Assembly: GCA_964383665.1 (NCBI GenBank)
Contig: CAYLHO010000001.1
Coordinates: 166,921-230,920 of the forward strand
Reading direction: 5' to 3'
From: an uncultured Lachnospiraceae bacterium
GTDB lineage: Bacteria > Bacillota > Clostridia > Christensenellales > UBA1242
DNA length: 64,000 bases
Shown here: in pieces, positions 1 through 64,000 of the stretch
Layout: every line of letters begins with the position of its first letter
How positions within the stretch are numbered: the stretch's first letter is position 1
Program-made: the position numbers and the translations under genes
The notes under the pieces: model-generated
Seen by the model: the letters and a program-made list of their open reading frames with translations, nothing else
What the model was told of the DNA's origin: nothing
Database searches by the model: none

Positions 1-630
1 ACGGTTAAATTTCGAAAGGGATTTAAAACAGAAAAGGCAATTGAGTTTGCGAAAATGTGTGAGGAAGCGGGCGCAAGTGCAATAACAATTCATGCGCGCC
101 TTGCAAGCCAAGGCTACAGCGGAAAGGTTGACTATAACCTTGTTTCCGAGGTTAAAAAAGCGGTTAAAATTCCTGTTATTGGAAGCGGAGATGTTGACGG
201 CGCCGAAACGCTTTTTAAAATGCTTGAAACTGGGGTTGACGGAGTTATGGTTGGCCGCGCAAGTTTTGGAAACCCAGCAATTTTCAAAACCCTTAACGAA
301 ATTAAGGACGGAAGAGAAAAAGAACCAATTGAAAAGTTTGTTCAAAGAGGGGAGTTCTTCAAAGATGTTTTAACAAGCGATGACCTTGTTAATCTTTCAA
401 AAAACGAAAAATATGTTAAATACCTTTGTGCAAAAAAACACGTTCAAATTTTAAGGGCATTCTATTCCGAAAATTTCCTTGTTAAATATATGAGAAAGCA
501 TATGCTTTGGTATTCAAACGGAATCAGAGGAAATGCGGATATAAAGAAAAAAATTGCGCTTTCAAACAATCTTAACGATTCGCTTTCATGGCTTAAGGAA
601 ATGATTGAAAATGAAAACTGTTCTAACTAA
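1..630 (+). CDS. dus: tRNA-dihydrouridine synthase, C-terminal part (5' end lies outside the window)
   Basis: Frame 1 is open from base 1. The translation (AITIHARLASQGYSGKVDYNL, IPVIGSGDV, GVMVGRASFGNPAIF) matches the Dus TIM-barrel end plus its helical C-terminal domain. Confidence 0.8.
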   Translation, partial: TVKFRKGFKTEKAIEFAKMCEEAGASAITIHARLASQGYSGKVDYNLVSEVKKAVKIPVIGSGDVDGAETLFKMLETGVDGVMVGRASFGNPAIFKTLNEIKDGREKEPIEKFVQRGEFFKDVLTSDDLVNLSKNEKYVKYLCAKKHVQILRAFYSENFLVKYMRKHMLWYSNGIRGNADIKKKIALSNNLNDSLSWLKEMIENENCSN

Positions 631-672
631 ACAGTTTTTTTAATATAAATACCTCTGAAAAACGGAGGATTT

Positions 673-1110
673 ATGAAATTTAAAAAAATTAAGTTAAAAA
701 AGAGCAAAGAAGTTGAAACTCAAGAAGCCGAAAAGCCAAAACTTTGGCTCAACATTTTGAAGGGGAGCCTTGTTTCGCTTGCAATTTCGCTTGTTTTAAT
801 TTTAATCTTTGCTTTTTTCATTAAATATGTTGCTGTTCCAGAAAGCGCAATTAAGCCAATAAATCAAGTTATTAAAGGCATAAGTTTGCTTGTTGGAACA
901 TTTATCGCACTTAAGAAATCAAGCCAAATGGGGCTTGTAAGTGGGCTTTTAATTGGACTTTCCTATACAATTTTGGCTTTTGTTGTTTTTTCAATTTTAG
1001 ACGGGAACTTTGAATTTTCAAAAACTCTTGTTAACGACCTTCTTTTTGGAGGGATTATTGGCGGAATTTGCGGGGTTATTGCTGTCAACTTTAAGAAGAA
1101 AACAGCGTGA
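673..1110 (+). CDS. small integral membrane protein (possibly YrzE/TIGR04086-like)
   Basis: GGAGG RBS lies 6 nt upstream of the ATG. The 145-aa product has about 4 hydrophobic helices. The family assignment is from memory only. Confidence 0.55.
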   Translation: MKFKKIKLKKSKEVETQEAEKPKLWLNILKGSLVSLAISLVLILIFAFFIKYVAVPESAIKPINQVIKGISLLVGTFIALKKSSQMGLVSGLLIGLSYTILAFVVFSILDGNFEFSKTLVNDLLFGGIIGGICGVIAVNFKKKTA

Positions 1111-1245
1111 AATTTGTTTAGATTGAATAAAATTCTTCCAGGAAATAAAAACTTTGTTAAAAGATTTTGATAATTTCTTCCAATGTTGTAAAATAAGTTT
1201 CGGTTGGCAAGTTGCCTTCCGAAATTTAATTTTAGGAGAAAACGA

Positions 1246-3879
1246 ATGGCTAAAAACAAATATGTCTATTTATTCTCGGAAGGGAATGCGGACATGAGAA
1301 ACCTCCTTGGAGGAAAAGGTGCAAACCTTGCAGAAATGACAAACATTGGTCTTCCTGTTCCACAAGGCTTCACAGTTACAACAGAAGCATGTGCAAGATA
1401 TTATGAAGACGGCAAAATGTTGGCAGACGACATAATCGAAGAGATTATGGAAGGGCTTGCAAAAATGGAAAAAATAACAGGCAAAAAATTTGGAGATAAA
1501 ACAAATCCTCTTCTTGTTTCTGTTAGAAGCGGTGCAAGAGCTTCAATGCCAGGAATGATGGACACAATCTTGAACCTTGGCTTAAACAGTGAGGTTGTTG
1601 AAGGGCTTGCTTCTTTAACCGGTAACACACGCTTTGCTTACGACAGTTACAGAAGATTTATTCAAATGTTCTCGGACGTTGCTTTGGGGCTTGAAAAATC
1701 TAACTTTGAAAAAATCATCGACAAGATGAAAGAAGAAAAAGGCGTTAAACTTGACACTGAACTTGACGAAAACGACCTTAAAGAAATGGTTAAACGTTTC
1801 AAAAATCTTTTCAAAACAGAAATGGGATATGATTTCCCAGAAGATCCAAAACTTCAACTTTTGGAAGCGGTTAAAGCAGTTTTCCGTTCATGGGACAACC
1901 CACGCGCAATCTACTATCGCCGTGTTAACGACATTCCATCATCTTGGGGAACAGCAGTTAACATTCAATCCATGGTTTTTGGAAACATGGGCGAACAAAG
2001 CGGAACAGGCGTTGCATTCACTCGTGACCCAGCAACCGGCGAAAAGAAATTGTATGGCGAATATCTTATGAACGCTCAAGGGGAAGACGTTGTTGCAGGA
2101 ATCAGAACTCCACAACCAATTTCACACCTTGAAGAACAAAACAAAGCGCTTTATGAAGAATTTGTTGCAATTGCAAACAAACTTGAAAACCACTATCGCG
2201 ACATGCAAGATATGGAGTTCACAATTGAAAATGGAAAACTCTATATGCTTCAAACAAGAAACGGAAAGAGAACTGCAAAAGCAGCGCTCAAAATTGCAGT
2301 TGACCTTGTTAAAGAAGGAATGTTAACAGAGCAAGAGGCTCTTATGAAACTTGAGCCAAAACAACTTGATGCTCTTTTGCATCCACAATTTGATGCAGCA
2401 GCACTTAAAGCTGCGCAACCAATTGGAAAAGCTCTTCCAGCATCTCCAGGCGCAGCAAGCGGAATTGTTGCATTCACAGCCGAAAGAGCAATTGAACTTC
2501 ATGCAGAGGGAAAGAAAATTGTTCTCGTTCGTTTGGAAACTTCCCCAGAAGATATTGAGGGAATGGCAGCCAGCGAAGGAATTTTAACAGCGCGCGGAGG
2601 AAGAACATCTCACGCTGCTGTTGTTGCAAGAGGAATGGGAACAGCATGCGTTGCTGGTTGCCAAGATCTTCTTGTTGACGAAGAAAATAAAAAATTCACA
2701 CTTGGCGGGAAAACATTTGTTGAAGGCGACCCAATTGCAATTGACGGATCAACCGGATTGATCTATGGCGAAGCTGTTAAAACAGTTCCTGCTTCAATTT
2801 CAGGCGATTTTGGAACAATTATGGCTTGGGCAGACGAAAACCGTGCTCTTCAAGTAAGAACAAATGCCGATTCTCCAGCTGACGCTCAAACAGCATTCAA
2901 TTTTGGAGCAGAGGGAATTGGTCTTTGCAGAACAGAACATATGTTCTTTGATGCCGACAGAATTCCAGCAGTTCGTGAAATGATTGTTTCAAAAACTGTT
3001 GAAGAAAGAAAACGTGCTCTTGCAAAACTTCTTCCAATGCAAAGAAAAGACTTTATTGGCATGTATAAAGCGATGAAAGGAAGACCAGTTACGATTCGTT
3101 TCTTGGATCCACCTCTCCACGAATTCTTGCCTCATGAAGATTTCGAAATTGAAGGCCTTGCAAAAGAAATGGGCTTAACGTTCGACGAACTTAAGGCAAC
3201 AGTTGAAGGACTTAAGGAAGTTAACCCAATGATGGGTCACAGAGGACTTCGCCTTGCAATAACATATCCAGAAATTGCTGAAATGCAAACAAGAGCTGTT
3301 ATTGAAGCGGCAATTCAAGTTAAACAAGAAGACGGATATAACATCGTTCCAGAAATTATGATTCCATTAACATGCGACAGCAAAGAATTTAACTTTGTTC
3401 GCGATGTTGTTGCACGCGTTGCAGATGAAATTATTGCAGAAAAAGGCGTTGAAATGACATACAAAATTGGAACAATGATTGAAATTCCACGCGCTGCATT
3501 AACAGCTGACGAAGTTGCAAAAACAGCAGAATTCTTCTCATTTGGAACAAACGACTTAACTCAAATGACATATGGATTCAGCCGTGATGACGCTGGAAAA
3601 TTCTTGGATTACTACTATGAAAGAAAGATTTTTGAAAGCGATCCATTTGCAAAACTCGACCAAAACGGCGTTGGAAAACTTGTTAAGATGGCAGCAGACC
3701 TTGGAAGATCAACTCGTCCAGACATCAAACTTGGAATTTGCGGCGAACATGGCGGCGATCCAAGCAGTATTGAATTCTGCCATAAAGCAGGGCTTAACTA
3801 TGTTTCGTGCAGCCCATATCGCGTTCCAATTGCGCGTCTTGCAGCAGCACAAGCAAACATTCTTAACCCAAGAAAATAG
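1246..3879 (+). CDS. ppdK: pyruvate, phosphate dikinase
   Basis: Start is the ATG at 1246, behind an AGGAG RBS, rather than the TTG at 1204. Motifs seen: GGKGANLAEM, the phosphohistidine region GGRTSHAAVVARG, and the PEP-utilising C-terminal GICGEHGGDP. Confidence 0.95.
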   Translation: MAKNKYVYLFSEGNADMRNLLGGKGANLAEMTNIGLPVPQGFTVTTEACARYYEDGKMLADDIIEEIMEGLAKMEKITGKKFGDKTNPLLVSVRSGARASMPGMMDTILNLGLNSEVVEGLASLTGNTRFAYDSYRRFIQMFSDVALGLEKSNFEKIIDKMKEEKGVKLDTELDENDLKEMVKRFKNLFKTEMGYDFPEDPKLQLLEAVKAVFRSWDNPRAIYYRRVNDIPSSWGTAVNIQSMVFGNMGEQSGTGVAFTRDPATGEKKLYGEYLMNAQGEDVVAGIRTPQPISHLEEQNKALYEEFVAIANKLENHYRDMQDMEFTIENGKLYMLQTRNGKRTAKAALKIAVDLVKEGMLTEQEALMKLEPKQLDALLHPQFDAAALKAAQPIGKALPASPGAASGIVAFTAERAIELHAEGKKIVLVRLETSPEDIEGMAASEGILTARGGRTSHAAVVARGMGTACVAGCQDLLVDEENKKFTLGGKTFVEGDPIAIDGSTGLIYGEAVKTVPASISGDFGTIMAWADENRALQVRTNADSPADAQTAFNFGAEGIGLCRTEHMFFDADRIPAVREMIVSKTVEERKRALAKLLPMQRKDFIGMYKAMKGRPVTIRFLDPPLHEFLPHEDFEIEGLAKEMGLTFDELKATVEGLKEVNPMMGHRGLRLAITYPEIAEMQTRAVIEAAIQVKQEDGYNIVPEIMIPLTCDSKEFNFVRDVVARVADEIIAEKGVEMTYKIGTMIEIPRAALTADEVAKTAEFFSFGTNDLTQMTYGFSRDDAGKFLDYYYERKIFESDPFAKLDQNGVGKLVKMAADLGRSTRPDIKLGICGEHGGDPSSIEFCHKAGLNYVSCSPYRVPIARLAAAQANILNPRK

Positions 3880-3891
3880 TTTTTTAAATTT

Positions 3892-3922
3892 AAAAACAAC
3901 CTCAATTTGGGGTTGTTTTTTT
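3892..3922 (+). terminator. intrinsic terminator after ppdK
   Basis: Hairpin AACAACCTC/GGGGTTGTT followed by a T run. Confidence 0.75.
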
Positions 3923-4028
3923 ATGCAAAAAACATATCATAAAGTATGCATGAATAAAATAAGTTAATAATTTACTTGCCAATTATCTTTTTTTGCGATA
4001 TTATATAAGAGATATAAAAAGGAATCAT

Positions 4029-4409
4029 ATGAGCGAAAATAAAAACGTCATTCAAAAATATAAAGGAAAGATAACTTGCAACAGAAGCATTTTGCTTTCG
4101 ATAATCGACCTTGCAACGCGCGAAATTTGTGGGGTTAGCGGGCTTGCGTCCTCACTTAAATCGAAGGTTTCAAGTTTGTTTTCAAAAAATAAAAATCCAA
4201 GCGTTCGCGTTCATTTCAACGCAAATGGATCGCTTTGTGTTGATGTTTATGTCCGCTTGTTCTATGGCTACAGTGTCCCGGACATTGCATACAAAATTCA
4301 AGAGAACATCAAAAACGGAATTTCTGCAATGATTGATATGCGCGCAACACGTGTTAATGTTCATGTTATGGGCGTTGATTTCGAAACAGAAGAGCCAGTT
4401 AGCGCTTAA
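4029..4409 (+). CDS. Asp23/Gls24-family alkaline shock protein
   Basis: Start at the internal ATG 4029. The translation (ILLSIIDLATREICGVSGL, VDVYVRLFYGYSVPDIAYKIQENI) is typical of Asp23. It sits directly upstream of nusB, as in other Firmicutes. Confidence 0.8.
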   Translation: MSENKNVIQKYKGKITCNRSILLSIIDLATREICGVSGLASSLKSKVSSLFSKNKNPSVRVHFNANGSLCVDVYVRLFYGYSVPDIAYKIQENIKNGISAMIDMRATRVNVHVMGVDFETEEPVSA

Positions 4410-4432
4410 CAGTTGTTTTTTAGGGGGAACAG

Positions 4433-4867
4433 ATGAGAAAATCTGCAAGAGAAGTTGCTTTTATGCTTATATATGAAAGTTTGTTCAACAAAGAAAGAGA
4501 TGTTGAACTTTCTTTTGATTCCTTTTCAAAGGAATTTGCATGTGGGAACGAAATTTTTGGCGAAAGCGCTCTCGACATTGAAGATGAAGTTTATGTTAAG
4601 CAAATTGTTTGCCTTTTTGAAGCAAATCGTGAACAAATTGAAACGCTTATTAAAAATAATATTTTTGGTTATGAAACAGACAGGGTTTACAAGGTTGATT
4701 TTGCACTTCTCGACCTTGCAGTAACAGAAATTTATCACTACCACACAGCGCCCGCTGTTGTTGTTAATGAAATTCTTGAAATTGCAAAGAAATATTCAAC
4801 AGAAAAGAGCGCTAAATTTATTAACGGAGTTTTAGGAGCAATCTTAAAAGAATATCCAGTTGAATAG
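4433..4867 (+). CDS. nusB: transcription antitermination factor NusB
   Basis: MRKSAREVAFMLIYE N-terminus and an EIAKKYSTEKSAKFINGVL C-terminal motif. Synteny with xseA/xseB. Confidence 0.9.
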   Translation: MRKSAREVAFMLIYESLFNKERDVELSFDSFSKEFACGNEIFGESALDIEDEVYVKQIVCLFEANREQIETLIKNNIFGYETDRVYKVDFALLDLAVTEIYHYHTAPAVVVNEILEIAKKYSTEKSAKFINGVLGAILKEYPVE

Positions 4868-4878
4868 GGACATAAACA

Positions 4879-6000
4879 ATGGAGCAAAAAGCAATTTCGG
4901 TTTCGCAACTTAGCGGTTATATTAAGGGAATTTTCGACGCGGAAGAGCTTTTACACAATATAAGTGTTTATGGCGAAATTTCGGGTCTTTCTGTTTTGCG
5001 TGGGAATGCATATTTCTCACTTAAAGACGAGGACGCGCTTCTTTCGTGCGTGTTTTTTGGCGCAGACGAATCGAAACTTAAAAATGGTGACCTTATTGTT
5101 GCAACCGGAACGCCAAGATACTATGTTAAAGGCGGGAAACTCAATTTTAATGTTGTTCGCGTTGAACCATACGGAATTGGCGAACTTTTTAAAAAGTTTT
5201 TGGAAACAAAGGAAAAACTTGAACGCGAAGGCTTGTTCTCTCAAGAACATAAAATTGATATCCCTCAAAATGTTAAAAAAATTGGGGTTGTAACTTCGGA
5301 AAAAGGTGCGGTTATTCGCGACATAATAAACGTTTCTTCAAGGCGGAATAGAGCAGTTAGCATCTCTGTTTACCCCTCGCGGGTTCAAGGGGAAGGAGCG
5401 GACAAGGAAATTATTGACGGAATTAGATATTTCGACGAAAAAAGCGATGTTGATGTTATTCTTGTTGCCCGCGGCGGTGGATCATTTGAGGATTTAATGC
5501 CGTTCAACAGCGAGGATCTTGCAAGGGTTGTTTATGACTGCCAAAAACCAATTGTTTCGGCGGTTGGGCATGAAACAGATTTCACAATTATTGATTTTGT
5601 TTCGGATTTGCGTGCGCCAACACCTTCGGCGGCTGCGGAACTTATTGTTCTTCCGCGAAGAGAAAAAGTTTTGGAAATAACATCAAAATTTGAATATTTA
5701 TCAAGCCTCATATCCAAAAAAAATGACCAAAGCGTTCGAAACATGCTTGATTTGAAACGAGATTTGGATAATGGCGTTAAAAACCTTCTTAATTTGCATG
5801 AGTTTAGCCTTGGAATGAGCGTGCAAGCGCTTGAGAAACTTAATCCAAACAAAATTTTGGAAAGGGGTTATGCAAAAATTGAGAAAAACGGAAATAATGT
5901 AAACTCAATTTCCGACGTTTGCCTTAAAGATAGTTTGGAGATATATCTAAAAGGTGGTAAAATTGAAGTTGAAGTTGAAAAAGTGGAGGAAAGAAAATGA
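4879..6000 (+). CDS. xseA: exodeoxyribonuclease VII large subunit
   Basis: OB-fold N-terminus (SVSQLSGYIK, GEISG) and the catalytic region ARGGGSFEDL, VGHETDFTI, DLRAPTPSAAAE. Confidence 0.92.
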   Translation: MEQKAISVSQLSGYIKGIFDAEELLHNISVYGEISGLSVLRGNAYFSLKDEDALLSCVFFGADESKLKNGDLIVATGTPRYYVKGGKLNFNVVRVEPYGIGELFKKFLETKEKLEREGLFSQEHKIDIPQNVKKIGVVTSEKGAVIRDIINVSSRRNRAVSISVYPSRVQGEGADKEIIDGIRYFDEKSDVDVILVARGGGSFEDLMPFNSEDLARVVYDCQKPIVSAVGHETDFTIIDFVSDLRAPTPSAAAELIVLPRREKVLEITSKFEYLSSLISKKNDQSVRNMLDLKRDLDNGVKNLLNLHEFSLGMSVQALEKLNPNKILERGYAKIEKNGNNVNSISDVCLKDSLEIYLKGGKIEVEVEKVEERK

Positions 6001-6215
6001 AAGACAGTTTAACATTTGAGCAGGCAGAAAAACGACTTCAAGAAATTGCTCTTAAACTTGAAGACGAAAAATTGCCATTTTCCGAAGCGCAAAAGCTTTA
6101 TGAAGAGGGCTGCGAACTTGTTAAGTTTTGCCTTTCGTCTTTGGATGAAACCAAGGGAAAGCTTACAATAATCAAAAAAGAACTTGATGAATTTATCGAG
6201 GAAAAATTTGAATAA
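5997..6215 (+). CDS. xseB: exodeoxyribonuclease VII small subunit
   Basis: 72-aa helical protein overlapping the xseA stop by 4 nt. Contains the FEQAEKRLQEI, LPFSEAQKLYEEG motif. Confidence 0.85.
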   Translation: MKDSLTFEQAEKRLQEIALKLEDEKLPFSEAQKLYEEGCELVKFCLSSLDETKGKLTIIKKELDEFIEEKFE

Positions 6216-6279
6216 TACGCAATATGTTGTGTGTTATGCATCAATAACACAACAAAATAAAAGAAAACAGGAGAAAAAT

Positions 6280-7710
6280 ATGGCAAAGAATTTTGTAGAA
6301 AAAATAACTGATATGGATTTGGATTTCCCACAGTGGTTCACTGATGTTGTAACCCAAACGGAACTTGTTGACTATGGCCCTGTTAAAGGTACAATGGTCA
6401 TTCGTCCATATGGCTATGCAATTTGGGAGAACATTCAAAAATATTTGGACGGGGAATTTAAAAAGGTTGGCGTTAAAAACGCATATTTCCCAATGTTTAT
6501 TCCGGAAAGTTATTTAATGCGCGAGGCAGAGCATGTTGAGGGATTTGCGCCTGAAGTTGCACTTGTAACCCATGCTGGCGGGAAAAAACTTGAGGAAAAT
6601 CTTGTTATTCGCCCAACAAGCGAAACAATAATTTGCGAAATGTATGCAAAATGGATAAAAAGTTACAGAGATTTGCCTGTTAAAATGAATCAATGGTGCA
6701 ATGTTTGCCGCTGGGAAAAAACAACACGTCCTTTCCTTAGAACAAGCGAATTTTTGTGGCAAGAAGGACACACGGTTTATTCAAATCATGCCGATGCTGA
6801 ACAAGACGCGTTAACTATGCTTGAAGTATACAGAAAACTTGGAACAGATTGCCTTGCAATTCCATTTTTCACCGGGAAAAAGACCGAAAGCGAAAAGTTC
6901 CCTGGTGCTGAAAACACTTACACAATTGAAGCGATGATGCATGATGGAAAGAGTTTGCAAAGCGGAACGACCCACGATTTAGGGCAAAAATTTGCAAAGG
7001 CTTTTAACATTAGATTCCTGAATAAAGAAGGACAACTTGAATATGGCTATTCAACATCTTGGGGCGTTTCAACTCGCTTAATTGGCGCAATAATCATGGT
7101 TCATGGAGATAATCGCGGGCTTGTTTTGCCACCTCGCGTTGCACCAATTCAAACAATTATAATTCCAATTGGACAAAACAACGAAAACGTTGAAAAAACT
7201 GCGAAAACTCTTGAAAACGAACTTTTGAATCTTGGTGTTAGAGTTGAAAGCGACAATTCTCAAAACTCACCGGGTTGGAAGTTTAATCAATGGGAAATGA
7301 AAGGTGTTCCAGTTCGCGTTGAAGTTGGCCCTCGCGACCTTGAAAACGGCGTTGTTACGCTTGTTCGCCGCGACACGCTTGAAAGAATCACATGCAAAGT
7401 TGAAGATGCTGCACTTGAAGTTCAAAAACTTTTAGACCAAATCCACAATCAAATGTTTGAAAAAGCGCTTAACTATCGCAACGAAAGAATTGAAAACGCA
7501 AATTCTTTGGAAGAACTTTTGAAAGTTGTTGACAGCAAGAAATTTGCACGCGTTAACATTTGTGAAAATGAGGATTGCTGCTTGAAAGTTAAAGCGGAAA
7601 CCGGCGCAACTTCAAGAATGATTGAGAACGAAAACCTTGAAAAAGGGCATAAATGCGCGCTTTGCGGGGGAGAAGCAACAAGAACTGTTCTCTTTGCAAG
7701 AAGTTATTAG
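6280..7710 (+). CDS. proS: prolyl-tRNA synthetase (archaeal/eukaryote-like short form)
   Basis: Start is the ATG at 6280, behind a GGAGAAAAA RBS. Class II motifs are present (IRPTSET, FLRTSEFLWQEGH). The zinc-binding C-terminus ends in SY. No INS editing domain is present. Confidence 0.9.
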   Translation: MAKNFVEKITDMDLDFPQWFTDVVTQTELVDYGPVKGTMVIRPYGYAIWENIQKYLDGEFKKVGVKNAYFPMFIPESYLMREAEHVEGFAPEVALVTHAGGKKLEENLVIRPTSETIICEMYAKWIKSYRDLPVKMNQWCNVCRWEKTTRPFLRTSEFLWQEGHTVYSNHADAEQDALTMLEVYRKLGTDCLAIPFFTGKKTESEKFPGAENTYTIEAMMHDGKSLQSGTTHDLGQKFAKAFNIRFLNKEGQLEYGYSTSWGVSTRLIGAIIMVHGDNRGLVLPPRVAPIQTIIIPIGQNNENVEKTAKTLENELLNLGVRVESDNSQNSPGWKFNQWEMKGVPVRVEVGPRDLENGVVTLVRRDTLERITCKVEDAALEVQKLLDQIHNQMFEKALNYRNERIENANSLEELLKVVDSKKFARVNICENEDCCLKVKAETGATSRMIENENLEKGHKCALCGGEATRTVLFARSY

Positions 7711-7723
7711 AATTTTGACATAT

Positions 7724-7757
7724 AAAAAACGACCAAACATTTTGGCCGTTTTTTTTT
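7724..7757. terminator. bidirectional intrinsic terminator between proS and the XRE gene
   Basis: A-run, CGACCAAA/TTTGGCCG hairpin (one mismatch), then a T9 run. Confidence 0.65.
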
Positions 7758-7774
7758 GTTACTTATTTGTAATT

Positions 7775-7981
7775 CTACTCATTTTCAACATCTTCCAAAA
7801 GTTCATCAAAACTTATTTTATAGAACTTTGCAAGTTTGATTAATATATAAACATTTGGAATGTTTGTTTCTTTTTCCCATTTAGCAACAGCGCTTTGATT
7901 AACTTTCATAGCTTTTGCAATATCTTTTTGACAGAGATTTCTCTCTATTCTTAATTCTTTAAGTTTCTCACTTATTCTCAT
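7775..7981 (-). CDS. XRE-family helix-turn-helix transcriptional regulator
   Basis: 68-aa product. LKELRIERNLCQKDIAKAMKVNQSAVAKWEKE is a textbook HTH_3 motif. Confidence 0.85.
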   Translation of the reverse strand: MRISEKLKELRIERNLCQKDIAKAMKVNQSAVAKWEKETNIPNVYILIKLAKFYKISFDELLEDVENE

Positions 7982-7992
7982 GATTTAATTTT

Positions 7993-8059
7993 AGTCCGAT
8001 TTGGACTTTTTATACTTGACTTATTCCTTTAAGGAATATATAATATTCCATGACGGAAT
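7993..8059. promoter_or_regulatory. divergent promoter region with three related 15-bp operators (A[G/T]TCC-N5-GGA[C/A]T)
   Basis: AGTCCGATTTGGACT (7993-8007), ATTCCTTTAAGGAAT (8023-8037) and ATTCCATGACGGAAT (8045-8059). The middle site fills the 17-nt spacer of a TTGACT (8016-8021) / TATAAT (8039-8044) promoter that points at the 8071 CDS. Confidence 0.6.
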
Positions 8060-8070
8060 TGGAGGGGTGT

Positions 8071-8403
8071 ATGGAAGAAAAAATAGTTATTAAATACGGA
8101 AACGAGGTTGAGAAGAAGAAAAAGCCAAGAGATATGCTTAAAAAATATAAGGAATTTTTTGGTTGCAACGGGGATATTAACTGCAGATATATTTTTTGCG
8201 GCTATCAATTCACAAACGAAAACGGCGAAGGGAAGTGCATTTTAAATTCAGTTGACATAAACGAAATGGGAATTTGCGACAACTGCATTATTCCTTTAAA
8301 TGTTGAAAATTCAACTAAAAAGGCGAAAATGGATTTTTTAAAAAGAGAGATTATATATTTCAAAGAAGATGAGGAGATTATGAGAAAAAACAACAATATT
8401 TAA
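8071..8403 (+). CDS. Cys-rich small hypothetical protein
   Basis: Start is the ATG at 8071, 6 nt after GGAGG. The ATG at 8050 lies at or upstream of the predicted TSS. The product contains the CNGDINCRYIFCGY, GKCILNSVDINEMGICDNC pattern. It is divergent from the XRE gene. Confidence 0.6.
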   Translation: MEEKIVIKYGNEVEKKKKPRDMLKKYKEFFGCNGDINCRYIFCGYQFTNENGEGKCILNSVDINEMGICDNCIIPLNVENSTKKAKMDFLKREIIYFKEDEEIMRKNNNI

Positions 8404-8473
8404 AAAAGTTGTTAAAAACGCTTGCAAAAGTGTTTTTTTTATGTTATGCTTGTAAAGCAAAAGGGCTTTACAA

Positions 8474-8740
8474 ATGGTTGAAATTGAAAAAACAGTATAT
8501 TTTGGAAATTTGCTTGAACTGTATGGAAAGCTCCTTAGCCCCGTTCAACAGCGAATTATGCACGATTATTATGAAAACGACCTAACGCTTACCGAAATTG
8601 CGGAAAATAACAAAATTTCGAGGCAAGCGGTTTATGATGCGGTTGTTAAATCGCAAACAAAACTTTCGCAGTTTGAAGAAAAAGTTGGGGCATACAAAGA
8701 AATTTCAAGATTAAAGGGAATTATTGATGGCGATATTTGA
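8474..8740 (+). CDS. ylxM: YlxM-like putative DNA-binding protein upstream of ffh
   Basis: 88-aa product. LLELYGKLLSPVQQRIMHDYYENDLTLTEIAE matches the sigma-70 region 4-like UPF0122 family. Conserved position before ffh. Confidence 0.8.
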   Translation: MVEIEKTVYFGNLLELYGKLLSPVQQRIMHDYYENDLTLTEIAENNKISRQAVYDAVVKSQTKLSQFEEKVGAYKEISRLKGIIDGDI

Positions 8741-10034
8741 AAATTTAAGCGAAAAACTTAATCACGCGTTCAGTAAAATTTTGAATCGCGGAAAGCTTAC
8801 ATCGCTTGAAATTAAAGACGCAATGAGAGAAGTTAAACTTGCGCTTTTGGAAGCGGACGTTAACTATCTTGTTGTTAAAAAATTTGTTGCCGATGTTTCC
8901 GAGAAGGCGCTTGGCGATGAGGTTTTAAAAAGTTTAACTCCTGCTCAACAGGTTATTAAAATTGTTCGAGACGAACTTGTAAGCCTTATGGGAAGCACCA
9001 ATCAAAAACTTGAAATAAGTTCAAAGCCTCCAACAATAATTATGATGTGCGGGCTTCAAGGCGCGGGAAAAACAACGATGTGCGCAAAACTTGCGGCATA
9101 TCTCAAAAAGAGCGGGAAAAAACCTCTTCTTGTTGCGTGCGATGTCTATCGTCCGGCGGCAACAACTCAACTTCAAGTTGTTGGGAAACAAGCGGGCGCT
9201 CAAGTTTTTGAGAAGGGAACTCAAAACCCGGTTAAAACAGCGAAAGAAGCTGTTGAGTTTGCCAAAAGACAAGGCTTTGATGTTGTTATTGTTGACACGG
9301 CAGGGCGCTTGCACATTGACGATGCGCTCATGAAAGAACTTGAGGAAATTAAGAGAGAAATTTCCCCAACAGAAATTTTGTTAACGGTTGATGCAATGAT
9401 TGGGCAGGACGCTGTTACAACAGCCGAGGAATTTAACAACAGGCTTAACATAACCGGAGTTATCCTAACAAAACTCGACGGCGACACTCGCGGCGGAGCG
9501 GCTCTTTCAATTAAGGCGATAACCGGAAAACCAATCAAATTTTCGGGTGTTGGCGAAAAAATTGGCGATTTAGAACCTTTCCACCCAGATCGAATTGCTG
9601 GAAGAATTCTTGGAATGGGCGATGTTTTAACCCTCATCGAACGCGCTGAAACGGCGATTTCCGAGGAACAGGCAAAAGAACTTGAAAAGAAATTCCGTCA
9701 AAACAAGTTTGATTTTGAAGATTATCTTGTTCAAATGGAAAATCTTAAAAAAATGGGAAATCTCAAAGATCTTTTGGGAATGATTCCGGGGCTTGGTTCA
9801 AAACTTAAGGGCGTTAACATCGACGAAAAACAGCTTCTTCGTCAGAAAGCAATAATTCAATCTATGACTCCTTATGAAAGACGCAATCCAGAGGTTATTA
9901 AGGCAAGTCAAAGAAAGAGAATTGCGGCGGGAAGCGGAGTTGGAATTCAAGATGTTAACCAACTTTTGAAACAACTTGAACAAAGCAAAGAAATGATGAA
10001 ACAACTTAAAAATAAAAAGGGATTTGGATTTTGA
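8724..10034 (+). CDS. ffh: signal recognition particle protein Ffh
   Basis: GLQGAGKTT P-loop, DTAGR, TKLDGDTRGGAA, and a Met-rich M domain. Confidence 0.96.
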   Translation: MMAIFENLSEKLNHAFSKILNRGKLTSLEIKDAMREVKLALLEADVNYLVVKKFVADVSEKALGDEVLKSLTPAQQVIKIVRDELVSLMGSTNQKLEISSKPPTIIMMCGLQGAGKTTMCAKLAAYLKKSGKKPLLVACDVYRPAATTQLQVVGKQAGAQVFEKGTQNPVKTAKEAVEFAKRQGFDVVIVDTAGRLHIDDALMKELEEIKREISPTEILLTVDAMIGQDAVTTAEEFNNRLNITGVILTKLDGDTRGGAALSIKAITGKPIKFSGVGEKIGDLEPFHPDRIAGRILGMGDVLTLIERAETAISEEQAKELEKKFRQNKFDFEDYLVQMENLKKMGNLKDLLGMIPGLGSKLKGVNIDEKQLLRQKAIIQSMTPYERRNPEVIKASQRKRIAAGSGVGIQDVNQLLKQLEQSKEMMKQLKNKKGFGF

Positions 10035-10084
10035 TATTAACATTCGAAAGAATTTAATATATAAGAAAAAAATAGGAGGAAAAT

Positions 10085-10333
10085 ATGGCAGTTAAAATTC
10101 GTTTAACAAGATTGGGAGATAAAAAAGCACCTTTCTATCGTGTTATTGTTGCAGATTCACGTTCACCACGTGATGGTCGTTTCATTGACATTCTTGGAAC
10201 TTATAATCCACTTGTTGACCCAGCTGAAATCAAAATTGATGTTGAAAAAGCAAAAAAATGGATTTCAAACGGCGCTAAACCAACAGACACAGCAAAAGCT
10301 TTGCTTGTTAAATCTGGCGTAATTGAGAAATAA
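10085..10333 (+). CDS. rpsP: 30S ribosomal protein S16
   Basis: [34 protein letters not shown]. Confidence 0.96.
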
Positions 10334-10357
10334 TAAGTTGCTAAAAGGAGAAATTAA

Positions 10358-10594
10358 ATGAAAGACATTGTTGAATACATTGTTAAAGCTCTTTGCGACT
10401 TTCCAGATGAAGTTGAAATTGAAACCGAAAGCGGCCGCGGGGCAGAAATAATTAAAATTTCTGTTGCTCCTTCCGACATGGGAAAAGTTATTGGCAGAAA
10501 CGGGAAAATTGCAACAAGCATTCGAACAATTGTTAAATCGCTTTCAAGCAGGCAACACAAAAAATTTATTGTTAAAATTGAAGAGAAAGCATGA
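10358..10594 (+). CDS. KH-domain RNA-binding protein (YlqC-like)
   Basis: 78-aa product with the VIGRNGKIATSIRTI GXXG KH motif. Conserved position between rpsP and rimM. Confidence 0.85.
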   Translation: MKDIVEYIVKALCDFPDEVEIETESGRGAEIIKISVAPSDMGKVIGRNGKIATSIRTIVKSLSSRQHKKFIVKIEEKA

Positions 10595-11076
10595 TTGAAG
10601 TTGGAAAAATTGTTAAGCCTCAAGGAATTAAGGGGGAAGTTAAAATAATTACGGAAAGAGAGCCAAAAATCTATGAATCTCTTTCGTCGCTTATTGTTGA
10701 CGGGAAAGAATTTAAGATTGAAAACCTCTCTTGTCGTGATGCGCTTTATGCTAAACTTTGTGAAGTTAATTCAAGAAACGATGCCGAACTTCTTCGAGGG
10801 AAAATGTGCTTTGCGAAAGAAGAGCAACTTGAATCTCTTGGAGAAAACGAGTTCTATTTTGACGATTTGATTGGTTCAACCGTTATTTCGCAAGACGGAA
10901 AAGAAATTGGAAAAATTGAAGATATCGAGCAATATGGCGCAGCAGATGTTATTTTAATTCGAGAAAGAAACATGCTTTTTTCGGTTCCATTTTTGGATTC
11001 AATTTTTTTGGAAATTGGAAATGGGAAGGTTGTTGTTTGCGAAGGCGAGTATGACAATTTAAAAATTAATTATTAA
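10591..11076 (+). CDS. rimM: 16S rRNA processing protein RimM
   Basis: VGKIVKPQGIKGEVKI N-terminal barrel and a PRC-barrel C-terminus. Overlaps the upstream stop. Confidence 0.85.
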   Translation: MIEVGKIVKPQGIKGEVKIITEREPKIYESLSSLIVDGKEFKIENLSCRDALYAKLCEVNSRNDAELLRGKMCFAKEEQLESLGENEFYFDDLIGSTVISQDGKEIGKIEDIEQYGAADVILIRERNMLFSVPFLDSIFLEIGNGKVVVCEGEYDNLKINY

Positions 11077-11102
11077 ATAATTTAAAACTTAATTTTTCGT
11101 AT

Positions 11103-11133
11103 AAAAAAACAGCAAAAAATTTGCTGTTTTTTT
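11103..11133 (+). terminator. intrinsic terminator after rimM
   Basis: CAGCAAA/TTTGCTG hairpin followed by a T7 run. Confidence 0.8.
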
Positions 11134-11195
11134 GTTCAAATTAATTGCGTCGCAAATTTTTATGTGTTAGAATAAAAACAAAGTGGGGAAGGCGA

Positions 11196-12638
11196 ATGAG
11201 TTTCTGCAAGTTTTCAACGCAAAGCGTTATTAATAACAAAACAGAAGTTGATAACATTTTTATCAACGATTTTTTGCCTTATGCGCCGGATAATGCTGTC
11301 AAAGTTTATCTTTATGGGCTCTATAAATGCGGAAGTAACTCAATTGACAACACTCTTGAAAGTTTTTCGAAGGTTTTAAAACTTGGTGAAGATGAAATTA
11401 TGGAAATTTTCGAGTTTTGGGAAAACGAAGGACTTGTTCAAATTCTTAATTGCGAACCGGTTGAAATTCGTTTTATGCCGCTCAAAAATGTTTTAACCAA
11501 CACGAAAAAATATAATACTGAAAAATATGGAAACTTCTCGCAAAAAGCGCAAGAAATTATTGAGGGAAGAATGATTTCGCCAAACGAATTTAGTGAATAT
11601 TTCGACACGATTGAAACTTTCCATATCGAGCCTGAAGCGCTTCTTATGATAATGAAATATTGCGTTAACACAAAAGGCGGGAATGTTGGCTACCCATATA
11701 TTGTTGCAGTTGCAAAGAACTGGGCATATGACGGAGTTAAAACAGTTTCCGACGTTGAGGACAGGCTTATTTCTTATGAAAACATAAGCGAGGATTTGAA
11801 ACAAGTTTTGAAAGATCTTGGCTCAAGAAGAGTTCCTTCAATTGATGAAAAAGAACTTTTCATTAAATGGACAAAAGAACTTGGATTTGAACTTGCAGTT
11901 ATTCGTCAAGCAATTAAAATTAACAAAAAGCCAACAACGAAAATTTCATTTGCTCGTCTTGATGAAATTTTGATGAGTTATTATGAGATGAAACTCTTTT
12001 CAATTCCAGAAATTGAGGATTTTGAAAAATCTAAATCCGAAATGTATGTTCTTGCGAAAAAGATTGCGAGAGAACTTGGGCTTTACTATGAAAGTTACGA
12101 CAAAATTGTTGAAACATATGTTTCGAAATGGGAACAAATGGGCTTTGACGAGGAAGCAATTTTAGAAATTGCGTCATATTGTTTTTCTTCTTCAATTCGT
12201 CAATTCCAAGGCATGGATAATGCAATGCAAAAGTTCTATAAGCTTGGGCTTATAACTGTTTCATCAATTGAAAAATATCTTGGAGAAATCCTTGTTCAAG
12301 ACGATGAAATTAAGGAAGTTTTATCAATTTGCGGATTAGAGCGATCGGTTAATTCGTTCGACAGAGAATGTTTTAAAAATTGGACAGAAAATTGGAAGTT
12401 CCCGCTTGAAGTTATTAAGGAAGCGGCAGCTCTTGCAACGGGTAGATCGCAACCGGTTAAATATATTAACGGAATTTTGGCAAATTGGAACGAAAATGAT
12501 GTTAAGACGCTTGAAAAAGCTAAATCTCAAATTCAATTCCAATCAAAAAACAATCCAACAGAAAAACCAAAGTCAAGAGAATATTCAAAAGAGCAATTAA
12601 ATGCACTTTTCGACAGCCTTGAGGAGATTGAAGTTTAG
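11196..12638 (+). CDS. DnaD-domain replication initiation/helicase-loading protein (Firmicute DnaB-like)
   Basis: Start is the ATG at 11196, behind GGGGAAGG. Two DnaD-type modules are present (YIVAVAKNWAYDGVKTVSDVE and YINGILANWNENDVKTLEKA). It is followed by a DnaI-like ATPase. Confidence 0.7.
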   Translation: MSFCKFSTQSVINNKTEVDNIFINDFLPYAPDNAVKVYLYGLYKCGSNSIDNTLESFSKVLKLGEDEIMEIFEFWENEGLVQILNCEPVEIRFMPLKNVLTNTKKYNTEKYGNFSQKAQEIIEGRMISPNEFSEYFDTIETFHIEPEALLMIMKYCVNTKGGNVGYPYIVAVAKNWAYDGVKTVSDVEDRLISYENISEDLKQVLKDLGSRRVPSIDEKELFIKWTKELGFELAVIRQAIKINKKPTTKISFARLDEILMSYYEMKLFSIPEIEDFEKSKSEMYVLAKKIARELGLYYESYDKIVETYVSKWEQMGFDEEAILEIASYCFSSSIRQFQGMDNAMQKFYKLGLITVSSIEKYLGEILVQDDEIKEVLSICGLERSVNSFDRECFKNWTENWKFPLEVIKEAAALATGRSQPVKYINGILANWNENDVKTLEKAKSQIQFQSKNNPTEKPKSREYSKEQLNALFDSLEEIEV

Positions 12639-12646
12639 GGGGAAAC

Positions 12647-13573
12647 ATGAACAGAATTTGCAAGAAAGTTGAACAAGTTTTGAACGAGCGAAGAGAGTTT
12701 GCTCTTTCTTCTTGTGCAAATAACCTTGCAAAAGCAAGAGAATCGAAGGATTTTTGCATGGTTGAGAAGCAAGAAGCAGAGGCGAAAATTCAGCTTGCAA
12801 CTTTCCTTGCCGATGAAAATCTTAACGAGGCCGAAAAAGCAAAACAAAAGCTTGAAGCAATCTCTAAACGAAAAGGCGAAATCCTTTTAAGCCTTGGGCT
12901 TTTGAAAGATAGTCTTGTTCCTGTGTTTTCTTGCCCAATTTGCAATGACACTGGGAAAAACAACTGTCAATGCAAGAAAGAGATTAAAACACGAATTTTA
13001 ATTGAAAATTCTGGAATTGCAAATCGACTTAATGAACGATTTGAAAATGCTAAATCAATTTCAAAGGAATTTAATTTAACAAAAAAATTCATGGAGGAAT
13101 GGTGCAATAAATTCCCAAATGTAACAAAGAAAACGATTTTTCTTTCCGGGCAAACAGGAATTGGAAAAACGTTTTTGGCAGCCTGTGTTGTTAACGCGCT
13201 TATTGAAAAAGGAATTTATGCGTTCTTTTCAACTGCATTCAATCTTAACAATATTTTTATTGACTACTTTAAGGCAAAAGACAATGAGAAAGCGGAAATT
13301 CTTGAACCTTTGCTTGAAAGCGACGTTTTGATTATTGACGATCTTGGGACAGAGCCAATTTTAAACAATGTTACGTTAAACTATTTATATCTTGTTTTGA
13401 ATGAGAGAATGATTAACGGCAAATCGACAATAATTAATTCGAATTTAGGTCCTGATCAAGTTTTGGATCGATATGGAGAAAGAATTTTCTCAAGGATACT
13501 TTGCAAGCGCGACGGAATTGCGTTGAAACTTTCCGGCGAGGATTTAAGGCTTAAAAAAGGGGGTAAGGATTGA
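12647..13573 (+). CDS. DnaI/DnaC-like helicase loader ATPase
   Basis: Zn-ribbon-like CPICNDTGKNNCQC, Walker A GQTGIGKTFLA and Walker B LIIDDLG. Confidence 0.78.
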   Translation: MNRICKKVEQVLNERREFALSSCANNLAKARESKDFCMVEKQEAEAKIQLATFLADENLNEAEKAKQKLEAISKRKGEILLSLGLLKDSLVPVFSCPICNDTGKNNCQCKKEIKTRILIENSGIANRLNERFENAKSISKEFNLTKKFMEEWCNKFPNVTKKTIFLSGQTGIGKTFLAACVVNALIEKGIYAFFSTAFNLNNIFIDYFKAKDNEKAEILEPLLESDVLIIDDLGTEPILNNVTLNYLYLVLNERMINGKSTIINSNLGPDQVLDRYGERIFSRILCKRDGIALKLSGEDLRLKKGGKD

Positions 13574-14496
13574 TGGTTGATGTTTTAATTGTTGGAGGAG
13601 GACCAGCGGCTTTAACCGCTGCAATTTATTCAAGAAGAGCAGGAAAAAGTGTTCTTGTTGTTGAACGCATGGTCCCGGGCGGACAAATTGCGTTAACAAA
13701 CACCGTTGAAAATTATCCCGGAATTAAAAAAACCGACGGAATGACTCTTGCAACAATGATGTTTGAACATGCCCAGTCGCTTGGAACAGAGTTTGTTTTT
13801 AGCGATGTTTTGGAGTTCTTCCTTGAAGGGAAAACAAAGAAAATTCGCACGCATGAAGGAACATTCGAAGGAAAAGTTATCATATTATGTTTAGGAGCTT
13901 CGGCAAAGCAACTTAACCTTGAAAACGAAAGAAAGTTTTTGGGAAGGGGCGTTAGTTATTGTGCAACTTGCGACGGAAATTTCTTTAAGGATAAGGTTGT
14001 TGCGATTGTTGGAGGAGGAAACACTTCGCTTGAGGATTCGGTTTATCTTTCAAATCTTGCAAAAAAAGTATATTTAATTCATCGTCGTGATGAGTTTAAG
14101 GGCGACAGAATTTTGGTTGAACAACTTGAGGCTGAAACAAGCAAGCCAAACAGCAAAATTGAAGTTCTCTATAACACTCATGTAACAAAGATTACAGGCG
14201 ACGACAAATTGACATCAATAACAATTGAAAACTGCGCAACAAAGCAGACAGGCGAACTTGAAATTGACGGGCTTTTTATTGCAATTGGAAGAAAGCCAGA
14301 CACCGAACTTTTGGAAGGTGTTGACCTTGATAAAAATGGATATATCATAACAAACGAAAGAATGGAAACAAACATTCCTGGGGTTTATGCAGCGGGAGAT
14401 GTTCGTCAGAAACAACTTCGACAAATCATAACTGCATGCAACGACGGAGCAATTGCGTCCATAAACACAAACGAATATATATCGAGAAATTTCTAG
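13573..14496 (+). CDS. trxB: thioredoxin-disulfide reductase
   Basis: GGGPAALTAAIY FAD motif, redox-active CATCDG and a GGGNTSLE NADPH motif. The ATG overlaps the upstream TGA. Confidence 0.92.
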   Translation: MVDVLIVGGGPAALTAAIYSRRAGKSVLVVERMVPGGQIALTNTVENYPGIKKTDGMTLATMMFEHAQSLGTEFVFSDVLEFFLEGKTKKIRTHEGTFEGKVIILCLGASAKQLNLENERKFLGRGVSYCATCDGNFFKDKVVAIVGGGNTSLEDSVYLSNLAKKVYLIHRRDEFKGDRILVEQLEAETSKPNSKIEVLYNTHVTKITGDDKLTSITIENCATKQTGELEIDGLFIAIGRKPDTELLEGVDLDKNGYIITNERMETNIPGVYAAGDVRQKQLRQIITACNDGAIASINTNEYISRNF

Positions 14497-14506
14497 GGAG
14501 AATGCT

Positions 14507-15802
14507 TTGATTAAAAAATATTTCGGAACAGATGGAGTTAGGGGCGAATTTGGAAAATTTATAACTCCAAAACTTGCATACGAGCTTGGAAAAGCGGCGG
14601 CGCAAGTTTTCGAAAGAGAAAATTCAAATAATGTTATTGTTGTTGGGAAAGATTCGCGTCTTTCTTCATCAACTCTTGAAAGTGCATTAATTTCAGGGAT
14701 AACAGCAATGGGAACAGACGTTATTTTGCTTGGGGTTGTTCCAACAGCTGTTGTTCCTTTTTCAATTCCTTTCCATAAGGCCTGCGGGGCGATTATGATA
14801 ACCGCTTCCCACAACAAGGCAACAGATAATGGTTTCAAATTTTTCAATGGAAACGGATTTAGGATCTCAATTGAACAAGAAAATCGAATTGAGAATCTCC
14901 TTGCTCATAAAAAACGAAAAATTAATTCATTCGACAAACTTGGGAAGGTTGTTCGCGACGAAACAAGTGTTGAAAATTATGTTAAAATGATTCGAAATGA
15001 ACTTAATTTTGGCTGCGAAAATGTTAGTGTGTGTTTTGATTGCGCAAATGGGGCAAGCAGCAAAATTGCAAAGCAAATTTTTGCGGGTTGCAGATGTGAA
15101 TTTGTTGCGGCAAGTCCAAACGGAATTAATATTAACAACAATTGCGGAGCAACTTGCCTTTCGAATTTGAAAAAAGAAATGGAAAGCGGGAAATTTCAAC
15201 TTGGGTTTGCTTTTGATGGCGATGCCGATCGGGTTAGGGTTATCCTTCCGGGAGGAAAAGAACTTTCAGGCGAGGAAATTATTTACATATTAGCGAAATA
15301 TAACAACCTTAAAAGCATTGTCACAACCAAAATGACAAACATTGCGCTCTTAATCCAACTTGAAAAAGAGGGAATTGAATGTAACGTTGTTGGTATTGGC
15401 GAAAGCGAGGTTCTTCGCGGACTGCTCGAAACCAAAAGTGTTTTTGGGGGCGAGAACAACGGACACTATCTTTTGCTTGAAAAAGGCGAAAGCAGCGATG
15501 GGCTTCTTTCGGCGGCTCAAATTATGTCGGTCTTTGCAAAAGACGGGGGATTTAAAATTCCTTTTAAACTTTTCCCGCATTTTGAAAGTAATGTTCCCGT
15601 TAAAGATAAGTGCAGCGTTATGAAAAGCGAAAATCTTAAAACAAAAATTGAACTTTGCGAAAGTTTGCTTGGCGAGAAAGGTCGAATCCTTGTTCGTGCA
15701 AGTGGAACAGAAAACGTTGTTCGAATTCTTGTTGAAGGGGAAGACGAGGCGTTGCTTAATGAGATAGGCAAAAACCTTGAAGAAACTGTAAAAACAATAT
15801 AA
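14507..15802 (+). CDS. glmM: phosphoglucosamine mutase
   Basis: YFGTDGVRG, phosphoserine loop TASHNKATDNGFKFF, the FDGDADR metal site and GGENNGH. Confidence 0.9.
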   Translation: MIKKYFGTDGVRGEFGKFITPKLAYELGKAAAQVFERENSNNVIVVGKDSRLSSSTLESALISGITAMGTDVILLGVVPTAVVPFSIPFHKACGAIMITASHNKATDNGFKFFNGNGFRISIEQENRIENLLAHKKRKINSFDKLGKVVRDETSVENYVKMIRNELNFGCENVSVCFDCANGASSKIAKQIFAGCRCEFVAASPNGININNNCGATCLSNLKKEMESGKFQLGFAFDGDADRVRVILPGGKELSGEEIIYILAKYNNLKSIVTTKMTNIALLIQLEKEGIECNVVGIGESEVLRGLLETKSVFGGENNGHYLLLEKGESSDGLLSAAQIMSVFAKDGGFKIPFKLFPHFESNVPVKDKCSVMKSENLKTKIELCESLLGEKGRILVRASGTENVVRILVEGEDEALLNEIGKNLEETVKTI

Positions 15803-15803
15803 A

Positions 15804-15838
15804 GTGGTGTTATGCTTGCATAACACCACTTATTTTGT
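15804..15838. terminator. bidirectional terminator between glmM and the NUDIX gene
   Basis: 13-bp perfect stem AGTGGTGTTATGC/GCATAACACCACT with a T-rich tail. Confidence 0.75.
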
Positions 15839-15847
15839 ATTTATTGT

Positions 15848-16252
15848 TTATCTATATAGTTTCATTGCACGATTGATCATTTCAAGATCATCGTTGCTAA
15901 ATCCTTTTGCTGAAGGGGCAACCCACATTGGCTCATAATAGTTTTCTTCACAGTTCTTTTCAAGTTCCTCTCCGCCAAGATGAGGCGTTCCGTTTTTGAT
16001 TGCGCAAGCGAAGAAATTATCTTCCCTGTTTTCATAAACATTTTTTCCTAAATATTCTAAAACTTCAATTTCAACATTCAATTCCTCAAGGAGTTCTCTT
16101 TTAACGGTTTCTTCCAAGGTTTCGTTGTTTTCTTTTCCTCCGCCTGGGAGTGAGTTATATTCTTTAACAATAACTCCGTTCGACATTCTTCTTCTTAACA
16201 ATATTAAAACCTTGCCATTTTTAATTATAACGGCTCTTGCGCTGATTCTCAT
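15848..16252 (-). CDS. NUDIX hydrolase
   Basis: Nudix box GGGKENNETLEETVKRELLEELNV. Start taken at the ATG at 16252, behind GGAGA; 16264 is also possible. The longer 236-aa ORF extension is rejected. Confidence 0.8.
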   Translation of the reverse strand: MRISARAVIIKNGKVLILLRRRMSNGVIVKEYNSLPGGGKENNETLEETVKRELLEELNVEIEVLEYLGKNVYENREDNFFACAIKNGTPHLGGEELEKNCEENYYEPMWVAPSAKGFSNDDLEMINRAMKLYR

Positions 16253-16337
16253 TTGTTTCTCCATTTGTCTTGTTAAAAGTTTACCACACAAATTTTTCAC
16301 TGTCAACTTTTGATGTTTTTGCAATATACATAGAAAT

Positions 16338-17039
16338 ATGAAGAACTTTTTTTCGCGTTTTAAATTTTTTGTTGTTGAAAGAAAAACGTTGTTTTTAATT
16401 TTTGTTTTGGTTGTTGTTCTTGTTGGAATTGCGGTTTTGCCAAGCGCTTTTGCGTCTTCTCCAAGCAACAAACTTCGAATTGTTGTTGATGCGGGGCATG
16501 GCGGAATTGACGGGGGTTGCGAAGGGAGCAGGGAAGGAAGCAACGAGCGGGAACTCAACTTGTTATATGCTAAAACGCTTAAAACATATTTGGAAAGTTA
16601 TGGAATTGAGGTTGTTTTAACAAGGTCAACAACTGATGGGCTCTATAGCGCACTTGCGTCGAACAAAAAGAAAGATGACATGAAAAAAAGAAAGGAAATT
16701 ATTGAGAAAGCAAATGCCGATTTGATTGTTAGTTTGCATATGAACGCTTTTCCGCAAAAAAGCGCGAGGGGTGCGCAGGTTTATTACAACCCAGAAAGCG
16801 AGGTTTCGAAAAGCCTTGCAACGGCAATTCAATCCAGTTTTAAAAAGGATTTGCCAAGCGCAAAAAGTGTTCCTGCCGTTGGAGATTACTATATTTTAAA
16901 CTGCACGAACACCCCAGCTGTTATTGTTGAATGCGGGTTTTTAAGCAACGACGAGGAAGAAATCCTCCTTCTTTCGTCAACATATCGCGATAAGGTTTGC
17001 TATTCAATTCTTTGCGGAATTGTTAAATATTTGGAGTGA
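16338..17039 (+). CDS. cwlD: N-acetylmuramoyl-L-alanine amidase, CwlD-like (germination-specific type)
   Basis: N-terminal TM segment followed by an Amidase_3 domain (VVDAGHGGIDGG, SLHMNAF, ECGFLSN). Size and architecture match CwlD. Confidence 0.72.
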   Translation: MKNFFSRFKFFVVERKTLFLIFVLVVVLVGIAVLPSAFASSPSNKLRIVVDAGHGGIDGGCEGSREGSNERELNLLYAKTLKTYLESYGIEVVLTRSTTDGLYSALASNKKKDDMKKRKEIIEKANADLIVSLHMNAFPQKSARGAQVYYNPESEVSKSLATAIQSSFKKDLPSAKSVPAVGDYYILNCTNTPAVIVECGFLSNDEEEILLLSSTYRDKVCYSILCGIVKYLE

Positions 17040-17115
17040 GAAAAAAATTGTTAAAATTGCTTTATTTTTTCTTCAAACAGTGATAGAATTGTTGCTGCTA
17101 GGAAGGAGAGCAATT

Positions 17116-17361
17116 ATGGAAAAATGTAAATGTTGCAATCACGAACATATTAGAGACACGCGTGATAATCGTTTCACAAAAGACACAACCGTTGGCGAAG
17201 TTTTAAGCTCAAAACCTCAACTTAAAGCGGTTTTGGAAGGTTTTGGACTTCATTGTTTTGGTTGCCCAATGAGCCAAATGGAAACTCTTGAGGAAGCTTG
17301 CGAGGTTCACGAAATTGACCTTGATTTTATGCTTCAAAAATTAAATGACGAAAACACTTGA
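17116..17361 (+). CDS. DUF1858-type small redox/disulfide protein (hybrid-cluster-protein-associated family)
   Basis: Start is the ATG at 17116, behind GGAAGGAGAG. Contains TVGEVL, LEGFGLHCFGCPMSQMETLEEA. Confidence 0.7.
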   Translation: MEKCKCCNHEHIRDTRDNRFTKDTTVGEVLSSKPQLKAVLEGFGLHCFGCPMSQMETLEEACEVHEIDLDFMLQKLNDENT

Positions 17362-17394
17362 TTTTAACCTTATTTTAGGTTAAAATTGTTTTCG
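17362..17394 (+). terminator. intrinsic terminator candidate
   Basis: Perfect 9-bp stem TTTTAACCT/AGGTTAAAA followed by a T-rich tail. Confidence 0.55.
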
Positions 17395-17398
17395 GTTT

Positions 17399-17486
17399 GG
17401 AAAGGTGTCAGAGTGGTCGAATGTGCCGGTCTCGAAAACCGGTGAGGTGAAAGCCTCCGCGGGTTCAAATCCCGCCCTTTCCGCCA
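17399..17486 (+). tRNA. tRNA-Ser (anticodon CGA), CCA encoded
   Basis: Cloverleaf folded by hand. Acceptor GGAAAGG/CCTTTCC, anticodon arm CCGGT-CTCGAAA-ACCGG, long variable arm GAGG..CCTC, and T arm GCGGG-TTCAAAT-CCCGC. Confidence 0.88.
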
Positions 17487-17519
17487 AAAAAATCCTTGCA
17501 GAAACGCGAGGCTTTTTTT
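17485..17519 (+). repeat. left copy of a perfect 35-bp direct repeat (also the tRNA-Ser terminator hairpin)
   Basis: CAAAAAAATCCTTGCAGAAACGCGAGGCTTTTTTT. It begins inside the tRNA CCA end. The hairpin is CCTTGC/GCGAGG, flanked by A7 and T7. Confidence 0.95.
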
Positions 17520-17613
17520 ATGATATTTTTAATATTTTTTTGAAATTTTTTTTATTTATTTGTTGATTTTTAATCCTTTATGTTATATTTATCTTGTAAA
17601 GGGGAGTTGAATT

Positions 17614-18372
17614 ATGGAGGAAAATAAAAATTAACAAATAAAAGCACGAAAAATGCTGTTAAAAAATCAGCAAAAAAAGATGAAACAGTTGTTAATGTTA
17701 ACGGGGAACAACCTGTTTCAATTTCAGTTCCAAACGAAACTGGAAACAGCAAAACCGAAGGAACAAACATAAACCTAACAATTAATTTTGCTGACGATAA
17801 AAAGAAAAAGCAAACAACAAAAAAGAAACCATCGAAAAAGAAAAACGAACAACAAAAGGAAAACGAAGTGAAGAAGAAAAAGTCTTATTGGTGGTGTCAC
17901 ATCAGTTGTTATGTTCTGCGGCAGCAAAGTCTTAAAAGCAATTTCCAACAAAATTAAAAGTTTTAAGAATCGCGATATTTCGCAAGAACAAATTGAAAGA
18001 GCAGTTTCAACAGCAAAAGCAGGGGATTGTAAGGAGCTTAATGATTTATTAAATAAAAAAGCAAGTAAAGTTGCACAACAAGTTCGTGCAGAAAATCCTA
18101 ACTGGACTAAAATGCGACAAGGATCAGAGATTCATAAAAGAATGAGTTATAGTCTTAACACAATTAAAGAATTTGATTTAAATTCTTATGGAAGAGCAGA
18201 TGGTATAGATGATATTGTAGGTATAATATTTGAGTTAAGACCACTCACCCCGAAATCTATGCTGGCAGGTTTGAAACAATTAGATAGATACGAGCAGGGC
18301 GCATTGCGTCACCAAGACTTGCAAAAAATTACAAATTGGATTAAAGTATTAATTACTTATGATACAAATTAA
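17614..18372 (+). pseudogene. frameshifted gene: Lys-rich N-terminal region, hydrophobic segment and C-terminal PD-(D/E)xK nuclease-like (polymorphic-toxin-type) domain
   Basis: Promoter-like sequence and an AAGGGGAG RBS precede the ATG at 17614, but a stop follows after 6 codons. The reading frame continues in frame 3 (17628-17900) and then frame 1 (17872-18372). Both shifts lie in A runs. The C-terminus has GSEIH, GRADGIDDIVGIIFELRP and GLKQLDRY. Confidence 0.5.
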
Positions 18373-18387
18373 AAGAAAGGGGAATTT

Positions 18388-18837
18388 ATGAAAACTATAG
18401 TCAACAACATAGGAGATGGCATTAGTGTTGTCGAGACCAATAAGAGAAATTGTGAATTTGCAACAAAAGAAATATTGTTGGAATATTTGAAAGAGCAATT
18501 CAAAAAATCCGGATTCAAAAAGACGAAGCAAACATGGTATAAAGATGATGGAGAGTTAATATATGTTTTTAATGTCCAAAATTCTCAATATGGAAGTGAC
18601 ACTTTTTATTTTAATATAGGTTTAATTTTTTCAAAAAAGGGCTTTAAGATGTCAAATCAAGAATGGAATTGTTGGGCGAGATTTCCATATGGGAAAACAA
18701 TGGAAAATACTTTTGAAAACATACTAAAATGGTTTGAAAAATATAATTCAATCGACAAGATAAAGGTGGAATCAACAAAACCAGTCAAATGTCTCACAGA
18801 TCCAAGATGGCGTTTGGGTGAAATCTTGGGCAAATAG
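18388..18837 (+). CDS. immunity-protein-like hypothetical (DUF4304-like)
   Basis: Starts 15 nt after the toxin-like ORF, behind an AAAGGGGAA RBS. LKEQFKKSGFKKTKQTWYKDDGELIYVFNVQNSQYGSDTFYFNIGL resembles the DUF4304 core (from memory). Confidence 0.5.
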   Translation: MKTIVNNIGDGISVVETNKRNCEFATKEILLEYLKEQFKKSGFKKTKQTWYKDDGELIYVFNVQNSQYGSDTFYFNIGLIFSKKGFKMSNQEWNCWARFPYGKTMENTFENILKWFEKYNSIDKIKVESTKPVKCLTDPRWRLGEILGK

Positions 18838-18838
18838 T

Positions 18839-18949
18839 CCCAGAAATGTTATATTTGTGACGGACAATTTGCGAAAAGTTTTGAAAAAGAATAAAATCAC
18901 AGGCATTGATTTTGATAAAACATATACATATGGCGAGAAAGAGAAATAA
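18839..18949 (+). pseudogene. start-less C-terminal fragment resembling another immunity protein
   Basis: Frame 2 reads PRNVIFVTDNLRKVLKKNKITGIDFDKTYTYGEKEK-stop. There is no start codon. It resembles the C-terminal tail of Imm/DUF1629-like proteins. Confidence 0.3.
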
Positions 18950-18986
18950 TAGATGTTGAGAGGGGATATGCGCAAGAGAAAAAAAT

Positions 18987-19016
18987 AAAAAGCACCGAAA
19001 CGAAAGGTGCTTTTTT
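18987..19016 (+). terminator. intrinsic terminator inside the islet
   Basis: AGCACC/GGTGCT hairpin followed by T6. Confidence 0.6.
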
Positions 19017-19147
19017 GTGCGTGCGGGTGCAAATATCTCAGTCGCGTTGGACTTTGCGCAAAAGATTATTATCAGAGAGAACTTGACTCAAGTCTTTCTG
19101 GGGGGGGTAGATTATCGAATTTCCTATTAAAAACAACTTAAAAACTT

Positions 19148-19182
19148 CAAAAAAATCCTTGCAGAAACGCGAGGCTTTTTTT
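19148..19182 (+). repeat. right copy of the perfect 35-bp direct repeat (serves as terminator of the minus-strand DUF11 gene)
   Basis: Same 35-mer as 17485-17519. Here the T run extends to 10. Confidence 0.95.
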
Positions 19183-19192
19183 TTTGTTCCAA

Positions 19193-19957
19193 TCAGTTAA
19201 CTTGAACTTTGAATGAGACTGTTATTGTTCCGTTTGCCGGAAGATTTGGAAGGGGGAAACCAGTTGTTGGGTTGTAAGTTGGCTGTGGAGTTCCGTTAAC
19301 AACAACACTTTCGTTAACAAAAGTTACGTCAGAAGGAATTGAGTCGGAGAAAACAATATTCGTGTTTTCAAGCGAGCCTTCGTTTGTTATCGTTATTGTG
19401 TAGGTCATTTCGTTTCCTGAAACAACGGCAACAGGAGAGCATTCCTTCAAAAGATAGACTTCATTTTCCACGATGCTAATCTCCTTTTCATTTGATGTTA
19501 ATGAGAATTCTTGGCTGTCGAAGGTTAAAGTTAAATCAGTTTTGTTTTTAACAACCGATTCTTCCGGATATTCTGAAATTTGAATTTCGTAAGTTATCTC
19601 TGCGAAAGCGCCAAAACCGCCAATTTGGGCGTTTGAAGAAAACCCAGTTATTGGATTAAATGTTGGTTCGGGCTCATCGCTTATTTTAACAGTTCCCGGA
19701 ACAAACGATGCGCCCGGGGAAAGAGTGTCTTTAAAAGTGAAATTTTGGATTGTTAAATTCGAGTTGTTTGTTATTTTTGTTGTGACCGTTATTTTTTCTT
19801 TTGGAAGAGCCCAATCTTTTTGAACCGTTTTTTCAACAATAAAATCCGATTCAACCTTGGTTGTTGTGCAAACATTGCTGAAAGTTGTTAAATCAATTTT
19901 TCCGCCGTCTGGGTTGTCGATTTGAGATGTTATTTGCGCCTTGTTAACAATTCCCAT
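19193..19957 (-). CDS. tandem DUF11 (conserved repeat domain) protein without an obvious signal peptide
   Basis: Two about 110-aa repeats of the form T-x-T-I-T-N-x-G/S, D-[ST]-[IL]-[SP], FV, G[ST]V, NP-x-TGF. Examples are MTYTITITNEGSLENTNIVFSDSIPSDVTFV and ITVTTKITNNSNLTIQNFTFKDTLSPGASFV. The N-terminus MGIVNKAQITSQ is hydrophilic. Confidence 0.7.
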   Translation of the reverse strand: MGIVNKAQITSQIDNPDGGKIDLTTFSNVCTTTKVESDFIVEKTVQKDWALPKEKITVTTKITNNSNLTIQNFTFKDTLSPGASFVPGTVKISDEPEPTFNPITGFSSNAQIGGFGAFAEITYEIQISEYPEESVVKNKTDLTLTFDSQEFSLTSNEKEISIVENEVYLLKECSPVAVVSGNEMTYTITITNEGSLENTNIVFSDSIPSDVTFVNESVVVNGTPQPTYNPTTGFPLPNLPANGTITVSFKVQVN

Positions 19958-20056
19958 ATGAATCTCCTTCGCATTAAATTAAAATTTTTATTTAATTCAT
20001 TTTATTATTATAAATTAAAGAATTGTGTTAAAATATTAATAATTTATGGAGGGATA

Positions 20057-22405
20057 ATGGCAGATAAATTCTCAACAAAAGAATATTTGGAAAAACTGAA
20101 CAAATATTGGAATGCGGCAAACTACCTTTCGGCGGGGCAACTATATTTGCTTGATAATCCGCTTTTGCGCGATCACGAACTTTCAATGGAAGATGTTAAG
20201 AAAAAACTTGTTGGGCATTGGGGAACTGTTCCGGGGCAAAACTTTATTTATGCCCATTGCAATCGCCTTGTTAACAAGTTTGATCAAGATGTCCTTTTCA
20301 TTTCTGGGCCTGGGCATGGCGGGAATTTTTTAACTGCAAACAGTTATTTGGAAGGCGTTTACAGCGAGGTTTATCCGGAAATTTCACAAGACAAAGAGGG
20401 AATGAAAAAACTTTTCAAACAGTTCTCTTTTCCTGGTGGAATTGGTTCTCATTGTGTTCCTGAAACACCAGGGTCAATTCATGAGGGTGGGGAACTTGGT
20501 TACAGCCTTGCTCATGCGTTTGGGGCAGTTTTGGATAATCCAAATTTGATTACTGTAACGGTTGTTGGCGACGGCGAAGCGGAAACAGGGCCGCTTGCAA
20601 CGTCGTGGTTTGGCTGCAAGTTTATTAACCCAAAAACAGATGGGATTGTTCTTCCAATTTTGCATTTGAATGGCTATAAAATTTCCAATCCAACCGTTCT
20701 TTCCCGCCTTTCAAAAAGAGAGCTTGAAAATCTTTTTGATGGCTATGGCTATAAACCATACTTTGTTGAGGGAAATGAGCCTTTTGAAATGCACAAAAAG
20801 ATGGCAAAAGCAATTGACCTGTGCATGAGCGACATTTCAAAGCTTAAAAAGCAAGGTCAAAGCGAAACCCTTAAATTCCCAATGATTGTTTTAAGAACCC
20901 CAAAAGGTTGGACTTGTCCAAAATTTGTTAATGGGAAACGGATTGAAGGGTCGTTCAGGGCACATCAAGTTCCTCTTGTTGTTGAAAATGAAAAGGATCT
21001 TGAAATTCTTAAAAATTGGCTTTTAAGTTATAACCCAAACGAACTTTTTGACGAAAACTATAAACTGCGTTCCGAAATTCAGGAAATTTTGCCAAAAGGC
21101 GAAAAGAGAATTTCGGCATCAAAATTTGCAAATGGCGGCGAACTTTTGAAAGAACTTAAAACGCCGTCGATAAACAAATATGCTGTTAAATTTAAGGGGC
21201 ATGGAACTGTTAAAGCGCAGGATATGCTTGAACTTGGCGGATATATAAGAGATTTGTTTGTTTTGAATAAGGACAACAAAAACTACAGAATTTTTAGCCC
21301 AGACGAGGCGATGAGTAACAGATTATACAAGGTTTTTGACGTTGAAAGTAGAGCATTCAACTCAAAAATTTATGAAACTGACGACAAACTTTCGCAAAAC
21401 GGAAGAATTCACGATTCTTTTCTTTCCGAGCATCTTTGCGAGGGAATGCTTGAAGGCTATCTTTTAACTGGGCGTCATGGCATGTTCGACAGTTATGAAG
21501 CATTTATTCGCGTTGTTGACAGCATGGTTGCGCAGCATGCAAAGTGGCTTAAGGTTTGCAACGAGATTGAATGGCGAAAGCCAATTTCTTCGCTTAACTT
21601 AATTTTAACAAGTAATGTTTGGCAACAAGACCACAACGGTTTCACCCATCAAGACCCTGGATTCTTGGACCATATTGTAAGCAAAAAGGCAGATGTTGTT
21701 CGAGTTTATCTTCCTGCCGATGCAAATTGTCTTCTCTCGTGTTACGACCATTGCGCAAAAAGCAAAAACTATGTTAACACAATTGTTGCGTCAAAACACC
21801 CGCGCTGGCAATGGCTTTCAATTGATGAAGCAAAAGAACATTGCAAAAAAGGCGTTGGGGAGTGGACTTGGGCTGGAATGAACAACACCGCGCGCCCTGA
21901 TCTTGTTATTGCGTCTTGCGGCGACACTGCAACCGTTGAGTCGCTTGCAACAGTTTCGCTTTTGAAAAAGTTGCTTCCAAAACTTAATGTTCGCTTTGTT
22001 AACATTGTTGATCTTATGAAACTTGTTTCAAACAAGTCCCACCCTCATGGTCTTACGGACAGCGAATATAACGCAATTTTCACTTTGAACAAGCCAATAA
22101 TTTTCAATTTCCATGGATATCCAACATTAATTCATCAATTAACATACAATCGAAAGAACCGAAATCTTCATGTTTCGGGATATCAAGAAGAAGGAACAAT
22201 AACAACGTCTTTCGATATGTGTGCGCTTAACAAAACCGACAGATATCATCAACTTTTAAAAATTGTTAAATACATCGATTTGACGGAAGAAGAGAGAGAT
22301 GAAATTGTTAAATTTGCGAAATCAAAGTTAAAACAAAACCATGATTACATTCGTAAATTTGGCGTTGACATGCCGGAAATTGCAAATTGGAACTGGAACG
22401 ATTAA
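20057..22405 (+). CDS. xfp: xylulose-5-phosphate/fructose-6-phosphate phosphoketolase
   Basis: Start is the ATG at 20057, behind GGAGGG. Contains YWNAANYLSAGQLYL, GHWGTVPG, GPGHGG, EGGELGY, and GDGEAETGP (ThDP site). Confidence 0.92.
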   Translation: MADKFSTKEYLEKLNKYWNAANYLSAGQLYLLDNPLLRDHELSMEDVKKKLVGHWGTVPGQNFIYAHCNRLVNKFDQDVLFISGPGHGGNFLTANSYLEGVYSEVYPEISQDKEGMKKLFKQFSFPGGIGSHCVPETPGSIHEGGELGYSLAHAFGAVLDNPNLITVTVVGDGEAETGPLATSWFGCKFINPKTDGIVLPILHLNGYKISNPTVLSRLSKRELENLFDGYGYKPYFVEGNEPFEMHKKMAKAIDLCMSDISKLKKQGQSETLKFPMIVLRTPKGWTCPKFVNGKRIEGSFRAHQVPLVVENEKDLEILKNWLLSYNPNELFDENYKLRSEIQEILPKGEKRISASKFANGGELLKELKTPSINKYAVKFKGHGTVKAQDMLELGGYIRDLFVLNKDNKNYRIFSPDEAMSNRLYKVFDVESRAFNSKIYETDDKLSQNGRIHDSFLSEHLCEGMLEGYLLTGRHGMFDSYEAFIRVVDSMVAQHAKWLKVCNEIEWRKPISSLNLILTSNVWQQDHNGFTHQDPGFLDHIVSKKADVVRVYLPADANCLLSCYDHCAKSKNYVNTIVASKHPRWQWLSIDEAKEHCKKGVGEWTWAGMNNTARPDLVIASCGDTATVESLATVSLLKKLLPKLNVRFVNIVDLMKLVSNKSHPHGLTDSEYNAIFTLNKPIIFNFHGYPTLIHQLTYNRKNRNLHVSGYQEEGTITTSFDMCALNKTDRYHQLLKIVKYIDLTEEERDEIVKFAKSKLKQNHDYIRKFGVDMPEIANWNWND

Positions 22406-22410
22406 CATAT

Positions 22411-22445
22411 AAAATGCAACAACCATATTCGTTGTTGCATTTTTT
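22411..22445 (+). terminator. intrinsic terminator after xfp
   Basis: 10-bp stem ATGCAACAAC/GTTGTTGCAT followed by T5. Confidence 0.8.
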
Positions 22446-22463
22446 AAAAATTTATTGTATAAT
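22435..22463 (+). promoter_or_regulatory. near-consensus sigma-A promoter driving the large ncRNA
   Basis: TTGCAT (22435-22440), a 17-nt spacer ending in TG, then TATAAT (22458-22463). Confidence 0.7.
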
Positions 22464-22469
22464 ACTTAT

Positions 22470-23096
22470 GAAGGCGCAGTATTCTAGTCGAACAGACTTG
22501 ACCACATGACGTTAAAAGCGTTAAATGGCACAACTGTGAAGTTTCTGGTGTTGGCTTTGGTTGCCCAAACTGGGGCTGATGCTGGGAGTTAAGATTTTTG
22601 GGAGCGCTGTAATGGCATACAGAGTTGCGGCCCAGATTTCGTGGAGACCCAAGCGTTGGTGGTTTCAAATAAGAAGGCACTTCTTGGGATAAAACCTGCA
22701 TTGCGGTAAAAAAATTGCTGTGTGCAGTGTAGCCAGCCTTGAGTGGGGTGTTGGGATAAAGTTAACTGGCTAATTTAGTTTGGCCAAACGAATTTAGTCA
22801 AAGCTTATAACTAGCGGGCTTTTGAAATTCATTCTGCAAAATGGGATAAGGTCAAATCTCTGTTTGTTTGAGAAATTCTCTAGACTGTTTGCACCAAGCG
22901 GCGCAATTCGCTTCGGGGATTATAGTGTGGTCTAAGTGGCGATTCGGTGATGTCAACCTCTTAAATGGAAACGGCTTATTCGGCGACGAAAAGTGGGGAA
23001 GCGGGAAATCCAACCGAACCTATGCTGCAAGGTTTACCCGAATTTGCGAGCTCTTTGGCGAAAAAGAAGGAATTGAAATACATACCTTCTTTTTTT
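22470..23096 (+). ncRNA. large structured non-coding RNA, best explained as OLE (ornate, large, extremophilic) RNA
   Basis: About 625 nt from the predicted TSS to a hairpin plus U tract (23065-23096). Local G+C is clearly above the flanks. There are many short helices and only RBS-less, non-protein-like ORFs. An OapA-like membrane protein gene follows directly. Identity was not verified with a covariance model. Confidence 0.6.
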
Positions 23097-23137
23097 ATGC
23101 TTGTTATATCTGCAAAAATATGCTATTATAATAATAT

Positions 23138-23833
23138 ATGGAAGATGAATTAAACAAAAATTTGACATCTCAAGAAGATGAAATAAAAACCGAAAAGATG
23201 CGGCAAGACGAAACCGACGGGCAAAAAGCAAAGAAGGCGGATTTAAAAACCGCGGCAGCCAAAGCGGCAAAGAAAAAGGTTCAACCATGGTGGGCTTGGC
23301 CAATAAAGATTTTGGTTATTGCAATGAGCCTTTCCCTTGCGTTCAGCGTTTTAAGCGAACTTTTGCTTTCGAATGTTGGAATTGCTGTTTCGGTTGTGGT
23401 TATTGTTTTCTTTGTTTCGCTTGGGATTTTAACCGATATGATTGGTGTTGCGGCAACTGCATGTTCAATTGAACCGTTTGCGGCAATGTGTTCGAGGAAA
23501 GTTCGTGGGGCAAAAGTTGCAATGGCGCTTGTTAAAAATGCAGAAAAAGTTTCAAGCATGTGTTGCGATGTTTGTGGTGATATTTGCGGAATCCTTTCTG
23601 GAACGGCTGGGGCAGCGATAACAGTTAAGTTGATTTCCGAAAGTGTGGGTAACTCGCTTCAAATTTTGATTGCAGGGCTTGTTAGTGCAACAATTGCTGG
23701 GTTAACGATTTTTGGAAAGGCAATGTGTAAAAAATTTGCAATTAACAATTGTTCAAAAATAATTCTTGGCGTTGGGAAATGCTGCAGCATTTTTTCAAGG
23801 AAAAAGAAAAATGAAAAGCAAGGTAAAAAATAA
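23138..23833 (+). CDS. multi-pass membrane protein, OapA-like (OLE-associated protein A candidate)
   Basis: 231-aa product with a Lys/Glu-rich N-terminal tail and about 4 TM helices. Conserved-looking cytoplasmic loops are TDMIGVAATACSIEPFAAM and CCDVCGDICGILSG. Its position directly after the large RNA is the main argument. Confidence 0.5.
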   Translation: MEDELNKNLTSQEDEIKTEKMRQDETDGQKAKKADLKTAAAKAAKKKVQPWWAWPIKILVIAMSLSLAFSVLSELLLSNVGIAVSVVVIVFFVSLGILTDMIGVAATACSIEPFAAMCSRKVRGAKVAMALVKNAEKVSSMCCDVCGDICGILSGTAGAAITVKLISESVGNSLQILIAGLVSATIAGLTIFGKAMCKKFAINNCSKIILGVGKCCSIFSRKKKNEKQGKK

Positions 23834-23846
23834 GCCTTGCTTTTTT
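23818..23846 (+). terminator. intrinsic terminator after the OapA-like gene
   Basis: GCAAGG/CCTTGC hairpin spanning the stop codon, followed by T6. Confidence 0.7.
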
Positions 23847-23926
23847 GTTTTTTAAACAAAAAAATTTTTTAAAAAATTTTGGCAGACCCTATTGCATTTT
23901 GTTTTTAAGTGTGATATTATCTCTAA

Positions 23927-24031
23927 TGTTGAGATTGAACTTGGCTTTTCGGCCCTCCCGAAATATCGAGTTATTAAATTCAAATTAGGAATTTAAGAAA
24001 ATAAAAATCAGCTTATGTGAGCTGATTTTTT
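23927..24031 (+). ncRNA. candidate ~105-nt sRNA with a C-rich (anti-Shine-Dalgarno) loop
   Basis: Promoter is TTGCAT (23892-23897), 17 nt, TATTAT (23915-23920). Hairpin TTTCGG-CCCTC-CCGAAA lies at 23947-23963. Terminator is ATCAGCT/AGCTGAT plus T6 (24007-24031). There is no RBS-preceded ORF. Confidence 0.35.
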
Positions 24032-24162
24032 ATTTTAATCTTTTAGCGAAGTGCTATGCAAAAAAAACAAGAAATTTTTGGAGTAGGGCAGAGGTGTATA
24101 TTCATTTATATTTATAAATTACTTTTGTATTGAAATTCAAATTATAAATTTTTATAAAAAAC

Positions 24163-24270
24163 TGCATAAATTTTTATGCAAAAATCGCTTGCATATTTAT
24201 AAATTATGATGTATAATCATTCCAAACCTTGAAAAAGAACTTGAATATTTATGAATTTATAAATATTCAT
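24163..24270 (+). promoter_or_regulatory. argR promoter with ARG-box-like palindromes
   Basis: TGCATAAATTTTTATGCA (24163-24180). Promoter is TTGCAT (24189-24194), 17 nt, TATAAT (24212-24217). Downstream are TTGAATATTTATGAATTT and TGAATTTATAAATATTCA (24241-24269). Confidence 0.45.
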
Positions 24271-24362
24271 AATCGCTAAACAGCCCTAAAATAGGTGTAT
24301 ATAGCGATTTTAAAACTTAAAACTTTGATACGTTTTTAAAAACTTTAAAACGGCGAAAAAGT

Positions 24363-24389
24363 TTGCATAGCACTTGCATAGTACTTGCG
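24363..24389 (+). repeat. tandem 11-bp repeat TTGCATAGCAC TTGCATAGTAC TTGCG just upstream of the argR RBS
   Basis: Read directly from the sequence. An inverted copy (GTGCTATGCAA) lies at 24051-24061. Confidence 0.9.
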
Positions 24390-24415
24390 AAAGAAAAAAA
24401 TAAGGAGCGCAAAAA

Positions 24416-24877
24416 ATGGCACGTTCAGTTAGACAATCGAAAATTTTGGAACTCATTTCAACAAGAGAAATTGAAACTCAAGATGAACTTGTTGAATGTT
24501 TGCGCAATGCAAATTTTGATATTACGCAAGCAACAATTTCAAGAGACATTAAAGAGCTTGGTTTAATCAAAATTTTAAGTGCTGAAACTGGAAAATATAA
24601 GTACTCACTTGTTGATTCCGGAGAGCAAGCAATATCAAACAAATACATATCAATTTTCAAAGAGGCTGTTATTTCAATTAAACCCGCTCAAAATCTTGTT
24701 GTTCTTAAAACAATTAAGGCAATGGCTTCGTCAATTTGCGGGCTTGTTGATAAATTGAATTTAGATTCCGTTATGGGGGCTGTTGCTGGCGACGATACGG
24801 TTATGATCATTTTGCCAACTTGCGAGTCTGCTCTTAAGGTTGTTCAAACTCTTGAAAATTTAATTCATTCAAATTAA
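24416..24877 (+). CDS. argR: arginine repressor
   Basis: RQSKILELISTREIETQDELVECLRNANFDITQATISRDIKELGL winged-helix domain, and a C-terminal oligomerisation domain with GAVAGDDTVMII. Confidence 0.92.
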   Translation: MARSVRQSKILELISTREIETQDELVECLRNANFDITQATISRDIKELGLIKILSAETGKYKYSLVDSGEQAISNKYISIFKEAVISIKPAQNLVVLKTIKAMASSICGLVDKLNLDSVMGAVAGDDTVMIILPTCESALKVVQTLENLIHSN

Positions 24878-24906
24878 AAAAAGCGCCAAGGTTTGGTGCT
24901 TTTTTT
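24874..24906. terminator. bidirectional terminator between argR and the recombinase gene
   Basis: A-run, AGCGCCAA/TTGGTGCT hairpin, then a T run. Confidence 0.7.
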
Positions 24907-25936
24907 ATCTCAATTTAACTGCAGTTGATGCGTTTCGGCGAATGTCGTCGTCAATTGCCGCATAGTGTTTTTTCGTTGTGTTAACGTCTTTGTGTCCAAG
25001 AACGTCGGCAACAATGTAGATATCATGAGTTTCGCGATATAGGCTTGTTCCATAGGTGCTTCGAAGTTTATGAGGCGAAATTTTTTTAAGCGGAGTTACT
25101 GCTTGAGCATATTTCTTAACTAAATTTTCAACCGCGCGCGGGGTTATTCTTTTTCTTTGAAGAGAAAGGAAAAGTGCTTGCTCATCGGGATTTACGTCGG
25201 AAAGTTTTTCGCGAGCATTAAGCCATGTTATAAGGGCTTCCTTAATTTCGTTAGAGAAGTATAAAACGGTTTCATTTCCGCCTTTTCGCGTTATTTTAAA
25301 ACTGTTTGTTTCCAAATTTATGTCGGAAACATTAAGCCCAACAAGTTCGCTGATACGTATTCCTGTCCCAAGAAAGGTTGTTAGAATTGCAACATCTCGT
25401 TCGCGAGTTTTGCGATTGTATGTGATTTCCCTTTTCGTAAGATTTTCCGGGCATTCTGCCTCGTCGAGAAGGCGAGCGACTTCATCGGGTTCAAGACGAA
25501 TTATCTCCTTGTCGTGAATTTTTGGGGTTGCAATTTTGGTTATGACGTTTGAAGAAATAAGGTCGCTGTTAAAAAGAAACTTAAACAAACTTCGAATTGC
25601 TGAAAGTTTTCGTGCTTTGCCTTTTTCTTTGTTAATGTGAACTTTCCCGTCCTTTTCGAAGTAGGAAACGTAGCTTAAAAAACGTTCAACATCACGAGAT
25701 TTAAGGTTGTTAAGCTGGGAAAGTGTTATGTTGTTTGGTGAAACACCAAGAGTGTTTCCAAGATATGTGAAAAAGAGTTTTAAATCGGTTAGATAGTTAA
25801 CTCTAGTAAGCGGCGAGGTGTTGTTCTCAATTGATATAACAAAATCTTGAACGTATGATGGAAAAAACATAAGTTCTTGTTGAATTTTCTTTTGATTAAG
25901 AAGATCTCGTTGTGTGTGATAGCTGATGTTTGCCAT
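24905..25936 (-). CDS. XerS-like tyrosine site-specific recombinase
   Basis: 343-aa product. Catalytic residues are present: GIRISE (Arg), TRKGG (Lys), PHKLRST (His-x-x-Arg), LGHKDVNTTKKHY (His and Tyr). The central region (RERDVAILTTFLGTGIRISELVGLNVSDINLETNSFKITRKGG) closely parallels streptococcal XerS as I remember it. Confidence 0.75.
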   Translation of the reverse strand: MANISYHTQRDLLNQKKIQQELMFFPSYVQDFVISIENNTSPLTRVNYLTDLKLFFTYLGNTLGVSPNNITLSQLNNLKSRDVERFLSYVSYFEKDGKVHINKEKGKARKLSAIRSLFKFLFNSDLISSNVITKIATPKIHDKEIIRLEPDEVARLLDEAECPENLTKREITYNRKTRERDVAILTTFLGTGIRISELVGLNVSDINLETNSFKITRKGGNETVLYFSNEIKEALITWLNAREKLSDVNPDEQALFLSLQRKRITPRAVENLVKKYAQAVTPLKKISPHKLRSTYGTSLYRETHDIYIVADVLGHKDVNTTKKHYAAIDDDIRRNASTAVKLR

Positions 25937-25996
25937 GATTTAATTATGGTATAAAAAGTTAAGTTTTGTCAAATAATTTGAAAGGCAATATGGAAG

Positions 25997-26034
25997 ATTT
26001 TTGCATAACACACTAGATATTGTGTAATATGCAA
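25997..26034. other. candidate dif-like recombination site (imperfect palindrome) next to the XerS-like gene
   Basis: ATTTTTGCATAA-CACACTAGATA-TTGTGTAATATGCAA. The outer arms TTGCATAACACA and TGTGTAATATGCAA are inverted. It could alternatively be a promoter or operator. Confidence 0.3.
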
Positions 26035-26133
26035 CGCATAGCACACAAGCATGTTTAGAAAGTTTTTTATAACATTTGCAAAAGGGGTAAAATTGTTCTA
26101 TACTTGTTTTAAGTTACACACAAGGAGAAAAAT

Positions 26134-27423
26134 ATGATATCAATTGACTTAATTAAAAACGACCCTGAACGCGTTAACAGGGCGATTGAAAAAAGAGGAA
26201 TGAAAATTGATTTTAAACCTCTTTTGGAACTTGACAAGGAAAGAAGAGAAAATCTTGTTAAAGTTGACGAACTTAAAGCAAAAAGAAATGCGGAAAGTGC
26301 GAAAGTTCCTGCTTTGAAAAAGGAAGGAAAAGATTGCAGCGCAATTTTTGCGGAGATGAAAGAACTTGGCGAAGAAATTTCAAAGCTTGATGAAAAGGTT
26401 TCGGAACTTGAAAACAAAATTTTTGAATTTCTTGCTCCAATTCCAAACTTGGTTGACGAAGATATTATTGCCGGCGGGAAAGAGGCAAATGAGGAGCTTC
26501 GTGAGTTTGGCAAAAAGCCAGAGTTTAGTTTCAAACCTTTAAGCCACATCGACATTTGCAAACTTAACGGATTCATCGATTATGAACGCGGGGCAAAAAT
26601 TGCCGGAAACGGAAGCTGGGTTTACACAGGCGAAGGCGCAGAACTTGAATGGGCAATTTTGAATTTCTTTGTTTCTGAACATCTTGCCGATGGCTATCGT
26701 TTCATGTTGCCTCCACATATGCTTGGATATGAATGCGGCTTCGTTGCAGGGCAATTCCCTAAATTCGACAGTGAAGTTTATTGGCTTGACGAAAAATCAA
26801 AAACAAGCCGTTTCCTCCTTCCAACAGCGGAAACTCCACTTGCAAACTTATATCGCGGGGAAATTATCCCAGAAGAACAACTTCCAATTAAGATGTTTGC
26901 ATACACACCATGCTATCGCCGTGAGGCTGGAAGTTATCGCGCAGAGGAACGCGGAATGATTAGAGGACATCAATTTAACAAAGTTGAAATGTTCCAAATA
27001 ACAACACAAGATGGCTCGGACAAGGCTTTTGACGAACTTGTTATGAAAGCAGAAAACCTTGTTAAAAAACTTGGGCTTCATTTCAGAACTTCAAAACTTG
27101 CTGCGGAAGACGTTTCTGCAACAATGGCAAGAACATATGACATTGAAATTTGGATTCCAAGCATGGGAATTTACAAAGAAGTAAGTTCCGCATCGAATGC
27201 AAGAGACTATCAAGCACGTCGCGGAAACATTAGATATCGCAACAACGAAACAAAGAAAACAGAATTTGTCCACACTTTGAACGCTTCAGGGCTTGCAACA
27301 AGCCGTTTGTTCCCTGCAATTTTGGAACAATATCAAAATGAAGACGGAACGGTTCGTGTTCCAGAAGCTTTGCAACCTTTCATGCATGGCAAGAAAGTTA
27401 TTGGGAAAGGAAAGAACGCTTAA
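26134..27423 (+). CDS. serS: seryl-tRNA synthetase
   Basis: Coiled-coil N-terminal arm and class II motifs (YTPCYRREAGS, RGHQFNKVEMF, LNASGLATSR). Confidence 0.95.
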   Translation: MISIDLIKNDPERVNRAIEKRGMKIDFKPLLELDKERRENLVKVDELKAKRNAESAKVPALKKEGKDCSAIFAEMKELGEEISKLDEKVSELENKIFEFLAPIPNLVDEDIIAGGKEANEELREFGKKPEFSFKPLSHIDICKLNGFIDYERGAKIAGNGSWVYTGEGAELEWAILNFFVSEHLADGYRFMLPPHMLGYECGFVAGQFPKFDSEVYWLDEKSKTSRFLLPTAETPLANLYRGEIIPEEQLPIKMFAYTPCYRREAGSYRAEERGMIRGHQFNKVEMFQITTQDGSDKAFDELVMKAENLVKKLGLHFRTSKLAAEDVSATMARTYDIEIWIPSMGIYKEVSSASNARDYQARRGNIRYRNNETKKTEFVHTLNASGLATSRLFPAILEQYQNEDGTVRVPEALQPFMHGKKVIGKGKNA

Positions 27424-28443
27424 ATGCCAAAAGACAGAAACATAATCGACAGGGGAATGATTGAGGAGTTTGCGCAAGATATTTCAAGCGAAAAAGCGCG
27501 AAGTGTTTTTTATGCGTTAAGTGATAAACTTGACGAAGTTTCAGCAGAACTTTCGCAAACTAATGTTCTCATTCAAGAACAGAATGTTGAGTTGTTTTTG
27601 GCGGGGGATTTCTTAACTGAAACATTAACTCAAGTTTCAGAGTTAAATTTTTATCTTTCAATTCGAAATGCTCAAGTTGAATTGAATTCTGTTGATTTAA
27701 TGACGAACAGATTCAAAATTTTTTGGAACAAAGTTAAAAAAGCATGGAAAAACAGGAACAAAAATTCAGCAAGAGCAAGAAAGAAAGAGGCAAAGAAAAT
27801 TAAAAAGGCAAACTCGCAGATAACAGAAACGCAACTTCGCGAGAAAAAAGAAAAGCCATATTCGCTTGTCGATTTTAAAATGGATTTCTATGATGGACTT
27901 GCAACGAAGTTGACTAATTTAACAGTTTTATACAACTATGAAGATAAAATTCGAATTATTGGGCGAGACGAGTTTGGATATCGAATTAATCTTTTTCCGG
28001 TTATAAAGCATGACGATTTTTTCAGAATTTGGGACGCAGAAAGAAATAAGTTTAAAGAAATAAGACCTTTCGAGGCGAAATCAATCCTTGAAAAAAAAGA
28101 GAAAGAAATTGCGGGGCTAACGCCGCTTGGAAAGGAAAATGGCGAAATCCTTTATGAGATTATAAGAATTTTTAAGATTTTGTTCTATAACCTCGAAAAA
28201 TCGAACGACTATCAATTTATTGAAAGTTTGATCAACTTTGTTCCTTCCTCGCTCTTTAAATATGAAAACGAAGAACACCATTCTTACAATGTTTTTATTA
28301 AGGTTCTTAATTATCTTTCAAATTCACCACTTTCCGAAATTCGTTCAATCTACAATCAAGAAAAAACAATTTATATGCAAGAAGGTGTTTCGGTTTTAAC
28401 AATTCGTTCCTTCCTTAAGGAAATTAAAAATTGTTTAGGATAA
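27424..28443 (+). CDS. hypothetical protein (coiled-coil N-terminus, Lys-rich linker, ~190-aa C-terminal domain of unknown function)
   Basis: The ATG directly abuts the serS TAA (TAAATG). The 339-aa translation looks protein-like. I recognise no catalytic motif. Confidence 0.6.
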   Translation: MPKDRNIIDRGMIEEFAQDISSEKARSVFYALSDKLDEVSAELSQTNVLIQEQNVELFLAGDFLTETLTQVSELNFYLSIRNAQVELNSVDLMTNRFKIFWNKVKKAWKNRNKNSARARKKEAKKIKKANSQITETQLREKKEKPYSLVDFKMDFYDGLATKLTNLTVLYNYEDKIRIIGRDEFGYRINLFPVIKHDDFFRIWDAERNKFKEIRPFEAKSILEKKEKEIAGLTPLGKENGEILYEIIRIFKILFYNLEKSNDYQFIESLINFVPSSLFKYENEEHHSYNVFIKVLNYLSNSPLSEIRSIYNQEKTIYMQEGVSVLTIRSFLKEIKNCLG

Positions 28444-28475
28444 TAAAAAAACTCAAGCGAAAGCTTGAGTTTTTA
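28444..28475. terminator. bidirectional terminator at the point where gene orientation flips
   Basis: A7, 8-bp stem ACTCAAGC/GCTTGAGT, then T4. Confidence 0.8.
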
Positions 28476-29741
28476 TTTGCAGCTTAACTTGACAAGTGTT
28501 TCAACATGAGAAGTTTGAGGGAACATGTCGAAGGGTTGAATTTCCTTAATTTCGTATGTTTCACAAAGAATTTTTAGGTCACGCGAAAGCGTTGATGGAT
28601 TGCAAGAAAGATAGATTAAGTTTGGAATTTTAACCGAACAAACAAGGCTTAAAATTGATTTGTCAATTCCAGCTCTTGGCGGGTCGAAAACAATGTGGGA
28701 AATCGTTTCGTCTTTAAGAATTTTTGGAATTTCAACTTTGCAATCGCCGCATATGTTATGAATGTTTAATAGGTTATTTCTTTTAATCATCTCGCCGCAA
28801 TCAAAACTTGCCGATTGATTAATTTCAATTGAAAAAACCTCGCCTGCTTTTCGAGAAAGAATTGAACTTAAAAAACCTGTTCCGCCATATGCGTTAATAA
28901 TTTTTCCTTGTTTAACCTCATCGCAAATTTCTTCATAGATCATGTTTTGAACTTCCTCATTAACTTGAAGGAAAGATGAGGGCGAAATTTTGTTTTCAAT
29001 CCCAAGAATGTTATATGTTTGCGATTCTTCTCCGCTGATGTTAAAAATGCAATTCGTTATGTTTGAACTGTTTTGAATTTTGTTGATTGAAAGGTTAATT
29101 GAAAAATCAATCCCAAGGTTTTCAAGAGAAGAAATTAAAAGCTCTTTTTGTTTGAATTCGTTAACGTTTGAAACAAAAGTAAGTTGAAAGGTCTTTCCTA
29201 AAATGCGAATGTGAAGCGCTTTGAAATTGTTGTTTGAAAGAGAAATAAAATTGTTGATTGTTTTAATAAGTTCTGTTAAATCAGCTTTGAAAAGAGGGCA
29301 GTTTTCAACCTCAATTTTGTCCGTGTCATTTGCAATAAAACATAGTTTATTGTTTGAAATTGAGAAGTTAACCTTGTTGCGATAGTGAAATTCATTTGCA
29401 GACAAGCAGTTTTTAACATTAACGTTTGTTTTAAGAGCGCGCGATAAAATATTTTTAACTTGATTTGTTTTAAATTCAAGCTGAAGATTTTTACTCATGT
29501 GTTGAAGTTGGCAGCCTCCGCAAATTCCAAAATACTTACATTTTGGTTTTGTTCGATTTGGCGATTTTTCAATTACTGAATTAAGCTTGCAAACGCAGAA
29601 GTTTTTTTCTTTCCTTAAAATTTCAAATTTAACCCTTTCGCCTTTAATCGAAAAAGGGACGAAACAAACAACGCAATTGTTTTTAACAATTCCGTTTCCA
29701 TTAATTCCGTTGTCAACAACTGTTCCTTCAAAAAAATTCAT
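28473..29741 (-). CDS. 23S rRNA (uracil-5-)-methyltransferase, RumA/RlmCD family
   Basis: Start is the ATG at 29741; the longer ORF would run through the tRNA-Leu gene. Features are a TRAM-like N-terminus, the Fe-S Cys cluster CKYFGICGGCQLQH, and the SAM fold with DPPRAG and SCNPST. Confidence 0.82.
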   Translation of the reverse strand: MNFFEGTVVDNGINGNGIVKNNCVVCFVPFSIKGERVKFEILRKEKNFCVCKLNSVIEKSPNRTKPKCKYFGICGGCQLQHMSKNLQLEFKTNQVKNILSRALKTNVNVKNCLSANEFHYRNKVNFSISNNKLCFIANDTDKIEVENCPLFKADLTELIKTINNFISLSNNNFKALHIRILGKTFQLTFVSNVNEFKQKELLISSLENLGIDFSINLSINKIQNSSNITNCIFNISGEESQTYNILGIENKISPSSFLQVNEEVQNMIYEEICDEVKQGKIINAYGGTGFLSSILSRKAGEVFSIEINQSASFDCGEMIKRNNLLNIHNICGDCKVEIPKILKDETISHIVFDPPRAGIDKSILSLVCSVKIPNLIYLSCNPSTLSRDLKILCETYEIKEIQPFDMFPQTSHVETLVKLSCK

Positions 29742-29747
29742 AAAAAA

Positions 29748-29836
29748 TGGTGCGGAAAACAGGGTTTGAACCTGCAAGGGATTTAACTCCCACAAGAATC
29801 TGAATCTTGCGCGTTTGCCAATTTCGCCATTTCCGC
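29748..29836 (-). tRNA. tRNA-Leu (anticodon CAG), CCA encoded
   Basis: The reverse complement folds as acceptor GCGGAAA/TTTCCGC, D stem GCG/CGC, anticodon arm CAAGA-TTCAGAT-TCTTG, long variable arm GGGA..TCCC, and T arm GCAGG-TTCAAAC-CCTGT. Confidence 0.85.
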
Positions 29837-29858
29837 ATTATAAAAGGGCATTTGCCCT

Positions 29859-30302
29859 TTATTCGGCCTCAACAACAACTTTAAAAACTGCTGAAATTTC
29901 AGGGTAGATTTTTGCAGTTATTGAATATGTTCCGGCGTTTTTGATTGGGGAGGCAAGAACAATTTTTTTCTTATCAAGTTCAACACCTTGCGCAAGAAGA
30001 GCATTTGAAATTTCTTGGGAGGTTATGCTTCCAAAAATTTTCCCATTCTCGCCGCATTTAACTTTAAGATAAACTGTTTTTGTTTTAACAACTTCTGCCA
30101 ATGCTTTTGCGTTCGCAATTTCAACCGATTTATGATAGGCGCTTGCCTCTTTTTGTTGCTTGTTTTCGTTAAGAGCAACAGAAGAAGCCTCTTTTGCAAG
30201 ACCTTGCTTAAGAAGGAAGTTTCTTGCGTATCCGTCGGAAACGTTAACAATTTCGCCTTTTTTTCCGCTTCCTTTAACATCTTTTAGCAATATAACTTTC
30301 AT
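29859..30302 (-). CDS. rplI: 50S ribosomal protein L9
   Basis: [30 protein letters not shown]. Confidence 0.93.
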
Positions 30303-30426
30303 AAATTTTCTCCTTAATTAATTTTAAAACAAAAATTAAGATAATGTCAAGGGAAAGTGTTGAATAATAGGGCAGGAGATGGAAAAAATAACAATATATA
30401 AGCAAAAAAATAAGGAGAAGGCAAAT

Positions 30427-30834
30427 ATGGATATTAGATGCAGAAAAACAACATGTGAATTTAACAATAATCACACGTGCATTGCAAAGGAAATTTCAAT
30501 TGGCGAAAACATTTGTTGTTCGTCCTATCAACTTGCAGAAGAACTTTCTGGAACTCCAGATAAAAAGCAGGGGAAACACAACAACAAAAAAGTTATGGAC
30601 AACACGAAAAACATGTCGAACAGGGAAGTTTCAAAACTTAAAACAGAGGATTATTCGAAGAAAATGTTTGAGAAGGAACAGAAAAATGCTCCGTTTCGAA
30701 ACCGAAAAACAATTAATATAGATTGCAGCGCGAATTGTTTATTTAATAACAACGGAGTTTGCCGAGCAAATGGAATAACCGTTAACGACACGCAAAATGA
30801 AAGCCCGGTTTGCATGGGATTTTTAGAAAAATAA
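30427..30834 (+). CDS. Cys-rich protein with two DUF1540-like modules
   Basis: Start is the ATG at 30427, 9 nt after AAGGAG. The modules are IRCRKTTCEFNNNHTCIAKEISIGENICCSSY and IDCSANCLFNNNGVCRANGITVNDTQNESPVCMGF. Confidence 0.65.
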   Translation: MDIRCRKTTCEFNNNHTCIAKEISIGENICCSSYQLAEELSGTPDKKQGKHNNKKVMDNTKNMSNREVSKLKTEDYSKKMFEKEQKNAPFRNRKTINIDCSANCLFNNNGVCRANGITVNDTQNESPVCMGFLEK

Positions 30835-31079
30835 ACAAAAGGTTACCCTTAATTTAAGGTGCCTTTTTTGATTATGTCGACAAAAAATTGGAGAGAGCAC
30901 CATTTAAAGAAAGATAAAATCTATTCGTAAAAGACACATTTTGCGAATAGATAGGGGTGTTTTCGCGCGGTTTTTCGCGTTTTTGCAATTTTTTATCATT
31001 ATTTGGTTTTTTATAATTTTGTTGATTTGTGTTTATCACATAATGTACTATGCAAAAAAAAATAAGCAAAACAATTTGC

Positions 31080-31625
31080 TTATTTTCTGTTTATAAGGTT
31101 TTCAATAATTTGAACGGTCTTTTCCGGATTATCGTTTTGGATTATTAAATTGTAGTTTGGCCTGTGTGCGCGTTCGAAATCGAATCGATCCATTCTCTTT
31201 TCAATTTCTTCTTTTTTGTCGCCCCGATTTGTAAGTCTGCTTATAAGTTCACTTTTTTGAACGTCAAGGAAAATTGAAATGACTTTAACTTTGTTTGAAA
31301 GGCGCGAAACCATGTTCTTTTGTCCAATAACGCCAATATCCTTAATAAAATTATCTTCAGAATTTATAACATTATTGATTGTTTCGGAAAGCAAACCATA
31401 GTAATTTCCATGAATTTCCTCATATTCAAAAAGTTCATTGTTTTTGATTTTTTTCTCAAAATCTTCTTTTGTTAGATGAATATAGGCATGAGTTAATTCA
31501 TCTCTTTGCTCTTTTGCGCGCGATGTGCAAGACTGAAGATATTGCAAATTTGGGTTTCTATCAAGCAAAAGGTTTATGATTGTGTTTTTTCCTGAACCCG
31601 AGCAACCAGAAAGTAAAATTAACAT
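31080..31625 (-). CDS. guanylate kinase-like P-loop kinase
   Basis: P-loop GCSGSGKNT, plus YIHLTKEDFEKKIKNNELFEYEEIHGNYYG, which resembles the GMP-binding region. Confidence 0.68.
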   Translation of the reverse strand: MLILLSGCSGSGKNTIINLLLDRNPNLQYLQSCTSRAKEQRDELTHAYIHLTKEDFEKKIKNNELFEYEEIHGNYYGLLSETINNVINSEDNFIKDIGVIGQKNMVSRLSNKVKVISIFLDVQKSELISRLTNRGDKKEEIEKRMDRFDFERAHRPNYNLIIQNDNPEKTVQIIENLINRK

Positions 31626-31688
31626 AAAAAAACTCCTTTAATCAAGTTAAATTGTAACTTTTTTAAAGGAGCTTGTCAACTAAAAGGC

Positions 31689-32846
31689 TTACCAGCGAGA
31701 AATAATTTCTTTTAAACTTTCGCCGTATGTTATTGCAGGAATTTCTTCGTTAACAATGAGGTTTATTTCCTTAATAACAACCCCGTCTTTTGTTATTTTA
31801 AGCGTTCCAACAACGTTTGATGGCGAAAGAGGTGCTTTAACTTTATCATTTAACTCAATTGCCATTTCATAAGTTGAATTATCGCCTTTTCTTGAAACAA
31901 CAAAGAAGTTTTCTTCAGCAAAAACAGGCGCATTTTTTGTTTTGCTTTTTAAAATTTCTGTTGAAGCAATTGGTGTTTCATTTGAAATAAGTTGCTTGTT
32001 TTCAAAGTTTGCAAAGCCAAAATTAAGCAATTTTGAGGTTTCATTGAAACGATCGGTTGTTGACTTTGCGCCAAGAACAACGCCAATTAATCGCATGTTC
32101 CCGCGTTTTGCCGTTGCTGTTAAGCAAAAGCCGGCTTCATCTGTTGACCCTGTTTTGCCCCCGTCGCAGCCCTTAAAATACCTTATTAATTTGTTTGTGT
32201 TAACAACATCTGTTTCTCGCCCAGATGGATGAACGAGTTTGTCCATCCAAATTGTGCTATAGTCGAAATATTTTTTGTGGGACATAACAATTCTAGTAAG
32301 TTTTGCAACATCGCGTGCTGTTGAGTGTTGTCCTGGTTCTGGAAGTCCGCTTGCGTTTGCATAAACAGTGTTTGTAAGCCCAAGTTCTTTTGCTTTTTCA
32401 TTCATCTTTTTAACAAATGCATCTTCAGTTCCCGAGATTTTTTCTGCAAGCGCAACACTTGCGTCGTTTGCCGATGCAACAATAACGCTTTTAAGCATTT
32501 CGTCAACTGTGTAGTCAACATAAGGATCAATAAAAACTTGACTTCCGCCCATTCCCGATGCATTTTCTGTTGTTGTAAGTTTTTCATCAAGGCTAAGACG
32601 CCCAGCATCAATTTCTTCAAATGTCAAAAGAGTTGTCATAAGTTTAACAATGCTTGCAACCTCAACTTTTTCGTCGGCATTTTGTTCGAAAAGAACGTCG
32701 CCAGAATCGAAATCAACAAGGATTGCCGATCGACCTTTAACAGAAAGTTCTTTTTCTTCGGCTTCAACATTTGCTATTCTAACACAAGATAGTGCGCATA
32801 CTATGCATATAATACCACAACATATTCTAAGGTATAATTTTTTCAT
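31689..32846 (-). CDS. D-alanyl-D-alanine carboxypeptidase (S11 PBP, DacB/DacF-like)
   Basis: Signal peptide, SxxK (ASIVK), SxN (SAND) and KTG (GKTGST). Confidence 0.87.
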   Translation of the reverse strand: MKKLYLRICCGIICIVCALSCVRIANVEAEEKELSVKGRSAILVDFDSGDVLFEQNADEKVEVASIVKLMTTLLTFEEIDAGRLSLDEKLTTTENASGMGGSQVFIDPYVDYTVDEMLKSVIVASANDASVALAEKISGTEDAFVKKMNEKAKELGLTNTVYANASGLPEPGQHSTARDVAKLTRIVMSHKKYFDYSTIWMDKLVHPSGRETDVVNTNKLIRYFKGCDGGKTGSTDEAGFCLTATAKRGNMRLIGVVLGAKSTTDRFNETSKLLNFGFANFENKQLISNETPIASTEILKSKTKNAPVFAEENFFVVSRKGDNSTYEMAIELNDKVKAPLSPSNVVGTLKITKDGVVIKEINLIVNEEIPAITYGESLKEIISRW

Positions 32847-32905
32847 CTCAAATCTGCTCCTTTTAAAATCTGGAATTAGTTTGAGAATATGTTAAAAAAA
32901 TATAC

Positions 32906-33523
32906 CTATAAAACCAAAATTATTCTGCTTGAAAAAAGATATAGCAAAAGCGTTTCGATGCAATTAACAATTAAAAGCGCAATGAAACACAACAAGAGTT
33001 TATCCCAAATTTTGCATGTTGTTCCATATTTCTTTTTTAGAACTGCTCTTTTGCAAGAAAACGAGCAAAAAAGAGCAAGAATTAAAAGTCCAATAAGTTG
33101 GCAAGGAATTATTATAAGAAGGCAGGTTAAAATTCCGCTAAGTCCGTTAACAATAATAATTAACGAGCAGTTAAGCGAAAGCAAGTATGCGCGATATGTT
33201 ATAAGGAAAAAGCCAACAGGCAAAAGAAAAACACTTAACGATGAAACGAAAATTATAAGTGTGCAAATTGTTGTTGAAAAAAGCCGCGAAAGAAACAGAT
33301 CGCGTGTTCCAAGGTCTCCTGAAAGATATTGAGAAAGCGAAAAATCATTAAAGCAAACAAGGCTTTCGCCATTTCCATATCTAATTGCCGTGAAAATTCC
33401 AGTTAAAAGACCAATCAATGCGAAAATTACGAGAAAAAAAGTTGTTTTCTTGTGTTGGTTAACAGCATCAAATAATTTGTATTTAAGTTCGCCAAATTTT
33501 CTCGACATTGAGAAGTTTTTCAT
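32906..33523 (-). CDS. polytopic membrane protein, SpoIIM (DUF95)-like
   Basis: 205-aa product with about 5 TM helices. Size and topology match SpoIIM, and it sits between spoIVB and a sporulation-type PBP. The sequence match is only approximate. Confidence 0.42.
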   Translation of the reverse strand: MKNFSMSRKFGELKYKLFDAVNQHKKTTFFLVIFALIGLLTGIFTAIRYGNGESLVCFNDFSLSQYLSGDLGTRDLFLSRLFSTTICTLIIFVSSLSVFLLPVGFFLITYRAYLLSLNCSLIIIVNGLSGILTCLLIIIPCQLIGLLILALFCSFSCKRAVLKKKYGTTCKIWDKLLLCFIALLIVNCIETLLLYLFSSRIILVL

Positions 33524-33562
33524 GCTTTAATATATTCATATTTTCGACATAAAATGACAAAA

Positions 33563-34789
33563 TTACGCTGCTGCAATCATCCAATCAATGTAAACTCCAT
33601 AGCCTTTTGTTGGGTCGGAAACAAAAACATGGGTAACTGCGCCAATAAGCTTGTCGTTTTGCATGATTGGGCTTCCGCTCATTCCTTGGATAATTCCGCC
33701 AGTAAGCTCTAAAAGTCGTTTATCAACAACGCGGAAAACAAAGCTTTTGTCGCTTTCGGAGGGTTGATAATTTGCTTTTATAATTTCAATTTCATATTCT
33801 TCGCTTACGCCTGAAACGTTGCTTATAATTTTCGCCTTTCCTGGCTTAACGGTAAGCCGGCTTGCAACATCGGCTGTTTTGTTTGCATCAACAATTTTGG
33901 TTTTGTCGCTTATTTGTCCGAAAACGCCAAATTGACAGTTTTTTTCAATTGTTCCCTTGCAGTTTTTTCCCTGCATGAAAATCCCTTTAATTTCGCCGGG
34001 TTCGCCTTTTTCGCCTTTGTTAACGCCAACAATGCTGCAAGGAAAAAGTTTGCCGCTTTTTGCCGGGACAATTGCCCCCGTTTCATAATCGGTTATTGCG
34101 TGGCCAAGAGCACCAAATTTAAGCGTATCGCAGTCAACAAATGTAAGAGTTCCAACGCCTGCTGCGTCGTTTCGAACCCAAAGCCCAATTTTGTATGTTC
34201 CGCTTTCTTTATCGAGCGCTGGAGTTAAGTTTAAATTGATGGTTTCGCCTTTTCTGATGATTTCAAGTTTAAGTTCTTCTCCGTCATACTCGTTTCCAAC
34301 TATGGATTCAAGTTCCTTAAGATTTGTAACTTTTTTTCCGTTGATCGACGTGATTATGTCGCCAACTTTAAGTTTTGAATTCTCAAAAGGGTCAATATTT
34401 CCGTTTTCGGTTGAAATGCAGTTGCTTCCAAGAACAACAAGGCCATCAACATCAATTGTAAGTCCAACAGGAACACCTCCCAAATAAACTTCTTTTGTTT
34501 CAACAAGGTTTGCTTCAATTGATTTGATTGGAATGAATCCAAAAAGTTTAAAAACAAGTTTTTTAATGCTAAATTTTTCTCCGCCAACGTTAACACTTTC
34601 TTCGCCCAAACTTGCGGAAATTCCCTTTCCAAAGGGTTTTTCGTTGTTAATATTTTCGATGTCCTCAAAGGTTAACGGAAGGCTTTCAGGAAGGTTATGT
34701 ATGTCGATAAATTGAACGCTGAAGCATAAAATTAAAATTGAAAGCGAAACAACCCCAACAAAAACAAATAAACTTATTCTCTTTCTCAT
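33563..34789 (-). CDS. spoIVB: SpoIVB peptidase (S55)
   Basis: Start is the ATG at 34789, behind GGGGGAAG. Features are an N-terminal TM, a PDZ domain (GDIITSINGKKV) and the S55 motifs GVGTLTF, GALGHAITD and GMSGSPI. It lies downstream of recN, as in Bacillus. Confidence 0.87.
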   Translation of the reverse strand: MRKRISLFVFVGVVSLSILILCFSVQFIDIHNLPESLPLTFEDIENINNEKPFGKGISASLGEESVNVGGEKFSIKKLVFKLFGFIPIKSIEANLVETKEVYLGGVPVGLTIDVDGLVVLGSNCISTENGNIDPFENSKLKVGDIITSINGKKVTNLKELESIVGNEYDGEELKLEIIRKGETINLNLTPALDKESGTYKIGLWVRNDAAGVGTLTFVDCDTLKFGALGHAITDYETGAIVPAKSGKLFPCSIVGVNKGEKGEPGEIKGIFMQGKNCKGTIEKNCQFGVFGQISDKTKIVDANKTADVASRLTVKPGKAKIISNVSGVSEEYEIEIIKANYQPSESDKSFVFRVVDKRLLELTGGIIQGMSGSPIMQNDKLIGAVTHVFVSDPTKGYGVYIDWMIAAA

Positions 34790-34887
34790 TCTTCCCCCGC
34801 GCTTAAAATTGCATGATTCCGTTTTAGTTTGCGCGAGAAAAGCAATGTTATTCCATACCAATAAAAAAAGCCCATATAGAGGACTTT

Positions 34888-36585
34888 TTATATTTTCATT
34901 TTAAATTTTCTGTTGTTTTCAAGGGTTTCTTTTGTAATTTCAAGCTTCTTTTCGTCAACGCTTCCATAAGTTAAAAGCGCAATTTGATAAGTAATTTCGT
35001 CGCTAGAAAGATTTTTAATTGACGTTTGGGTTCTTTCGCCGTCGCTTGACTTTGAAACGAAGAAATAGGAATCGCCCATGGACGCAACTTGCGGCAAATG
35101 GGAAATGCAAAGAACTTGATAGCTCCTTGAAAGTTTGGCAATTTTTTCGGCAACTTGTGTTGCAACTTTTCCGCTTATTCCCGAATCAATTTCATCAAAA
35201 ATTAAAGTTGCAGGGCCGTTTATGTTTGCAATTATTGTTTTGAAAGCAAGCATAAAGCGGTTCATCTCGCCCCCAGAAATTGTTTTTGCAAGAGGTTTAA
35301 GTTCCTCGCCAAAATTTGCGCTGAACAAAAATTCAACATCTTCAAGGCAGTTCATGGAATATGTTTCAATTTCGTAAAGTGAGTTTGCAAGAGGGAAAAA
35401 GTTAACTTTGAATTGCGCTTTCAAAATTCCAAGTTCGGCAAGCGCCGCCGTAAGTTTTTGTTCAATTTCGTTTGCGTGAGCGCGGCGAATTTGCCCCAAC
35501 TCGTTAAATTTTAAAGTTGCTTTTTCAATAAGATTTTTCTTCTCGCTGTTAAGCGAACTTAAAATCTCTTTCGAGTTCTTAAGCATTTCAAGCTCGGACG
35601 ATGCATGTTCATAAAACTTGTTAATTTCGTTAAGGCTTCCGCCATATTTTCGTTTAAGCGAATCAATAACGTCGCGTCGTTCAATCATTTGATTAAGTTC
35701 GTTTTCGTTGAAATCGTATTCGCTTGAAAGCGAAAAAACTTCTTCTCCAAGCTCCTCAAGATTGATTATATTTTCATCAAGTTTTTGGGCAAGGTCACAA
35801 AGTTTATCGTCATATTTTTCAACGCAGCGAAGCGAATTTAAGCATTTTTTAAGAATTTCAAGCGCTCCGTTTTCTTCAATAAGCATGCTTGAGGAAGTTG
35901 AAATTGATTCCATAATCTTTTCCGAATTTGAAAGTTTCTTAAGTTTTTCTTCCAAAATTATGTCTTCATTTTCAACAAGGTTTGCATTCTCAATTTCGTT
36001 AACTTGGAAAGAGAGAAGGTCAATTTGGCGTTCGCGGCTTGCTTCGTCTCCGCCAAGTTTTTTAATTTTTGACGAAATTTCGTTAAGAGAAACAAGCATA
36101 TTTTCAATTTCATTTTTAACTTTTTCTTCGTCTTTTGGCTTGTATAAATCGAGAATTTCAAGGTGATTCTTTTGTTTTAAAAGCGAAATACTTTCGTTTT
36201 GGCCGTAGGAATCAACAAGAGCTTCGCCAACCTGTTTAAGCATTGAAACAGTTACAATTTCGCCGTTGATTCGTGATTCACCTTTTCCATTTTGGGAGAA
36301 TGATCTTGAAAGAAGAACCTCGTTTGATTGTTCAATCCCAAAACTTTCAAGAACAGAATTAACATGAGTTGAAATGTTTGAGAATAAGGCAGAAACAACC
36401 ATTGTTTCCTCGCCTGCGCGAATTAAAGTTTTATCGGCTTTGCTTCCAAGCGCAAAGTTGAGAGAATCGATTATTATGCTTTTTCCAGCGCCAGTTTCAC
36501 CAAGAATAACATTAAAACCGCTGTGAAAATCAATTTCAAGCGATTTAATTAATGCAACATTTTTGATTTTAAGTTTCTCAAGCAT
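34888..36585 (-). CDS. recN: DNA repair protein RecN
   Basis: Walker A GETGAGKS, long coiled coil, signature SGGE and Walker B LIFDEIDSG. Confidence 0.93.
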   Translation of the reverse strand: MLEKLKIKNVALIKSLEIDFHSGFNVILGETGAGKSIIIDSLNFALGSKADKTLIRAGEETMVVSALFSNISTHVNSVLESFGIEQSNEVLLSRSFSQNGKGESRINGEIVTVSMLKQVGEALVDSYGQNESISLLKQKNHLEILDLYKPKDEEKVKNEIENMLVSLNEISSKIKKLGGDEASRERQIDLLSFQVNEIENANLVENEDIILEEKLKKLSNSEKIMESISTSSSMLIEENGALEILKKCLNSLRCVEKYDDKLCDLAQKLDENIINLEELGEEVFSLSSEYDFNENELNQMIERRDVIDSLKRKYGGSLNEINKFYEHASSELEMLKNSKEILSSLNSEKKNLIEKATLKFNELGQIRRAHANEIEQKLTAALAELGILKAQFKVNFFPLANSLYEIETYSMNCLEDVEFLFSANFGEELKPLAKTISGGEMNRFMLAFKTIIANINGPATLIFDEIDSGISGKVATQVAEKIAKLSRSYQVLCISHLPQVASMGDSYFFVSKSSDGERTQTSIKNLSSDEITYQIALLTYGSVDEKKLEITKETLENNRKFKMKI

Positions 36586-36608
36586 TTTCTTCTTTGGTCC
36601 TTTAATTT

Positions 36609-38246
36609 TTAAATATAATTATCTGGAAGATCGTTTTCAAAGAGGACAACGTCTCCTTTTTTTGCCCTTTCTTTCAGCATGATTCTTGCCTCAATCAAAG
36701 TTTGGGCAATAAGGATATTTTCCTCGTTAAACCCCTCCGAAACAAGCCCCTCGAAAATTGCGTCTTTGTTTGTTTTGTTAACAATTATAACGCAGTCGGC
36801 ATGCTTTGCAAGGTTCTTTCCAAAGTTAACGTTTTCCTCTTTCTCTTTTGAGCCAAGTTCAACAAGCCCTGGGGTTATAACAAACTTTTTCCCGCCCTCA
36901 AACAAATCTAAAACCTTAAGCGCACAAAGCGAGCCTTCAACATTTGAATTATAGGCGTCATCTAAAATTGAAATCCCGTTTTCTTTTTTAAGTTCAAGTC
37001 GGTGGTTAACTGGTTTAAGTTTTGAAATTCCAATTCGTATTTGTTCAAGCGAAAGCCCAAGATTATATGCAAGCGCTGCACTCATTAAAATGTTTTCAAG
37101 GTTGTGCTCGCCAAGCAGTTTTGTTTTGCATTCAACTTCGCCTCCGTCGATTATAAGAGTGAAAGCAATTCCACTGCTTGAAAATTTGACATTTTTGGCG
37201 GAAGCAAAAGCCAAATTGTTTTCGGTTGAGGTGAAGCACTTTTTGATTTTGCACTTCTCGAAAAGTTCCATGCATTTTTCGTTGTTTCCGTTAAAAACAG
37301 CAAAACCGTCTTCTGGGAGCGATTGGATTAATTCATTTTTGGTTTTTGAAATGTTTTCAAGAGTTTCAAAGGTTGCAAGATGTTGGCTTCCAACAGAAGT
37401 TAAAATTCCATATTGTGGTTTAACAATATCGCAAAGATATTTAATGTCGCCAACTTGTTTAGCCCCCATTTCAACAATTAAAACATCGTTGTTTGGCTTG
37501 AGATAGTCCAAAACAACTTTTGTTATTCCCATTGGTGTGTTGAAACTGTGTGGGGAAATGCAAACACTGTAATTTTGCGAAAGAATTGTGTTTAAAATAT
37601 ATTTCGTGCTTGTTTTTCCATAACTTCCTGTTATTCCAATTTTTATCAAATTTGGCATTTTTTTAAGCTTTCTTTTTGTCCATTTAACGTATCTTAAGCT
37701 GTTTAAATTTTCGAACGGAACAAGAATTCCATGGGCAATTGGAACGGTTATTGGAAGCAAAAGCGGCGTTATTGCAATGCTTGAAAAACGAACAAAAGGA
37801 ATGAATTCCGTTGTAACATAAATAAGGCAGAAAGTTATTCCAGCCATTAAAAGCCCAAGAACAATGCAAAGACGCGTCATGCGATATGTTTGAACAAGAG
37901 GCGTTTTTTGAGGAACATGATACATGTTAACTATGAAAACAATTGTGAAAGTGAAATAGAAAATCAAACCAAAATAGGCAAAATAACTTTGGTCGTTTAT
38001 GTATGAATCAAAAAGCGCAACCGTAACAAGCATTGCCGCAAGGCTCATAATTGAAAGAAGTGCAATTCTTGCAACATACTTTGCATGGGTGTCTTTAAGC
38101 CAAACCTTGTAGCCTTGAATTTTGTAACCGGAAAGTTGCAAAACATGCAAAAATTTGTATCCGCAAAAACAAAGCATAACTCCGTTAATAACTGAAAGCG
38201 CAATTGCAACATACAAATTTGGGTTTGAAGGATCGAAAAATGGCAT
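36609..38246 (-). CDS. MurF-like Mur ligase fused to an N-terminal ~190-aa polytopic membrane domain
   Basis: Residues 1-190 contain about 5-6 hydrophobic helices. These are followed by GITGSYGKTSTK (Mur ligase P-loop), VEMGA, NHRLE, DDAYNSN and TPGLVELG, which are typical of MurF. Confidence 0.7.
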   Translation of the reverse strand: MPFFDPSNPNLYVAIALSVINGVMLCFCGYKFLHVLQLSGYKIQGYKVWLKDTHAKYVARIALLSIMSLAAMLVTVALFDSYINDQSYFAYFGLIFYFTFTIVFIVNMYHVPQKTPLVQTYRMTRLCIVLGLLMAGITFCLIYVTTEFIPFVRFSSIAITPLLLPITVPIAHGILVPFENLNSLRYVKWTKRKLKKMPNLIKIGITGSYGKTSTKYILNTILSQNYSVCISPHSFNTPMGITKVVLDYLKPNNDVLIVEMGAKQVGDIKYLCDIVKPQYGILTSVGSQHLATFETLENISKTKNELIQSLPEDGFAVFNGNNEKCMELFEKCKIKKCFTSTENNLAFASAKNVKFSSSGIAFTLIIDGGEVECKTKLLGEHNLENILMSAALAYNLGLSLEQIRIGISKLKPVNHRLELKKENGISILDDAYNSNVEGSLCALKVLDLFEGGKKFVITPGLVELGSKEKEENVNFGKNLAKHADCVIIVNKTNKDAIFEGLVSEGFNEENILIAQTLIEARIMLKERAKKGDVVLFENDLPDNYI

Positions 38247-38303
38247 ATTTATATTCCTTTTATATTGAGATTATATAACAAAAAGAGAAAAACACAAAAA
38301 AAT

Positions 38304-39053
38304 TTAAGTTGATAATTCCAAAAATGCTAAAATTATTGGCGCAACAAAATTTATGTGGGTTAAGAAAGCAAAATGCCCGGCTTCTTCAATTAGGAAAATC
38401 TTGCTTGAGGGAATTAATTTGCATAATTTCTTTGCCATGTATGGAGGCGTTTCCGCGTCGTTCTTGCCAAATATAATAAGGGTTTTCGCCTGAATTTTAG
38501 GGCAAAAAGGTGCAATGTCTTCTTTAATTATATTATTAAAGGTTTGCTTCATTGTTGGAGAAAGGATTTTGTAGTCGGCTGAGCCCATTTTGCTCGCTTT
38601 CGGGCTTCCAATTCTTTTTAAAAATTTGTAATTAACAACTTTCGCCCTTGTTTTTAACGAAAATTTTGGTTTAATTCCCGCGCTTGAAAGCAAAACAAGG
38701 AAATTTGATTGAAATTTATTGCTTGAAAGACCTTTAATTGCAACCCTCCCGCCAAAAGAATGGGCAAAAATTGCGGAAGCGAAGCAATCTTTGTCAATTA
38801 AGTCCGAAACTTCCTTAATAATTTTGGCGGTTAAGTCAACATAGTCGTCAAGATTCCACGGAATTTTTGGTTCAGCTGATTCCCCAAACGGAGGGAAATC
38901 AATTAACAAACAGGTTTTTCCTTTTCCAACCAAATTGGCAAGGGGTATCATAAGTTTTGAACTTGCTCCCCAGCCGTGAAGAAAAACAAACAATTCGTTT
39001 CCTTCGCCATAAATTTCATAGGTAACTTCTGTTCCCTTAAATTCAATTTTCAT
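38304..39053 (-). CDS. alpha/beta-fold hydrolase
   Basis: HGWG oxyanion motif, AHSFGG nucleophile elbow and a C-terminal GH. The start is uncertain: ATG 39053 is chosen because ATG 39083 lies inside a terminator hairpin. Neither ATG has a clear SD. Confidence 0.65.
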   Translation of the reverse strand: MKIEFKGTEVTYEIYGEGNELFVFLHGWGASSKLMIPLANLVGKGKTCLLIDFPPFGESAEPKIPWNLDDYVDLTAKIIKEVSDLIDKDCFASAIFAHSFGGRVAIKGLSSNKFQSNFLVLLSSAGIKPKFSLKTRAKVVNYKFLKRIGSPKASKMGSADYKILSPTMKQTFNNIIKEDIAPFCPKIQAKTLIIFGKNDAETPPYMAKKLCKLIPSSKIFLIEEAGHFAFLTHINFVAPIILAFLELST

Positions 39054-39161
39054 AAACAATTTTATGTATGAAAAAAAGCACATTAATGTGCTTTTTCAAT
39101 TTTTATTTCAGTGCTCTAAAATACTATGCAAAACAAGATATAGTGCTATGCAAGTTGCATA

Positions 39162-40157
39162 CTACTCAATATTGAGGACTTGTTTGACTTTTTGTTCAAT
39201 TTCTGCTTCTTTCTCTGGATTGTTAATTAAGAAGGCTTTTGCGCTTTCTCGACCTTGCCCAATTTTGCTTCCGTCATAGGAATACCATGCGCCAGTTTTT
39301 TGAACAATGTCGTTTGCAACAGCTAGATCAATCAAATCGCCTTGCTTTGAAATTCCTTTTCCGAAAACGATTTCAAATTCGGCTGTTTTAAATGGAGGTG
39401 CAAGTTTGTTTTTAACAACTTTAACACGAGTTTTGCTTGCGATAACTTGGTTTGATGAATCCTTAAGCGATTCGATTTTCCTAACGTCAAGGCGAATGCT
39501 TGAATAGAATTTCAACGCCTTTCCTCCAGTTGTTGTTTCTGGGGTTGCGCCAAATCCCATTGTGTTAAGTTTTTCGCGAAGTTGGTTAATGAAAATTATG
39601 CATGTGTTGCTTTTGCTTGTTATTGCTGTTATTTTTCTTAACGCTTGGCTCATAAGTCTTGCTTGAAGCCCCATGTGGGAATCGCCCATTTCGCCGTTGA
39701 TTTCGGCTTTTGGGGTTAACGCAGCAACCGAGTCGATAACAATTATGTCAACTGCTCCGCTTTTAACAAGTGCTTCACAAATTTCAAGCGCTTGCTCGCC
39801 GTTGTCTGGTTGAGAAACGTAGAGTTCGGAAATGTTAACTCCAAGTTTTTCTGCATAACTTGGGTCGAGAGCGTGCTCGGCGTCGATGAATGCTGCTGTT
39901 CCGCCTTGTTTTTGGCATTCTGCCAAGATGTGGAGTGAAACGGTTGTTTTTCCCGATGATTCTGGACCGTAAATTTCAATTATTCTTCCTTTTGGAACAC
40001 CGCCAATTCCAAGCGCGATGTCAAGCGAAAGGCAACCAGTTGGAATAACGTCAACTTTTTGAATTGGAGCATCGCCAAGTTTCATGATCGCACCCTTTCC
40101 GAATTGCTTTTCAATTTGACTTATTGCCAAATCTAAATTTGTTTTGTTATCTGCCAT
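39162..40157 (-). CDS. recA: recombinase RecA
   Basis: [18 protein letters not shown] and [16 protein letters not shown]. Confidence 0.98.
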
Positions 40158-40202
40158 ATGTTTTCTCCTAAATTTTTCTTGATTTTATTATAACTCATTT
40201 TG

Positions 40203-40907
40203 TTAAAAATCGAAATCATTTTTTCGTAATTTTTTTATTAAATAGAAAAGTGCTGCGTTTGATGCAGTTTCAATAACTTCTTCGCGAGAACCAGAAAATT
40301 TGTTTTTGTAAACGTCAATTCGATTTCTGTTTCCAATTGCAATGTAAACAAGCCCTGCTGTTTCGCTTTGTTTAACGCTTGTTGCATAGCCTGTTGTTGC
40401 AATTGCAATTGATGCCGGAGAGGTTTCTAAAAGCCCTTTTGCCATGTCGTAGGTTGTTTGAACGCTAACGCTTGTTTGAGAATCGAGCGTTTCCTTTGAA
40501 ACGCCAAGGCGATTCATTTTTGCCTCGTTTGCATATGTAACAGCCCCCTCAACAATAACGCTGCTTGCCCCAAGATTTTTCTTAATAAGGCTTGAAACAA
40601 TTTGCCCGCCCGTTATACTTTCGGCGGTTGCAAGCGTTAATTTATGGAGTTTAAGAAGCTCAAAAACCGTTTCTTCAAGAGAAATGTCGGTTTCGGCATA
40701 AACATATTGCCCAAGTTTTTCAAAAATTAATTGAGTCCAATCGAAAAATGAAAAATTTGTGTCGGCAGCGTTTAGTTTAATTGTTGTTAAAAGGTTTTCG
40801 CCTTCAATTTCACATTCAACTCCGTCTTGTCTTTCAAAAAGTGAAGAAAGAAGCGATTTAACATCGCTTCTTGAAATTCCAAAACATTTGAAGATTCCTT
40901 CTTTCAT
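40203..40907 (-). CDS. CinA-family protein with only the C-terminal PncC (NMN deamidase-like) domain
   Basis: TLATAESITGG motif and cinA-recA synteny. The N-terminal ~85 aa are not the usual MoCF-binding domain. Confidence 0.72.
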   Translation of the reverse strand: MKEGIFKCFGISRSDVKSLLSSLFERQDGVECEIEGENLLTTIKLNAADTNFSFFDWTQLIFEKLGQYVYAETDISLEETVFELLKLHKLTLATAESITGGQIVSSLIKKNLGASSVIVEGAVTYANEAKMNRLGVSKETLDSQTSVSVQTTYDMAKGLLETSPASIAIATTGYATSVKQSETAGLVYIAIGNRNRIDVYKNKFSGSREEVIETASNAALFYLIKKLRKNDFDF

Positions 40908-40909
40908 TT

Positions 40910-41533
40910 TTATTTTTGTTCTTCCTCTTTTTCAGTTTTTTCTTCTTTTTTGTCCTTTAAAACTGCTCTGTTTTTAATTAAGTAGTTCATTCCAGAAATA
41001 ATTGTTAAAATCGTTGCAAGACCAAGCAAAACCCAGTTAATAATTTCGAAAACAAAAAGTCCTGTTCCTGTTAATGTTGCGCTTGAATAAAAGAAAGAAA
41101 GTAAGAAAAGCGCAGGAAGAGAAATGTCTTGAACAATTGTTTTAATTTTTCCATACCAATCGGCTGCCATAACGAAATTTTTTGTTGCAGCAACTTGACG
41201 GAACGCGCTTATCATAAGCTCGCGGCCAAGAATTATTATTGCAGCAATAACACCATATGGCGCTGGAACTGTTCCGTCGCAAACAACAAGCAAAAGCGCG
41301 GACATTGTTAAAAGTTTGTCGGCAATTGGGTCGAGAAACTTTCCAAGATTTGTAACTAAATTTCTTTTTCTTGCAATTTGACCATCAAGCATGTCGGTTA
41401 ATGCAGCAACGATGAAAATTACAAGTGCAACAATTTTTCCCCAAGAACCAGGAATAAACGATGCAAGATAGAAAAAAATCATGAATGGGATTAAGATTAT
41501 TCTAACTAAACTAATTTTATTTGGTAAATTCAT
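40910..41533 (-). CDS. pgsA: CDP-diacylglycerol--glycerol-3-phosphate 3-phosphatidyltransferase
   Basis: CDP-alcohol phosphatidyltransferase motif DMLDGQIARKRNLVTNLGKFLDPIADK. Confidence 0.9.
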   Translation of the reverse strand: MNLPNKISLVRIILIPFMIFFYLASFIPGSWGKIVALVIFIVAALTDMLDGQIARKRNLVTNLGKFLDPIADKLLTMSALLLVVCDGTVPAPYGVIAAIIILGRELMISAFRQVAATKNFVMAADWYGKIKTIVQDISLPALFLLSFFYSSATLTGTGLFVFEIINWVLLGLATILTIISGMNYLIKNRAVLKDKKEEKTEKEEEQK

Positions 41534-41600
41534 ATAAACTCCTCTTTACAAACTTAATATATCATTTTTTATGATAATTTCAAAGCATTTTATAACTATC

Positions 41601-42920
41601 TTAAGCAAGTTCGGCAATGAAATAGTAATTTTCAAAGGATATGTATTTAACCGAGTAGAACTTGCCAATTTCAATGTTTTGCGAACACGGAATTTTAACG
41701 CAAAAATCAACGTTAGGGCTCATTTTTTGGCTTCTTGCCTCAAAATAGCCTGTTTCCTCATCGAATGAATCAACAACAACTTCTTCAACTTTTCCAATTT
41801 GTGATAAGTTTTTTTGGAATGCGATTTCCGCTTGAATTTTTTGAACCTTTTTAAGCCTTCGTTGTTTGATAAATTCAGGAACTTGATGTTTCATGTAAAA
41901 TGCTTTTGTGTTTTCCTCGCGGGAATATGCAAAAAATCCAACATTATCGAGTTGCGCTTCCTTAAGAAAGGAGCAAAGATTTTTAAATTGTTTTCTTGTT
42001 TCGCCTGGGAAACCAACAATAAATGTTGAGCGGATTGAAATTTCGGAAGGTAAATTGTTAATTTTTTCAATGAGATTTCGAATTTCGCCCTCGCGGCTTC
42101 GGCGATTCATTGCAACAAGAATTTCGTCGTCGATATGTTGAAGTGGAATGTCAACATATTTGCAAATTTTTGGCGATGATGAAATAAGTTCAAGAAGTTC
42201 GTCGGAAACAAGTTCAGGATATAAATAGTGAAGACGAATCCACTTTAAATCTTTAATTTTAACAAGTTCTTTTAAAAGCTCAACAATTTTTGGTTTTCCA
42301 TAAAGATCTGTTCCATATCGAGTTACATCTTGGGCAACAACAATAAGTTCCTTTGCTCCGATTGAAACAAGTTGCTTTGCGCGCGAAACAACCTCTTCAA
42401 TTGGGCTTGAAACATAGCGCCCTCTTATTCGTGGAATTGTGCAATAGGCGCAACAGTTGTTGCAACCGTCGGAAATTTTTAAATATGCAAAATGTTTTGG
42501 CGGAATTAAATATTGCTTTTTTTCGTGGTTGAATTTAACTTTTTCGCCATATAATTCAGCAATTATTTCAACAATTTTATTGTTATCTTTAACTTCAACA
42601 AAGCGGTCAACTTCGGGCAAATATTTCTCAAGTTCTTCCTTAAATCTTTGGCAAAGACACCCTGTTACGATAATTTTTTCAACTTGCCCCGCTTTTTTTA
42701 GGGCTGCCATTTCCAAGATGTTTTCAATCGACTCTTTTCGCGCCGGCAAAATGAAAGCACAAGTGTTAATAATAACAATTTGAGCGTGTTGGGAATTTGA
42801 AAAAGTAAATCCAAAAGAGGAAAGATTATGCATCATTTCCTCAAGGTCAACTCTGTTTTTGTCGCATCCCAAACTTATGAATGCAATTTTCTTTTGTTTT
42901 AAATCCATGTTATTCAACAT
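41601..42920 (-). CDS. rimO: ribosomal protein S12 methylthiotransferase RimO (MiaB-family radical SAM)
   Basis: IAFISLGCDKNRVDLE N-terminal cluster, radical SAM CNNCCAYC and a TRAM C-terminus. rimO-pgsA-cinA-recA synteny. The start is either 42920 or 42908. Confidence 0.8.
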   Translation of the reverse strand: MLNNMDLKQKKIAFISLGCDKNRVDLEEMMHNLSSFGFTFSNSQHAQIVIINTCAFILPARKESIENILEMAALKKAGQVEKIIVTGCLCQRFKEELEKYLPEVDRFVEVKDNNKIVEIIAELYGEKVKFNHEKKQYLIPPKHFAYLKISDGCNNCCAYCTIPRIRGRYVSSPIEEVVSRAKQLVSIGAKELIVVAQDVTRYGTDLYGKPKIVELLKELVKIKDLKWIRLHYLYPELVSDELLELISSSPKICKYVDIPLQHIDDEILVAMNRRSREGEIRNLIEKINNLPSEISIRSTFIVGFPGETRKQFKNLCSFLKEAQLDNVGFFAYSREENTKAFYMKHQVPEFIKQRRLKKVQKIQAEIAFQKNLSQIGKVEEVVVDSFDEETGYFEARSQKMSPNVDFCVKIPCSQNIEIGKFYSVKYISFENYYFIAELA

Positions 42921-45675
42921 CTCCGTAAATAGCTTTAAATTCGTCCATTGTCATGAAAACTGGGCGCTGTTTCGAGCCTTCAGCTGGGCCAACATAGCCT
43001 TTAAGCTCCATTTGGTCAACAATGCTTGCCGCGCGTGAGAAACCAATTCTGAATCGACGTTGAAGCATGGTTATTGATGCTTGACCGTTTTCAATGAAAA
43101 GTTTAAGAGCATATGGCAAAAGTTCGTCGCTTTGTTGGTCTGGGTTTGGAGCAAATGGGTTTCCTCCGTTCCCTTTTGGCGCAGAAACAACATCGTTTGC
43201 AGCTTCCATATCAAACTCATAGTTGTTGTTTTCTTTAATGAAATTAACAACATTTTCAACTTCTTTTCCGTCGATATAGCAGCCTTGAATTCTTGTTGGC
43301 TCTGCTTTGTCTTGTGGCGCATAAAGCATGTCACCTTTTCCAAGAAGTTTTTCTGCTCCGGCGGAATCCAAAATTGTTTTTGAATCAACAAAACTTGTAA
43401 CAGCAAAGGCAATTCTTGAAGGGAAGTTTGCCTTGATTGTTCCGGTTATAACGTTAACCGAAGGACGTTGTGTTGCAAGAATAAGGTGGATTCCCGCAGC
43501 ACGCGATTTTTGCGCAAGACGCGTAATTTTTTCTTCAATGTCTTTCTTTGCAAGCATCATAAGGTCTGCAAGCTCGTCGATTATTATAACAATAAGTGGA
43601 AGTTTTTCCTTTTCACCTGAAAGAACGGCTTGTGTTGAGTTATATTCCGCAAGGTTTCTTGCTTTTGCTTCTTGGAACAATCCAAAACGACGTTCCATTT
43701 CGTTAACCGCCCAAGTTAACGAGTTAACAGCCTTGTCGGTTTCGGTTATAACGTTTGGAAGCATCAAATGTGGAAGCCCGTTATACATTGAAAATTCAAC
43801 GCGTTTAGGGTCGATTAAGATAAGTTTCAAATCATCTGGCGAGGATTTGAAAATCATTGAAATAATAATTGCATTCAAGCAAACACTCTTGCCCGAACCT
43901 GTTGCTCCGGCAACAAGGAGATGTGGCATTTTTTCGAGATTGCAAACGCGAATTTCGCCGCTGATTTCTTTTCCAAGAGCGAATGTTAATGGGTTTTGAG
44001 CGTTTTGGAAAGTTGGGCTTGAAAGGATTTCTTTAATTCCAATTGTTGAAATTTTGTCGTTTGGAACTTCAATTCCAACCGCGCTTCTTCCCGGAATTGG
44101 TGCTTCAATTCTAATTCCCCCGTTCGAAGCAAGGTTAAGAGCAATGTCATCTTGATGGGCAAGAATTTTTTTAACGGGAACGCCAACCGGCATTTCAAGT
44201 TCATATCTTGTTACCGATGGTCCAACAACAATTCTAATAACCTTTGCGTTAATGTTGAATGTTTCAAGCGCATTCTCCAAAATAACTGCCTTCTTTTGAA
44301 CGCTCTCTTGAAGTTCAGTGTCGTCGTTTTTAACATCGAAAAGGAGGTCGCATGTTGGTGCAACATATCTTTGATGTCTTTTTGGTTTTGGCTTAAGTTC
44401 TTGAGGCGCTGGCTGAGGAGCAATTGGTTTTGGAGTTGGCTTAAGATTTTCGGCGCTAATGTTGATGTTTGGCTCATCTTTCATGATTTTTTCAATGATA
44501 TCGCCTGCAACTGCTTTGCTTTCTGGAGTGTTAAAACTGCTTTCATCGTCGAAATCAACGAAGTTTGTTGATGAGTTTTCTTCCTCTTTTGGTTCTTCTT
44601 GAATTGGTTGAGAGTTAGCTTGGAAAGCAGCAAAAGAGGAATTTTCTTCTTTAATTGAGTTAATTGTTTCGTTGATTTCTCTTGTTGAAACAGGTTCAAC
44701 TTTTTGTGTTGAGTTATCATGAGAAAAAATTGTCATTTCGCTAAGCGATGGTGGTGTTAGCAAATAATCTCTTCTTGAAAGTTCATTTTTTTCAAATCTT
44801 TCGCGAAGTGTTGGTTCTTTTTTAACTGGTTTCGATGATGCAATAACCGTTCCGTTTTTCATGAGCCCAAGTTTTTGCTTTGCACTGTCGGTTTTTGAAA
44901 GTTCTTTTTCTTCTTCAATTTTGGCGTCAAGAGTTATCTTCGGCTTTTCTTCTCCCTTTTTTCTTCTTGCAATTGCCTTATCAAGTTTGGAAAGAGTTTT
45001 TGAATGGATTTCTTCATCCGATGCGGAAAAGAGTTCGCCATCTCGACCAATAAGGTTTCCTTCTTTGTCCAAAATCCATTCGCTGCTTTTCTTTTCTTCT
45101 TTTTTTGCTGCTTTTTCTGCTTTAATTTCTGCCTTTTGTTGTGCCTTTTCTCTTTGGAGTTTAACTGGTGCGTTTTCGCGGGCTTTGCGGCGAACATAGA
45201 GCAAATAATCGGCAATTAAGCAAGAGAAAACAATAAGCAAGATTGAATATATTGCATAAACACCGGCATTCCCAAGAAGATATCTTATTGGCGCAATAAA
45301 AATTCCAACAATAATCCCCCCCGGGGTTAATTGCTTGAGATAGTTATATCCAAGAAAATCGAAAAAACCGCCTTCAAATGAGCCTACTATTATATTTTGA
45401 ACAATTGCTAAAATGGAAATGAGAGCAAAAGAAATGTAAACAGCATAGCGAGGTTGAAGAACATATTTTTTCTTGTTAATAATCATTAATCCAACGATGA
45501 AAAGAACAATGAAAAGTGGATAGGAAAAAAGACCAAATGTTCCAAGCAAAAAGCGCTTAAGCGGCTTAATAAGCCCTGTGAAAAGGACTAGAAACGCAAA
45601 AGTGCATAAAACGAGAAGGCAAATTCCCGTGATAAGTAAAATTTTCTTCTTTTTCTCATAGGACAAGTTTTTCAT
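42910..45675 (-). CDS. ftsK: DNA translocase FtsK/SpoIIIE
   Basis: N-terminal TM helices, a long acidic/Lys-rich linker, the motor domain GATGSGKS and IIIDELADL, and a winged-helix gamma domain at the C-terminus. Confidence 0.93.
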   Translation of the reverse strand: MKNLSYEKKKKILLITGICLLVLCTFAFLVLFTGLIKPLKRFLLGTFGLFSYPLFIVLFIVGLMIINKKKYVLQPRYAVYISFALISILAIVQNIIVGSFEGGFFDFLGYNYLKQLTPGGIIVGIFIAPIRYLLGNAGVYAIYSILLIVFSCLIADYLLYVRRKARENAPVKLQREKAQQKAEIKAEKAAKKEEKKSSEWILDKEGNLIGRDGELFSASDEEIHSKTLSKLDKAIARRKKGEEKPKITLDAKIEEEKELSKTDSAKQKLGLMKNGTVIASSKPVKKEPTLRERFEKNELSRRDYLLTPPSLSEMTIFSHDNSTQKVEPVSTREINETINSIKEENSSFAAFQANSQPIQEEPKEEENSSTNFVDFDDESSFNTPESKAVAGDIIEKIMKDEPNINISAENLKPTPKPIAPQPAPQELKPKPKRHQRYVAPTCDLLFDVKNDDTELQESVQKKAVILENALETFNINAKVIRIVVGPSVTRYELEMPVGVPVKKILAHQDDIALNLASNGGIRIEAPIPGRSAVGIEVPNDKISTIGIKEILSSPTFQNAQNPLTFALGKEISGEIRVCNLEKMPHLLVAGATGSGKSVCLNAIIISMIFKSSPDDLKLILIDPKRVEFSMYNGLPHLMLPNVITETDKAVNSLTWAVNEMERRFGLFQEAKARNLAEYNSTQAVLSGEKEKLPLIVIIIDELADLMMLAKKDIEEKITRLAQKSRAAGIHLILATQRPSVNVITGTIKANFPSRIAFAVTSFVDSKTILDSAGAEKLLGKGDMLYAPQDKAEPTRIQGCYIDGKEVENVVNFIKENNNYEFDMEAANDVVSAPKGNGGNPFAPNPDQQSDELLPYALKLFIENGQASITMLQRRFRIGFSRAASIVDQMELKGYVGPAEGSKQRPVFMTMDEFKAIYGDVE

Positions 45676-45828
45676 ACTTTTTGATTATATCACATTAAAG
45701 CAAAAGTTAAAATAGAAAAAATGAATTTTTTAGATTTTTTTTGAATATGCTGCCCCGTCTTTGCACATAATATAGATGTAAAGAAAAGTTTCCACGTTTT
45801 CTTTTTTGGAAAAACTCTCTTTACATAA

Positions 45829-45868
45829 TAAAACGCCAAGGAAAATCACACTGTCCTTGGCGTTTTAT
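45829..45868 (-). terminator. strong (bidirectional) terminator after the 45879 gene
   Basis: 11-bp stem AACGCCAAGGA/TCCTTGGCGTT flanked by A and T runs. Confidence 0.78.
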
Positions 45869-45878
45869 TATTTAGATT

Positions 45879-46427
45879 TTAAGCTGCTGTTTCGTCGGAT
45901 AAAACAATTTTGAAATGATAACTTGAGTCAACTGCCGCTGCTTGAGAAGTTACAGAAAGAGTTAAAGTTATTGTTGTTTTGCTTGTTCCACTTCCTGTTG
46001 AAGGAGCAAGCGTGACAGATGATGAAGAGATTGTTCTTGTTAAGTTTGGGGTTGTTGTGGAAATGTCGCTAACGGTTATATCAAGGCTTCTTTCTGTGCT
46101 TAAGTTTTCAATTGTTATTGAAATTACGATTGAGTTTCCTGTGCTCTTAAAATTTAGGTTGTTATTCCATGAATTAAGTTGGGCGGTTGTTGGCGCAGAG
46201 TTATATGCATAATTGAGTTGTTGATATGTTGGAGTTTCTTGCGCACCAGACGAGCTTCCAGTTATTTTTGCGTAAACATTTGTTGCTTGGAAGGCAATTG
46301 TTCCGCTGAACTCGGTTTCAGTTCTTTGGGCAGCAAAAACGCCAACGACAATCACAGCCGAAAGCAAAAAAAGTTGACATATTATGAAAAGTAATTTCCA
46401 TTTTATTTTTGCAAGACTTTTTTTCAT
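45879..46427 (-). CDS. secreted/cell-surface hypothetical protein (Ser/Thr-rich beta-type)
   Basis: N-terminal signal anchor KWKLLFIICQLFLLSAVIVVGVFAAQ. The remainder is rich in T/S/N, with alternating patterns (SIVISITIENL, TTITLTLSVTS). Confidence 0.5.
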   Translation of the reverse strand: MKKSLAKIKWKLLFIICQLFLLSAVIVVGVFAAQRTETEFSGTIAFQATNVYAKITGSSSGAQETPTYQQLNYAYNSAPTTAQLNSWNNNLNFKSTGNSIVISITIENLSTERSLDITVSDISTTTPNLTRTISSSSVTLAPSTGSGTSKTTITLTLSVTSQAAAVDSSYHFKIVLSDETAA

Positions 46428-46543
46428 GTTTCCTTTTTATTTTAGCCCAAAAAAATATAATTAATTATGTTTTTTTGCTTACTTTCCCCCTTAAATTTAT
46501 TAAATTTTAACATATAACATTTTTTTTTCAAAATAAAAAGCTG

Positions 46544-48511
46544 TTAAACTTTAAGAATTTTTAGAATTTCTTTTTTGATGTTTGCAACCGAGAAGCCATA
46601 TTTTTTGTAAACTTCGCTTCCTCGCCCGCTTTTTCCATATTGTGTTACGTTAATAACTTTGCCTTTTTCCCCAACATATTTGAACCAAACATTATCGGAA
46701 GAAGCCTCCAAAGCAACACGCGCTTTAACATCTTTAAACAAAACCGAGTTTTTATATTGTTCGGTTTGTTTTTCAAATTCCTCAAGGCATGGGAAAGAAA
46801 CAACAGCAACTTTAACGCCAGACTTGTTAAATTCCTTTTTAACACTTAATGCAAGGTCAACTTCGCTTCCCGTTGCGTAAAGCACAAGCGAAACTTTTCC
46901 AGCATCTTTTTCAAGAATATATCCACCTTTCAAAGCCATTTCAACGCTTGTTTTTTGTTCAGGCAAATCTTGTTTTGAAAGAATGAAACAAGTTGGATTA
47001 ACCCCGTTTAATGCAAGGTCGTAGCAGGCAATAAGTTCATTAACATCGCATGGGCGGCAAACATTAACATTTGGCATTGCTCGAAGCGCAGCAATTTGCT
47101 CAATTGGTTGATGAGTTTCGCCGTCCTCCCCAATCATAAGTGAATCGTGAGTGAAAAAATATAAAATTGGTTGATTCATCATTGCGGCAAGACGCAAAGC
47201 AGGCAAAAGATAGTTTGAGAAAGAAAGATAGGTTGAAACATAAACACGAAGCCCAGCATAAAGATTAAGCCCGTTTGCAATTGCTCCCATTGCATGTTCT
47301 CTAACTCCAAAGGCAATGTTTCTTCCGCGTCTGTTTTCTGGGTTGTAAACATCTCCTTCGTCAATTACTGCTTTTGTTGATGATGCAAGGTCAGCACAGC
47401 CTCCAATTATGTTTGGATATTTTTCGGCAAGAATGTTAAGGACTTTGTGGTTTGCTTCTCTTCCGCTAATTCTTTTTTCTTTAATTTTGTTTCCAACAAT
47501 TTTCTCAACATCAATTGTTTTTTTGTCTAGGAATTGAGAAAGTTGCTTATAGAGTTCAGGGTTGGTTTTTGAGTATAAATTAACTTTTCTTCGCCAATCC
47601 ATTTCAATTTCATAGTTTTTTCTTGTTGTTGTTTCGCAGAATTTTTTAACATCGTCTGGAACATTCCAACGTTCGGAAATTTCAAGAGATGAAAGATAAC
47701 TGTTAAGTTCTTCTTCGGAAAGAGGTTTTCCGTGAATTTCAGATTTTCCTTCATATTTCGTTCCAACTCCAATAACAGTGTTAAAAATTATTATTGTTGG
47801 CTTGCCATTGTTTTGTTTCGCTTTTGAAATTGCTCTTGAAACTGCATGGAAATGGTTTCCATTAACATTTGAAATCACGTTCCAACCTTGAGCGCGGAAT
47901 TTTTCTTCAACATTTTCGTTTGAAACATTTGAAAGAGAGCCGTCTAATGTTGTTTGATTTCTGTCGTAAAGCAAAATTAAATTTTCAAGTTTAAGCTTCC
48001 CTGCAAGGCTTATTGCTTCCAAAGCAACGCCTTCCATAAGGCAGCCATCTCCTGCAAAAACATATGTTTTGTTTGAGAAAATTGGATCGTCGAGAACGTT
48101 AAACCTTTCGGCAAGCATTGTTTGGGCAATTGCAAAACCAACTGCGTTTCCAATTCCCTGCCCAAGAGGACCTGTTGTTGCTTCAATTCCTGGAGTTTCG
48201 CCAAGCGAAGGGTGCCCCGGAGTTTTACTTCCATATTTTCGAAGTTGTTTTAAATCGTCAATTGAAATTGGGAATCCAAACATGTGCTCAATTGCATATA
48301 AAAGAGGACAAACATGCCCCGACGAAAGAATAAATCGATCTCGATTTAAGAAAAGATTGTCGGAAGTTGAAAAGGTTAAATGGTCCTTAAAAAGAGCGCA
48401 TAAAATTGTTGCAGCGCTAAGGCAAGAGCCTGTGTGTCCCGAATTTGAATTTGAAATTGCTTGCGCGGCAAGTGCACGTGCTGTGTTAACACATTTTTGT
48501 TCAATTTTCAT
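46544..48511 (-). CDS. tkt: transketolase
   Basis: SGHTGS, ThDP motif GDGCLMEG, NQTTLDG and GEDGETHQPIEQ. Confidence 0.94.
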   Translation of the reverse strand: MKIEQKCVNTARALAAQAISNSNSGHTGSCLSAATILCALFKDHLTFSTSDNLFLNRDRFILSSGHVCPLLYAIEHMFGFPISIDDLKQLRKYGSKTPGHPSLGETPGIEATTGPLGQGIGNAVGFAIAQTMLAERFNVLDDPIFSNKTYVFAGDGCLMEGVALEAISLAGKLKLENLILLYDRNQTTLDGSLSNVSNENVEEKFRAQGWNVISNVNGNHFHAVSRAISKAKQNNGKPTIIIFNTVIGVGTKYEGKSEIHGKPLSEEELNSYLSSLEISERWNVPDDVKKFCETTTRKNYEIEMDWRRKVNLYSKTNPELYKQLSQFLDKKTIDVEKIVGNKIKEKRISGREANHKVLNILAEKYPNIIGGCADLASSTKAVIDEGDVYNPENRRGRNIAFGVREHAMGAIANGLNLYAGLRVYVSTYLSFSNYLLPALRLAAMMNQPILYFFTHDSLMIGEDGETHQPIEQIAALRAMPNVNVCRPCDVNELIACYDLALNGVNPTCFILSKQDLPEQKTSVEMALKGGYILEKDAGKVSLVLYATGSEVDLALSVKKEFNKSGVKVAVVSFPCLEEFEKQTEQYKNSVLFKDVKARVALEASSDNVWFKYVGEKGKVINVTQYGKSGRGSEVYKKYGFSVANIKKEILKILKV

Positions 48512-49014
48512 TTTGTCTCCATAATAAGCGATTCAAGAGTTTCAATTAAATCGTCAAGTTTAGATATATCATATTTTAGGAAAAAATTGCAATTTTTTTT
48601 GAGATAATTATCTCGTTCCTTGAAAACAATTTGCGCAATTTCATAGTATCCAAGCTTTTCCTGACTTATCCCCGACTTTTTAATACTTTCAATTCTTTTA
48701 TTAAATTGCGAAGGGGTTTGACGCAAATATATAACAATGTTGTTCGTTGAAATAACGTTAAAATTGTTTGAAAAAGTTTCGCATTTCATCGAAACAATTG
48801 TTTTTTCATAGGTGTTAAGGCTTTCAACAACCTTTTTTTCTTGCTGGATTGTATAAGGTTTTCCGCAAAGTTTTTCCATTTTTTCTTCATCGAACAAGGA
48901 GTAGGAAATCATATCTTCACAGTTCAAATAGAAAAAATCAAGCTTTTGCGCAAGCGCAAGCCCAACTTGTTTCAAATCCTCCTCAATCATTCCAACTAAA
49001 ACGATATTTGACAT
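48508..49014 (-). CDS. shikimate-kinase-like protein with degenerate P-loop
   Basis: NIVLVGMIEEDLKQVGLALAQKLDFFYLNCEDMI aligns by eye with AroK NIxLxGxxGxGKSTxGxxLAxxL. The GxxGxGKS/T and GGG motifs are absent. It has a 4-nt overlap with the tkt start. Confidence 0.5.
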   Translation of the reverse strand: MSNIVLVGMIEEDLKQVGLALAQKLDFFYLNCEDMISYSLFDEEKMEKLCGKPYTIQQEKKVVESLNTYEKTIVSMKCETFSNNFNVISTNNIVIYLRQTPSQFNKRIESIKKSGISQEKLGYYEIAQIVFKERDNYLKKNCNFFLKYDISKLDDLIETLESLIMETK

Positions 49015-49144
49015 CTGAAAATTATTTCCCCCTTAAATTATTTTAGCATAAAAAGAACAATTAAAGAAATGAATTTTAACTTTTTGTAAAAATTAAAATG
49101 AAAATTAATAAAAAATTTACAAAATAAATAAATAAGCGCATGAT

Positions 49145-49822
49145 TTATGCGCTTCTTAAAAAGGAATTTTTAACATATTTTTTTGCAATTTCAAGTGCTT
49201 TTTCAAAATCCTCAAAGGAATGTGGGATTAAAGCAATCCCTTCGCATGGTGGATTATATTTTTGAATTGCAAATGCTTTTGAATTGAAAATTAATTTCCC
49301 AATTTCTTCAATATCCGAAAGTTTAACATCGGGAGCGAATGTTGTTCGAAATTCGTAATTAATCTTTGAATTTTTAAGCAAATTTATGCTCTCTTCAATT
49401 TTTTTTAGGTCAACATTTTTTTGAGTTATTTCGCAATATTTTTTTGGTGAGGTTTTAACATCCATAGCAACAAAATCAAGCAAATTTTCCTCAAGAAGAT
49501 TCCTTAAAATTTGTGGGTTTGTTCCGTTTGTGTCAAGTTTAATTAAGAACCCCATTTTTTTAACTTTTATAATAAATTCCTTAAGTCCACTTGAAAGAGT
49601 TGGCTCTCCGCCCGAAATAACCAACCCATCAAGTTGACCTTTTCTTTTTTCAAGAAAGTTTAAAATGTCCTCTTCGGAAAATTTTTCAACTTTTTCCCCC
49701 TCAATAATTTTCCTGTTATGGCAAAACCAACAATTGAAATTGCAGCCAAACGTGAAAACAACGGCGGAGATGTTGTTTGGAAAGTCAACAAAGGAATTTT
49801 TAATTAGGCCTGCAAATTTCAC
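49145..49822 (-). CDS. nrdG: anaerobic ribonucleoside-triphosphate reductase activating protein
   Basis: Radical SAM CNFNCWFCHN and ISGGEPT. It lies downstream of nrdD. Confidence 0.87.
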   Translation of the reverse strand: MKFAGLIKNSFVDFPNNISAVVFTFGCNFNCWFCHNRKIIEGEKVEKFSEEDILNFLEKRKGQLDGLVISGGEPTLSSGLKEFIIKVKKMGFLIKLDTNGTNPQILRNLLEENLLDFVAMDVKTSPKKYCEITQKNVDLKKIEESINLLKNSKINYEFRTTFAPDVKLSDIEEIGKLIFNSKAFAIQKYNPPCEGIALIPHSFEDFEKALEIAKKYVKNSFLRSA

Positions 49823-49839
49823 TTATTTTTCTCCTTAAA

Positions 49840-51939
49840 TTAAACAATTTGGTCGTTTCGAATAACAAATTTTTTTCTTAAATCATATTCTTCGCGTTTG
49901 CTGTCGTTATAGTCTTGAACCATTCTTAAATAGCCAACAACTCTGCTCCAAACCTCGGTTTTCTTTCCGCATTTTGGGCAAGAGAAATGCTCCCCTGCAA
50001 TATATCCATGCTCTGGGCAAATGCTGAAAGTTGGAGTTATTGAAATATATGGCATTTTGTTGTTATTGAAGATTTTTTGAATAAGCTTTTTGCAAACTTC
50101 TTTATCCTCAATTTTTTCGCCAAGATACAGGTGGAGAACCGTTCCGCCGGTGTAAAGCGATTGAAGGTCGTCTTGAAGGCGAACAACTTCGAAAATGTCG
50201 TCGGTATATTCAACTGGGATTTGAGTTGAATTTGTGTAACATGGCTGATCTTTTCCTGCTGTTATAATGTTTGGGAAGCGCTTTTTGTCAATTCTTGCAA
50301 GGCGAGCGCTTGTTCCTTCCGCAGGCGTTGCTTCAAGGTTATAACTGTTCCCGGTTTCCTTTTGATATTCAACCATTTTGGAGCGAAGTCTGTTCATAAC
50401 TTTCTTTGCAAATTCTTGCCCGAAATCGGTTGTTATGTTTTGGTCTTTTCCAAATAAATTCATAATTGCTTCGTTCATCCCAACAATTCCAATTGTGTTG
50501 AAATGATTTGCCCAATAACTTCCCGAACGCGCTTTAACATTTCGAAGATAAAATTTACAATATGGATAAAGCCCGTCCTCTGTTTGTTTTTCAACAACTT
50601 TTCGCTTAATTTCAAGCGAATCCTTTGCTGCGTCGGCAAGTTTATCAAGACGCTGCATAAATTCTTCTTCGTCTTGAGAAAGGTAAGCAATTCTTGGAAG
50701 GTTTATTGTTACAACTCCAATCGAGCCTGTTAATGGATTCGAGCCAAAAAGCCCTCCTCCGCGTTTTTTAAGCTCCGAAACATCAAGTCGAAGACGGCAA
50801 CACATTGAAACAGCATCTTCTGGGGAAAGGTCGGAAGTTACATAATTTGCGAAATATGGGATTCCATATTTGCAGGTCATTTCCATAATTTTGTCAATAA
50901 CTTCGCTGTTCCAGTCTAAATCCTTTGTTACATTGATTGTTGGAATTGGAAACGTGAAAACCCGCCCTTTGCTGTCGCCTTCAAGCATAACATCGCAAAA
51001 TGCCTTGTTAAAAAGATCCATTTCAGCTTGATAGTCGCCATAGGTTGAATCCAATGGCTCTCCGCCAATTATAACCGGTTGGTCTTTAAGAGTTTTTGGA
51101 ACTTTAATGTCCAAAGTTACATTTGAAAATGGACACTGAAATCCAACGCGTGTTGGAACATTCATGTTGAAAACGAACTCTTGAATTGCTTGTTTAACTT
51201 GCTCATAACTCAAGTTGTCTTTTCGAATGAAAGGAGCGCTGTAGGTGTCGAAACTGCTCCATGCCTGTGCGCCGGCTGTTTCGCCTTGGGTTGTGAATGT
51301 TGCATTAACAATTTGACCAAGGAACGAACGAAGATGCTTTGGAGGGTTTGAACTTACCTTTCCTGAAACGCCCGTGAAGCCATCGGTTAAAATTGCTCTC
51401 AAATCCCAGCCAACGCAATATGCGCCAAAGAACCCAAGGTCGTGGATATGAATTGCACCGCTGTTATGAAGTTCGCGGATATAGTCGGGATAAACTTCGT
51501 TAAGCCAATAACTTTTCGTAAACGCCTCGCGAACATAGTTGTTAAGCCCGGCAATGCTTCGTTGCATGTTTGCGTTTTCTTTAACAGCCCAATCTTTTTC
51601 GGAAAGATATTTATCGAACATGTCGATTGTTGCTCCAATAAGTGCGTTGTTTTCGCGTGCTTGCTTGCGCTTTTCACGATATAAAATGTATGACTTTGCA
51701 ACCTGTGCATGTCGATTTTCAATTAAAACTTTTTCAACACAATTTTGAATTTCCTCAACAGTTGGAATTTTTGACGCAAAATTCTTTTCAAGATTTAAAG
51801 CGACTTCTTCTGCAAGGTTTTTTGCGGTTTCCCTGTCGTTTCCGCCGCAAGCTCTTGCTGCTTTAAAAATTGCATTTGCAATTTTCTCTTTGTCGAAATC
51901 TTGAAACGTTCCGTCCCTTTTATAAACTTGTCTTATCAT
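49840..51939 (-). CDS. nrdD: anaerobic ribonucleoside-triphosphate reductase
   Basis: Start is the ATG at 51939, behind AGGAG. Features are an ATP-cone N-terminus (VYKRDGTFQDFDKEKI), a C-terminal Zn ribbon (CPEHGY, CPKCG) and a glycyl radical region (RVVGYLR). Confidence 0.94.
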   Translation of the reverse strand: MIRQVYKRDGTFQDFDKEKIANAIFKAARACGGNDRETAKNLAEEVALNLEKNFASKIPTVEEIQNCVEKVLIENRHAQVAKSYILYREKRKQARENNALIGATIDMFDKYLSEKDWAVKENANMQRSIAGLNNYVREAFTKSYWLNEVYPDYIRELHNSGAIHIHDLGFFGAYCVGWDLRAILTDGFTGVSGKVSSNPPKHLRSFLGQIVNATFTTQGETAGAQAWSSFDTYSAPFIRKDNLSYEQVKQAIQEFVFNMNVPTRVGFQCPFSNVTLDIKVPKTLKDQPVIIGGEPLDSTYGDYQAEMDLFNKAFCDVMLEGDSKGRVFTFPIPTINVTKDLDWNSEVIDKIMEMTCKYGIPYFANYVTSDLSPEDAVSMCCRLRLDVSELKKRGGGLFGSNPLTGSIGVVTINLPRIAYLSQDEEEFMQRLDKLADAAKDSLEIKRKVVEKQTEDGLYPYCKFYLRNVKARSGSYWANHFNTIGIVGMNEAIMNLFGKDQNITTDFGQEFAKKVMNRLRSKMVEYQKETGNSYNLEATPAEGTSARLARIDKKRFPNIITAGKDQPCYTNSTQIPVEYTDDIFEVVRLQDDLQSLYTGGTVLHLYLGEKIEDKEVCKKLIQKIFNNNKMPYISITPTFSICPEHGYIAGEHFSCPKCGKKTEVWSRVVGYLRMVQDYNDSKREEYDLRKKFVIRNDQIV

Positions 51940-51959
51940 TCTCTTCTCCTTTTTGCGGC

Positions 51960-52018
51960 GCACAATATATTGTTTTTAGCGTTGCAAAAATATGCTACCA
52001 CAACACAATATATGGTGT
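51960..52018 (-). promoter_or_regulatory. two NrdR boxes flanking the nrdD promoter
   Basis: GCACAATATATTGTTT (51960-51975) and ACACAATATATGGTGT (52003-52018), compared with the NrdR consensus acaCwAtATaTwGtgt. A minus-strand TTGACA (52021-52016) overlaps box 2. Confidence 0.6.
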
Positions 52019-52192
52019 CAAACAAAAACTATTACTTTTGCAAAATTTAGGTTTTTTTGTTGTTTTTCAACAAATTTTTTGTAAGTAAAAATTTGCTTAT
52101 TCCTTTTATATTAAGGAAGGGAAAGCATTTTTTTAATTTGGAATTTTAGAAGATTTTAAAATTTATTTTTAAGCTTTAAATTAACCCTCTTT

Positions 52193-52222
52193 GTCAAATT
52201 TCGACACTCTTCGGCATATATA
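52193..52222 (+). promoter_or_regulatory. possible mother-cell (sigma-E/K-type) promoter for sigK
   Basis: GTCA, 18 nt, then CATATATA. This is only a loose match to the CATA-type -10 of sigma-E/K promoters. Confidence 0.3.
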
Positions 52223-52247
52223 TACACAAATTGTTGGAGTTTGAATT

Positions 52248-52949
52248 ATGATTTTTGAAAACTTTATAACTTTTATTAATAAGATATTGTGTTTTTCATC
52301 TTTTGTTAATAATGCATCTGGTTTCCCAAAGCCACTAACCCCAGAAGAAGAAAGGGAATATTTTAAGAAATTTAAGGAAGGAAGCAAGGAAGCAAAAGAT
52401 GCTTTAATCAACCATAACTTGCGCCTTGTTGCCCATATTGTTAAGAAATATTCGGGAGCGGGCGAAGCCGACGATTTAATAAGTGTTGGAGCAATTGGGC
52501 TTATTAAAGCAATCAACAGCTTTGAATATGACAAGGGAACTCAACTTTCAACTTATGCCGCGCGCTGCATTGAAAATGAAATTCTAATGCTTATTCGTGT
52601 TAACAAAAAACATAAGCAAACTCTTTCGCTTCAAGAAACACTTGGACAGGACAAGGAAGGAAACGACATTGAACTTATGGACGTTATTCCGGGAATTGAT
52701 GACGAGGTTGAAGGAATTGTTGAAAGCAACATTTTAACAGAAAAAATGGGAAAACTTATTGAAAAAAGTCTTCCCAAACGAGAATTTGAAATTATTAAAC
52801 TTCGGTTTGGTCTTATGGGGAACAAGCCATTAACTCAACGTGAAGTTGCAAAAAAACTTGGGATTTCAAGGTCATATATCTCTCGCCTTGAAACAAAAGC
52901 AATGGAAACAATTAAGGAAGAGGTTGAAAAAAGAGGCTTATTTAATTAG
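52248..52949 (+). CDS. sigK: RNA polymerase sporulation sigma factor K (pro-sigma-K), uninterrupted
   Basis: The pro-sequence and junction (SSFVNNASGFPKPLTPEEE), HNLRLVAHIVKKY, ARCIENEILM and LGQDKEGNDIELMDV closely parallel B. subtilis SigK rather than SigE. Confidence 0.82.
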   Translation: MIFENFITFINKILCFSSFVNNASGFPKPLTPEEEREYFKKFKEGSKEAKDALINHNLRLVAHIVKKYSGAGEADDLISVGAIGLIKAINSFEYDKGTQLSTYAARCIENEILMLIRVNKKHKQTLSLQETLGQDKEGNDIELMDVIPGIDDEVEGIVESNILTEKMGKLIEKSLPKREFEIIKLRFGLMGNKPLTQREVAKKLGISRSYISRLETKAMETIKEEVEKRGLFN

Positions 52950-53181
52950 CAATTTGACCAAAGTCCTTAATTCGTGTTGCAACTGCCTTAATTTCAAAAC
53001 AAACTCTTCCGCGAACAGTTGTCATTTTAACATCAATTTCATCGTCAAGCTCGGCATATGAGGAAATTACATTTGTTATTTCACTTTTAAGAATGTTAAT
53101 TATTCTTGCCGGGCTTTGATTTTTGTCCTTAACAAGAACGTTAATAAGCCTGTCGTTTCCAATTTCAGCAATTGTTTTCAT
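52942..53181 (-). CDS. minE: MinE-like cell division topological specificity factor (short N-terminus)
   Basis: 79-aa product overlapping the minD stop. DRLINVLVKDKNQSPARIINILKSEITNVISSYAEL resembles the MinE core ERLxLxLxxDR...Y. Confidence 0.5.
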   Translation of the reverse strand: MKTIAEIGNDRLINVLVKDKNQSPARIINILKSEITNVISSYAELDDEIDVKMTTVRGRVCFEIKAVATRIKDFGQIAN

Positions 53182-53972
53182 TAAATTTTCCTTTTAAGAC
53201 TTCGTTTAAGCGCACCAAAAACTCCTCGATAGCGCATTGTGTAGTCGTAAATTTTTTTTGTTCCTTCATGAAGATTTTCGCAAAGAATTGTGAAAGCACG
53301 CCCTGCTGTGTTTCCGCTTGCAAGCCCTCCAATGCTTGAAAGCGCGCATATGTCGTCATCTTCGGGAATAACGCCCAAAAGCGGAGTTTTAAGTGCACGC
53401 GCAATTTCATCAACGGAAAGCATTTCGCCGCCCATAACTAAATCCCCTCGGATTCGATTAACAACAATTTGCTTATGAATTAAATCATATCCTGAAAGGA
53501 TTGAAAGAACCTTGTCGGCATCGCGAATGCTTGAGATATGCGGAGTTACAACAACAATTGCCTCATTTGCGGCGTAAACTGCCCTGTGGAAGCCGGCTTC
53601 AACTCCCGCCGGACAATCAATCAGAATGTAATCAAAACTTGCGTCAAGCGAAAGAATGACCTCTTTAATTGTTTCGCCTGTTATGTTTGAACTTCCATAA
53701 CTATGTGCGGAAGGCATAACATAAAGCGACGGGATTCGTCGATCTTGAACAAGCGCTTGTTTTGCTCGACAGCGCCCTTCGGCAACGTCAATTATGTCGA
53801 ACATAACGCGTTTTTCAATTCCCATAACAACATCAAGGTTGTTAAGTCCAATGTCAACGTCCATTAAACAAACGCGAAAGCCAAGAGATGCAAGCCTTGC
53901 CCCAAGATTTGCACAAATTGTTGTTTTCCCAACGCCGCCTTTTCCGCTTGTTATAACAATCTTTCTTGCCAT
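53181..53972 (-). CDS. minD: septum site-determining ATPase MinD
   Basis: Deviant Walker A SGKGGVGKTT. The C-terminal amphipathic helix is GVFGALKRSLKRKI. Confidence 0.92.
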   Translation of the reverse strand: MARKIVITSGKGGVGKTTICANLGARLASLGFRVCLMDVDIGLNNLDVVMGIEKRVMFDIIDVAEGRCRAKQALVQDRRIPSLYVMPSAHSYGSSNITGETIKEVILSLDASFDYILIDCPAGVEAGFHRAVYAANEAIVVVTPHISSIRDADKVLSILSGYDLIHKQIVVNRIRGDLVMGGEMLSVDEIARALKTPLLGVIPEDDDICALSSIGGLASGNTAGRAFTILCENLHEGTKKIYDYTMRYRGVFGALKRSLKRKI

Positions 53973-54070
53973 AACCCAATTTTAAAAGCGCTTAATTAAA
54001 AAACAAAAGCCTTTTCTGGCGAAAAAAGGCTTATTTTTGATATTTTTATTAAATTGAAAAATTTGTTGTT

Positions 54071-57000
54071 CTATTCCTCTGTTTTTGCAAAAGATTTAAG
54101 GAAATTTCGGCGAGATTTTGCATTTTCTTTTGCTTTTTCAAAAAGTTCTTTTGAAAGGTCTGGATTTGCTTTCAAAAGCGAAGTGTAACGCGTTTCGCCC
54201 GAAACAAATTCCTCATAGTCCATTGTTGGCTCGGCACTGTCGAAAGAAAGAGAGTTTGTTCTTGGGTTATATCGGAAAAGTTCCCAATAACCGCTTTCAA
54301 CCGCTCTTCTCATTTCGTCTTGTGATTTCGACATGTCAATTCCGTGGTTGACGCATGGCGCATAAGCAATTACGATGCTTGGCCCGTCAAATTCTTCTGC
54401 TTCTTTGAAAGCTTTGATTGTTTGCTCATAGTTTGCTCCAAGTGCAACTTTTGCAACATATGCATTTTTGCTCATGATTGCAAGGGTTGCAAGGTCTTTT
54501 TTGTTCCCAGTTTTTCCGCTTGAAGCAAATTTTGCAACCGCTCCGCTTGGGGTTGATTTCGAAGCTTGCCCGCCTGTGTTTGAATAAACTTCTGTGTCGA
54601 GAACAAGAATGTTAACATTTTTGTTTGAATAGAGAACATGATCAAGCCCGCCATAGCCAATGTCGTATGCCCAACCGTCACCGCCAACAATCCAAACACT
54701 TTCGTCTTTGTTGTTTGCTTCGCGACCAAGTTTAATTCCAAATCCAAATTCGGCGTTATCCTCGAACAAACTGTTTGCCCAAGCCGGCCCGTTTCCGTTT
54801 TCATCTTTTGCATATGGACATGAAGGATATGAACCGCCATAAATGCTTGAGCAGCCTGTTGCATTCGCAATTATCATATTTTTTCCAAAAAGTTGGGTTA
54901 AAAGACGAATGTATGGAGTTTCGCCGCAGCCCGCACATGCCCCATTAAATTCAAAATATGGCTTTAAGAATTGCGCGCCTTTTGTTGAAAATTTGTTAAA
55001 AGGCGAAGGGAATTTCTCAAGAGTTTTGCTGTAATTATAATTTTTAACTTCTGATTCAATGTCCTTTGCTTCTTCCATAACAAGAGCCTTGTTTTTTGCT
55101 GGACAAGCGTTTGCGCAAACTCCGCAGCCTGTGCAATCGAGCGGACTAACTTGAATTCGATATTGCGCGCCCTTAACACCAAACGCAGCAACAGTTATGA
55201 AACCGTCTGGCTTATCTTCCAAGTTGTTTTCGTCAACAAGAACCGCTCTTATTGCCGCATGAGGACAAGACATTATGCAGCGTCCGCATTGAATGCAATT
55301 TTCGCTAAGCCAATTTGGGCAGCGAAGCGCAATTCCGCGCTTTTCAAATTGCGCCGTGTTCGTTGGAACAACGCCGTCCGCTGTGAAAGCCGAAACAGGA
55401 AGATCGTTGCCTTTGCGTCTTGAAATTTTATTCATAATTTCGTTTGCAAATTTGCATTCAGTTTCGAATTTTACGCAAGACGAGCAAACGCCGTTGCAAC
55501 CATCGGCTTCAATGTTTTGAACATATGCTTTTTCATCAAAAATTGAAAGGTTAACTTGTTTAATTTCATCTGCCGAAAGAACAGCTTTTTCGTTTGCTAA
55601 AACAACTTTTTCGCCCTTTCTTCCATAGGTTTTTCGAACTGCATCAATCATTTTTTCTTTTGCAACTTCAAAGTTAATAACCCCTGAAGTTTTGAAGAAA
55701 CACGATTGCATGATTATGTTAATCTTGTTTCCAAGCCCAAGTTCGGTTGCAATTTTTTGAGCATCAATAATATATAATTTTGCTTGCTTTTTAATTAAAT
55801 CTTGCTTAAAGAAAATTGGAAGTTTTTCGTTAAGTTCACTTTCAGAAAGAACCGTGTTTAAAAGAACAGTTCCGCCTTGTTTTAAATGCCCTAAAATGTC
55901 GAATTTATTAATGAAACTGTAATTATGAATTGCAATAAAATTTGCCTTTCGAATTTCATATGGCATCAAGATTTCTCGATTTGAAATTCTTAAGTGCGAA
56001 ACAGTTAAACTGCCCGATTTTTTTGAGTCATATTCAAAATAACCTTGAACGAATTTTTCTGTAGAATTGCCAATAATTTTTATGCTGTTTTTGTTTGCAC
56101 TAACTGTTCCGTCCGATCCCAGCCCAAAGAACATGAGTTCAAGCAAGTTTTCATCTTCAAGTTTTGAGAACTTTGAAATGATTTCTGAACTTGAAGGCAA
56201 CGAAAGATTTGTTACATCGTCGTAAATTCCAACAGTGAACGGATTTTTCATTTCGTTTGATAAATTTTCGAAAACCGAAACCGCATCTTCGCAGGTAAAT
56301 TCCTTGCTTCCAAGCCCATATCTTCCGCCAATAATATTGATGTTTTTCCCATATAAGCTTGCTTTAACTTCGGTTAAAAGTGGCTCGCCAAGTGCTCCGC
56401 TTTCCTTTGTTCTGTCTAAAACGGCAATGTTCTTAACCGATTTTGGAAGAGAAGTAATAAGCGCCTCTTTGTTCCATGGACGGAAAAGGCGAACATTTAA
56501 AACACCAATTTCGCCAAGTTCTGGGAAACTCTTGCTTTCGTTAATGATTCTAACAACATCTTTAAAAGTTTGATTTGCGCTTCCCATAACAATAACAACA
56601 TTTTCGGCATTTTCGCTTCCAAAATATTCAAATGGACGATAAGCTCTTCCAACAACTTTTTCAAAGTCCTCCATCGTTTTTTCAATGGTTCCATATGCGC
56701 GATTATAAACTTCGTTTGAAGCCTCGCGATTTTGGAAGAAAACATCTGGGTTTTGCGCAGTTCCACCTTGCGTTGGATTTTCAGAGGAAAGCGCTCGTTC
56801 TTTGAATTCTTTAATGTCCTCGCTTGGAAGAAGTTTAAGAATTTGCTCATCGGAAATTTCATCAATTTTTTGAATTTCATGCGAAGTTCTGAATCCGTCG
56901 AAGAAATGTATGAAAGGAAGGCTTGTTCGAAGAGATGCAATATGGGAAATTAATGCGCAATCTTGTGCTTCTTGAACAGAAGAAGATGCCATCATCAAAA

Positions 57001-57406
57001 ATCCAGTTGAACGCGCTGCCATAACGTCGGAATGATCGCCAAAAATTGAAAGCGCATGGGTTGCAACCGCTCTTGCTGAAACATGAAAAACAGTTGGCAA
57101 AAGTTCGCCAGCAATTTTAAACATGTTTGGAATCATAAGCAAAAGCCCTTGGCTGCACGTGAAAGTTGTTGTTAACGCTCCCGCCTTAAGGCTTCCATGA
57201 ACTGCGCCTGCAACGCCAGCTTCCGATTGCATTTCAACAAGTTTAAGTTTTTTTCCAAAGATATTTTTAACTCCTGCCGTTGCCATTTCGTCGCATGCTT
57301 CTGCCATTGGGCTTGAAGGCGTTATTGGATAGATTGCGCTAACCTCGCTAAGTTTATATGCCATTTTGGCGCAAGCCATATTTCCATCAACTGTAATTTT
57401 GCTCAT
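54071..57406 (-). CDS. nifJ: pyruvate:ferredoxin (flavodoxin) oxidoreductase
   Basis: 1111-aa single-chain PFOR. It has two 4Fe-4S motifs (CIQCGRCIMSCPHAAI, CTGCGVCANACP) and a ThDP domain (GGDGWAYDIGYGGLDH). Confidence 0.94.
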   Translation of the reverse strand: MSKITVDGNMACAKMAYKLSEVSAIYPITPSSPMAEACDEMATAGVKNIFGKKLKLVEMQSEAGVAGAVHGSLKAGALTTTFTCSQGLLLMIPNMFKIAGELLPTVFHVSARAVATHALSIFGDHSDVMAARSTGFLMMASSSVQEAQDCALISHIASLRTSLPFIHFFDGFRTSHEIQKIDEISDEQILKLLPSEDIKEFKERALSSENPTQGGTAQNPDVFFQNREASNEVYNRAYGTIEKTMEDFEKVVGRAYRPFEYFGSENAENVVIVMGSANQTFKDVVRIINESKSFPELGEIGVLNVRLFRPWNKEALITSLPKSVKNIAVLDRTKESGALGEPLLTEVKASLYGKNINIIGGRYGLGSKEFTCEDAVSVFENLSNEMKNPFTVGIYDDVTNLSLPSSSEIISKFSKLEDENLLELMFFGLGSDGTVSANKNSIKIIGNSTEKFVQGYFEYDSKKSGSLTVSHLRISNREILMPYEIRKANFIAIHNYSFINKFDILGHLKQGGTVLLNTVLSESELNEKLPIFFKQDLIKKQAKLYIIDAQKIATELGLGNKINIIMQSCFFKTSGVINFEVAKEKMIDAVRKTYGRKGEKVVLANEKAVLSADEIKQVNLSIFDEKAYVQNIEADGCNGVCSSCVKFETECKFANEIMNKISRRKGNDLPVSAFTADGVVPTNTAQFEKRGIALRCPNWLSENCIQCGRCIMSCPHAAIRAVLVDENNLEDKPDGFITVAAFGVKGAQYRIQVSPLDCTGCGVCANACPAKNKALVMEEAKDIESEVKNYNYSKTLEKFPSPFNKFSTKGAQFLKPYFEFNGACAGCGETPYIRLLTQLFGKNMIIANATGCSSIYGGSYPSCPYAKDENGNGPAWANSLFEDNAEFGFGIKLGREANNKDESVWIVGGDGWAYDIGYGGLDHVLYSNKNVNILVLDTEVYSNTGGQASKSTPSGAVAKFASSGKTGNKKDLATLAIMSKNAYVAKVALGANYEQTIKAFKEAEEFDGPSIVIAYAPCVNHGIDMSKSQDEMRRAVESGYWELFRYNPRTNSLSFDSAEPTMDYEEFVSGETRYTSLLKANPDLSKELFEKAKENAKSRRNFLKSFAKTEE

Positions 57407-57507
57407 ATTTTCTCCATTAATCTAAAACAATTATAGACATTTTTATGTTTTGTTCCAACAAAATTTTATAAAATTATAAAAATATATATAAAAAAATAAA
57501 ATAACGC

Positions 57508-57536
57508 TTGCAACATAAAAACAAATCTGCTAAAAT
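57508..57536 (+). promoter_or_regulatory. sigma-A promoter ending 8 nt before the exporter ATG (possible leaderless mRNA)
   Basis: TTGCAA (57508-57513), 17 nt, TAAAAT (57531-57536). The ATG is at 57545 and has no SD. Confidence 0.5.
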
Positions 57537-57544
57537 GCTTGGCG

Positions 57545-58513
57545 ATGTGGGAAACAGTTTTAGATGCAATTTTAGACACTCTTAAGATAGTTCCAGCGCT
57601 TATGCTGTTCTATCTTTTAATTTCATATGTAACCCACCACAAAGAAGAACCATACAAATTTTTAACAAAAAAAAGCAAGTGGTTTGGTCCGCTTTTTGGT
57701 TCACTTCTTGGAATTGTTCCGCAATGCGGGTTTTCAACAGTTATGGCAGATTTGTTTTCGAAGCGCGCAATAACTCTTGGAACGCTTTTTGCAGTTTTCC
57801 TTGCAACAAGCGACGAGGCAATTCCAATTTTGCTTTCGAATCCTGGGTGGATTAAGGAACTTGGGATAATTCTTGCAACAAAGTTTTTGGTTGGAATTTT
57901 GTTTGGCTATGCAATCGACTTTGTCCTTTCTCTAATTGAAAAGTCTAAAAGTAAGAAGGCATTTGCAAAATCTCTTAAAAACGAAGCAATGGAAGTTCAC
58001 GGGAATTTGCATGAAGTTCAACTTGAACATTCCCACGAGCATGAATGCGGCTGCGACCATGATCATAACCATGAACATGAACACGAACACAATCACACTG
58101 GGCATAATTGTTCTTGCTGCGCCGACAACATTTTTCTTGATGCATTAATCCACACGGCGAAAATTTCGGCATTTATTTTGATTATAAATCTTGTTTTAGG
58201 AATTGTTATTTACTATGTTGGAATGGAAAACTTTATTGGCTTTGTTTCAATCAACAAGTTCCTTCAACCTCTTGTAACGTCGCTTATTGGCTTAATTCCA
58301 AACTGCGCCGCCTCTGTTTTCCTTGTTGAACTTTTTATGGAAGGTGGAATAACTCTTGCATCAACAATTGCAGGGCTTTGCGTTGGAAGCGGAGTTGGAC
58401 TTATTGTTCTTTTCAAAAATAACAAAAACATAAAACAAAACATTTTAATAACAATTTCACTTTATGTTATTTCGGTTGTTGTTGGACTTGCGTTAACTCC
58501 CCTTTTGGGATAA
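57545..58513 (+). CDS. putative 10-TM heavy-metal exporter (ArsP_2/DUF2899-like) with His/Cys-rich loop
   Basis: The N-terminus MWETVLDAILDTLKIV and GIVPQCGFS, ATSDEAIPIL, LIPNCAAS repeat halves match this family as I recall it. The central loop is HSHEHECGCDHDHNHEHEHEHNHTGHNCSCC. Confidence 0.6.
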   Translation: MWETVLDAILDTLKIVPALMLFYLLISYVTHHKEEPYKFLTKKSKWFGPLFGSLLGIVPQCGFSTVMADLFSKRAITLGTLFAVFLATSDEAIPILLSNPGWIKELGIILATKFLVGILFGYAIDFVLSLIEKSKSKKAFAKSLKNEAMEVHGNLHEVQLEHSHEHECGCDHDHNHEHEHEHNHTGHNCSCCADNIFLDALIHTAKISAFILIINLVLGIVIYYVGMENFIGFVSINKFLQPLVTSLIGLIPNCAASVFLVELFMEGGITLASTIAGLCVGSGVGLIVLFKNNKNIKQNILITISLYVISVVVGLALTPLLG

Positions 58514-58514
58514 A

Positions 58515-58542
58515 AGAAAAAACCGCGTTTGCGGTTTTTTTT
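58515..58542. terminator. bidirectional terminator between the exporter gene and galU
   Basis: A-run, AACCGC/GCGGTT hairpin, then T8. Confidence 0.75.
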
Positions 58543-59398
58543 AAATTCTTTCTTTAATATATTCCTTAAGTTTTTCGCCATATTCAGGGTTTTTAAGAGC
58601 GAAATCGAAAATTGCTGTTAAATAGCCAAATTTGTTTCCAATGTCATATCTCGTTCCCTCAAATTCATAGGCAATAAGACCTTCGTTTTTTGCAATCATA
58701 TCGTATGTGTCGGTTATGCAAAGTTCGTTGCATGCTTTGTTGATTTCAAGGTTTCTGCAGTAGTTATAAATTGAAGGAAGAAAAACATAGCGCCCAAGAG
58801 TTGAAAGAGTTGATTTAATATCCTCAAATTTTGGTTTTTCAACAACCCTTGTTACAACATGGCTTCTTCCGTTTTTGCTTGAATATTCAACGGAAGAACA
58901 ACGAACAACTTGTTCTTTTGGAATGCTTTGACAACCCAAAACAGCCTTCCCTGTTCGTTTGTATTCGTCGATAAGTTGTTTTGAAACTGGAACATCGCTT
59001 TGCATAAGGTCATCGGCAAAGCACATTAAAAATGGCTCGTCGCCCGTAAATTCTTCCGCCAAAAGAAGTGCGCCCCCTGTTCCGTTGATAACTTTTTGCT
59101 CAACAAACGTAACTTTTGCCTTAAGTTGCTTTGTTACCGCATCAAGGTATTCCGGCTTATCCTTAAATTTGTTTTCCAAAAGTTCGTTATGGGAAAAATG
59201 GGAAATAACGTTCTCCTTGTTAAAGCCAACAATCATCAAAATTTCTTCAATTCCGCTTTCAACAAGTTCGTTTACAATAAGTTCAATTGTTGGAGTGTCG
59301 ATTATTGGAAGCATTCCCTTATAAACAGACTTTGAGAATGGCAAAAATCTTGTTCCAAAACCTGCAGCCAAAATAACTGCCTTTTTAATTTCTTTCAT
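58541..59398 (-). CDS. galU: UTP--glucose-1-phosphate uridylyltransferase
   Basis: KAVILAAGFGTRFLPFSK, VEKP. Confidence 0.88.
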   Translation of the reverse strand: MKEIKKAVILAAGFGTRFLPFSKSVYKGMLPIIDTPTIELIVNELVESGIEEILMIVGFNKENVISHFSHNELLENKFKDKPEYLDAVTKQLKAKVTFVEQKVINGTGGALLLAEEFTGDEPFLMCFADDLMQSDVPVSKQLIDEYKRTGKAVLGCQSIPKEQVVRCSSVEYSSKNGRSHVVTRVVEKPKFEDIKSTLSTLGRYVFLPSIYNYCRNLEINKACNELCITDTYDMIAKNEGLIAYEFEGTRYDIGNKFGYLTAIFDFALKNPEYGEKLKEYIKERI

Positions 59399-59507
59399 GA
59401 TTCCTCTCTTTAATTCATGATTATCTTATCACATAAATTCTGTTTTGCAAAGCAAAAATTTTTTCAATAGAATATGCAACAAAAAAAGAGGAAATTCCTC
59501 TTTTCTT

Positions 59508-60299
59508 TTATATATTTCCGCCATAAAAATCAAACGACTTCATAATTTCTTCCAAATCCTCTTTTGGATTGATTGCTTCGTTAAGGTCGAAAGCGCCTTG
59601 CGTTTTCGAGTAGTCTGGAACGCTTAAAATTTTTGCAAAAGTGTCTGGAACTTTTTCGTCACTGTCTAAAAATTTATCAACAAGATTTTCATAACTGTCG
59701 CCTTGTTCAAGGGTTAAATTTGAAATTGGTTTAATTTTTGTTTTCTCTTCAAGTTTCTCAAGGTCGGTTTTTTGAGAACATGTTGGCGCTTTTCTTTGTA
59801 TTGTTTTAACTGCTGGTTTTTTTGTTGAAACTTCAACTTTTGTTCCCATAAGTTTGTTAAGAAGATGCCTAATTGGGTCGGTTGTTGGAGTTTTAGTTAT
59901 AAGTTCAATGTTAAAATCGTCCTTAAGAGCACTTTTAATTGATGTTTTTAAATTTTCCATATCTTCTTTTACGTTTGAAACTTCAACAACATCTGGGGTT
60001 TTCTTAAGCATTTCATTAAGCATAATTTCCCATTTTGCATATAACATGCTAAGTTGTTCAAGTTTAAGCTTATAGATTTCTTGAGAACTTTCTTCAATTT
60101 CTTTTGCTTTGTCGATTGCAGCAGTTAACGCAAGAGCAACCGAACTTTCTTTTGCACGAGCGTCCTCAACCTCTTTTTTAAGCAAAGAAATTTCCGTGTT
60201 TTTTGCGTCAATTTCCTTCTCAAATTTCAAAGTTGTTGCCGAAATATATTCGTCAACCTCACTTTCACAATAGCCGTTTTTTTGTTTGCTAAAATTCAT
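59508..60299 (-). CDS. DivIVA-domain coiled-coil protein
   Basis: The N-terminal FSKQKNGYCESEVDEYI matches the DivIVA F-x(3-5)-GY-x(2)-EVD motif. A coiled coil follows. It has a 4-nt overlap with the upstream gene. Confidence 0.65.
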   Translation of the reverse strand: MNFSKQKNGYCESEVDEYISATTLKFEKEIDAKNTEISLLKKEVEDARAKESSVALALTAAIDKAKEIEESSQEIYKLKLEQLSMLYAKWEIMLNEMLKKTPDVVEVSNVKEDMENLKTSIKSALKDDFNIELITKTPTTDPIRHLLNKLMGTKVEVSTKKPAVKTIQRKAPTCSQKTDLEKLEEKTKIKPISNLTLEQGDSYENLVDKFLDSDEKVPDTFAKILSVPDYSKTQGAFDLNEAINPKEDLEEIMKSFDFYGGNI

Positions 60300-60835
60300 A
60301 CTTTCCTCGTGTTCGCTTTAATTGATAATATAACAAAAATCAAGATTACAGTTCCGGTTATTGAAAGAAGAACAATAAAAGGAACAAGCGGGAGAAAGTT
60401 TTCTCCAAACGCTATAAGTAATATAACACATAAAAACGCAAAAACAAAAACTTTAAAGTGAAAAATTTGACGAAATTTGATGAAAATTGAAAGAGATGAA
60501 AAGGCAAAAGAAGCAACATAAAGCCCGATAACAACAAAAAGATTGAAGACAAAAAAGTTGTTTAAAATTCCAACTGCTCCCGATGTTGAAAGCCAAATTC
60601 CAAGGAACATGCTTGAATCGATGTTATAGCAAAGAAAGCGAACAAAAAAGATTGTTCCAATTAAAACAAGGAAGCCGGAAAACCAAAATTGATTGAATTT
60701 TATAACATTGAAACTGCTTAAAGCAATAAGAACAAAGTATGCTAAAAAAGCAATTGAGGAATAAACTCTAAAAAAAATAGTTCTTTTCACAAGAACTATT
60801 ATTTCCTTATTTATTTGGTTCAATAACTTTTGCAA
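60296..60835 (-). CDS. polytopic membrane protein, unknown function
   Basis: About 5 TM helices. The track start (TTG 60835) overlaps the upstream gene by 29 nt. GTG 60790 is an alternative start. Confidence 0.5.
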   Translation of the reverse strand: MQKLLNQINKEIIVLVKRTIFFRVYSSIAFLAYFVLIALSSFNVIKFNQFWFSGFLVLIGTIFFVRFLCYNIDSSMFLGIWLSTSGAVGILNNFFVFNLFVVIGLYVASFAFSSLSIFIKFRQIFHFKVFVFAFLCVILLIAFGENFLPLVPFIVLLSITGTVILIFVILSIKANTRKV

Positions 60836-61994
60836 TTTTCATAAGTTCGTTTTGAACAAATTCATTTTCCTTTTGGCTTGTTAAAGCAATTGAATGGGAA
60901 GTTATTGTGATTTCATTTGAAATTGCTTTTCCAATTCCAACAAGTCGTTTAACAAGTTGAACACTTGAAATTTTGTGCCCCATATACTCCCCTTCTTCGC
61001 TTGCAAAGAATTGATCTAATCGAGTTAAAATTCCAATAACGTCGAAAATGAAAAGTCTAACGCTTTTGCCGTCTTTCAAAAGGGTTGTGCAATGATTAAT
61101 TGCGTTAACAACTGCGTAGTAACTTTCATCAAGAGAATTGTAATAGGTTGTTGCAAACATTTCAAGGTTGTCGTTTTGTTTTCCATAATAAATTACTTCT
61201 GGGGAAAGTTCAAGCCCAAGGAAAATAAGTTTTTCGTTTGAAGAAGGGTTTTGATTAATATCCTCAATTTCCTTAACAATTTCCAAAATTGCTGTTTCTT
61301 CATCGTTAAAGAAGGAAATTGTTCGCTCCCCTCTTTTAATTATTCGCCCGAAAATGTCGGTTAATTTGCTTGGGATTTCAAAATTTGAAATGTCAATGTT
61401 GTTCCTTGTTCCAAAATAGAAAGAAGCCTCTTTTCCGTTGATTTCAACAATGTCGTTCAAAATTCCGCAATAATAGGCGTCGGCAAGTTTTCCTGTTCCA
61501 AGAAGTTTGTCGCCTTCGCGAAGATTGAATTTTTCAATTGTTTCCTTTGGAACATAGAAAAGCATGTTCTTGAAGTTGCCTTGAGTGTTAAGATTGTTGA
61601 GATAGAAATTTCCATTAACAGAATTAAGGAAACCAAAAACCTTTGAAGCATCATCTCCTGAAATTTGGTTGAAAAGTGTTGTGTTTTGAGCAAGACGTAA
61701 TATGTTTGAATAGTTTTCTTGTTCAATTGGTTTTCGAAGCGCTAAAACATCTTGAGGGATTGATTCTTTAACAATGTTTGAAATTTTGGTTATTGTTTTA
61801 GGAGGACGCCCTTTGTTTGTTTGTCGAGCCTCAACTTTACGTTTCCCAGAAGAGATTTCCAAAATTTCGTTGCAAAGTTGAGCGCGTTTTTTTGTTGTTG
61901 GCGAAATAACGCCAAGAGTTCTTGCAAGTTCTCTAAGCTCATAAACACCCAGTTCATTAAGCATTTCTTTTGAAATTGTTTTTTTGTTTTCCAT
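60807..61994 (-). CDS. Rho-like protein: Rho_N and Rho RNA-binding (CSD-like) domains plus a degenerate, C-terminally shortened ATPase-like domain
   Basis: LNELGVYELRELARTLGV (Rho_N-like). FGFLNS, LFYVPKETIEKFNLREGDKLLG compares with Rho GFGFLR, IYVSPSQIRRFNLRTGD. The Walker A position reads IIKRGERTISFFNDEETA, so there is no GKT. The Walker B position reads LIFLGLELSPEV. Confidence 0.62.
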   Translation of the reverse strand: MENKKTISKEMLNELGVYELRELARTLGVISPTTKKRAQLCNEILEISSGKRKVEARQTNKGRPPKTITKISNIVKESIPQDVLALRKPIEQENYSNILRLAQNTTLFNQISGDDASKVFGFLNSVNGNFYLNNLNTQGNFKNMLFYVPKETIEKFNLREGDKLLGTGKLADAYYCGILNDIVEINGKEASFYFGTRNNIDISNFEIPSKLTDIFGRIIKRGERTISFFNDEETAILEIVKEIEDINQNPSSNEKLIFLGLELSPEVIYYGKQNDNLEMFATTYYNSLDESYYAVVNAINHCTTLLKDGKSVRLFIFDVIGILTRLDQFFASEEGEYMGHKISSVQLVKRLVGIGKAISNEITITSHSIALTSQKENEFVQNELMKIAKVIEPNK

Positions 61995-62003
61995 AATGCT
62001 TTT

Positions 62004-64000: not shown

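What the first reader, a model, noticed from the sequence alone, without database searches (positions are those of the whole stretch)
17485..19182. 1.6-kb islet at the 3' end of tRNA-Ser bounded by perfect 35-bp direct repeats
The 35-mer CAAAAAAATCCTTGCAGAAACGCGAGGCTTTTTTT occurs at 17485-17519, starting inside the CCA end of tRNA-Ser(CGA), and again at 19148-19182. It is itself a bidirectional terminator hairpin. The left copy terminates the tRNA and the right copy terminates the convergent DUF11 gene. The simplest history is tRNA-terminator-DUF11, followed by insertion of 1,628 bp with duplication of the core, as in attL/attR. The cargo is a toxin-like pseudogene, an immunity-like gene, an immunity-gene fragment and about 200 bp of non-coding DNA. 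No integrase or transposase is present. It is therefore either a decayed integrative element or a non-autonomous islet mobilised in trans.
Basis: seen in the sequence. Interest (0 to 1): 0.72.

Follow-up and report, generated by a model that had tools for sequence, protein, structure and literature searches.

The report
Orphan toxin-immunity patch between twin terminators
The two identical 35-bp hairpins are real, but they are older twin terminators that flank a decayed surface-protein gene in a sister strain; the toxin and immunity DNA between them is a copied piece of a large polymorphic-toxin locus patched into that gene, which is ordinary genome tinkering and not a new mobile element.

Summary
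The 35-mer occurs exactly twice (17485-17519, 19148-19182). It abuts tRNA-Ser(CGA) and folds as a bidirectional terminator. The attL/attR reading does not hold.

- **Sister strain.** L027/L028 (about 96% nt identity) has both hairpins, diverged, around an LRR_5 membrane-protein gene. The islet's outer parts (17520-17895 and 19108-19147) are the 5' and 3' ends of that gene.
- **What is new.** Only 17896-19107 is lineage-specific. Of this, 17885-18854 is 96% identical to the last 163 codons of 1860-aa polymorphic toxins plus their DUF4304 immunity gene. 18851-18979 is the tail of that locus's Imm11 array.
- **Left junction.** It lies in an 11-bp microhomology and is out of frame.
- **Toxin state.** The toxin's ELKP motif reads ELRP. 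The immunity gene is intact.
- **Repeat identity.** Other strains with the same islet have a right copy that differs from the left by 1 to 3 bases, so perfect identity is probably derived by gene conversion.

The islet is therefore an ectopic orphan toxin/immunity module, probably kept for immunity, in a plastic slot downstream of tRNA-Ser. How the hairpin was first duplicated is unresolved. Interest is low.

The parts
17399..17486 (+). tRNA-Ser(CGA) with encoded CCA. Homology with all relatives ends within a few bases of its 3' end.
   Evidence: ARAGORN; Rfam tRNA 54.7 bits; blastn to L009/L011/L024 stops at about 17488-17495.
17485..17519 (.). T1, the left copy of the 35-bp hairpin (A7-TCCTTGC-AGAAAC-GCGAGGC-T7). 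Intrinsic terminator of the tRNA.
   Evidence: Present, slightly diverged (GCGAGGAATTTTTA), in sister strain L027.
17520..17895 (+). 5' remnant of the resident gene. It has a promoter-like TGtTATATT at 17581-17589, an RBS AAGGGGAG, and an ATG at 17614 (MEENKN-stop, probably one A lost from an A-run). The Lys-rich open frame 17628-17957 ends ...KKKKSYWW, where the TM helix of the LRR_5 protein begins in L027.
   Evidence: Homology to L027: 17520-17579 at 95.7% and 17722-17895 at 89%. L027 lacks 17580-17721. Frames. L027 translation.
17885..17895 (+). Left recombination junction. TTATTGGTGGT is shared (10/11) by the LRR_5 gene (L027) and the toxin gene (L026). The fusion is out of frame.
   Evidence: Three-way alignment.
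17885..18372 (+). Orphan C-terminal toxin module (Tox-REase-9). 17885-17957 is the constant pre-toxin stretch shared with the AHH allele, and the rest is the variable CT. The first possible start is ATG 17911, with no RBS. The catalytic ELKP motif is mutated to ELRP (K110R).
   Evidence: Pfam. 92-93% aa identity to residues 1699-1860 of the 1860-aa P0129. 95.8% nt identity to L026/L037. L036 match covers 17885-17957 only. K110R, motif from PMC3482391.
18388..18837 (+). Intact DUF4304 gene with a strong RBS (AAAGGGGAA). Cognate immunity candidate for the Tox-REase-9 CT.
   Evidence: Pfam. Same gene at the same 15-nt spacing after the toxin in L026 and L037, 96% aa identity. Identical protein in all islet-bearing contigs.
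18851..18979 (+). 3' fragment of an Imm11 immunity gene (coding to 18949) plus its downstream sequence. This is the tail of the donor toxin locus. About 1.06 kb present in L037 is missing here.
   Evidence: 91.5% nt identity to L037 9809-9938 and L036 10862-10996. 32/32 aa identical to the Imm11 C-terminus.
18980..19107 (+). Segment of unknown origin. It holds a strong intrinsic terminator (18987-19015, -12.6 kcal/mol), about 90 bp of non-coding DNA, and a G8 run.
   Evidence: Fold. No match in L026/L036/L037/L027. No Rfam family.
19108..19147 (+). 3' remnant of the resident LRR_5 gene: stop codon TAG and 37 nt of 3' UTR.
   Evidence: Alignment with L027/L028.
19148..19182 (.). T2, the right copy of the hairpin. 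Shared terminator of the resident gene and the convergent DUF11 gene. It equals T1 in this haplotype only.
   Evidence: Alleles.
19193..19957 (-). DUF11/CLIPPER-domain gene, the right flank of the slot. It evolves fast (63% aa identity where the neighbouring XFP is 89%), is absent in L009/L029, and is truncated in L011.

Best explanation
**What the islet is.** It is not a unit that integrated at the 35-mer. It is a resident, terminator-flanked gene slot downstream of tRNA-Ser. The order is T1, a promoter, a Lys-rich/TM/LRR_5 surface-protein gene, T2, then the convergent DUF11 gene.

**What happened in the window lineage.** The body of the resident gene was overwritten by about 1.2 kb copied from the 3' end of a polymorphic-toxin locus. 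That piece carries the last 163 codons of an approximately 1860-aa toxin (Tox-REase-9 tip), its DUF4304 immunity gene, the tail of an Imm11 array, and a terminator. The left crossover used an 11-bp microhomology and fused the pieces out of frame.

**Functional state.**
- The toxin piece has no start codon and no trafficking domain, and its ELKP motif is ELRP. It is dead or at most a silent reserve.
- The immunity gene keeps its RBS and reading frame.
- Inferred: immunity is transcribed from the resident gene's promoter and protects the cell against Tox-REase-9 toxins delivered by relatives. That would explain why the patch persists.

**The hairpins.** T1 and T2 are paralogous intrinsic terminators that pre-date this event. 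Their perfect identity in the window is a derived state, most simply a short gene conversion from T1 to T2.

**Shown versus inferred.** Homology, junctions, motif change and allele states are shown. Direction of events, expression, protective role, gene conversion, and the donor being the same or a closely related genome are inferred.
For: 1. Sister-strain contigs L027 (spans the whole region) and L028 (independent run) are 95.7-96.4% identical in the flanks. They carry T1 and T2 around an LRR_5 gene. Window 17520-17579, 17722-17895 and 19108-19147 align to that gene's ends, and only 17896-19107 is replaced.
2. Window 17885-18854 is 95.8% identical to L026 and L037. There it forms the 3' end of 1860/1861-aa genes plus the DUF4304 gene. 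Window 18851-18979 matches the end of the same loci.
3. L036 carries the same large gene with an AHH tip and two Imm11 genes. It matches the window only over 17885-17957. This is therefore a true polymorphic toxin with a constant/variable boundary, and the window copy retains 73 bp of the constant part.
4. The junction alignment shows window = L027 up to TTATTGGTGG and window = L026 from there on. The Lys-rich frame runs into nonsense, and the toxin is in another frame.
5. K110 of the ELKP motif is K in 10 of 11 homologues and R only in the window. The motif is listed for Tox-REase-9 in PMC3482391.
6. At T2, L027/L028 and L020 share the loop T and the post-stem A. The window and L001 types have C and C, as in T1.
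7. Relatives show a plastic slot. L009/L029 have tRNA-Ser directly followed by XFP. L024 has a 173-aa gene, MGMT and DUF11. L011 has HTH-FtsK, the 173-aa gene and a DUF11 remnant.
Against: - No genome with a single copy of the hairpin (tRNA-Ser, T, DUF11) was found, so the origin of the T1/T2 duplication is unexplained. An old att-like event for the resident gene cannot be excluded.
- The sister haplotype rests on two short metagenomic contigs, and its LRR_5 gene is itself decayed (a 142-bp 5' deletion and an internal frameshift).
- The host of the full-length toxin loci is unknown. I could not see the rest of the source genome (only 64 kb of a 323-kb contig), so an intragenomic donor is not shown.
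- 18980-19107 has no identified source.
- Gene conversion rests on two sites.
- Toxin and immunity both show many non-synonymous differences from L026 (13 versus 11 synonymous, and 6 versus 4), so purifying selection on immunity is not demonstrated.
- No expression data exist.
Confidence: 0.8

Rival explanations
1. First reader's model. The 1,628-bp toxin/immunity islet is a decayed or non-autonomous integrative element. It inserted into a single tRNA-Ser terminator by site-specific recombination, and the 35-bp copies are attL/attR.
For: Perfect 35-bp direct repeats lie next to a tRNA 3' end. G+C is lower in the islet (0.32 versus 0.36). The slot is variable in relatives. One relative carries an HTH-FtsK/SpoIIIE gene of the kind found in small integrative elements at the same tRNA.
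Against: Both copies exist around a different gene in L027/L028. The breakpoints of the toxin DNA are internal (17885-17895 and about 19107). The islet's ends are homologous to the resident gene. The repeat covers only 2 nt of the tRNA. There is no integrase. The only nearby tyrosine recombinase (24905-25936) sits beside argR in all relatives, as a housekeeping Xer would. No second site for the islet or the 35-mer was found in any collection. Repeats differ in other islet-bearing strains.
Confidence: 0.04
2. An older att-like or Campbell-type event. The resident LRR_5 gene cassette, not the toxin, entered a single ancestral terminator. It did so by site-specific recombination at the hairpin or by a single crossover of a circle carrying a copy of it. 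This created T1 and T2. The toxin patch came later. This model complements the best explanation and does not replace it.
For: T1 and T2 are clearly homologous in all four haplotypes: the 18-nt stem-loop is identical or differs by 1-2 nt. They bracket one promoter-bearing gene. That gene has no close homologue elsewhere (best 44% identity), as expected for an acquired gene. The closest other species (L009/L029) lacks it.
Against: No single-copy state, no recombinase, and no second instance of the hairpin or the gene anywhere. 35 bp is long for a target duplication and short for efficient RecA crossover. The hairpin is a generic terminator shape, and nearly the same 22-mer occurs by chance or convergence in unrelated phyla.
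Confidence: 0.25
3. Reverse polarity. The toxin/immunity arrangement is ancestral, and the LRR_5 gene of L027 replaced it.
For: L027's LRR_5 gene is also a pseudogene, and only two contigs represent it.
Against: In L027 the Lys-rich region, TM helix and LRR_5 domain form one continuous frame. In the window, the same Lys-rich frame runs into nonsense exactly where toxin homology starts. The toxin piece begins in the middle of a 1860-aa coding sequence. Both ends of the LRR_5 gene are retained in the window.
Confidence: 0.03
4. The repeat is an assembly artefact, or a member of a genome-wide repeated palindromic element (REP/MITE-like).
For: Logan k=31 contigs break at the 35-mer in several runs.
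Against: Contigs that span both copies exist where the copies differ by one base (L001, L005, L019). The breaks are what a 35-bp exact repeat does to a k=31 graph. There are only two copies in 64 kb, and none in reference collections apart from unrelated single hits.
Confidence: 0.02

Closest known systems
Orphan C-terminal toxin/immunity modules of polymorphic toxin systems (cdiA-CT/cdiI and rhs-CT orphans; 'standalone toxin cassettes' of Zhang et al. 2012, PMC3482391; Koskiniemi et al. 2014, PMC3967940)
   Same: It is a toxin tip cut off from its delivery region. It retains a short stretch of the conserved pre-toxin sequence and is followed by its cognate immunity gene and remnants of other immunity genes. 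Full-length alleles with alternative tips (Tox-REase-9/DUF4304 versus AHH/Imm11) exist.
   Different: Classical orphans lie directly downstream of the main toxin gene, where homologous recombination can reactivate them. This one is ectopic, inside an unrelated LRR_5 gene next to a tRNA. It is fused out of frame by microhomology and carries a substitution in the catalytic motif. The main gene is not in the window.
Orphan immunity genes, immunity islets and arrays left by effector displacement (for example Vibrio cholerae T6SS arrays, PMC5361080; Salmonella Typhi immunity islet, PMC7400221)
   Same: It has an intact immunity gene next to a dead or absent effector, plus fragments of earlier immunity genes. 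The presumed benefit is protection from non-self toxins.
   Different: Those arrays grow in situ at the effector locus by homologous recombination. Here the piece was transplanted to another locus by illegitimate recombination. The delivery system of the parent toxin is unknown (no LXG, Rhs, PT-TG or other Pfam trafficking domain).
tRNA-associated genomic islands with attL/attR direct repeats
   Same: Location immediately 3' of a tRNA gene, direct repeats at both ends, strain-variable content, low G+C.
   Different: There is no integrase. The repeat is the terminator and not the tRNA 3' segment (2-nt overlap). The repeats pre-date the variable cargo and do not coincide with its breakpoints.

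Membership tests
tRNA-targeting integrative element (attL/attR island) | Encodes, or is demonstrably served by, a site-specific recombinase | tested here: not met
   There is no integrase or transposase ORF in 17487-19192. The nearby Phage_integrase gene is syntenic with argR in all relatives, with or without cargo.
tRNA-targeting integrative element (attL/attR island) | Direct repeats mark the exact boundaries of the DNA that is present or absent between strains | tested here: not met
   Against L027, the differing DNA is 17896-19107 (plus a 142-bp indel). Window 17520-17895 and 19108-19147 are shared.
tRNA-targeting integrative element (attL/attR island) | The repeat contains the 3' part of the tRNA, so the gene is restored on integration | tested here: not met
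   Only the terminal CA of the tRNA lies in the repeat.
tRNA-targeting integrative element (attL/attR island) | Empty site with one core copy in relatives, or an excised circle | tested here: inconclusive
   No single-copy site was found among 9 related haplotypes. k=31 contigs cannot reveal one. Repeat-bounded contigs L022/L023 are uninformative.
Orphan CT/immunity module of a polymorphic toxin system | The toxin domain is homologous to the extreme C-terminus of full-length multi-domain toxins that have alternative tips | tested here: met
   92-93% aa identity to residues 1699-1860 of P0129. P0308 is the same protein with an AHH tip.
Orphan CT/immunity module of a polymorphic toxin system | The cognate immunity gene lies immediately downstream | tested here: met
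   The DUF4304 gene sits 15 nt after the toxin stop in the window, L026 and L037. Neutralisation itself was not tested.
Orphan CT/immunity module of a polymorphic toxin system | Lacks the N-terminal delivery region but keeps part of the conserved pre-toxin sequence | tested here: met
   Homology starts at 17885. Window 17885-17957 also matches the AHH allele L036.
Orphan CT/immunity module of a polymorphic toxin system | Lies downstream of the main toxin gene in the same locus | tested here: not met
   No other P0129-like sequence occurs in the 64-kb window. The module sits inside an LRR_5 gene remnant. The rest of the genome could not be read.
Tox-REase-9 (PF15650) | Pfam score above the gathering threshold | tested here: met
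   44.4 bits against a 27.3 cut-off.
Tox-REase-9 (PF15650) | Conserved motifs GxxxH, E, D, ELKP, YxxE (PMC3482391) | tested here: not met
   G71, H75, E87, D97/D100 and Y127 are present, but ELKP reads ELRP. K is present in the other 10 aligned homologues.
Intrinsic (Rho-independent) terminator | G+C-rich stem-loop followed by a T-run (here on both strands) | tested here: met
   Termination activity is not testable with these tools.
Genome-wide repeated palindromic element (REP/MITE-like) | Many dispersed copies | tested here: not met
   Two copies in 64 kb. No related copies in public collections. The whole source genome was not available.

The most novel reading that the evidence does not exclude
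The T hairpin just 3' of tRNA-Ser(CGA) might be a true recombination site for an unknown trans-acting recombinase in these small-genome gut Clostridia. Single promoter-bearing gene cassettes, first the LRR_5 gene, would then be inserted with duplication of the hairpin, somewhat as at an integron attC. On this reading the perfect identity in the window would reflect recent recombinase activity and not gene conversion.
Probability: 0.06. Interest if true: 0.6.

Novelty: new member of a known kind. Interest (0 to 1): 0.22.

Why it matters
The result is mainly cautionary. Perfect direct repeats next to a tRNA look like att sites, but one sister haplotype showed that they pre-date the cargo.

On the positive side, this is a clean, base-resolved example of an orphan toxin/immunity module leaving its home locus by microhomology-mediated recombination. 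It survives as a probable immunity-only gene in an uncultured gut Clostridia lineage. It also points to an uncharacterised family of approximately 1860-aa polymorphic toxins with Tox-REase-9/DUF4304 and AHH/Imm11 alleles, and it suggests DUF4304 as an immunity family for Tox-REase-9. None of this changes current concepts.

Tried and rejected
- **Wasted homologue search.** I searched with a frame-repaired 254-aa 'full-length' toxin and got nothing. The Lys-rich low-complexity part probably swamped the word index. It also turned out not to belong to the toxin at all.
- **Pattern scans.** A 30-nt core gave 0 hits in GTDB genomes and IMG/VR. A 22-nt degenerate core gave 1 hit (Lutibacter) and 5 unrelated metagenome hits. 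Each is a single terminator-like hairpin with no tRNA or toxin context, which fits chance or convergence.
- **More distant relatives as empty-site controls.** At XFP identity of 93% or below they are too diverged (81-86% nt). Intergenic DNA is unalignable beyond the tRNA.
- **LRR_5 homologue search.** The aim was to find the resident gene elsewhere. Only generic hits of 44% identity or less appeared.
- **Other libraries.** Rfam, phage and plasmid searches of the islet returned only the tRNA.
- **Repeat-bounded contigs L022/L023.** I considered them as possible circles and rejected that. They are what a k=31 graph produces.
- **Two 'frameshifts' as slippage or sequencing error.** I considered and rejected this. 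The second is a recombination junction. Both are identical in all runs.
- **dif/Xer or attC-like site.** There is no sequence or length resemblance, and this was not pursued.
Full report
**1. The observation**

The 35-mer CAAAAAAATCCTTGCAGAAACGCGAGGCTTTTTTT occurs at 17485-17519 and 19148-19182 and nowhere else in the window. This holds even with three mismatches allowed, and none is expected by chance. tRNA-Ser(CGA) is at 17399-17486, so the left copy (T1) begins in the CA of the encoded CCA.

The sequence folds as a 6-bp G+C stem with an AGAAAC loop, extended by A7/T7 (-11.6 kcal/mol). It scores as a terminator in both copies. The right copy (T2) lies 10 nt beyond the stop of the convergent DUF11/CLIPPER gene at 19193-19957.

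Between the copies lie:
- a 153-aa Tox-REase-9 ORF (17911-18372);
- a 149-aa DUF4304 ORF with a strong RBS (18388-18837);
- a 43-aa ORF whose last 32 residues are identical to the C-terminus of a 185-aa Imm11 protein;
- a second, internal terminator (18987-19015);
- about 130 bp of non-coding DNA.

No recombinase is present. G+C is 0.32, against 0.36 for the window.

**2. The same locus in the same population**

Exact-protein look-ups recovered Logan contigs from several runs of one study (SRR141607xx) and one run of another (SRR17244096). All carry the same arrangement, with the same disrupted toxin reading frames.

Contigs that end in the 35-mer (L003, L004, L007, L008), or that run exactly from one copy to the other (L022, L023), are what a 35-bp exact repeat does to a k=31 graph. 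They say nothing about circles.

The contigs that cross both copies have a T2 that differs from T1:
- L001, L005 and L019 have C->T at 19170.
- L020 has three substitutions: loop AGAGAT, and A in place of C after the stem.

**3. Relatives: a plastic slot, but no empty site**

I used the neighbouring phosphoketolase (XFP) as an anchor and fetched the locus from relatives.

| Relative | XFP identity | Content downstream of tRNA-Ser |
|---|---|---|
| L009, L029 | 93% (86% nt overall) | tRNA-Ser with a different terminator, then XFP about 170 bp later; no DUF11 |
| L011-L015 | 90% | HTH_3-FtsK/SpoIIIE gene, a 173-aa membrane protein, a 58-aa DUF11 remnant |
| L024 | 89% | the 173-aa gene, an MGMT gene, a full DUF11 |

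Homology with the window stops within a few bases of the tRNA 3' end and resumes at the DUF11 stop or the XFP promoter. These genomes are too diverged to serve as empty-site controls. They do show that gene content between tRNA-Ser and XFP turns over quickly.

**4. The decisive haplotype**

A 97%-identical DUF11 protein led to L027 (3.7 kb, SRR22923251) and L028 (SRR17221323). Their flanks are 95.7-96.4% identical to the window, which is sister-strain level.

L027 has tRNA-Ser, then a T1 variant, then an LRR_5 gene, then a T2 variant, then DUF11. The LRR_5 product has a Lys-rich N-terminus, a TM helix (SYWWLLILLLLPILAVAFYF) and a BspA-type LRR_5 domain. The gene is itself decayed, with a 142-bp 5' deletion and an internal frameshift.

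Window 17520-17579 and 17722-17895 align to the 5' part of this gene. Window 19108-19147 aligns to its stop codon and 3' UTR. Only 17896-19107 (1,212 bp) replaces the 1,087-bp gene body.

The Lys-rich 'upstream part of the toxin pseudogene' is therefore the N-terminus of a different, resident gene. The repeats bracket that gene in both haplotypes.

**5. Where the toxin DNA came from**

An exhaustive HMMER search with the 153-aa ORF found P0129. This is a 1860-aa protein whose last 153 residues are 93% identical to the window ORF. tblastn extends the match to residues 1699-1860, starting at window 17884.

Its contig L026 and the related L037 carry two upstream genes, the large gene, and a DUF4304 gene 15 nt downstream. 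Window 17885-18854 is 95.8% identical in DNA to both. The boundaries are sharp.

L037 continues with Imm11, a 116-aa ORF and an Imm11 fragment. Window 18851-18979 matches the end of that array at 91.5%. The window copy therefore lacks about 1.06 kb that L037 has.

L036 carries the same large gene (95% nt over 5.9 kb) with an AHH tip and two Imm11 genes. It matches the window only over 17885-17957. Imm11 is the immunity family listed for Tox-AHH in PMC3482391.

This is a true polymorphic toxin locus with tip swapping. The window holds an orphan tip that keeps 73 bp of the constant pre-toxin region. The large protein has no recognised trafficking domain in Pfam. Its host is unknown, though its G+C (0.38) and the 96% identity fit the same species group.

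Segment 18980-19107, which includes the internal terminator, has no identified source.

**6. The junctions and the state of the genes**

A three-way alignment shows window = L027 up to TTATTGGTGG and window = L026 from TT(A/G)TTGGTGGTGTCAC onward. This is an 11-bp microhomology with 10/11 matches.

The fusion is out of frame. The Lys-rich frame (open 17628-17957) reads ...KKKKSYWW and then nonsense. The toxin frame opens at 17872 and has its first ATG at 17911, without an RBS. The apparent second 'frameshift' is thus a recombination scar. The first one (MEENKN-stop after ATG 17614) is consistent with the loss of one A in an A-run, and all strains share it.

The family motif ELKP (PMC3482391) reads ELRP in the window. 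The other 10 aligned homologues have K.

The DUF4304 gene is intact and 96% identical to those of L026 and L037. Codon differences from L026 are 11 synonymous and 13 non-synonymous in the toxin piece, and 4 and 6 in the immunity gene. That is too few to show selection either way.

**7. The repeats themselves**

| Haplotype | T1 | T2 |
|---|---|---|
| L027/L028 | AGAAAC-GCGAGG-A | AGAAAT-GCGAGG-A |
| L020 | as in the window | AGAGAT-GCGAGG-A |
| L001 type | as in the window | AGAAAC-GTGAGG-C |
| window | AGAAAC-GCGAGG-C | AGAAAC-GCGAGG-C |

The outgroup (L027) and L020 share T in the loop and A after the stem in T2. The window and L001 lineage changed both sites to the T1 state within 8 bp. A short T1-to-T2 conversion tract explains this most simply. 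Two independent mutations are possible.

Either way, the two hairpins are old paralogues, older than about 4% nucleotide divergence. Their perfect identity is local to this haplotype.

**8. Mechanism proposed**

- Shown: the slot, the chimera, the donor type, the junction, and the motif change.
- Inferred: a break in the resident LRR_5 gene was repaired, or incoming DNA was incorporated, by illegitimate microhomology-mediated recombination. About 1.2 kb from the 3' end of a polymorphic-toxin locus of the same or a closely related genome was copied in.
- Inferred: the toxin piece is non-functional.
- Inferred: the immunity gene is transcribed from the resident promoter (TGtTATATT at 17581-17589), stops at 18987-19015 or at T2, and protects against Tox-REase-9 toxins of neighbours. 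This would explain why the patch persists in several samples.
- Possible: the 35-bp identical repeats could now mediate occasional deletion of the islet.

**9. Comparison with known systems and verdict**

The islet works like the orphan toxin/immunity modules and immunity islets known from CDI, Rhs, T6SS and T7SS loci (PMC3482391, PMC3967940, PMC5361080, PMC7400221). It differs in being ectopic and in having been created by illegitimate recombination and not homologous recombination.

It fails the tests for a tRNA-targeting integrative element: there is no recombinase, the repeats are not the cargo boundaries, and no tRNA segment lies in the repeat.

What remains open is how the hairpin was first duplicated around the resident gene. 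An old att-like or single-crossover insertion of that gene is possible (about 0.25) but untestable with the data at hand.

Novelty: a new member of a known kind. Interest: low.

Noticed in passing
L026 4778-10825; L037 2682-9907; L036 4302-10960: A family of approximately 1840-1861-aa polymorphic toxins in gut metagenomes. They have a signal peptide, Listeria-Bacteroides-repeat-like segments and C-terminal glycine-rich TM helices, but no recognised Pfam trafficking domain. Alleles carry either Tox-REase-9 + DUF4304 or AHH + 2x Imm11, with leftover Imm11 genes downstream. The delivery route is unknown. DUF4304 appears to be an undescribed immunity partner of Tox-REase-9 (Zhang et al. list Imm54).
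   Followed up: partly
L011 3871-4938 (also L012-L015): In a relative (XFP 90% identical), an HTH_3-FtsK/SpoIIIE gene of the type found in small integrative/conjugative elements sits directly 3' of the same tRNA-Ser. No integrase and no flanking repeats are present, so this may be another decayed insertion in the same slot.
   Followed up: partly
window 19193-19957 (-); L024 5014-5778; L011 5619-5795; L009/L029: The DUF11/CLIPPER gene next to XFP evolves much faster than its neighbours (63% aa identity where XFP is 89%). It is reduced to a 58-aa remnant in one relative and is absent in the closest other species.
   Followed up: partly
L027 about 2380-2400 (minus strand), against window 17580-17721: The sister strain's LRR_5 gene has lost 142 bp that hold its -10 box, RBS and start codon. 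It also has an internal frameshift (NAKYHATATA-stop). The resident gene is therefore decaying independently in both haplotypes.
   Followed up: yes
window 19105-19177 against L020 2030-2110: Fourteen of the 30 differences between the window and L020 (98.9% identical over 2.9 kb) cluster in 75 bp around T2. This suggests a short imported or converted tract at the right end of the slot.
   Followed up: partly
L030 6591-6623 (Lutibacter sp.), L031, L034: Nearly the same hairpin (AAATCCTTGCAGAAATG[CT]GAGGATTTTTTT) serves as a terminator-like element in unrelated Bacteroidota and environmental contigs. This is convergence or chance and has no shared context.
   Followed up: yes
window 24905-25936 (-) and 29748-29836 (-): A 343-aa tyrosine recombinase (Phage_int_SAM_1 + Phage_integrase) lies next to argR and is syntenic in all relatives, so it is probably the housekeeping Xer. 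A second tRNA, Leu(CAG), was not examined for nearby variable DNA.
   Followed up: no

Follow-up and report, generated by a model that had tools for sequence, protein, structure and literature searches.

The window, by which we mean the whole 64,000-nt stretch of DNA analyzed, carries a long intergenic region between xfp and a gene for a 231-amino-acid membrane protein (23138 to 23833, + strand), which is followed by argR. The distance from the xfp stop codon (22405) to the next coding sequence (23138) is 732 nt, and 692 nt separate the xfp terminator from that coding sequence, in agreement with the noncoding gap of about 690 bp that had been proposed from the letters alone. The enrichment in G+C described for this region was also found, with 43.8% G+C at positions 22455 to 23100 compared to 36.4% for the window as a whole. 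The window further encodes NrdD and its activase (NrdD/NrdG-type enzymes), PFOR, and SpoIVB. Together with the occurrence of its relatives in gut Clostridia, these genes fit an anaerobic member of the Bacillota, the type of host expected for OLE (ornate, large, extremophilic) RNA.

The intergenic region matches the OLE family over its entire length. In an Rfam covariance search, RF01071 (OLE) aligned with positions 22455 to 23069 of the + strand at 334.1 bits (E = 1.7e-94; gathering score, 50 bits), covering model positions 1 to 616 with no truncation. Among the 4,227 Rfam families searched, the only other matches above threshold were two tRNAs, and none was obtained for ROOL, GOLLD, HEARO, raiA, RNase P, or tmRNA. 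The original prediction had named OLE from the sequence alone and had proposed the OLE model and the alternative RNA models as the check; OLE matches and the alternatives do not, and the fallback of an unclassified large noncoding RNA is excluded. In total, 131 of the 148 base pairs of the Rfam model are canonical in the window. OLE RNAs have nearly invariant bases at roughly a quarter of their positions, and the long invariant blocks common to 66 relatives are all found in the window. We therefore assign, with high confidence, the segment from 22470 to approximately 23057 to OLE RNA and the product of 23138 to 23833 to its membrane partner, OapA. Puerta-Fernandez et al. (2006) reportedly presented OLE RNA with representatives from H. 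halodurans, C. acetobutylicum, and C. botulinum. The OLE RNAs of these three species are about 600 nt long and have invariant blocks and covarying helices in common with the window copy, and the published representatives likewise have oapA immediately downstream and an anaerobic Bacillota host.

The core of the RNA (22470 to 23057, + strand), about 590 nt long and matched by RF01071, runs from a predicted 5′ end beginning with GAAGGCGCAG to a weak 3′ strand of P1. Pairing of the CCUUC arm of the downstream terminator as the P1 3′ strand was dropped after comparison with the related loci L001 and L003, which favored the weak P1 at 23050 to 23056 (AAGGC with GCuCUU). Near the 5′ end, every column of the motif GCAGUAUUCUAGUC (22476 to 22489) is invariant or close to it across 67 sequences. 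By direct reading of the sequence, the motif is complementary to CUAGACUGU (22880 to 22888), and it was taken as the 5′ strand of P3/P3.1; the role of P3 in the OLE structure has been described (PMC12265935). Next in the Rfam structure is a short hairpin, GACG-UUAAAAG-CGUU, with an A-rich loop (22508 to 22522), which we assigned as P4. The long P5/P5.1 hairpin (22542 to 22588; 20/20 pairs canonical), with conserved k-turn nucleotides in its flanks, displays the loop GCCCA, and P6/P6.1 (22593 to 22640) displays the loop AAUGGCAU, which is complementary to GCCCA; P6/P6.1 is placed by the Rfam structure and by covariation, and both loops are invariant. These are followed by P7 (22648 to 22688), with an outer CCCAAG/CUUGGG stem that shows compensatory changes in relatives, by P8 (22696 to 22727; 13/13 pairs canonical), and by the long P9 arm of the Rfam structure (22736 to 22846), which ends in the palindromic loop UUUGGCCAAA. 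The 3′ multihelix domain in the P12 to P15 region (22902 to 23048) is closed by CGCAA/UUGCG and UUCGGG/CCCGAA, and its four enclosing helices are fully canonical. It includes the P14.1 hairpin (22974 to 22994; 8/8 pairs canonical) with a GCGA tetraloop at 22983 to 22986. Three short helices cited earlier as examples of structure (22730 to 22736 with 22766 to 22772, 22896 to 22900 with 22909 to 22913, and 22671 to 22676 with 22680 to 22685) do not belong to this conserved fold; their arms are unpaired or paired elsewhere in the Rfam structure.

The OLE RNA is reported to form a dimer, and the contacts resolved by cryo-EM involve the A-rich P4 loop, intermolecular kissing between P5.1 and P6.1, and kissing between two copies of P9 (PMC12265935). 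The same loop motifs are all present in the window, as UUAAAAG (22512 to 22518), GCCCA (22563 to 22567), AAUGGCAU (22611 to 22618), and UUUGGCCAAA (22779 to 22788). The central tetramer of the P9 loop varies among relatives yet remains self-complementary (GGCC, GCGC, GUAC, CGCG, or AGCU), and these changes are consistent with the published P9-P9 kissing dimer (PMC12265935). Thus, the dimer contact sequences are retained in the window copy, and dimerization itself is predicted.

The region was compared with its counterparts in related genomes, all of them gut metagenome-assembled genomes of uncultured Clostridia or Bacilli. OLE was detected directly upstream of an OapA homolog in 15 of 17 related loci by the Rfam model (345 to 418 bits) and in 71 of 80 loci by nhmmer; in 7 of the 9 misses, the upstream sequence was shorter than 300 nt. 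The Rfam fold was then projected from the window onto 67 distinct OLE sequences that had been aligned independently with MAFFT. The projected pairs were occupied by paired bases in 87.4% of cells, compared to 40 to 45% when the 3′ partners were slid, and both partners had changed in 105 of the 148 pairs. The covariation score was 0.392, against 0.08 to 0.12 in controls, and the observed values were reached by none of 500 shuffles. At the level of single helices, P4 (helix 1) was 98.5% paired with 3/4 pairs covarying, P5/P5.1 (helix 2) was 97.3% paired with 13 covarying pairs, P7 (helix 5) was 90.7% paired with 4/5 pairs covarying, P8 (helix 8) was 96.1% paired, and helices 17 to 19 of the 3′ domain were 97 to 99% paired and covarying. 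The conservation and covariation that had been put forward as a check on relatives are therefore strong. They also bear on the reading of this region as genes for small proteins or as another class of large noncoding RNA. Open reading frames for 85 to 89 amino acids do exist mechanically on both strands (22444 to 22701, − strand; 22868 to 23131, + strand; and 23034 to 23303, − strand). However, the substitutions follow the pattern of paired RNA helices, the OLE model is matched in full length, and no other large-RNA family of Rfam rises above threshold, so that we give this reading practically no credence.

The window copy differs from the H. halodurans type of OLE at P13, where three nucleotides (AUG, 22950 to 22952, + strand) stand in place of 21 Rfam model positions (479 to 499). 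P13 is the primary OapB-binding site of OLE, and P14.1 is a weak secondary OapB site in the H. halodurans RNA (PMC7936274). Since H. halodurans-type OLE has P13 and the window copy does not, the latter was not placed with the full-length type. In the relatives, the P13 site comprises only 3 to 8 nt in 54 of 67 and a hairpin of approximately 22 nt, mostly GNRA capped, in the other 13; the loss is thus a stable trait of the lineage. Fernando & Breaker 2024 (PMC11332333) describe, from TANB77 and other clades of uncultured gut Clostridia, "variant 1" OLE RNAs that lack the OapB-binding nucleotides at P13, as the window copy does, and the relatives of the window, like the variant 1 hosts described there, are known solely from metagenome assemblies. 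By the same description, variant 1 also has shortened P7, P8, and P9. In the window, these elements (41, 32, and 111 nt, respectively) have approximately the Rfam consensus lengths. All three slightly exceed the relatives' median, and the OLE of L061, a long one, has a longer P7 and a longer P8. Because P13 is absent, the OLE complex of the window organism would probably work without OapB; OapB-independent OLE has been reported for uncultured gut Clostridia with reduced genomes (PMC11332333).

The features that set the window copy apart could also be expected of a decaying, nonfunctional OLE remnant in a reduced genome. Its 334 bits fall below the scores of all 15 relatives tested (345 to 418 bits), P13 is gone, and noncanonical combinations occur at 17 of the 148 model pairs. 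Part of the lower score is explained by the absent P13, the short P4, and the mismatches in P7 and P9, and the first of these is the common condition of the lineage (54/67 relatives). In contrast to the decay expected of a remnant, the invariant blocks and dimer contact loops are all intact, compensatory substitutions distinguish the RNA from those of close relatives, oapA is intact and conserved, and the identical RNA was found in contigs of three separate samples (L081 to L083). A remnant is therefore considered very improbable. The original prediction of OLE was correct, and the window holds an ordinary instance of it: a known family in a known variant.

The expression signals of the RNA were assessed through folding and conservation, since a consensus promoter and terminator scan of the window listed neither the OLE promoter nor the OLE terminator; the −35 element falls short of the 4-of-6 rule of the scan, and the terminator loop exceeds 8 nt. 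The putative promoter (22435 to 22463, + strand) consists of TTGCAT, a 17-nt spacer, and TATAAT. As had been noticed in the original prediction, its −35 hexamer (22435 to 22440) lies within the stem of the xfp intrinsic terminator (22411 to 22446, + strand; −14.8 kcal/mol; z = −6.6), specifically in the 3′ arm of the hairpin. The description of this promoter as near-consensus holds for the spacer and for the −10 element (22458 to 22463; 6/6 matches), but TTGCAT matches TTGACA at only 3/6 positions. The TG named as a further element directly abuts TATAAT and hence does not form a canonical TGn extended −10. L084, L087, L001, and L003 retain the −10 element together with the TTG of the −35 hexamer, and in 57 of 67 OLE loci the conserved 5′ GAAGG is preceded, at a distance of 4 to 10 nt, by a −10 element with at most one mismatch. 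At the other end, the hairpin with a U tract that had been placed at 23065 to 23096 was found at 23060 to 23096 (+ strand), as a terminator-like hairpin with a GAAGG/CCUUC core and a 14-nt loop followed by U7 (−10.3 kcal/mol; z = −4.97). Counted from the inferred start (approximately 22470), the RNA would extend about 627 nt to the last U of the tract, consistent with the predicted promoter-to-terminator RNA of about 625 nt. These signals suggest that OLE would be transcribed by itself, as an RNA of about 625 nt that begins at a dedicated sigma-70-type promoter and stops at the hairpin with U7.

The oapA gene starts 81 nt past the end of the OLE core and 42 nt past the terminator U tract, and it appears to use a second promoter. 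The promoter scan placed a putative promoter at 23101 to 23132 (+ strand), with TTGTTA, a 17-nt spacer, and TGcTATTAT overlapping a TATAAT. The end of this −10 element is 5 nt from the ATG, and the mRNA would therefore have no leader or almost none; the start codon has no Shine-Dalgarno sequence. The promoter block is conserved in L084, L087, and L001, and the same geometry of −10 element and ATG is seen in L001, L003, L027, and L081 to L089. Downstream, a hairpin overlapping the stop codon and followed by a U run (23813 to 23846, + strand; −14.5 kcal/mol; z = −2.95) is the predicted oapA terminator.

Alternatively, OLE and oapA could form one transcription unit. In that case, OLE would be the folded 5′ portion of the oapA mRNA, the hairpin at 23060 to 23096 would terminate incompletely or serve in processing or stability, and the apparent oapA promoter would be a chance match in AT-rich DNA. 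In the literature, the H. halodurans cluster gives rise to one polycistronic transcript that includes OLE, whereas the window copy has its own predicted promoter and terminator. The 14-nt loop of the hairpin in the window is long and its stability is just −10.3 kcal/mol, and promoter-like matches in this AT-rich region number 7, against 6.7 expected from shuffles. Moreover, 28 of 62 related loci have a hairpin followed by at least five T residues between OLE and oapA, and 34 have none; with some of the spacers in the latter measuring merely 35 to 60 nt, cotranscription must occur there. Against a single unit in the window, the hairpin with U7 recurs with different stem sequences in L001 and L087, being kept in L001 despite the changed stem, and the spacing of TTGTTA-17-TATTAT/TATAAT to the ATG is constant among relatives whose OapA proteins are 62 to 91% identical to that of the window. 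The lack of a Shine-Dalgarno sequence at the oapA start is also more easily reconciled with a leaderless mRNA than with an internal cistron. Cotranscription in the window organism is thus a real but unlikely possibility, and separate transcripts for OLE and oapA are the reading that we prefer.

The original prediction had also described the downstream product as a multipass membrane protein of the OapA type, and this description stands. The protein has 752 homologs, some of which carry precomputed PF01595 (CNNM) matches. Its first 47 residues are disordered and charged, and an AlphaFold2 model of medium confidence (pLDDT, 69.7) places four long hydrophobic helices at residues 53 to 75, 79 to 108, 135 to 168, and 173 to 203. 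Hydropathy backs helices at 53 to 78, 81 to 108, and 173 to 195; the remaining helix, which bears the motif D144-V-C-G-D148, is less hydrophobic. Both aspartates of this motif are invariant in 16 aligned homologs, and DxxxD is named as the distinctive OapA feature in PMC11332333. Positive charge is concentrated in the loop at 109 to 140 (6 K/R) and in the tail at 197 to 231 (11 K/R), for which a cytoplasmic topology was inferred. Pfam and NCBIfam scans of the 231-residue protein gave no match at an E value of ≤0.01 and only noise, with no CNNM match, at ≤10, and a PDB sequence search gave no match at ≤10. In a Foldseek search with the model, ranks 1 to 6 were held by MtCorB (7M1T and 7M1U) and CorC (7CFF and 7CFG), with probabilities of 0.97 to 1.00, query TM-scores of 0.39 to 0.47, and weak E values of 4.7e-3 to 0.45; 7M1U is also given as the top structural match of H. 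halodurans OapA in PMC11332333. Set beside OapA and its distant relatives, the CNNM-domain Mg2+ transporters MpfA, CorB, and CorC, the window protein has in common four predicted transmembrane helices, DxxxD, and basic segments that are presumably cytoplasmic. It differs by about 50 additional N-terminal residues that are charged and disordered, and it has neither the CBS nor the CorC-HlyC domains that MpfA and CorB carry; a published anticorrelation would make mpfA an unexpected gene in the genome of the window. The published hallmarks of OapA (DxxxD, four helices, basic loops, and a fold predicted to be CNNM/CorB-like) are thus seen in this protein. Other features described for OapA are the lack of a proline that is conserved in CNNM domains and the cooperative binding of OLE RNA.

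The surroundings agree in part with the neighborhood that had been anticipated. The next gene after oapA is argR, as proposed, and nusB (4433 to 4867), xseA (4879 to 6000), xseB (5997 to 6215), and recN (34888 to 36585, − strand) are all in the window, but they are scattered and do not form a contiguous cluster: the first three lie approximately 17 kb upstream of OLE, and recN, on the opposite strand, lies 11 kb downstream. Typical OLE loci are part of a contiguous isoprenoid/DNA repair operon, whereas the window copy is flanked by xfp and argR. ArgR is, according to the literature, an unpublished candidate partner of OLE. It is conceivable, though quite improbable, that the system here is a pared-down, self-contained ole-oapA-argR module, comprising an OLE free of the OapB site, a leaderless oapA, ArgR as a partner behind a conserved operator-like block, and an additional promoter-to-terminator RNA of about 110 nt (23928 to 24040; present in the closest relatives) as an undescribed component. 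When the spacer between oapA and argR was compared with Rfam at permissive settings, nothing credible was returned (best match, 22 bits; E = 0.3).

OLE is among the largest and best-conserved bacterial noncoding RNAs whose biochemical function remains unknown, and recent structures suggest that it may span the membrane. Published work on Halalkalibacterium halodurans and Clostridium describes an OapA dimer that keeps an OLE RNA dimer tethered to, and possibly through, the cytoplasmic membrane, forming a ribonucleoprotein that helps cells to withstand stresses including cold, short-chain alcohols, poor carbon sources, and excess Mg2+. By analogy, the OLE RNA dimer of the window organism would be held at the cytoplasmic membrane by an OapA dimer, where it would most likely act by scaffolding or regulating a CNNM-like, Mg2+-handling protein. 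The window copy leaves the knowledge of the OLE family unchanged. Its correct annotation spares 690 bp from staying blank or from being miscalled as small open reading frames. As a naturally trimmed example that lacks the P13/OapB site, has its own predicted promoter and terminator, and adjoins argR, it may help to define the minimal functional OLE-OapA complex.

The spacer between the end of xfp (position 22405), whose product carries three XFP Pfam domains, and the next credible coding sequence (23138-23833) is 732 nt long and had been predicted to encode a promoter-to-terminator RNA of about 625 nt, as part of an OLE RNA/OapA-type locus. OLE (ornate, large, extremophilic RNA; RF01071) was one of three matches obtained when the whole window was searched against 4227 Rfam families at gathering thresholds, the other two being tRNAs. 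The OLE covariance model, the check proposed for the gap, matched at full length, spanning 22455-23069 (+) and model positions 1 to 616 without truncation (334.1 bits; gathering threshold, 50; E = 1.7e-94). The ROOL, GOLLD, HEARO, raiA, RNase P, and tmRNA models of the same library gave no match in the window at their gathering thresholds. Of the 148 base pairs that the projected Rfam OLE structure places on the window, 131 are canonical; the three helices offered as examples in the original prediction all fall outside this conserved fold.

The overall anatomy described for the gap was recovered by folding, composition, and sequence. The G+C content is 43.8% in 22455-23100 versus 36.4% in the whole window, and a hairpin followed by U7 (23060-23096, +; -10.3 kcal/mol, z = -4.97) lies 3' of OLE. 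The -35 hexamer TTGCAT (22435-22440, +) sits inside the 3' arm of the xfp terminator hairpin (22411-22446, +; -14.8 kcal/mol, z = -6.6), and the -10 hexamer TATAAT (22458-22463, +) follows it after 17 nt. The description of this promoter as near consensus holds for the -10 and the spacer but not for the -35, which matches consensus at only 3/6 positions, and the promoter is for that reason missing from the consensus scan list. The proposed TG element is not a canonical extended -10, as no base separates it from the -10 hexamer.

The downstream protein served to gather relatives: 16 aligned homologues led to 80 loci in species-representative genomes, all from uncultured gut Clostridia, Christensenellales-like or "Bacilli" metagenome-assembled genomes; exact-protein look-ups added nine closer loci. 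With the window RNA as the nhmmer query, OLE was found on the same strand and directly upstream of the protein in 71/80 loci; for seven of the nine misses, the upstream sequence was shorter than 300 nt. Two loci of relatives, L044 and L075, have no OLE detectable by nhmmer in the 4 kb upstream of the OapA homologue; two tRNA genes lie upstream of that of L044. At three others (L013, L018, and L066), OLE is located 0.7 to 3.2 kb upstream of the OapA homologue rather than adjacent to it. The Rfam model confirmed OLE in 15/17 loci tested (345 to 418 bits), and the window RNA is identical in contigs of three separate samples. To assess covariation, 67 distinct OLE sequences were aligned with MAFFT, without fitting to any structure, and pairs were counted under the projected Rfam structure. 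Standard pairs occupied 87.4% of the cells, compared to 40 to 45% when the 3' partners were slid, and the covariation score was 0.392, compared to 0.08 to 0.12. Both sides changed in 105/148 pairs, and none of 500 shuffles reached any of the observed values. Both the conservation and the covariation sought in relatives are therefore present in this alignment, and the window RNA is a conserved, structured member of the OLE family.

The 231-amino-acid downstream protein had no match in Pfam, NCBIfam, or a PDB sequence search; among its 752 homologues, some have weak precomputed matches to CNNM (PF01595). OapA, the membrane partner of OLE, is the direct 3' neighbor of ole, with four predicted transmembrane helices and a basic cytoplasmic cluster (PMC12265935, PMC11332333), a DxxxD motif that true CNNM domains lack, and a CNNM-like fold with CorB 7M1U as the best PDB match (PMC11332333). 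In the window protein, D144xxxD148 is invariant among the aligned homologues (n = 16), the AlphaFold2 model (pLDDT 69.7) contains long helices at 53-75, 79-108, 135-168, and 173-203, and the 109-140 loop and C-terminal tail are rich in K/R. The top Foldseek ranks were MtCorB (7M1T/7M1U) and CorC (7CFF/7CFG), with modest E values (4.7e-3 to 0.45) and probabilities of 0.97 to 1.00. The full-length Rfam match, the covariation in relatives, and these OapA hallmarks support the OLE/OapA interpretation as correct.

The window OLE keeps the invariant block GCAGUAUUCUAGUC (22476-22489) and its complement CUAGACUGU (22880-22888), whose pairing is taken as the P3/P3.1 helix. By cryo-EM, OLE homodimer contacts have been assigned to the P4, P5.1/P6.1, and P9 loops (PMC12265935). 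Dimer-contact sequences are kept in the A-rich P4 loop (22512-22518) and the palindromic P9 loop UUUGGCCAAA (22779-22788), and the P5.1 loop GCCCA (22563-22567) faces the P6.1 loop AAUGGCAU (22611-22618). Relatives differ in the P9 loop tetramer, yet it is always self-complementary (GGCC, GCGC, GUAC, CGCG, AGCU, and GACGUC-type hexamers; A3 alignment columns 400-414), a pattern that fits the published P9-P9 kissing dimer and lends it comparative support.

P13, which in Halalkalibacterium halodurans carries a GNRA tetraloop and a bulge and forms the primary OapB-binding site (PMC7936274), is absent from the window OLE, where 3 nt (22950-22952) replace 21 model positions (479-499). The GCGA tetraloop of P14.1 (22983-22986), a weak secondary OapB site (PMC7936274), is retained. 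Across the 67-sequence alignment, P13 is absent in 54 and present in 13 as an approximately 22-nt, mostly GNRA-capped hairpin. Three of these 13 (L017, L022, and L072) have AU-rich rather than GNRA loops (e.g., UUUGAAG-AUAAAA-CUUCAAA in L017), and these hairpins may not bind OapB either. In its lack of P13, the window OLE matches the variant 1 RNAs described from TANB77 and further uncultured gut clades; these are often missing the OapB site, and their hosts are largely devoid of OapB and OapC (PMC11332333). Variant 1 RNAs also have shortened P7-P9 (PMC11332333); P7-P9 of the window OLE are approximately of Rfam-consensus length.

In 57/67 OLE loci, a -10 hexamer with no more than one mismatch is located 4 to 10 nt ahead of the GAAGG conserved at the OLE 5' end, from which we infer that an own OLE promoter is the rule in this clade. 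Relatives such as L087 (3100-3320), whose OapA is 83% identical to that of the window, have about 165 nt more between xfp and OLE, and the extra sequence sits 5' of the conserved OLE promoter. Close relatives retain the terminator-like hairpin 3' of OLE, the stem sequence being different in L001. A hairpin and a subsequent run of at least five T's separate OLE from oapA in 28/62 loci, so the family seems to use both separate and joint transcription. A promoter-like block precedes oapA (23101-23140; TTGTTA, 17 nt, TGcTATTAT, with an overlapping TATAAT that ends 5 nt before the ATG), and no Shine-Dalgarno sequence was found at the oapA start in the window or its nearest relatives. The -10-to-ATG geometry is kept in L001, L003, L027, and L081-L089, whereas ribosome-binding sites of the AAGGAG type precede oapA in relatives farther away; the oapA mRNA of the window's subclade therefore seems to be leaderless.

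The order xfp, OLE, oapA, argR, tyrosine recombinase (-), serS is kept in close relatives. Genes common near ole include argR, and ArgR has been mentioned as an unpublished candidate partner. The predicted neighbors nusB (4433-4867), xseA (4879-6000), xseB (5997-6215), and recN (34888-36585, -) are in the window, but they lie 17 kb upstream or 11 kb downstream and form no single cluster with OLE. The recombinase between argR and serS (24905-25936, -; 343 amino acids, Phage_integrase and SAM-like N domains) is found at this place in every close relative, suggestive of a chromosomal Xer-type enzyme rather than a prophage integrase. Between oapA and argR, the segment 23893-24040 holds a candidate small RNA, about 110 nt long (-31.7 kcal/mol, z = -4.56), in which a promoter-like TTGCAT-17-TGaTATTAT (23893-23921) precedes three hairpins and a terminator (24003-24030, then a U run). 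It matches no Rfam family and is limited to the closest relatives; its first hairpin has compensatory changes in L084 and L087, and L087/L088 carry a 150- to 300-nt insertion inside it. An AT-rich block 5' of argR (24091-24299) hardly varies among the five closest relatives aligned, and nhmmer located it 3' of oapA in 36 loci. Its features are a TTGCAT-17-TATAAT promoter, a leader hairpin (AATCGCTA...TAGCGATT), and the palindromes TGCATAAATTTTTATGCA, TTGAAATTCAA, and TATGAAT...ATTCATA, probably operators of the ARG-box type that serve argR autoregulation. Elsewhere in the window, a gene for a protein with a Tox-REase-9 domain (restriction-endonuclease-fold toxin) adjoins one for a DUF4304 protein (17911-18837); the two look like a polymorphic-toxin/immunity pair and are followed by a DUF11/CLIPPER-repeat protein gene (19193-19957, -).

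OLE RNA is bound by an OapA dimer, and OapA is required for its membrane localization. OLE dimerizes, and its P3 helices have been proposed to cross the bilayer (PMC12265935). The Mg2+ transporter MpfA is a relative of OapA, and its occurrence is anticorrelated with that of OLE (PMC11332333). H. halodurans without the complex is sensitive to cold, short-chain alcohols, excess Mg2+, and poor carbon sources. The window RNA belongs to a known family and, by its lack of P13, to a known variant form; a routine Rfam scan detects it, and its novelty is low. By analogy, the product of the locus would be this membrane ribonucleoprotein in a form that does not depend on OapB.

Follow-up and report, generated by a model that had tools for sequence, protein, structure and literature searches.

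What does an abrupt switch of gene orientation mark in this DNA? The window, the whole 64,000-nucleotide stretch analyzed here, carries two blocks of genes that face each other, and a preliminary description read the switch between them as the signature of a replication terminus. That reading stands in part. Gene convergence, a conserved pairing of recombinase and site, and the pooled base skew of related genomes support it, whereas the proposed center, the palindrome beside the recombinase gene, and the base skew of the window itself do not.

Convergent gene blocks

The switch is a large-scale convergence of gene orientation, as expected for a terminus or dif region. Among nonoverlapping open reading frames of at least 100 aa, 23 lie on the + strand and 3 on the - strand to the left of 28.46 kb, versus 27 on the - strand and 3 on the + strand to the right (Fisher P = 2.2e-9). 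Both co-oriented blocks are still continuing 9 kb beyond either edge of the window. The counts first reported, 27 of 31 genes on the + strand to the left and 28 of 32 on the - strand to the right, were matched within about two genes once small features were added (ORFs 5997-6215, 10085-10333, 10358-10594, and 52942-53181, tRNA-Ser on the + strand, tRNA-Leu on the - strand, and OLE RNA on the + strand); the counterpart of ORF 52942-53181 in L092 is called MinE. Pfam gave the same identities as before for the core genes ffh, serS, rplI, recA, tkt, nrdD, and ftsK. Moreover, the blocks do converge on a bidirectional terminator, a hairpin with a 12-pair stem, preceded by an A-run and followed by a T-run (Table 1). 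Some strains of the population carry an IS200/IS605-type element inside the terminator loop, between 28461 and 28462. We conclude that the orientation switch is real and that it was largely right, if on other grounds than those first given, to take it as marking the chromosome terminus region. Such a region, here in an uncultured member of the gut Clostridia, is a normal part of a bacterial chromosome.

Table 1. Coordinates of features in the window
Feature	Position	Strand	Remarks
Left co-oriented block	55-28443	+	+ strand for 23/26 genes of >=100 aa; from Pfam lists of identical contigs; dus, ppdK, asp23, nusB, xseA, proS, ffh, rimM, dnaB_2, dnaI-like, trxB, glmM, xfp, OLE RNA, argR, serS, one hypothetical gene
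XerS-like tyrosine recombinase (xer)	24905-25936	-	343 aa; transcribed away from the dif-like site
Clade-specific palindrome	26002-26033		TGCATAACACAC-N8-GTGTAATATGCA; just upstream of the xer promoter-like site, 25943-25972
Bidirectional intrinsic terminator	28444-28475		Hairpin 28447-28474; meeting point of the two blocks
rlmD-like methyltransferase, tRNA-Leu(CAG), rplI	28473-30302	-	Three genes between the orientation switch and the dif-like site
Small cysteine-rich protein	30379-30834	+	Homologue has a faint DUF1540 match; final + gene before the dif-like site
dif-like site	30921-30950		CTATTCGTAAAA-GACACA-TTTTGCGAATAG; 12-bp arms agreeing at 11/12 positions, 6-bp center
Right co-oriented block	31080-63597	-	- strand for 25/27 genes; gmk-like, dacB, spoIVB, recN, mur ligase, recA, cinA, pgsA, rimO, ftsK, tkt, nrdG, nrdD, minD/E, PFOR, hpf, fba
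ftsK/spoIIIE-family DNA translocase	42910-45675	-	Alpha, motor, and gamma (DNA-recognition) domains by Pfam; 12 kb from the dif-like site

A XerS-like recombinase and its candidate site

The window encodes a single XerS-like recombinase, as had been described: it is the sole tyrosine recombinase among about 55 annotated genes, and its catalytic hexad, read from the translation, is intact (R194, K218, H289, R292, H315, and Y325). The best NCBIfam model is XerS (NF003462), which matched over its full length at 209.9 bits, versus 164 bits for XerC and 159 bits for XerD, but the score falls short of the XerS equivalog cutoff of 267 bits. Nine Clostridial homologues, at 171 to 213 bits, are all below that cutoff as well, and thus the XerS-like proteins are a sister group of XerS rather than XerS equivalogs. 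One Lachnospiraceae homologue is already labeled XerS by NCBI. Among proteins of solved structure, the recombinase matched XerD (1a0p) at 75.8 bits and XerH (5jjv) at 44.7 bits, the latter in the C-terminal half only.

The dif-like site at 30.93 kb is proposed to be the target of the recombinase. It sits in the intergenic gap of convergent genes and is the one perfect 30-bp copy of its family palindrome in 82 kb (the window plus its extension), where the chance expectation is 1e-8. A Bacillus-type dif (22 nt, at most 3 mismatches) was not found in the window. The xer start codon and the site are 5.0 kb apart, separated by serS, a hypothetical gene, rlmD, tRNA-Leu, rplI, and a small gene, and therefore the window lacks the single-module arrangement of XerS, in which the cognate site is immediately beside the gene. 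The terminator at 28.45 kb had been taken as the center of the region; the dif-like site is the center instead. The rlmD-like gene, tRNA-Leu(CAG), and rplI, being on the - strand between the switch and the site, point away from the site.

A dif-like palindrome had also been placed 2.5 kb from the switch, and which palindrome was meant is ambiguous. The site at 30921-30950 does lie at that distance, though across the switch and outside the range described, while the palindrome at 26002-26033 is inside that range but is not the family site. The latter palindrome was rejected as a dif, as it is clade restricted, its spacer is 8 bp long, and it departs from the family dif consensus. Only the window and L012 to L017 conserve it, and it may be an operator.

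The pairing of recombinase and site recurs in related Clostridia. Of 80 related loci, 53 carry the family palindrome, CTATTCGYAAAA-N6-TTTTRCGAATAG (ctaTtCGcAAAA-N6-TTTTgCGaAtag), 5' of the recombinase homologue, and the 12+6+12 layout of this palindrome is the architecture of a tyrosine recombinase core site. Copies with zero mismatches occur once per locus, always 5' of xer at a distance of 76 bp to 8.1 kb (at most 400 bp in 26 of the 53), and the close relatives L013 to L016 have the same site 3.7 to 8.1 kb from xer. Recombinase and site are conserved together, each in single copy, in at least 53 species that range from Christensenellales-like MAGs to Lachnospiraceae. Neighboring genes differ among these loci, yet the large-scale convergence is always there: genes pointing toward and away from the site number 230 and 45 on the left (84% toward) and 324 and 151 on the right, a count that includes the 53 xer genes and without them is 77% toward the site. 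The homologue contigs extend to 1.15 Mb and are not complete genomes; on the longest contig of a relative, 823 kb, xer lies at 319 to 340 kb.

The same 30-bp site was also present in 15 viral contigs, far above chance, as would be expected for a recombination target exploited by mobile elements. No Xer homologue was found beside the site in the viral contigs, and Pfam returned no matches for ten further ORFs of phage contig L111. We note that in tailed phages, the same site adjoins the terminase gene.

Motifs that might orient FtsK were few. The single copy of GAGAAGGG previously seen in the window was borne out, and GGGNAGGG occurred twice in forward orientation on the left and once in reverse on the right. 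Copies of the known FtsK-orienting motifs are too rare to speak for or against convergence on the site. Counts of GAAGAAG, 9:5 and 5:16, follow gene orientation and are confounded with the coding strand.

Base skew and the meeting of replication forks

The dif-like site coincides with the cumulative skew maxima of the whole sequence (30938 for AT, 30957 for purine, and 31168 for GC). At fourfold-degenerate sites in the window, however, GC skew was +0.09 in + genes and -0.26 in - genes on the left, and -0.13 in - genes and +0.23 in + genes on the right. Skew therefore tracks gene strand and not side (strand effect, +0.24 to +0.36; P = 0.0016), and a terminus model accounts for no part of its variance (terminus covariate coefficient, 0.013). 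Left + genes and right - genes differ (P = 8e-8), there is no sign change of fourfold skew at 28.45 or 30.93 kb, and the + strand is G-rich at fourfold sites throughout the 82 kb, from -9 kb to +72.7 kb. On the right, + genes are G-richer than - genes (odds, 1.6; P = 0.011 with the extension included and only six + genes), the wrong sign for a terminus. Intergenic skew, with ribosome binding sites and RNA genes masked, kept its sign, at +0.09 to the left and +0.02 to the right. As neither fourfold nor intergenic skew flips, the whole-sequence peak is an effect of coding-strand composition only. The skew argument for a terminus is not independent of gene orientation.

Related genomes give a different picture when pooled. 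Across 53 of them, fourfold GC skew was -0.05 and -0.06 in co-oriented genes and -0.16 and -0.20 in counter-oriented genes on the two sides, such that it flips at the family site, symmetrically in co-oriented genes and at lower values in counter-oriented genes, a terminus-like pattern. Individually, L013 to L016 resemble the window. Of 30 related loci, 12 had similarly one-sided skew within 10 kb either side of the site, split six and six between the two directions. It therefore seems common in the family for the skew switch to be offset from the site, although side-to-side differences are inflated by gene-specific codon usage (z-scores across loci have a standard deviation of 3.55).

Two other accounts of the window's skew were considered and set aside. 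A recent inversion of the right block would predict leading-type codon skew, and lagging-type skew was observed. Higher expression might underlie the C-rich third positions of right-block genes, but it leaves unexplained why the minority genes on either side follow strand.

Proposed dimer resolution by a single recombinase

We think it probable that the window is the terminus, or chromosome dimer resolution, region of a low-GC Clostridia chromosome, with the site at 30921-30950 as its functional center, the XerS-like protein as the presumed enzyme, and FtsK encoded nearby. At division, septal FtsK would pump DNA toward the 30-bp site and activate the single recombinase, of which two to four copies would occupy the two arms. 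Strand exchange by the recombinase across the 6-bp center would then resolve dimers of the chromosome, as streptococcal XerS does at difSL. The two gene blocks are proposed to face the region because genes were selected to run with replication forks that historically converged there. The terminator would merely be the last convergent gene boundary, and rlmD, tRNA-Leu, and rplI would have come to lie on the "wrong" side of the dif-like site. The neutral-site skew further suggests that forks usually do not meet at the site in this lineage and that the left fork, for which the + strand is leading, may pass through it for more than 40 kb.

That the switch is an assembly artefact, or that the contig is a plasmid, is very improbable. 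A contig from another sample stops exactly at 28461 and another runs from 28461 into an IS200/IS605 transposase, but the polymorphic insertion in the terminator loop accounts for these breaks. Misassembly had been raised at the outset as a threat to the terminus reading, and independent contigs span the junction (L005, L003, and the relatives L013 to L016 and L098 to L101), those from other samples being 53.7 kb (L005) and 3.2 kb long. Moreover, relatives at 81 to 92% recombinase identity have the same arrangement, and the content of core chromosomal genes (ffh, serS, recA, ftsK, rplI, and nrdD) argues against either artefact or plasmid. It is also unlikely, if less so, that gene blocks simply converge here within a replichore, at an ordinary boundary unconnected with the terminus, and that a stray integrase uses the palindrome for attachment or regulation. 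Neutral-site skew without a flip in the window, a recombinase score below the XerS cutoff, and the palindrome in phages would all fit such a boundary, but a stray integrase does not readily account for a single-copy pair conserved in at least 53 species, for convergence that persists while flanking genes vary, or for pooled skew that flips at the site, and no phage or island genes surround the pair in the window.

A further alternative refines the dimer resolution reading rather than replacing it. The site may be dif and the center of gene orientation while long-standing replichore imbalance places the zone where forks meet more than 40 kb to the right, and the right block, 35 to 42 kb of it, would then be replicated head-on despite facing the site. 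We give this account a little less than an even chance. The uniformly G-rich + strand, which suggests that the usual meeting point may be that far away, the strand effect, the same pattern in L013 to L016, and the one-sided loci in both directions all favor it, and published offsets between dif and the GC skew shift point reach 1.4% of genome length at one sigma, with a maximum of 3% (PMC3025954). It is weakened by the six + strand genes behind the right-side test, by codon usage that inflates side differences, and by right intergenic skew that is near zero and not clearly positive. Moreover, a 40-kb block of essential genes long replicated head-on would be unusual with Firmicute-type replication proteins.

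The presumed dimer resolution pair resembles several Xer systems. XerS/difSL is a single-recombinase dimer resolution module of Streptococci and Lactococci (Le Bourgeois 2007, PMC1914069; Nolivos 2010, PMC2965235). Like it, the Clostridial pair has one recombinase of about 345 to 356 aa with XerS as the best HMM, an AT-rich palindromic site with arms ending ...CGnAAAA / TTTTnCG... (published difSL arms, TTTCCGAAAA / TTTTCTTGAAA; PMC5357621), a site 5' of the gene and within 400 bp in half of the relatives, a position at the convergence of gene orientation, and a gamma-domain FtsK. It differs in its subcutoff XerS scores, its Clostridial hosts, and its near-perfectly symmetric 12-bp arms around a 6-bp center, whereas difSL is asymmetric with a longer center described (PMC5357621). 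XerH/difH of Helicobacter and Campylobacter likewise combines a single recombinase (354 to 362 aa) with a dif near the gene at the terminus (PMC5357621), but sequence similarity to XerH is much weaker than to XerD. Unlike in both the XerS and XerH systems, dif does not adjoin xer in the window's clade, and housekeeping genes lie between them. XerCD (CodV/RipX)-dif of Bacillus and most Firmicutes shares the Xer-clade recombinase, the 11-12 + 6 + 11-12 site architecture, and the terminus-region location; it differs in its type of dif, and the window has one such gene, whose product exceeds XerC or XerD in length by about 45 aa. Finally, XerL/dif of Legionellales and IMEX elements also has a long near-perfect inverted repeat, a dif and xer that need not adjoin, and mobile elements with the same site (PMC9765430), but its recombinase lineage is unrelated, and the mobile elements here are tailed phages, whose integration is putative.

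Tentatively, and with less assurance than for the window itself, we speculate that in much of the Clostridia, from Christensenellales-like gut lineages to Lachnospiraceae, a single XerS-like recombinase resolves dimers at a symmetric 12+6+12 site that can drift kilobases from its gene, that forks often meet tens of kilobases away, and that tailed phages use the site beside their terminase gene either for integration by means of the host enzyme or for resolving multimers of their own. In the literature searched, there was no description of the symmetric site, and XerS was placed only in Streptococcaceae, save for one xerS gene reported in Lactobacillus helveticus. The analysis also carries a practical warning, as gene orientation alone can give rise to a cumulative skew peak where a genome is strongly strand biased. 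For the window, the result is mainly one of annotation. The terminus region of this uncultured gut Clostridia genome is now placed, and with it a precise candidate for dif, useful for MAG scaffolding, read-depth growth rate estimates, and the design of marker excision tools. If true, the conserved pairing of this site with XerS-like proteins in many Clostridia would mean that single-recombinase Xer systems reach well beyond Streptococcaceae.

The convergent junction

The window has a G+C content of 36%, and its core genes are those of a Clostridia-type Firmicute. Among nonoverlapping ORFs of at least 100 amino acids, the + strand holds 23 of the 26 to the left of the switch at 28.46 kb and the - strand holds 27 of the 30 to its right (Fisher P = 2.2e-9), and the two blocks meet at a hairpin with an A-run and a T-run at its flanks. 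The left block includes dus, ppdK, asp23, nusB, xseA, proS, ffh, rimM, genes of the dnaB_2/dnaI-type loader, trxB, glmM, xfp, argR, and serS. The right block begins with an rlmD-like gene, rplI, dacB, spoIVB, recN, recA, cinA, pgsA, and rimO and continues with ftsK, tkt, nrdG, nrdD, minD, the PFOR gene, hpf, and fba. The preliminary description, which had read the switch as a replication-terminus signature, was essentially right in its gene counts per strand, its gene names, and its distance of 15 kb from the switch to ftsK. Misassembly at the junction, which that description had allowed would undo its reading, was also checked. Two contigs of other samples (53.7 kb and 3.2 kb) span the junction, and the arrangement is kept in relatives with a recombinase 81 to 92% identical, which together rule out an assembly artefact.

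In one sample, an IS200/IS605-type element with a Y1 transposase sits inside the terminator loop of the junction, and a contig from another sample (L001) ends at exactly the same base. The insertion is a strain polymorphism. Moreover, a relative with a 92% identical recombinase (L098, a contig of 823 kb) carries two extra genes, for a 495-amino-acid protein and a GDSL lipase, between rlmD and the gene of a 339-amino-acid hypothetical protein. Thus, the convergent junction is a hotspot for variable content.

Positions of features in the window and in compared contigs
Sequence	Feature	Position	Strand
Window	Tox-REase-9 domain protein	17911-18372	+
Window	DUF4304 protein	18388-18837	+
Window	CLIPPER-domain protein	19193-19957	-
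Window	OLE RNA	22455-23069	+
Window	231-aa membrane protein	23138-23833	+
Window	Palindromes upstream of argR	24150-24275	
Window	argR	24416-24877	+
Window	Recombinase gene (xer)	24905-25936	-
Window	Palindrome adjoining xer	26002-26033	
Window	Junction hairpin	28447-28474	
Window	IS200/IS605-type insertion point	28461/28462	
Window	Gene left of dif-like site	30379-30834	+
Window	dif-like site	30921-30950	
Window	Gene right of dif-like site	31080-31625	-
Window	recN-spoIVB	33563-36585	-
L002	IS200/IS605-type element	9438-10171	
L098	Two extra genes	4605-7328	
L111 (viral)	Site	8131-8160	
L111 (viral)	terL	8742-10151	
L111 (viral)	Portal gene	10247-12151	
L117 (viral)	Site	5445-5474	
L117 (viral)	terL	3543-5039	-

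The recombinase and the dif-like site

The recombinase of the window has 343 amino acids and a complete R-K-H-R-H-Y catalytic set. Its full-length match to the NCBIfam XerS model scores 209.9 bits, ahead of the XerC (164 bits) and XerD (159 bits) models, and falls short of the curated XerS cutoff of 267 bits, which leaves the protein outside XerS proper. Nine homologues taken across the recombinase family score 171 to 213 bits with the XerS model. As XerS is the best model, yet the cutoff is missed and homologues behave alike, "XerS-like" is a fair name for what is a sister group of XerS rather than an equivalog. The NCBI name "tyrosine recombinase XerS" already stands on at least one Lachnospiraceae homologue (P0156), and thus the protein family has been noticed before.

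A scan for relatives with one genome per species found 413, and the best 80 of the 413 loci were used. They come from MAGs and isolates of Clostridia that range from Christensenellales-like lineages to Lachnospiraceae, with recombinase identities of 48 to 92%. In nearly all long loci, xer lies at, or a few genes from, a large convergent orientation switch. An inverted-repeat search upstream of xer returned a single recurring palindrome, ctaTtCGcAAAA-N6-TTTTgCGaAtag, with CG, AAAA, and TTTT positions that are invariant in 53 of 53 sites. Zero-mismatch copies all lie 5' of xer at distances of 76 bp to 8.1 kb (400 bp or less in 26 of 53), with one such copy per locus. With its 12+6+12 layout, the palindrome is built like a tyrosine-recombinase core site. 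Degenerate or half-degenerate copies lie directly beside xer, upstream, in loci L020, L021, L022, L035, L049, L073, and L087, and in L021, L035, L049, L073, and L087, a perfect one is also present, as much as 2.6 kb farther off. An arrangement of this kind would result from insertions at the site or from hybrid sites that integration leaves behind.

The window holds one perfect copy of the family palindrome, CTATTCGTAAAAGACACATTTTGCGAATAG (chance expectation, 1e-8), between two convergent genes and 5.0 kb from xer; in the close relatives L013 to L016, the distance is 3.7 to 8.1 kb. An FtsK with a gamma domain is encoded 12 kb from the site. No Bacillus-type dif was found in the window. FtsK-orienting motifs were rare, too few over 82 kb (the window plus about 9 kb on each side), and the lone copy of GAGAAGGG reported in the preliminary description was borne out as the only one in the window. 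Another palindrome adjoins xer, immediately ahead of that gene's promoter-like site, and it was rejected as dif on account of its 8-bp spacer and its conservation in the window's own clade only. It may possibly be an operator.

Among searchable papers, XerS/difSL is described only in streptococci and lactococci, besides a xerS gene in Lactobacillus helveticus, with no mention of Clostridia. The arms of the site here resemble the published difSL arms, TTTCCGAAAA and TTTTCTTGAAA (PMC5357621). The system differs, however, in a recombinase below the curated cutoff, in a site with symmetric 12-bp arms and a 6-bp center, and, in the window's clade, in the housekeeping genes between site and xer.

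Viral copies of the site and neighboring genes

A scan of viral contigs from IMG/VR gave 15 exact matches to the 30-bp pattern (L105 to L119), far above chance. In at least seven contigs, of two terminase families and 43 to 55% G+C, the gene for the large terminase subunit begins a few hundred bases downstream of the site. Six of those seven have a portal gene next, and in the seventh the stretch breaks off within the terminase gene. A search of the examined stretches for Xer homologues near the site found none. The contigs are candidates for tailed phages that make use of the host's recombinase, or they could be plasmid-prophages that resolve multimers through it. The viral copies also lend indirect support to the palindrome as a recombination target.

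The window also encodes an OLE (ornate large extremophilic) RNA in full length (334 bits, against a gathering score of 50). It is followed immediately by the gene of a membrane protein that matches no family, in the place where an OLE-associated membrane protein would be expected. Genes for a Tox-REase-9 nuclease-toxin domain protein and a DUF4304 protein resemble a polymorphic toxin gene with its immunity partner, and the opposite strand encodes a CLIPPER-domain protein. The AT-rich palindromes TGAATATTTATGAATTTATAAATATTCATA and TGCATAAATTTTTATGCA, repeated ahead of argR, resemble ARG boxes through which argR would be autoregulated. In Bacillus and Clostridium, argR is adjacent to and codirectional with recN-spoIVB. 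Here, they are on opposite strands with the dif-like site between them, which suggests an old rearrangement whose breakpoint was just 3' of argR.

Base skew and the meeting of replication forks

Whole-sequence GC skew is uneven, about +0.13 on the left and about -0.03 on the right, and the cumulative maxima in the window fall right on the dif-like site (AT, 30938; purine, 30957; GC, 31168). When skew was split by codon position, however, third-position skew followed the strand of the gene and not the side of the switch. Weighted regression of fourfold-site values gave a strand term of +0.36 (P = 0.0016) and no significant side term, and a "faces the terminus" covariate had a coefficient of 0.013 and removed none of the variance. 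The pattern was unchanged by the 9-kb extension on each side, made with contigs of the same organism. We conclude that the skew peak at the site reflects coding-strand composition and gene orientation.

GC skew in the window by side of the switch and strand of the gene
Genes	Third position	Fourfold sites
Left, + strand	-0.01	+0.09
Left, - strand	-0.36	-0.26
Right, - strand	-0.26	-0.13
Right, + strand	0.00	+0.23

With the extension included, + genes on the right are more G-rich than the - genes there (odds 1.6, P = 0.011, with six + genes in the test), and left + genes differ from right - genes (P = 8e-8). Once ribosome-binding sites and RNA genes are masked, the intergenic sequence has a skew of +0.089 in the left part and +0.020 in the right part. 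The neutral-site signal says that the + strand is the G-rich (leading) strand over all 82 kb. A recent inversion was rejected as the cause, as an inverted block would retain leading-type codon skew. Neutral-site skew instead suggests, at about an even chance, that the fork-meeting zone is displaced more than 40 kb from the dif-like site; the grade is no higher because gene-specific codon usage adds spread and the right-side test comprises those six genes. One-sided skew is common in the family, with facing blocks that differ at an absolute z of >3 in 12 of 30 loci, six in each direction, and gene-specific codon usage must account for part of this spread. Published data place dif 0 to 1.39% of the genome (one sigma), and at most 3%, away from the GC-skew shift point (PMC3025954). 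For an assumed genome of about 1.5 to 2 Mb, the displacement would rank among the largest of these offsets.

Pooling of 53 loci served as a positive control for the skew method. Genes facing the dif-like site outnumber those facing away by 230 to 45 on one side and by 324 to 151 on the other, the latter count taking in the 53 xer genes, which are always directed away. Genes directed toward the site have coding-strand GC skews of -0.047 and -0.059 at fourfold sites, and those directed away have skews of -0.160 and -0.205. This symmetric pattern is the prediction for a replication terminus. We file the locus as a putative terminus/dif region with a single-recombinase-type Xer module.
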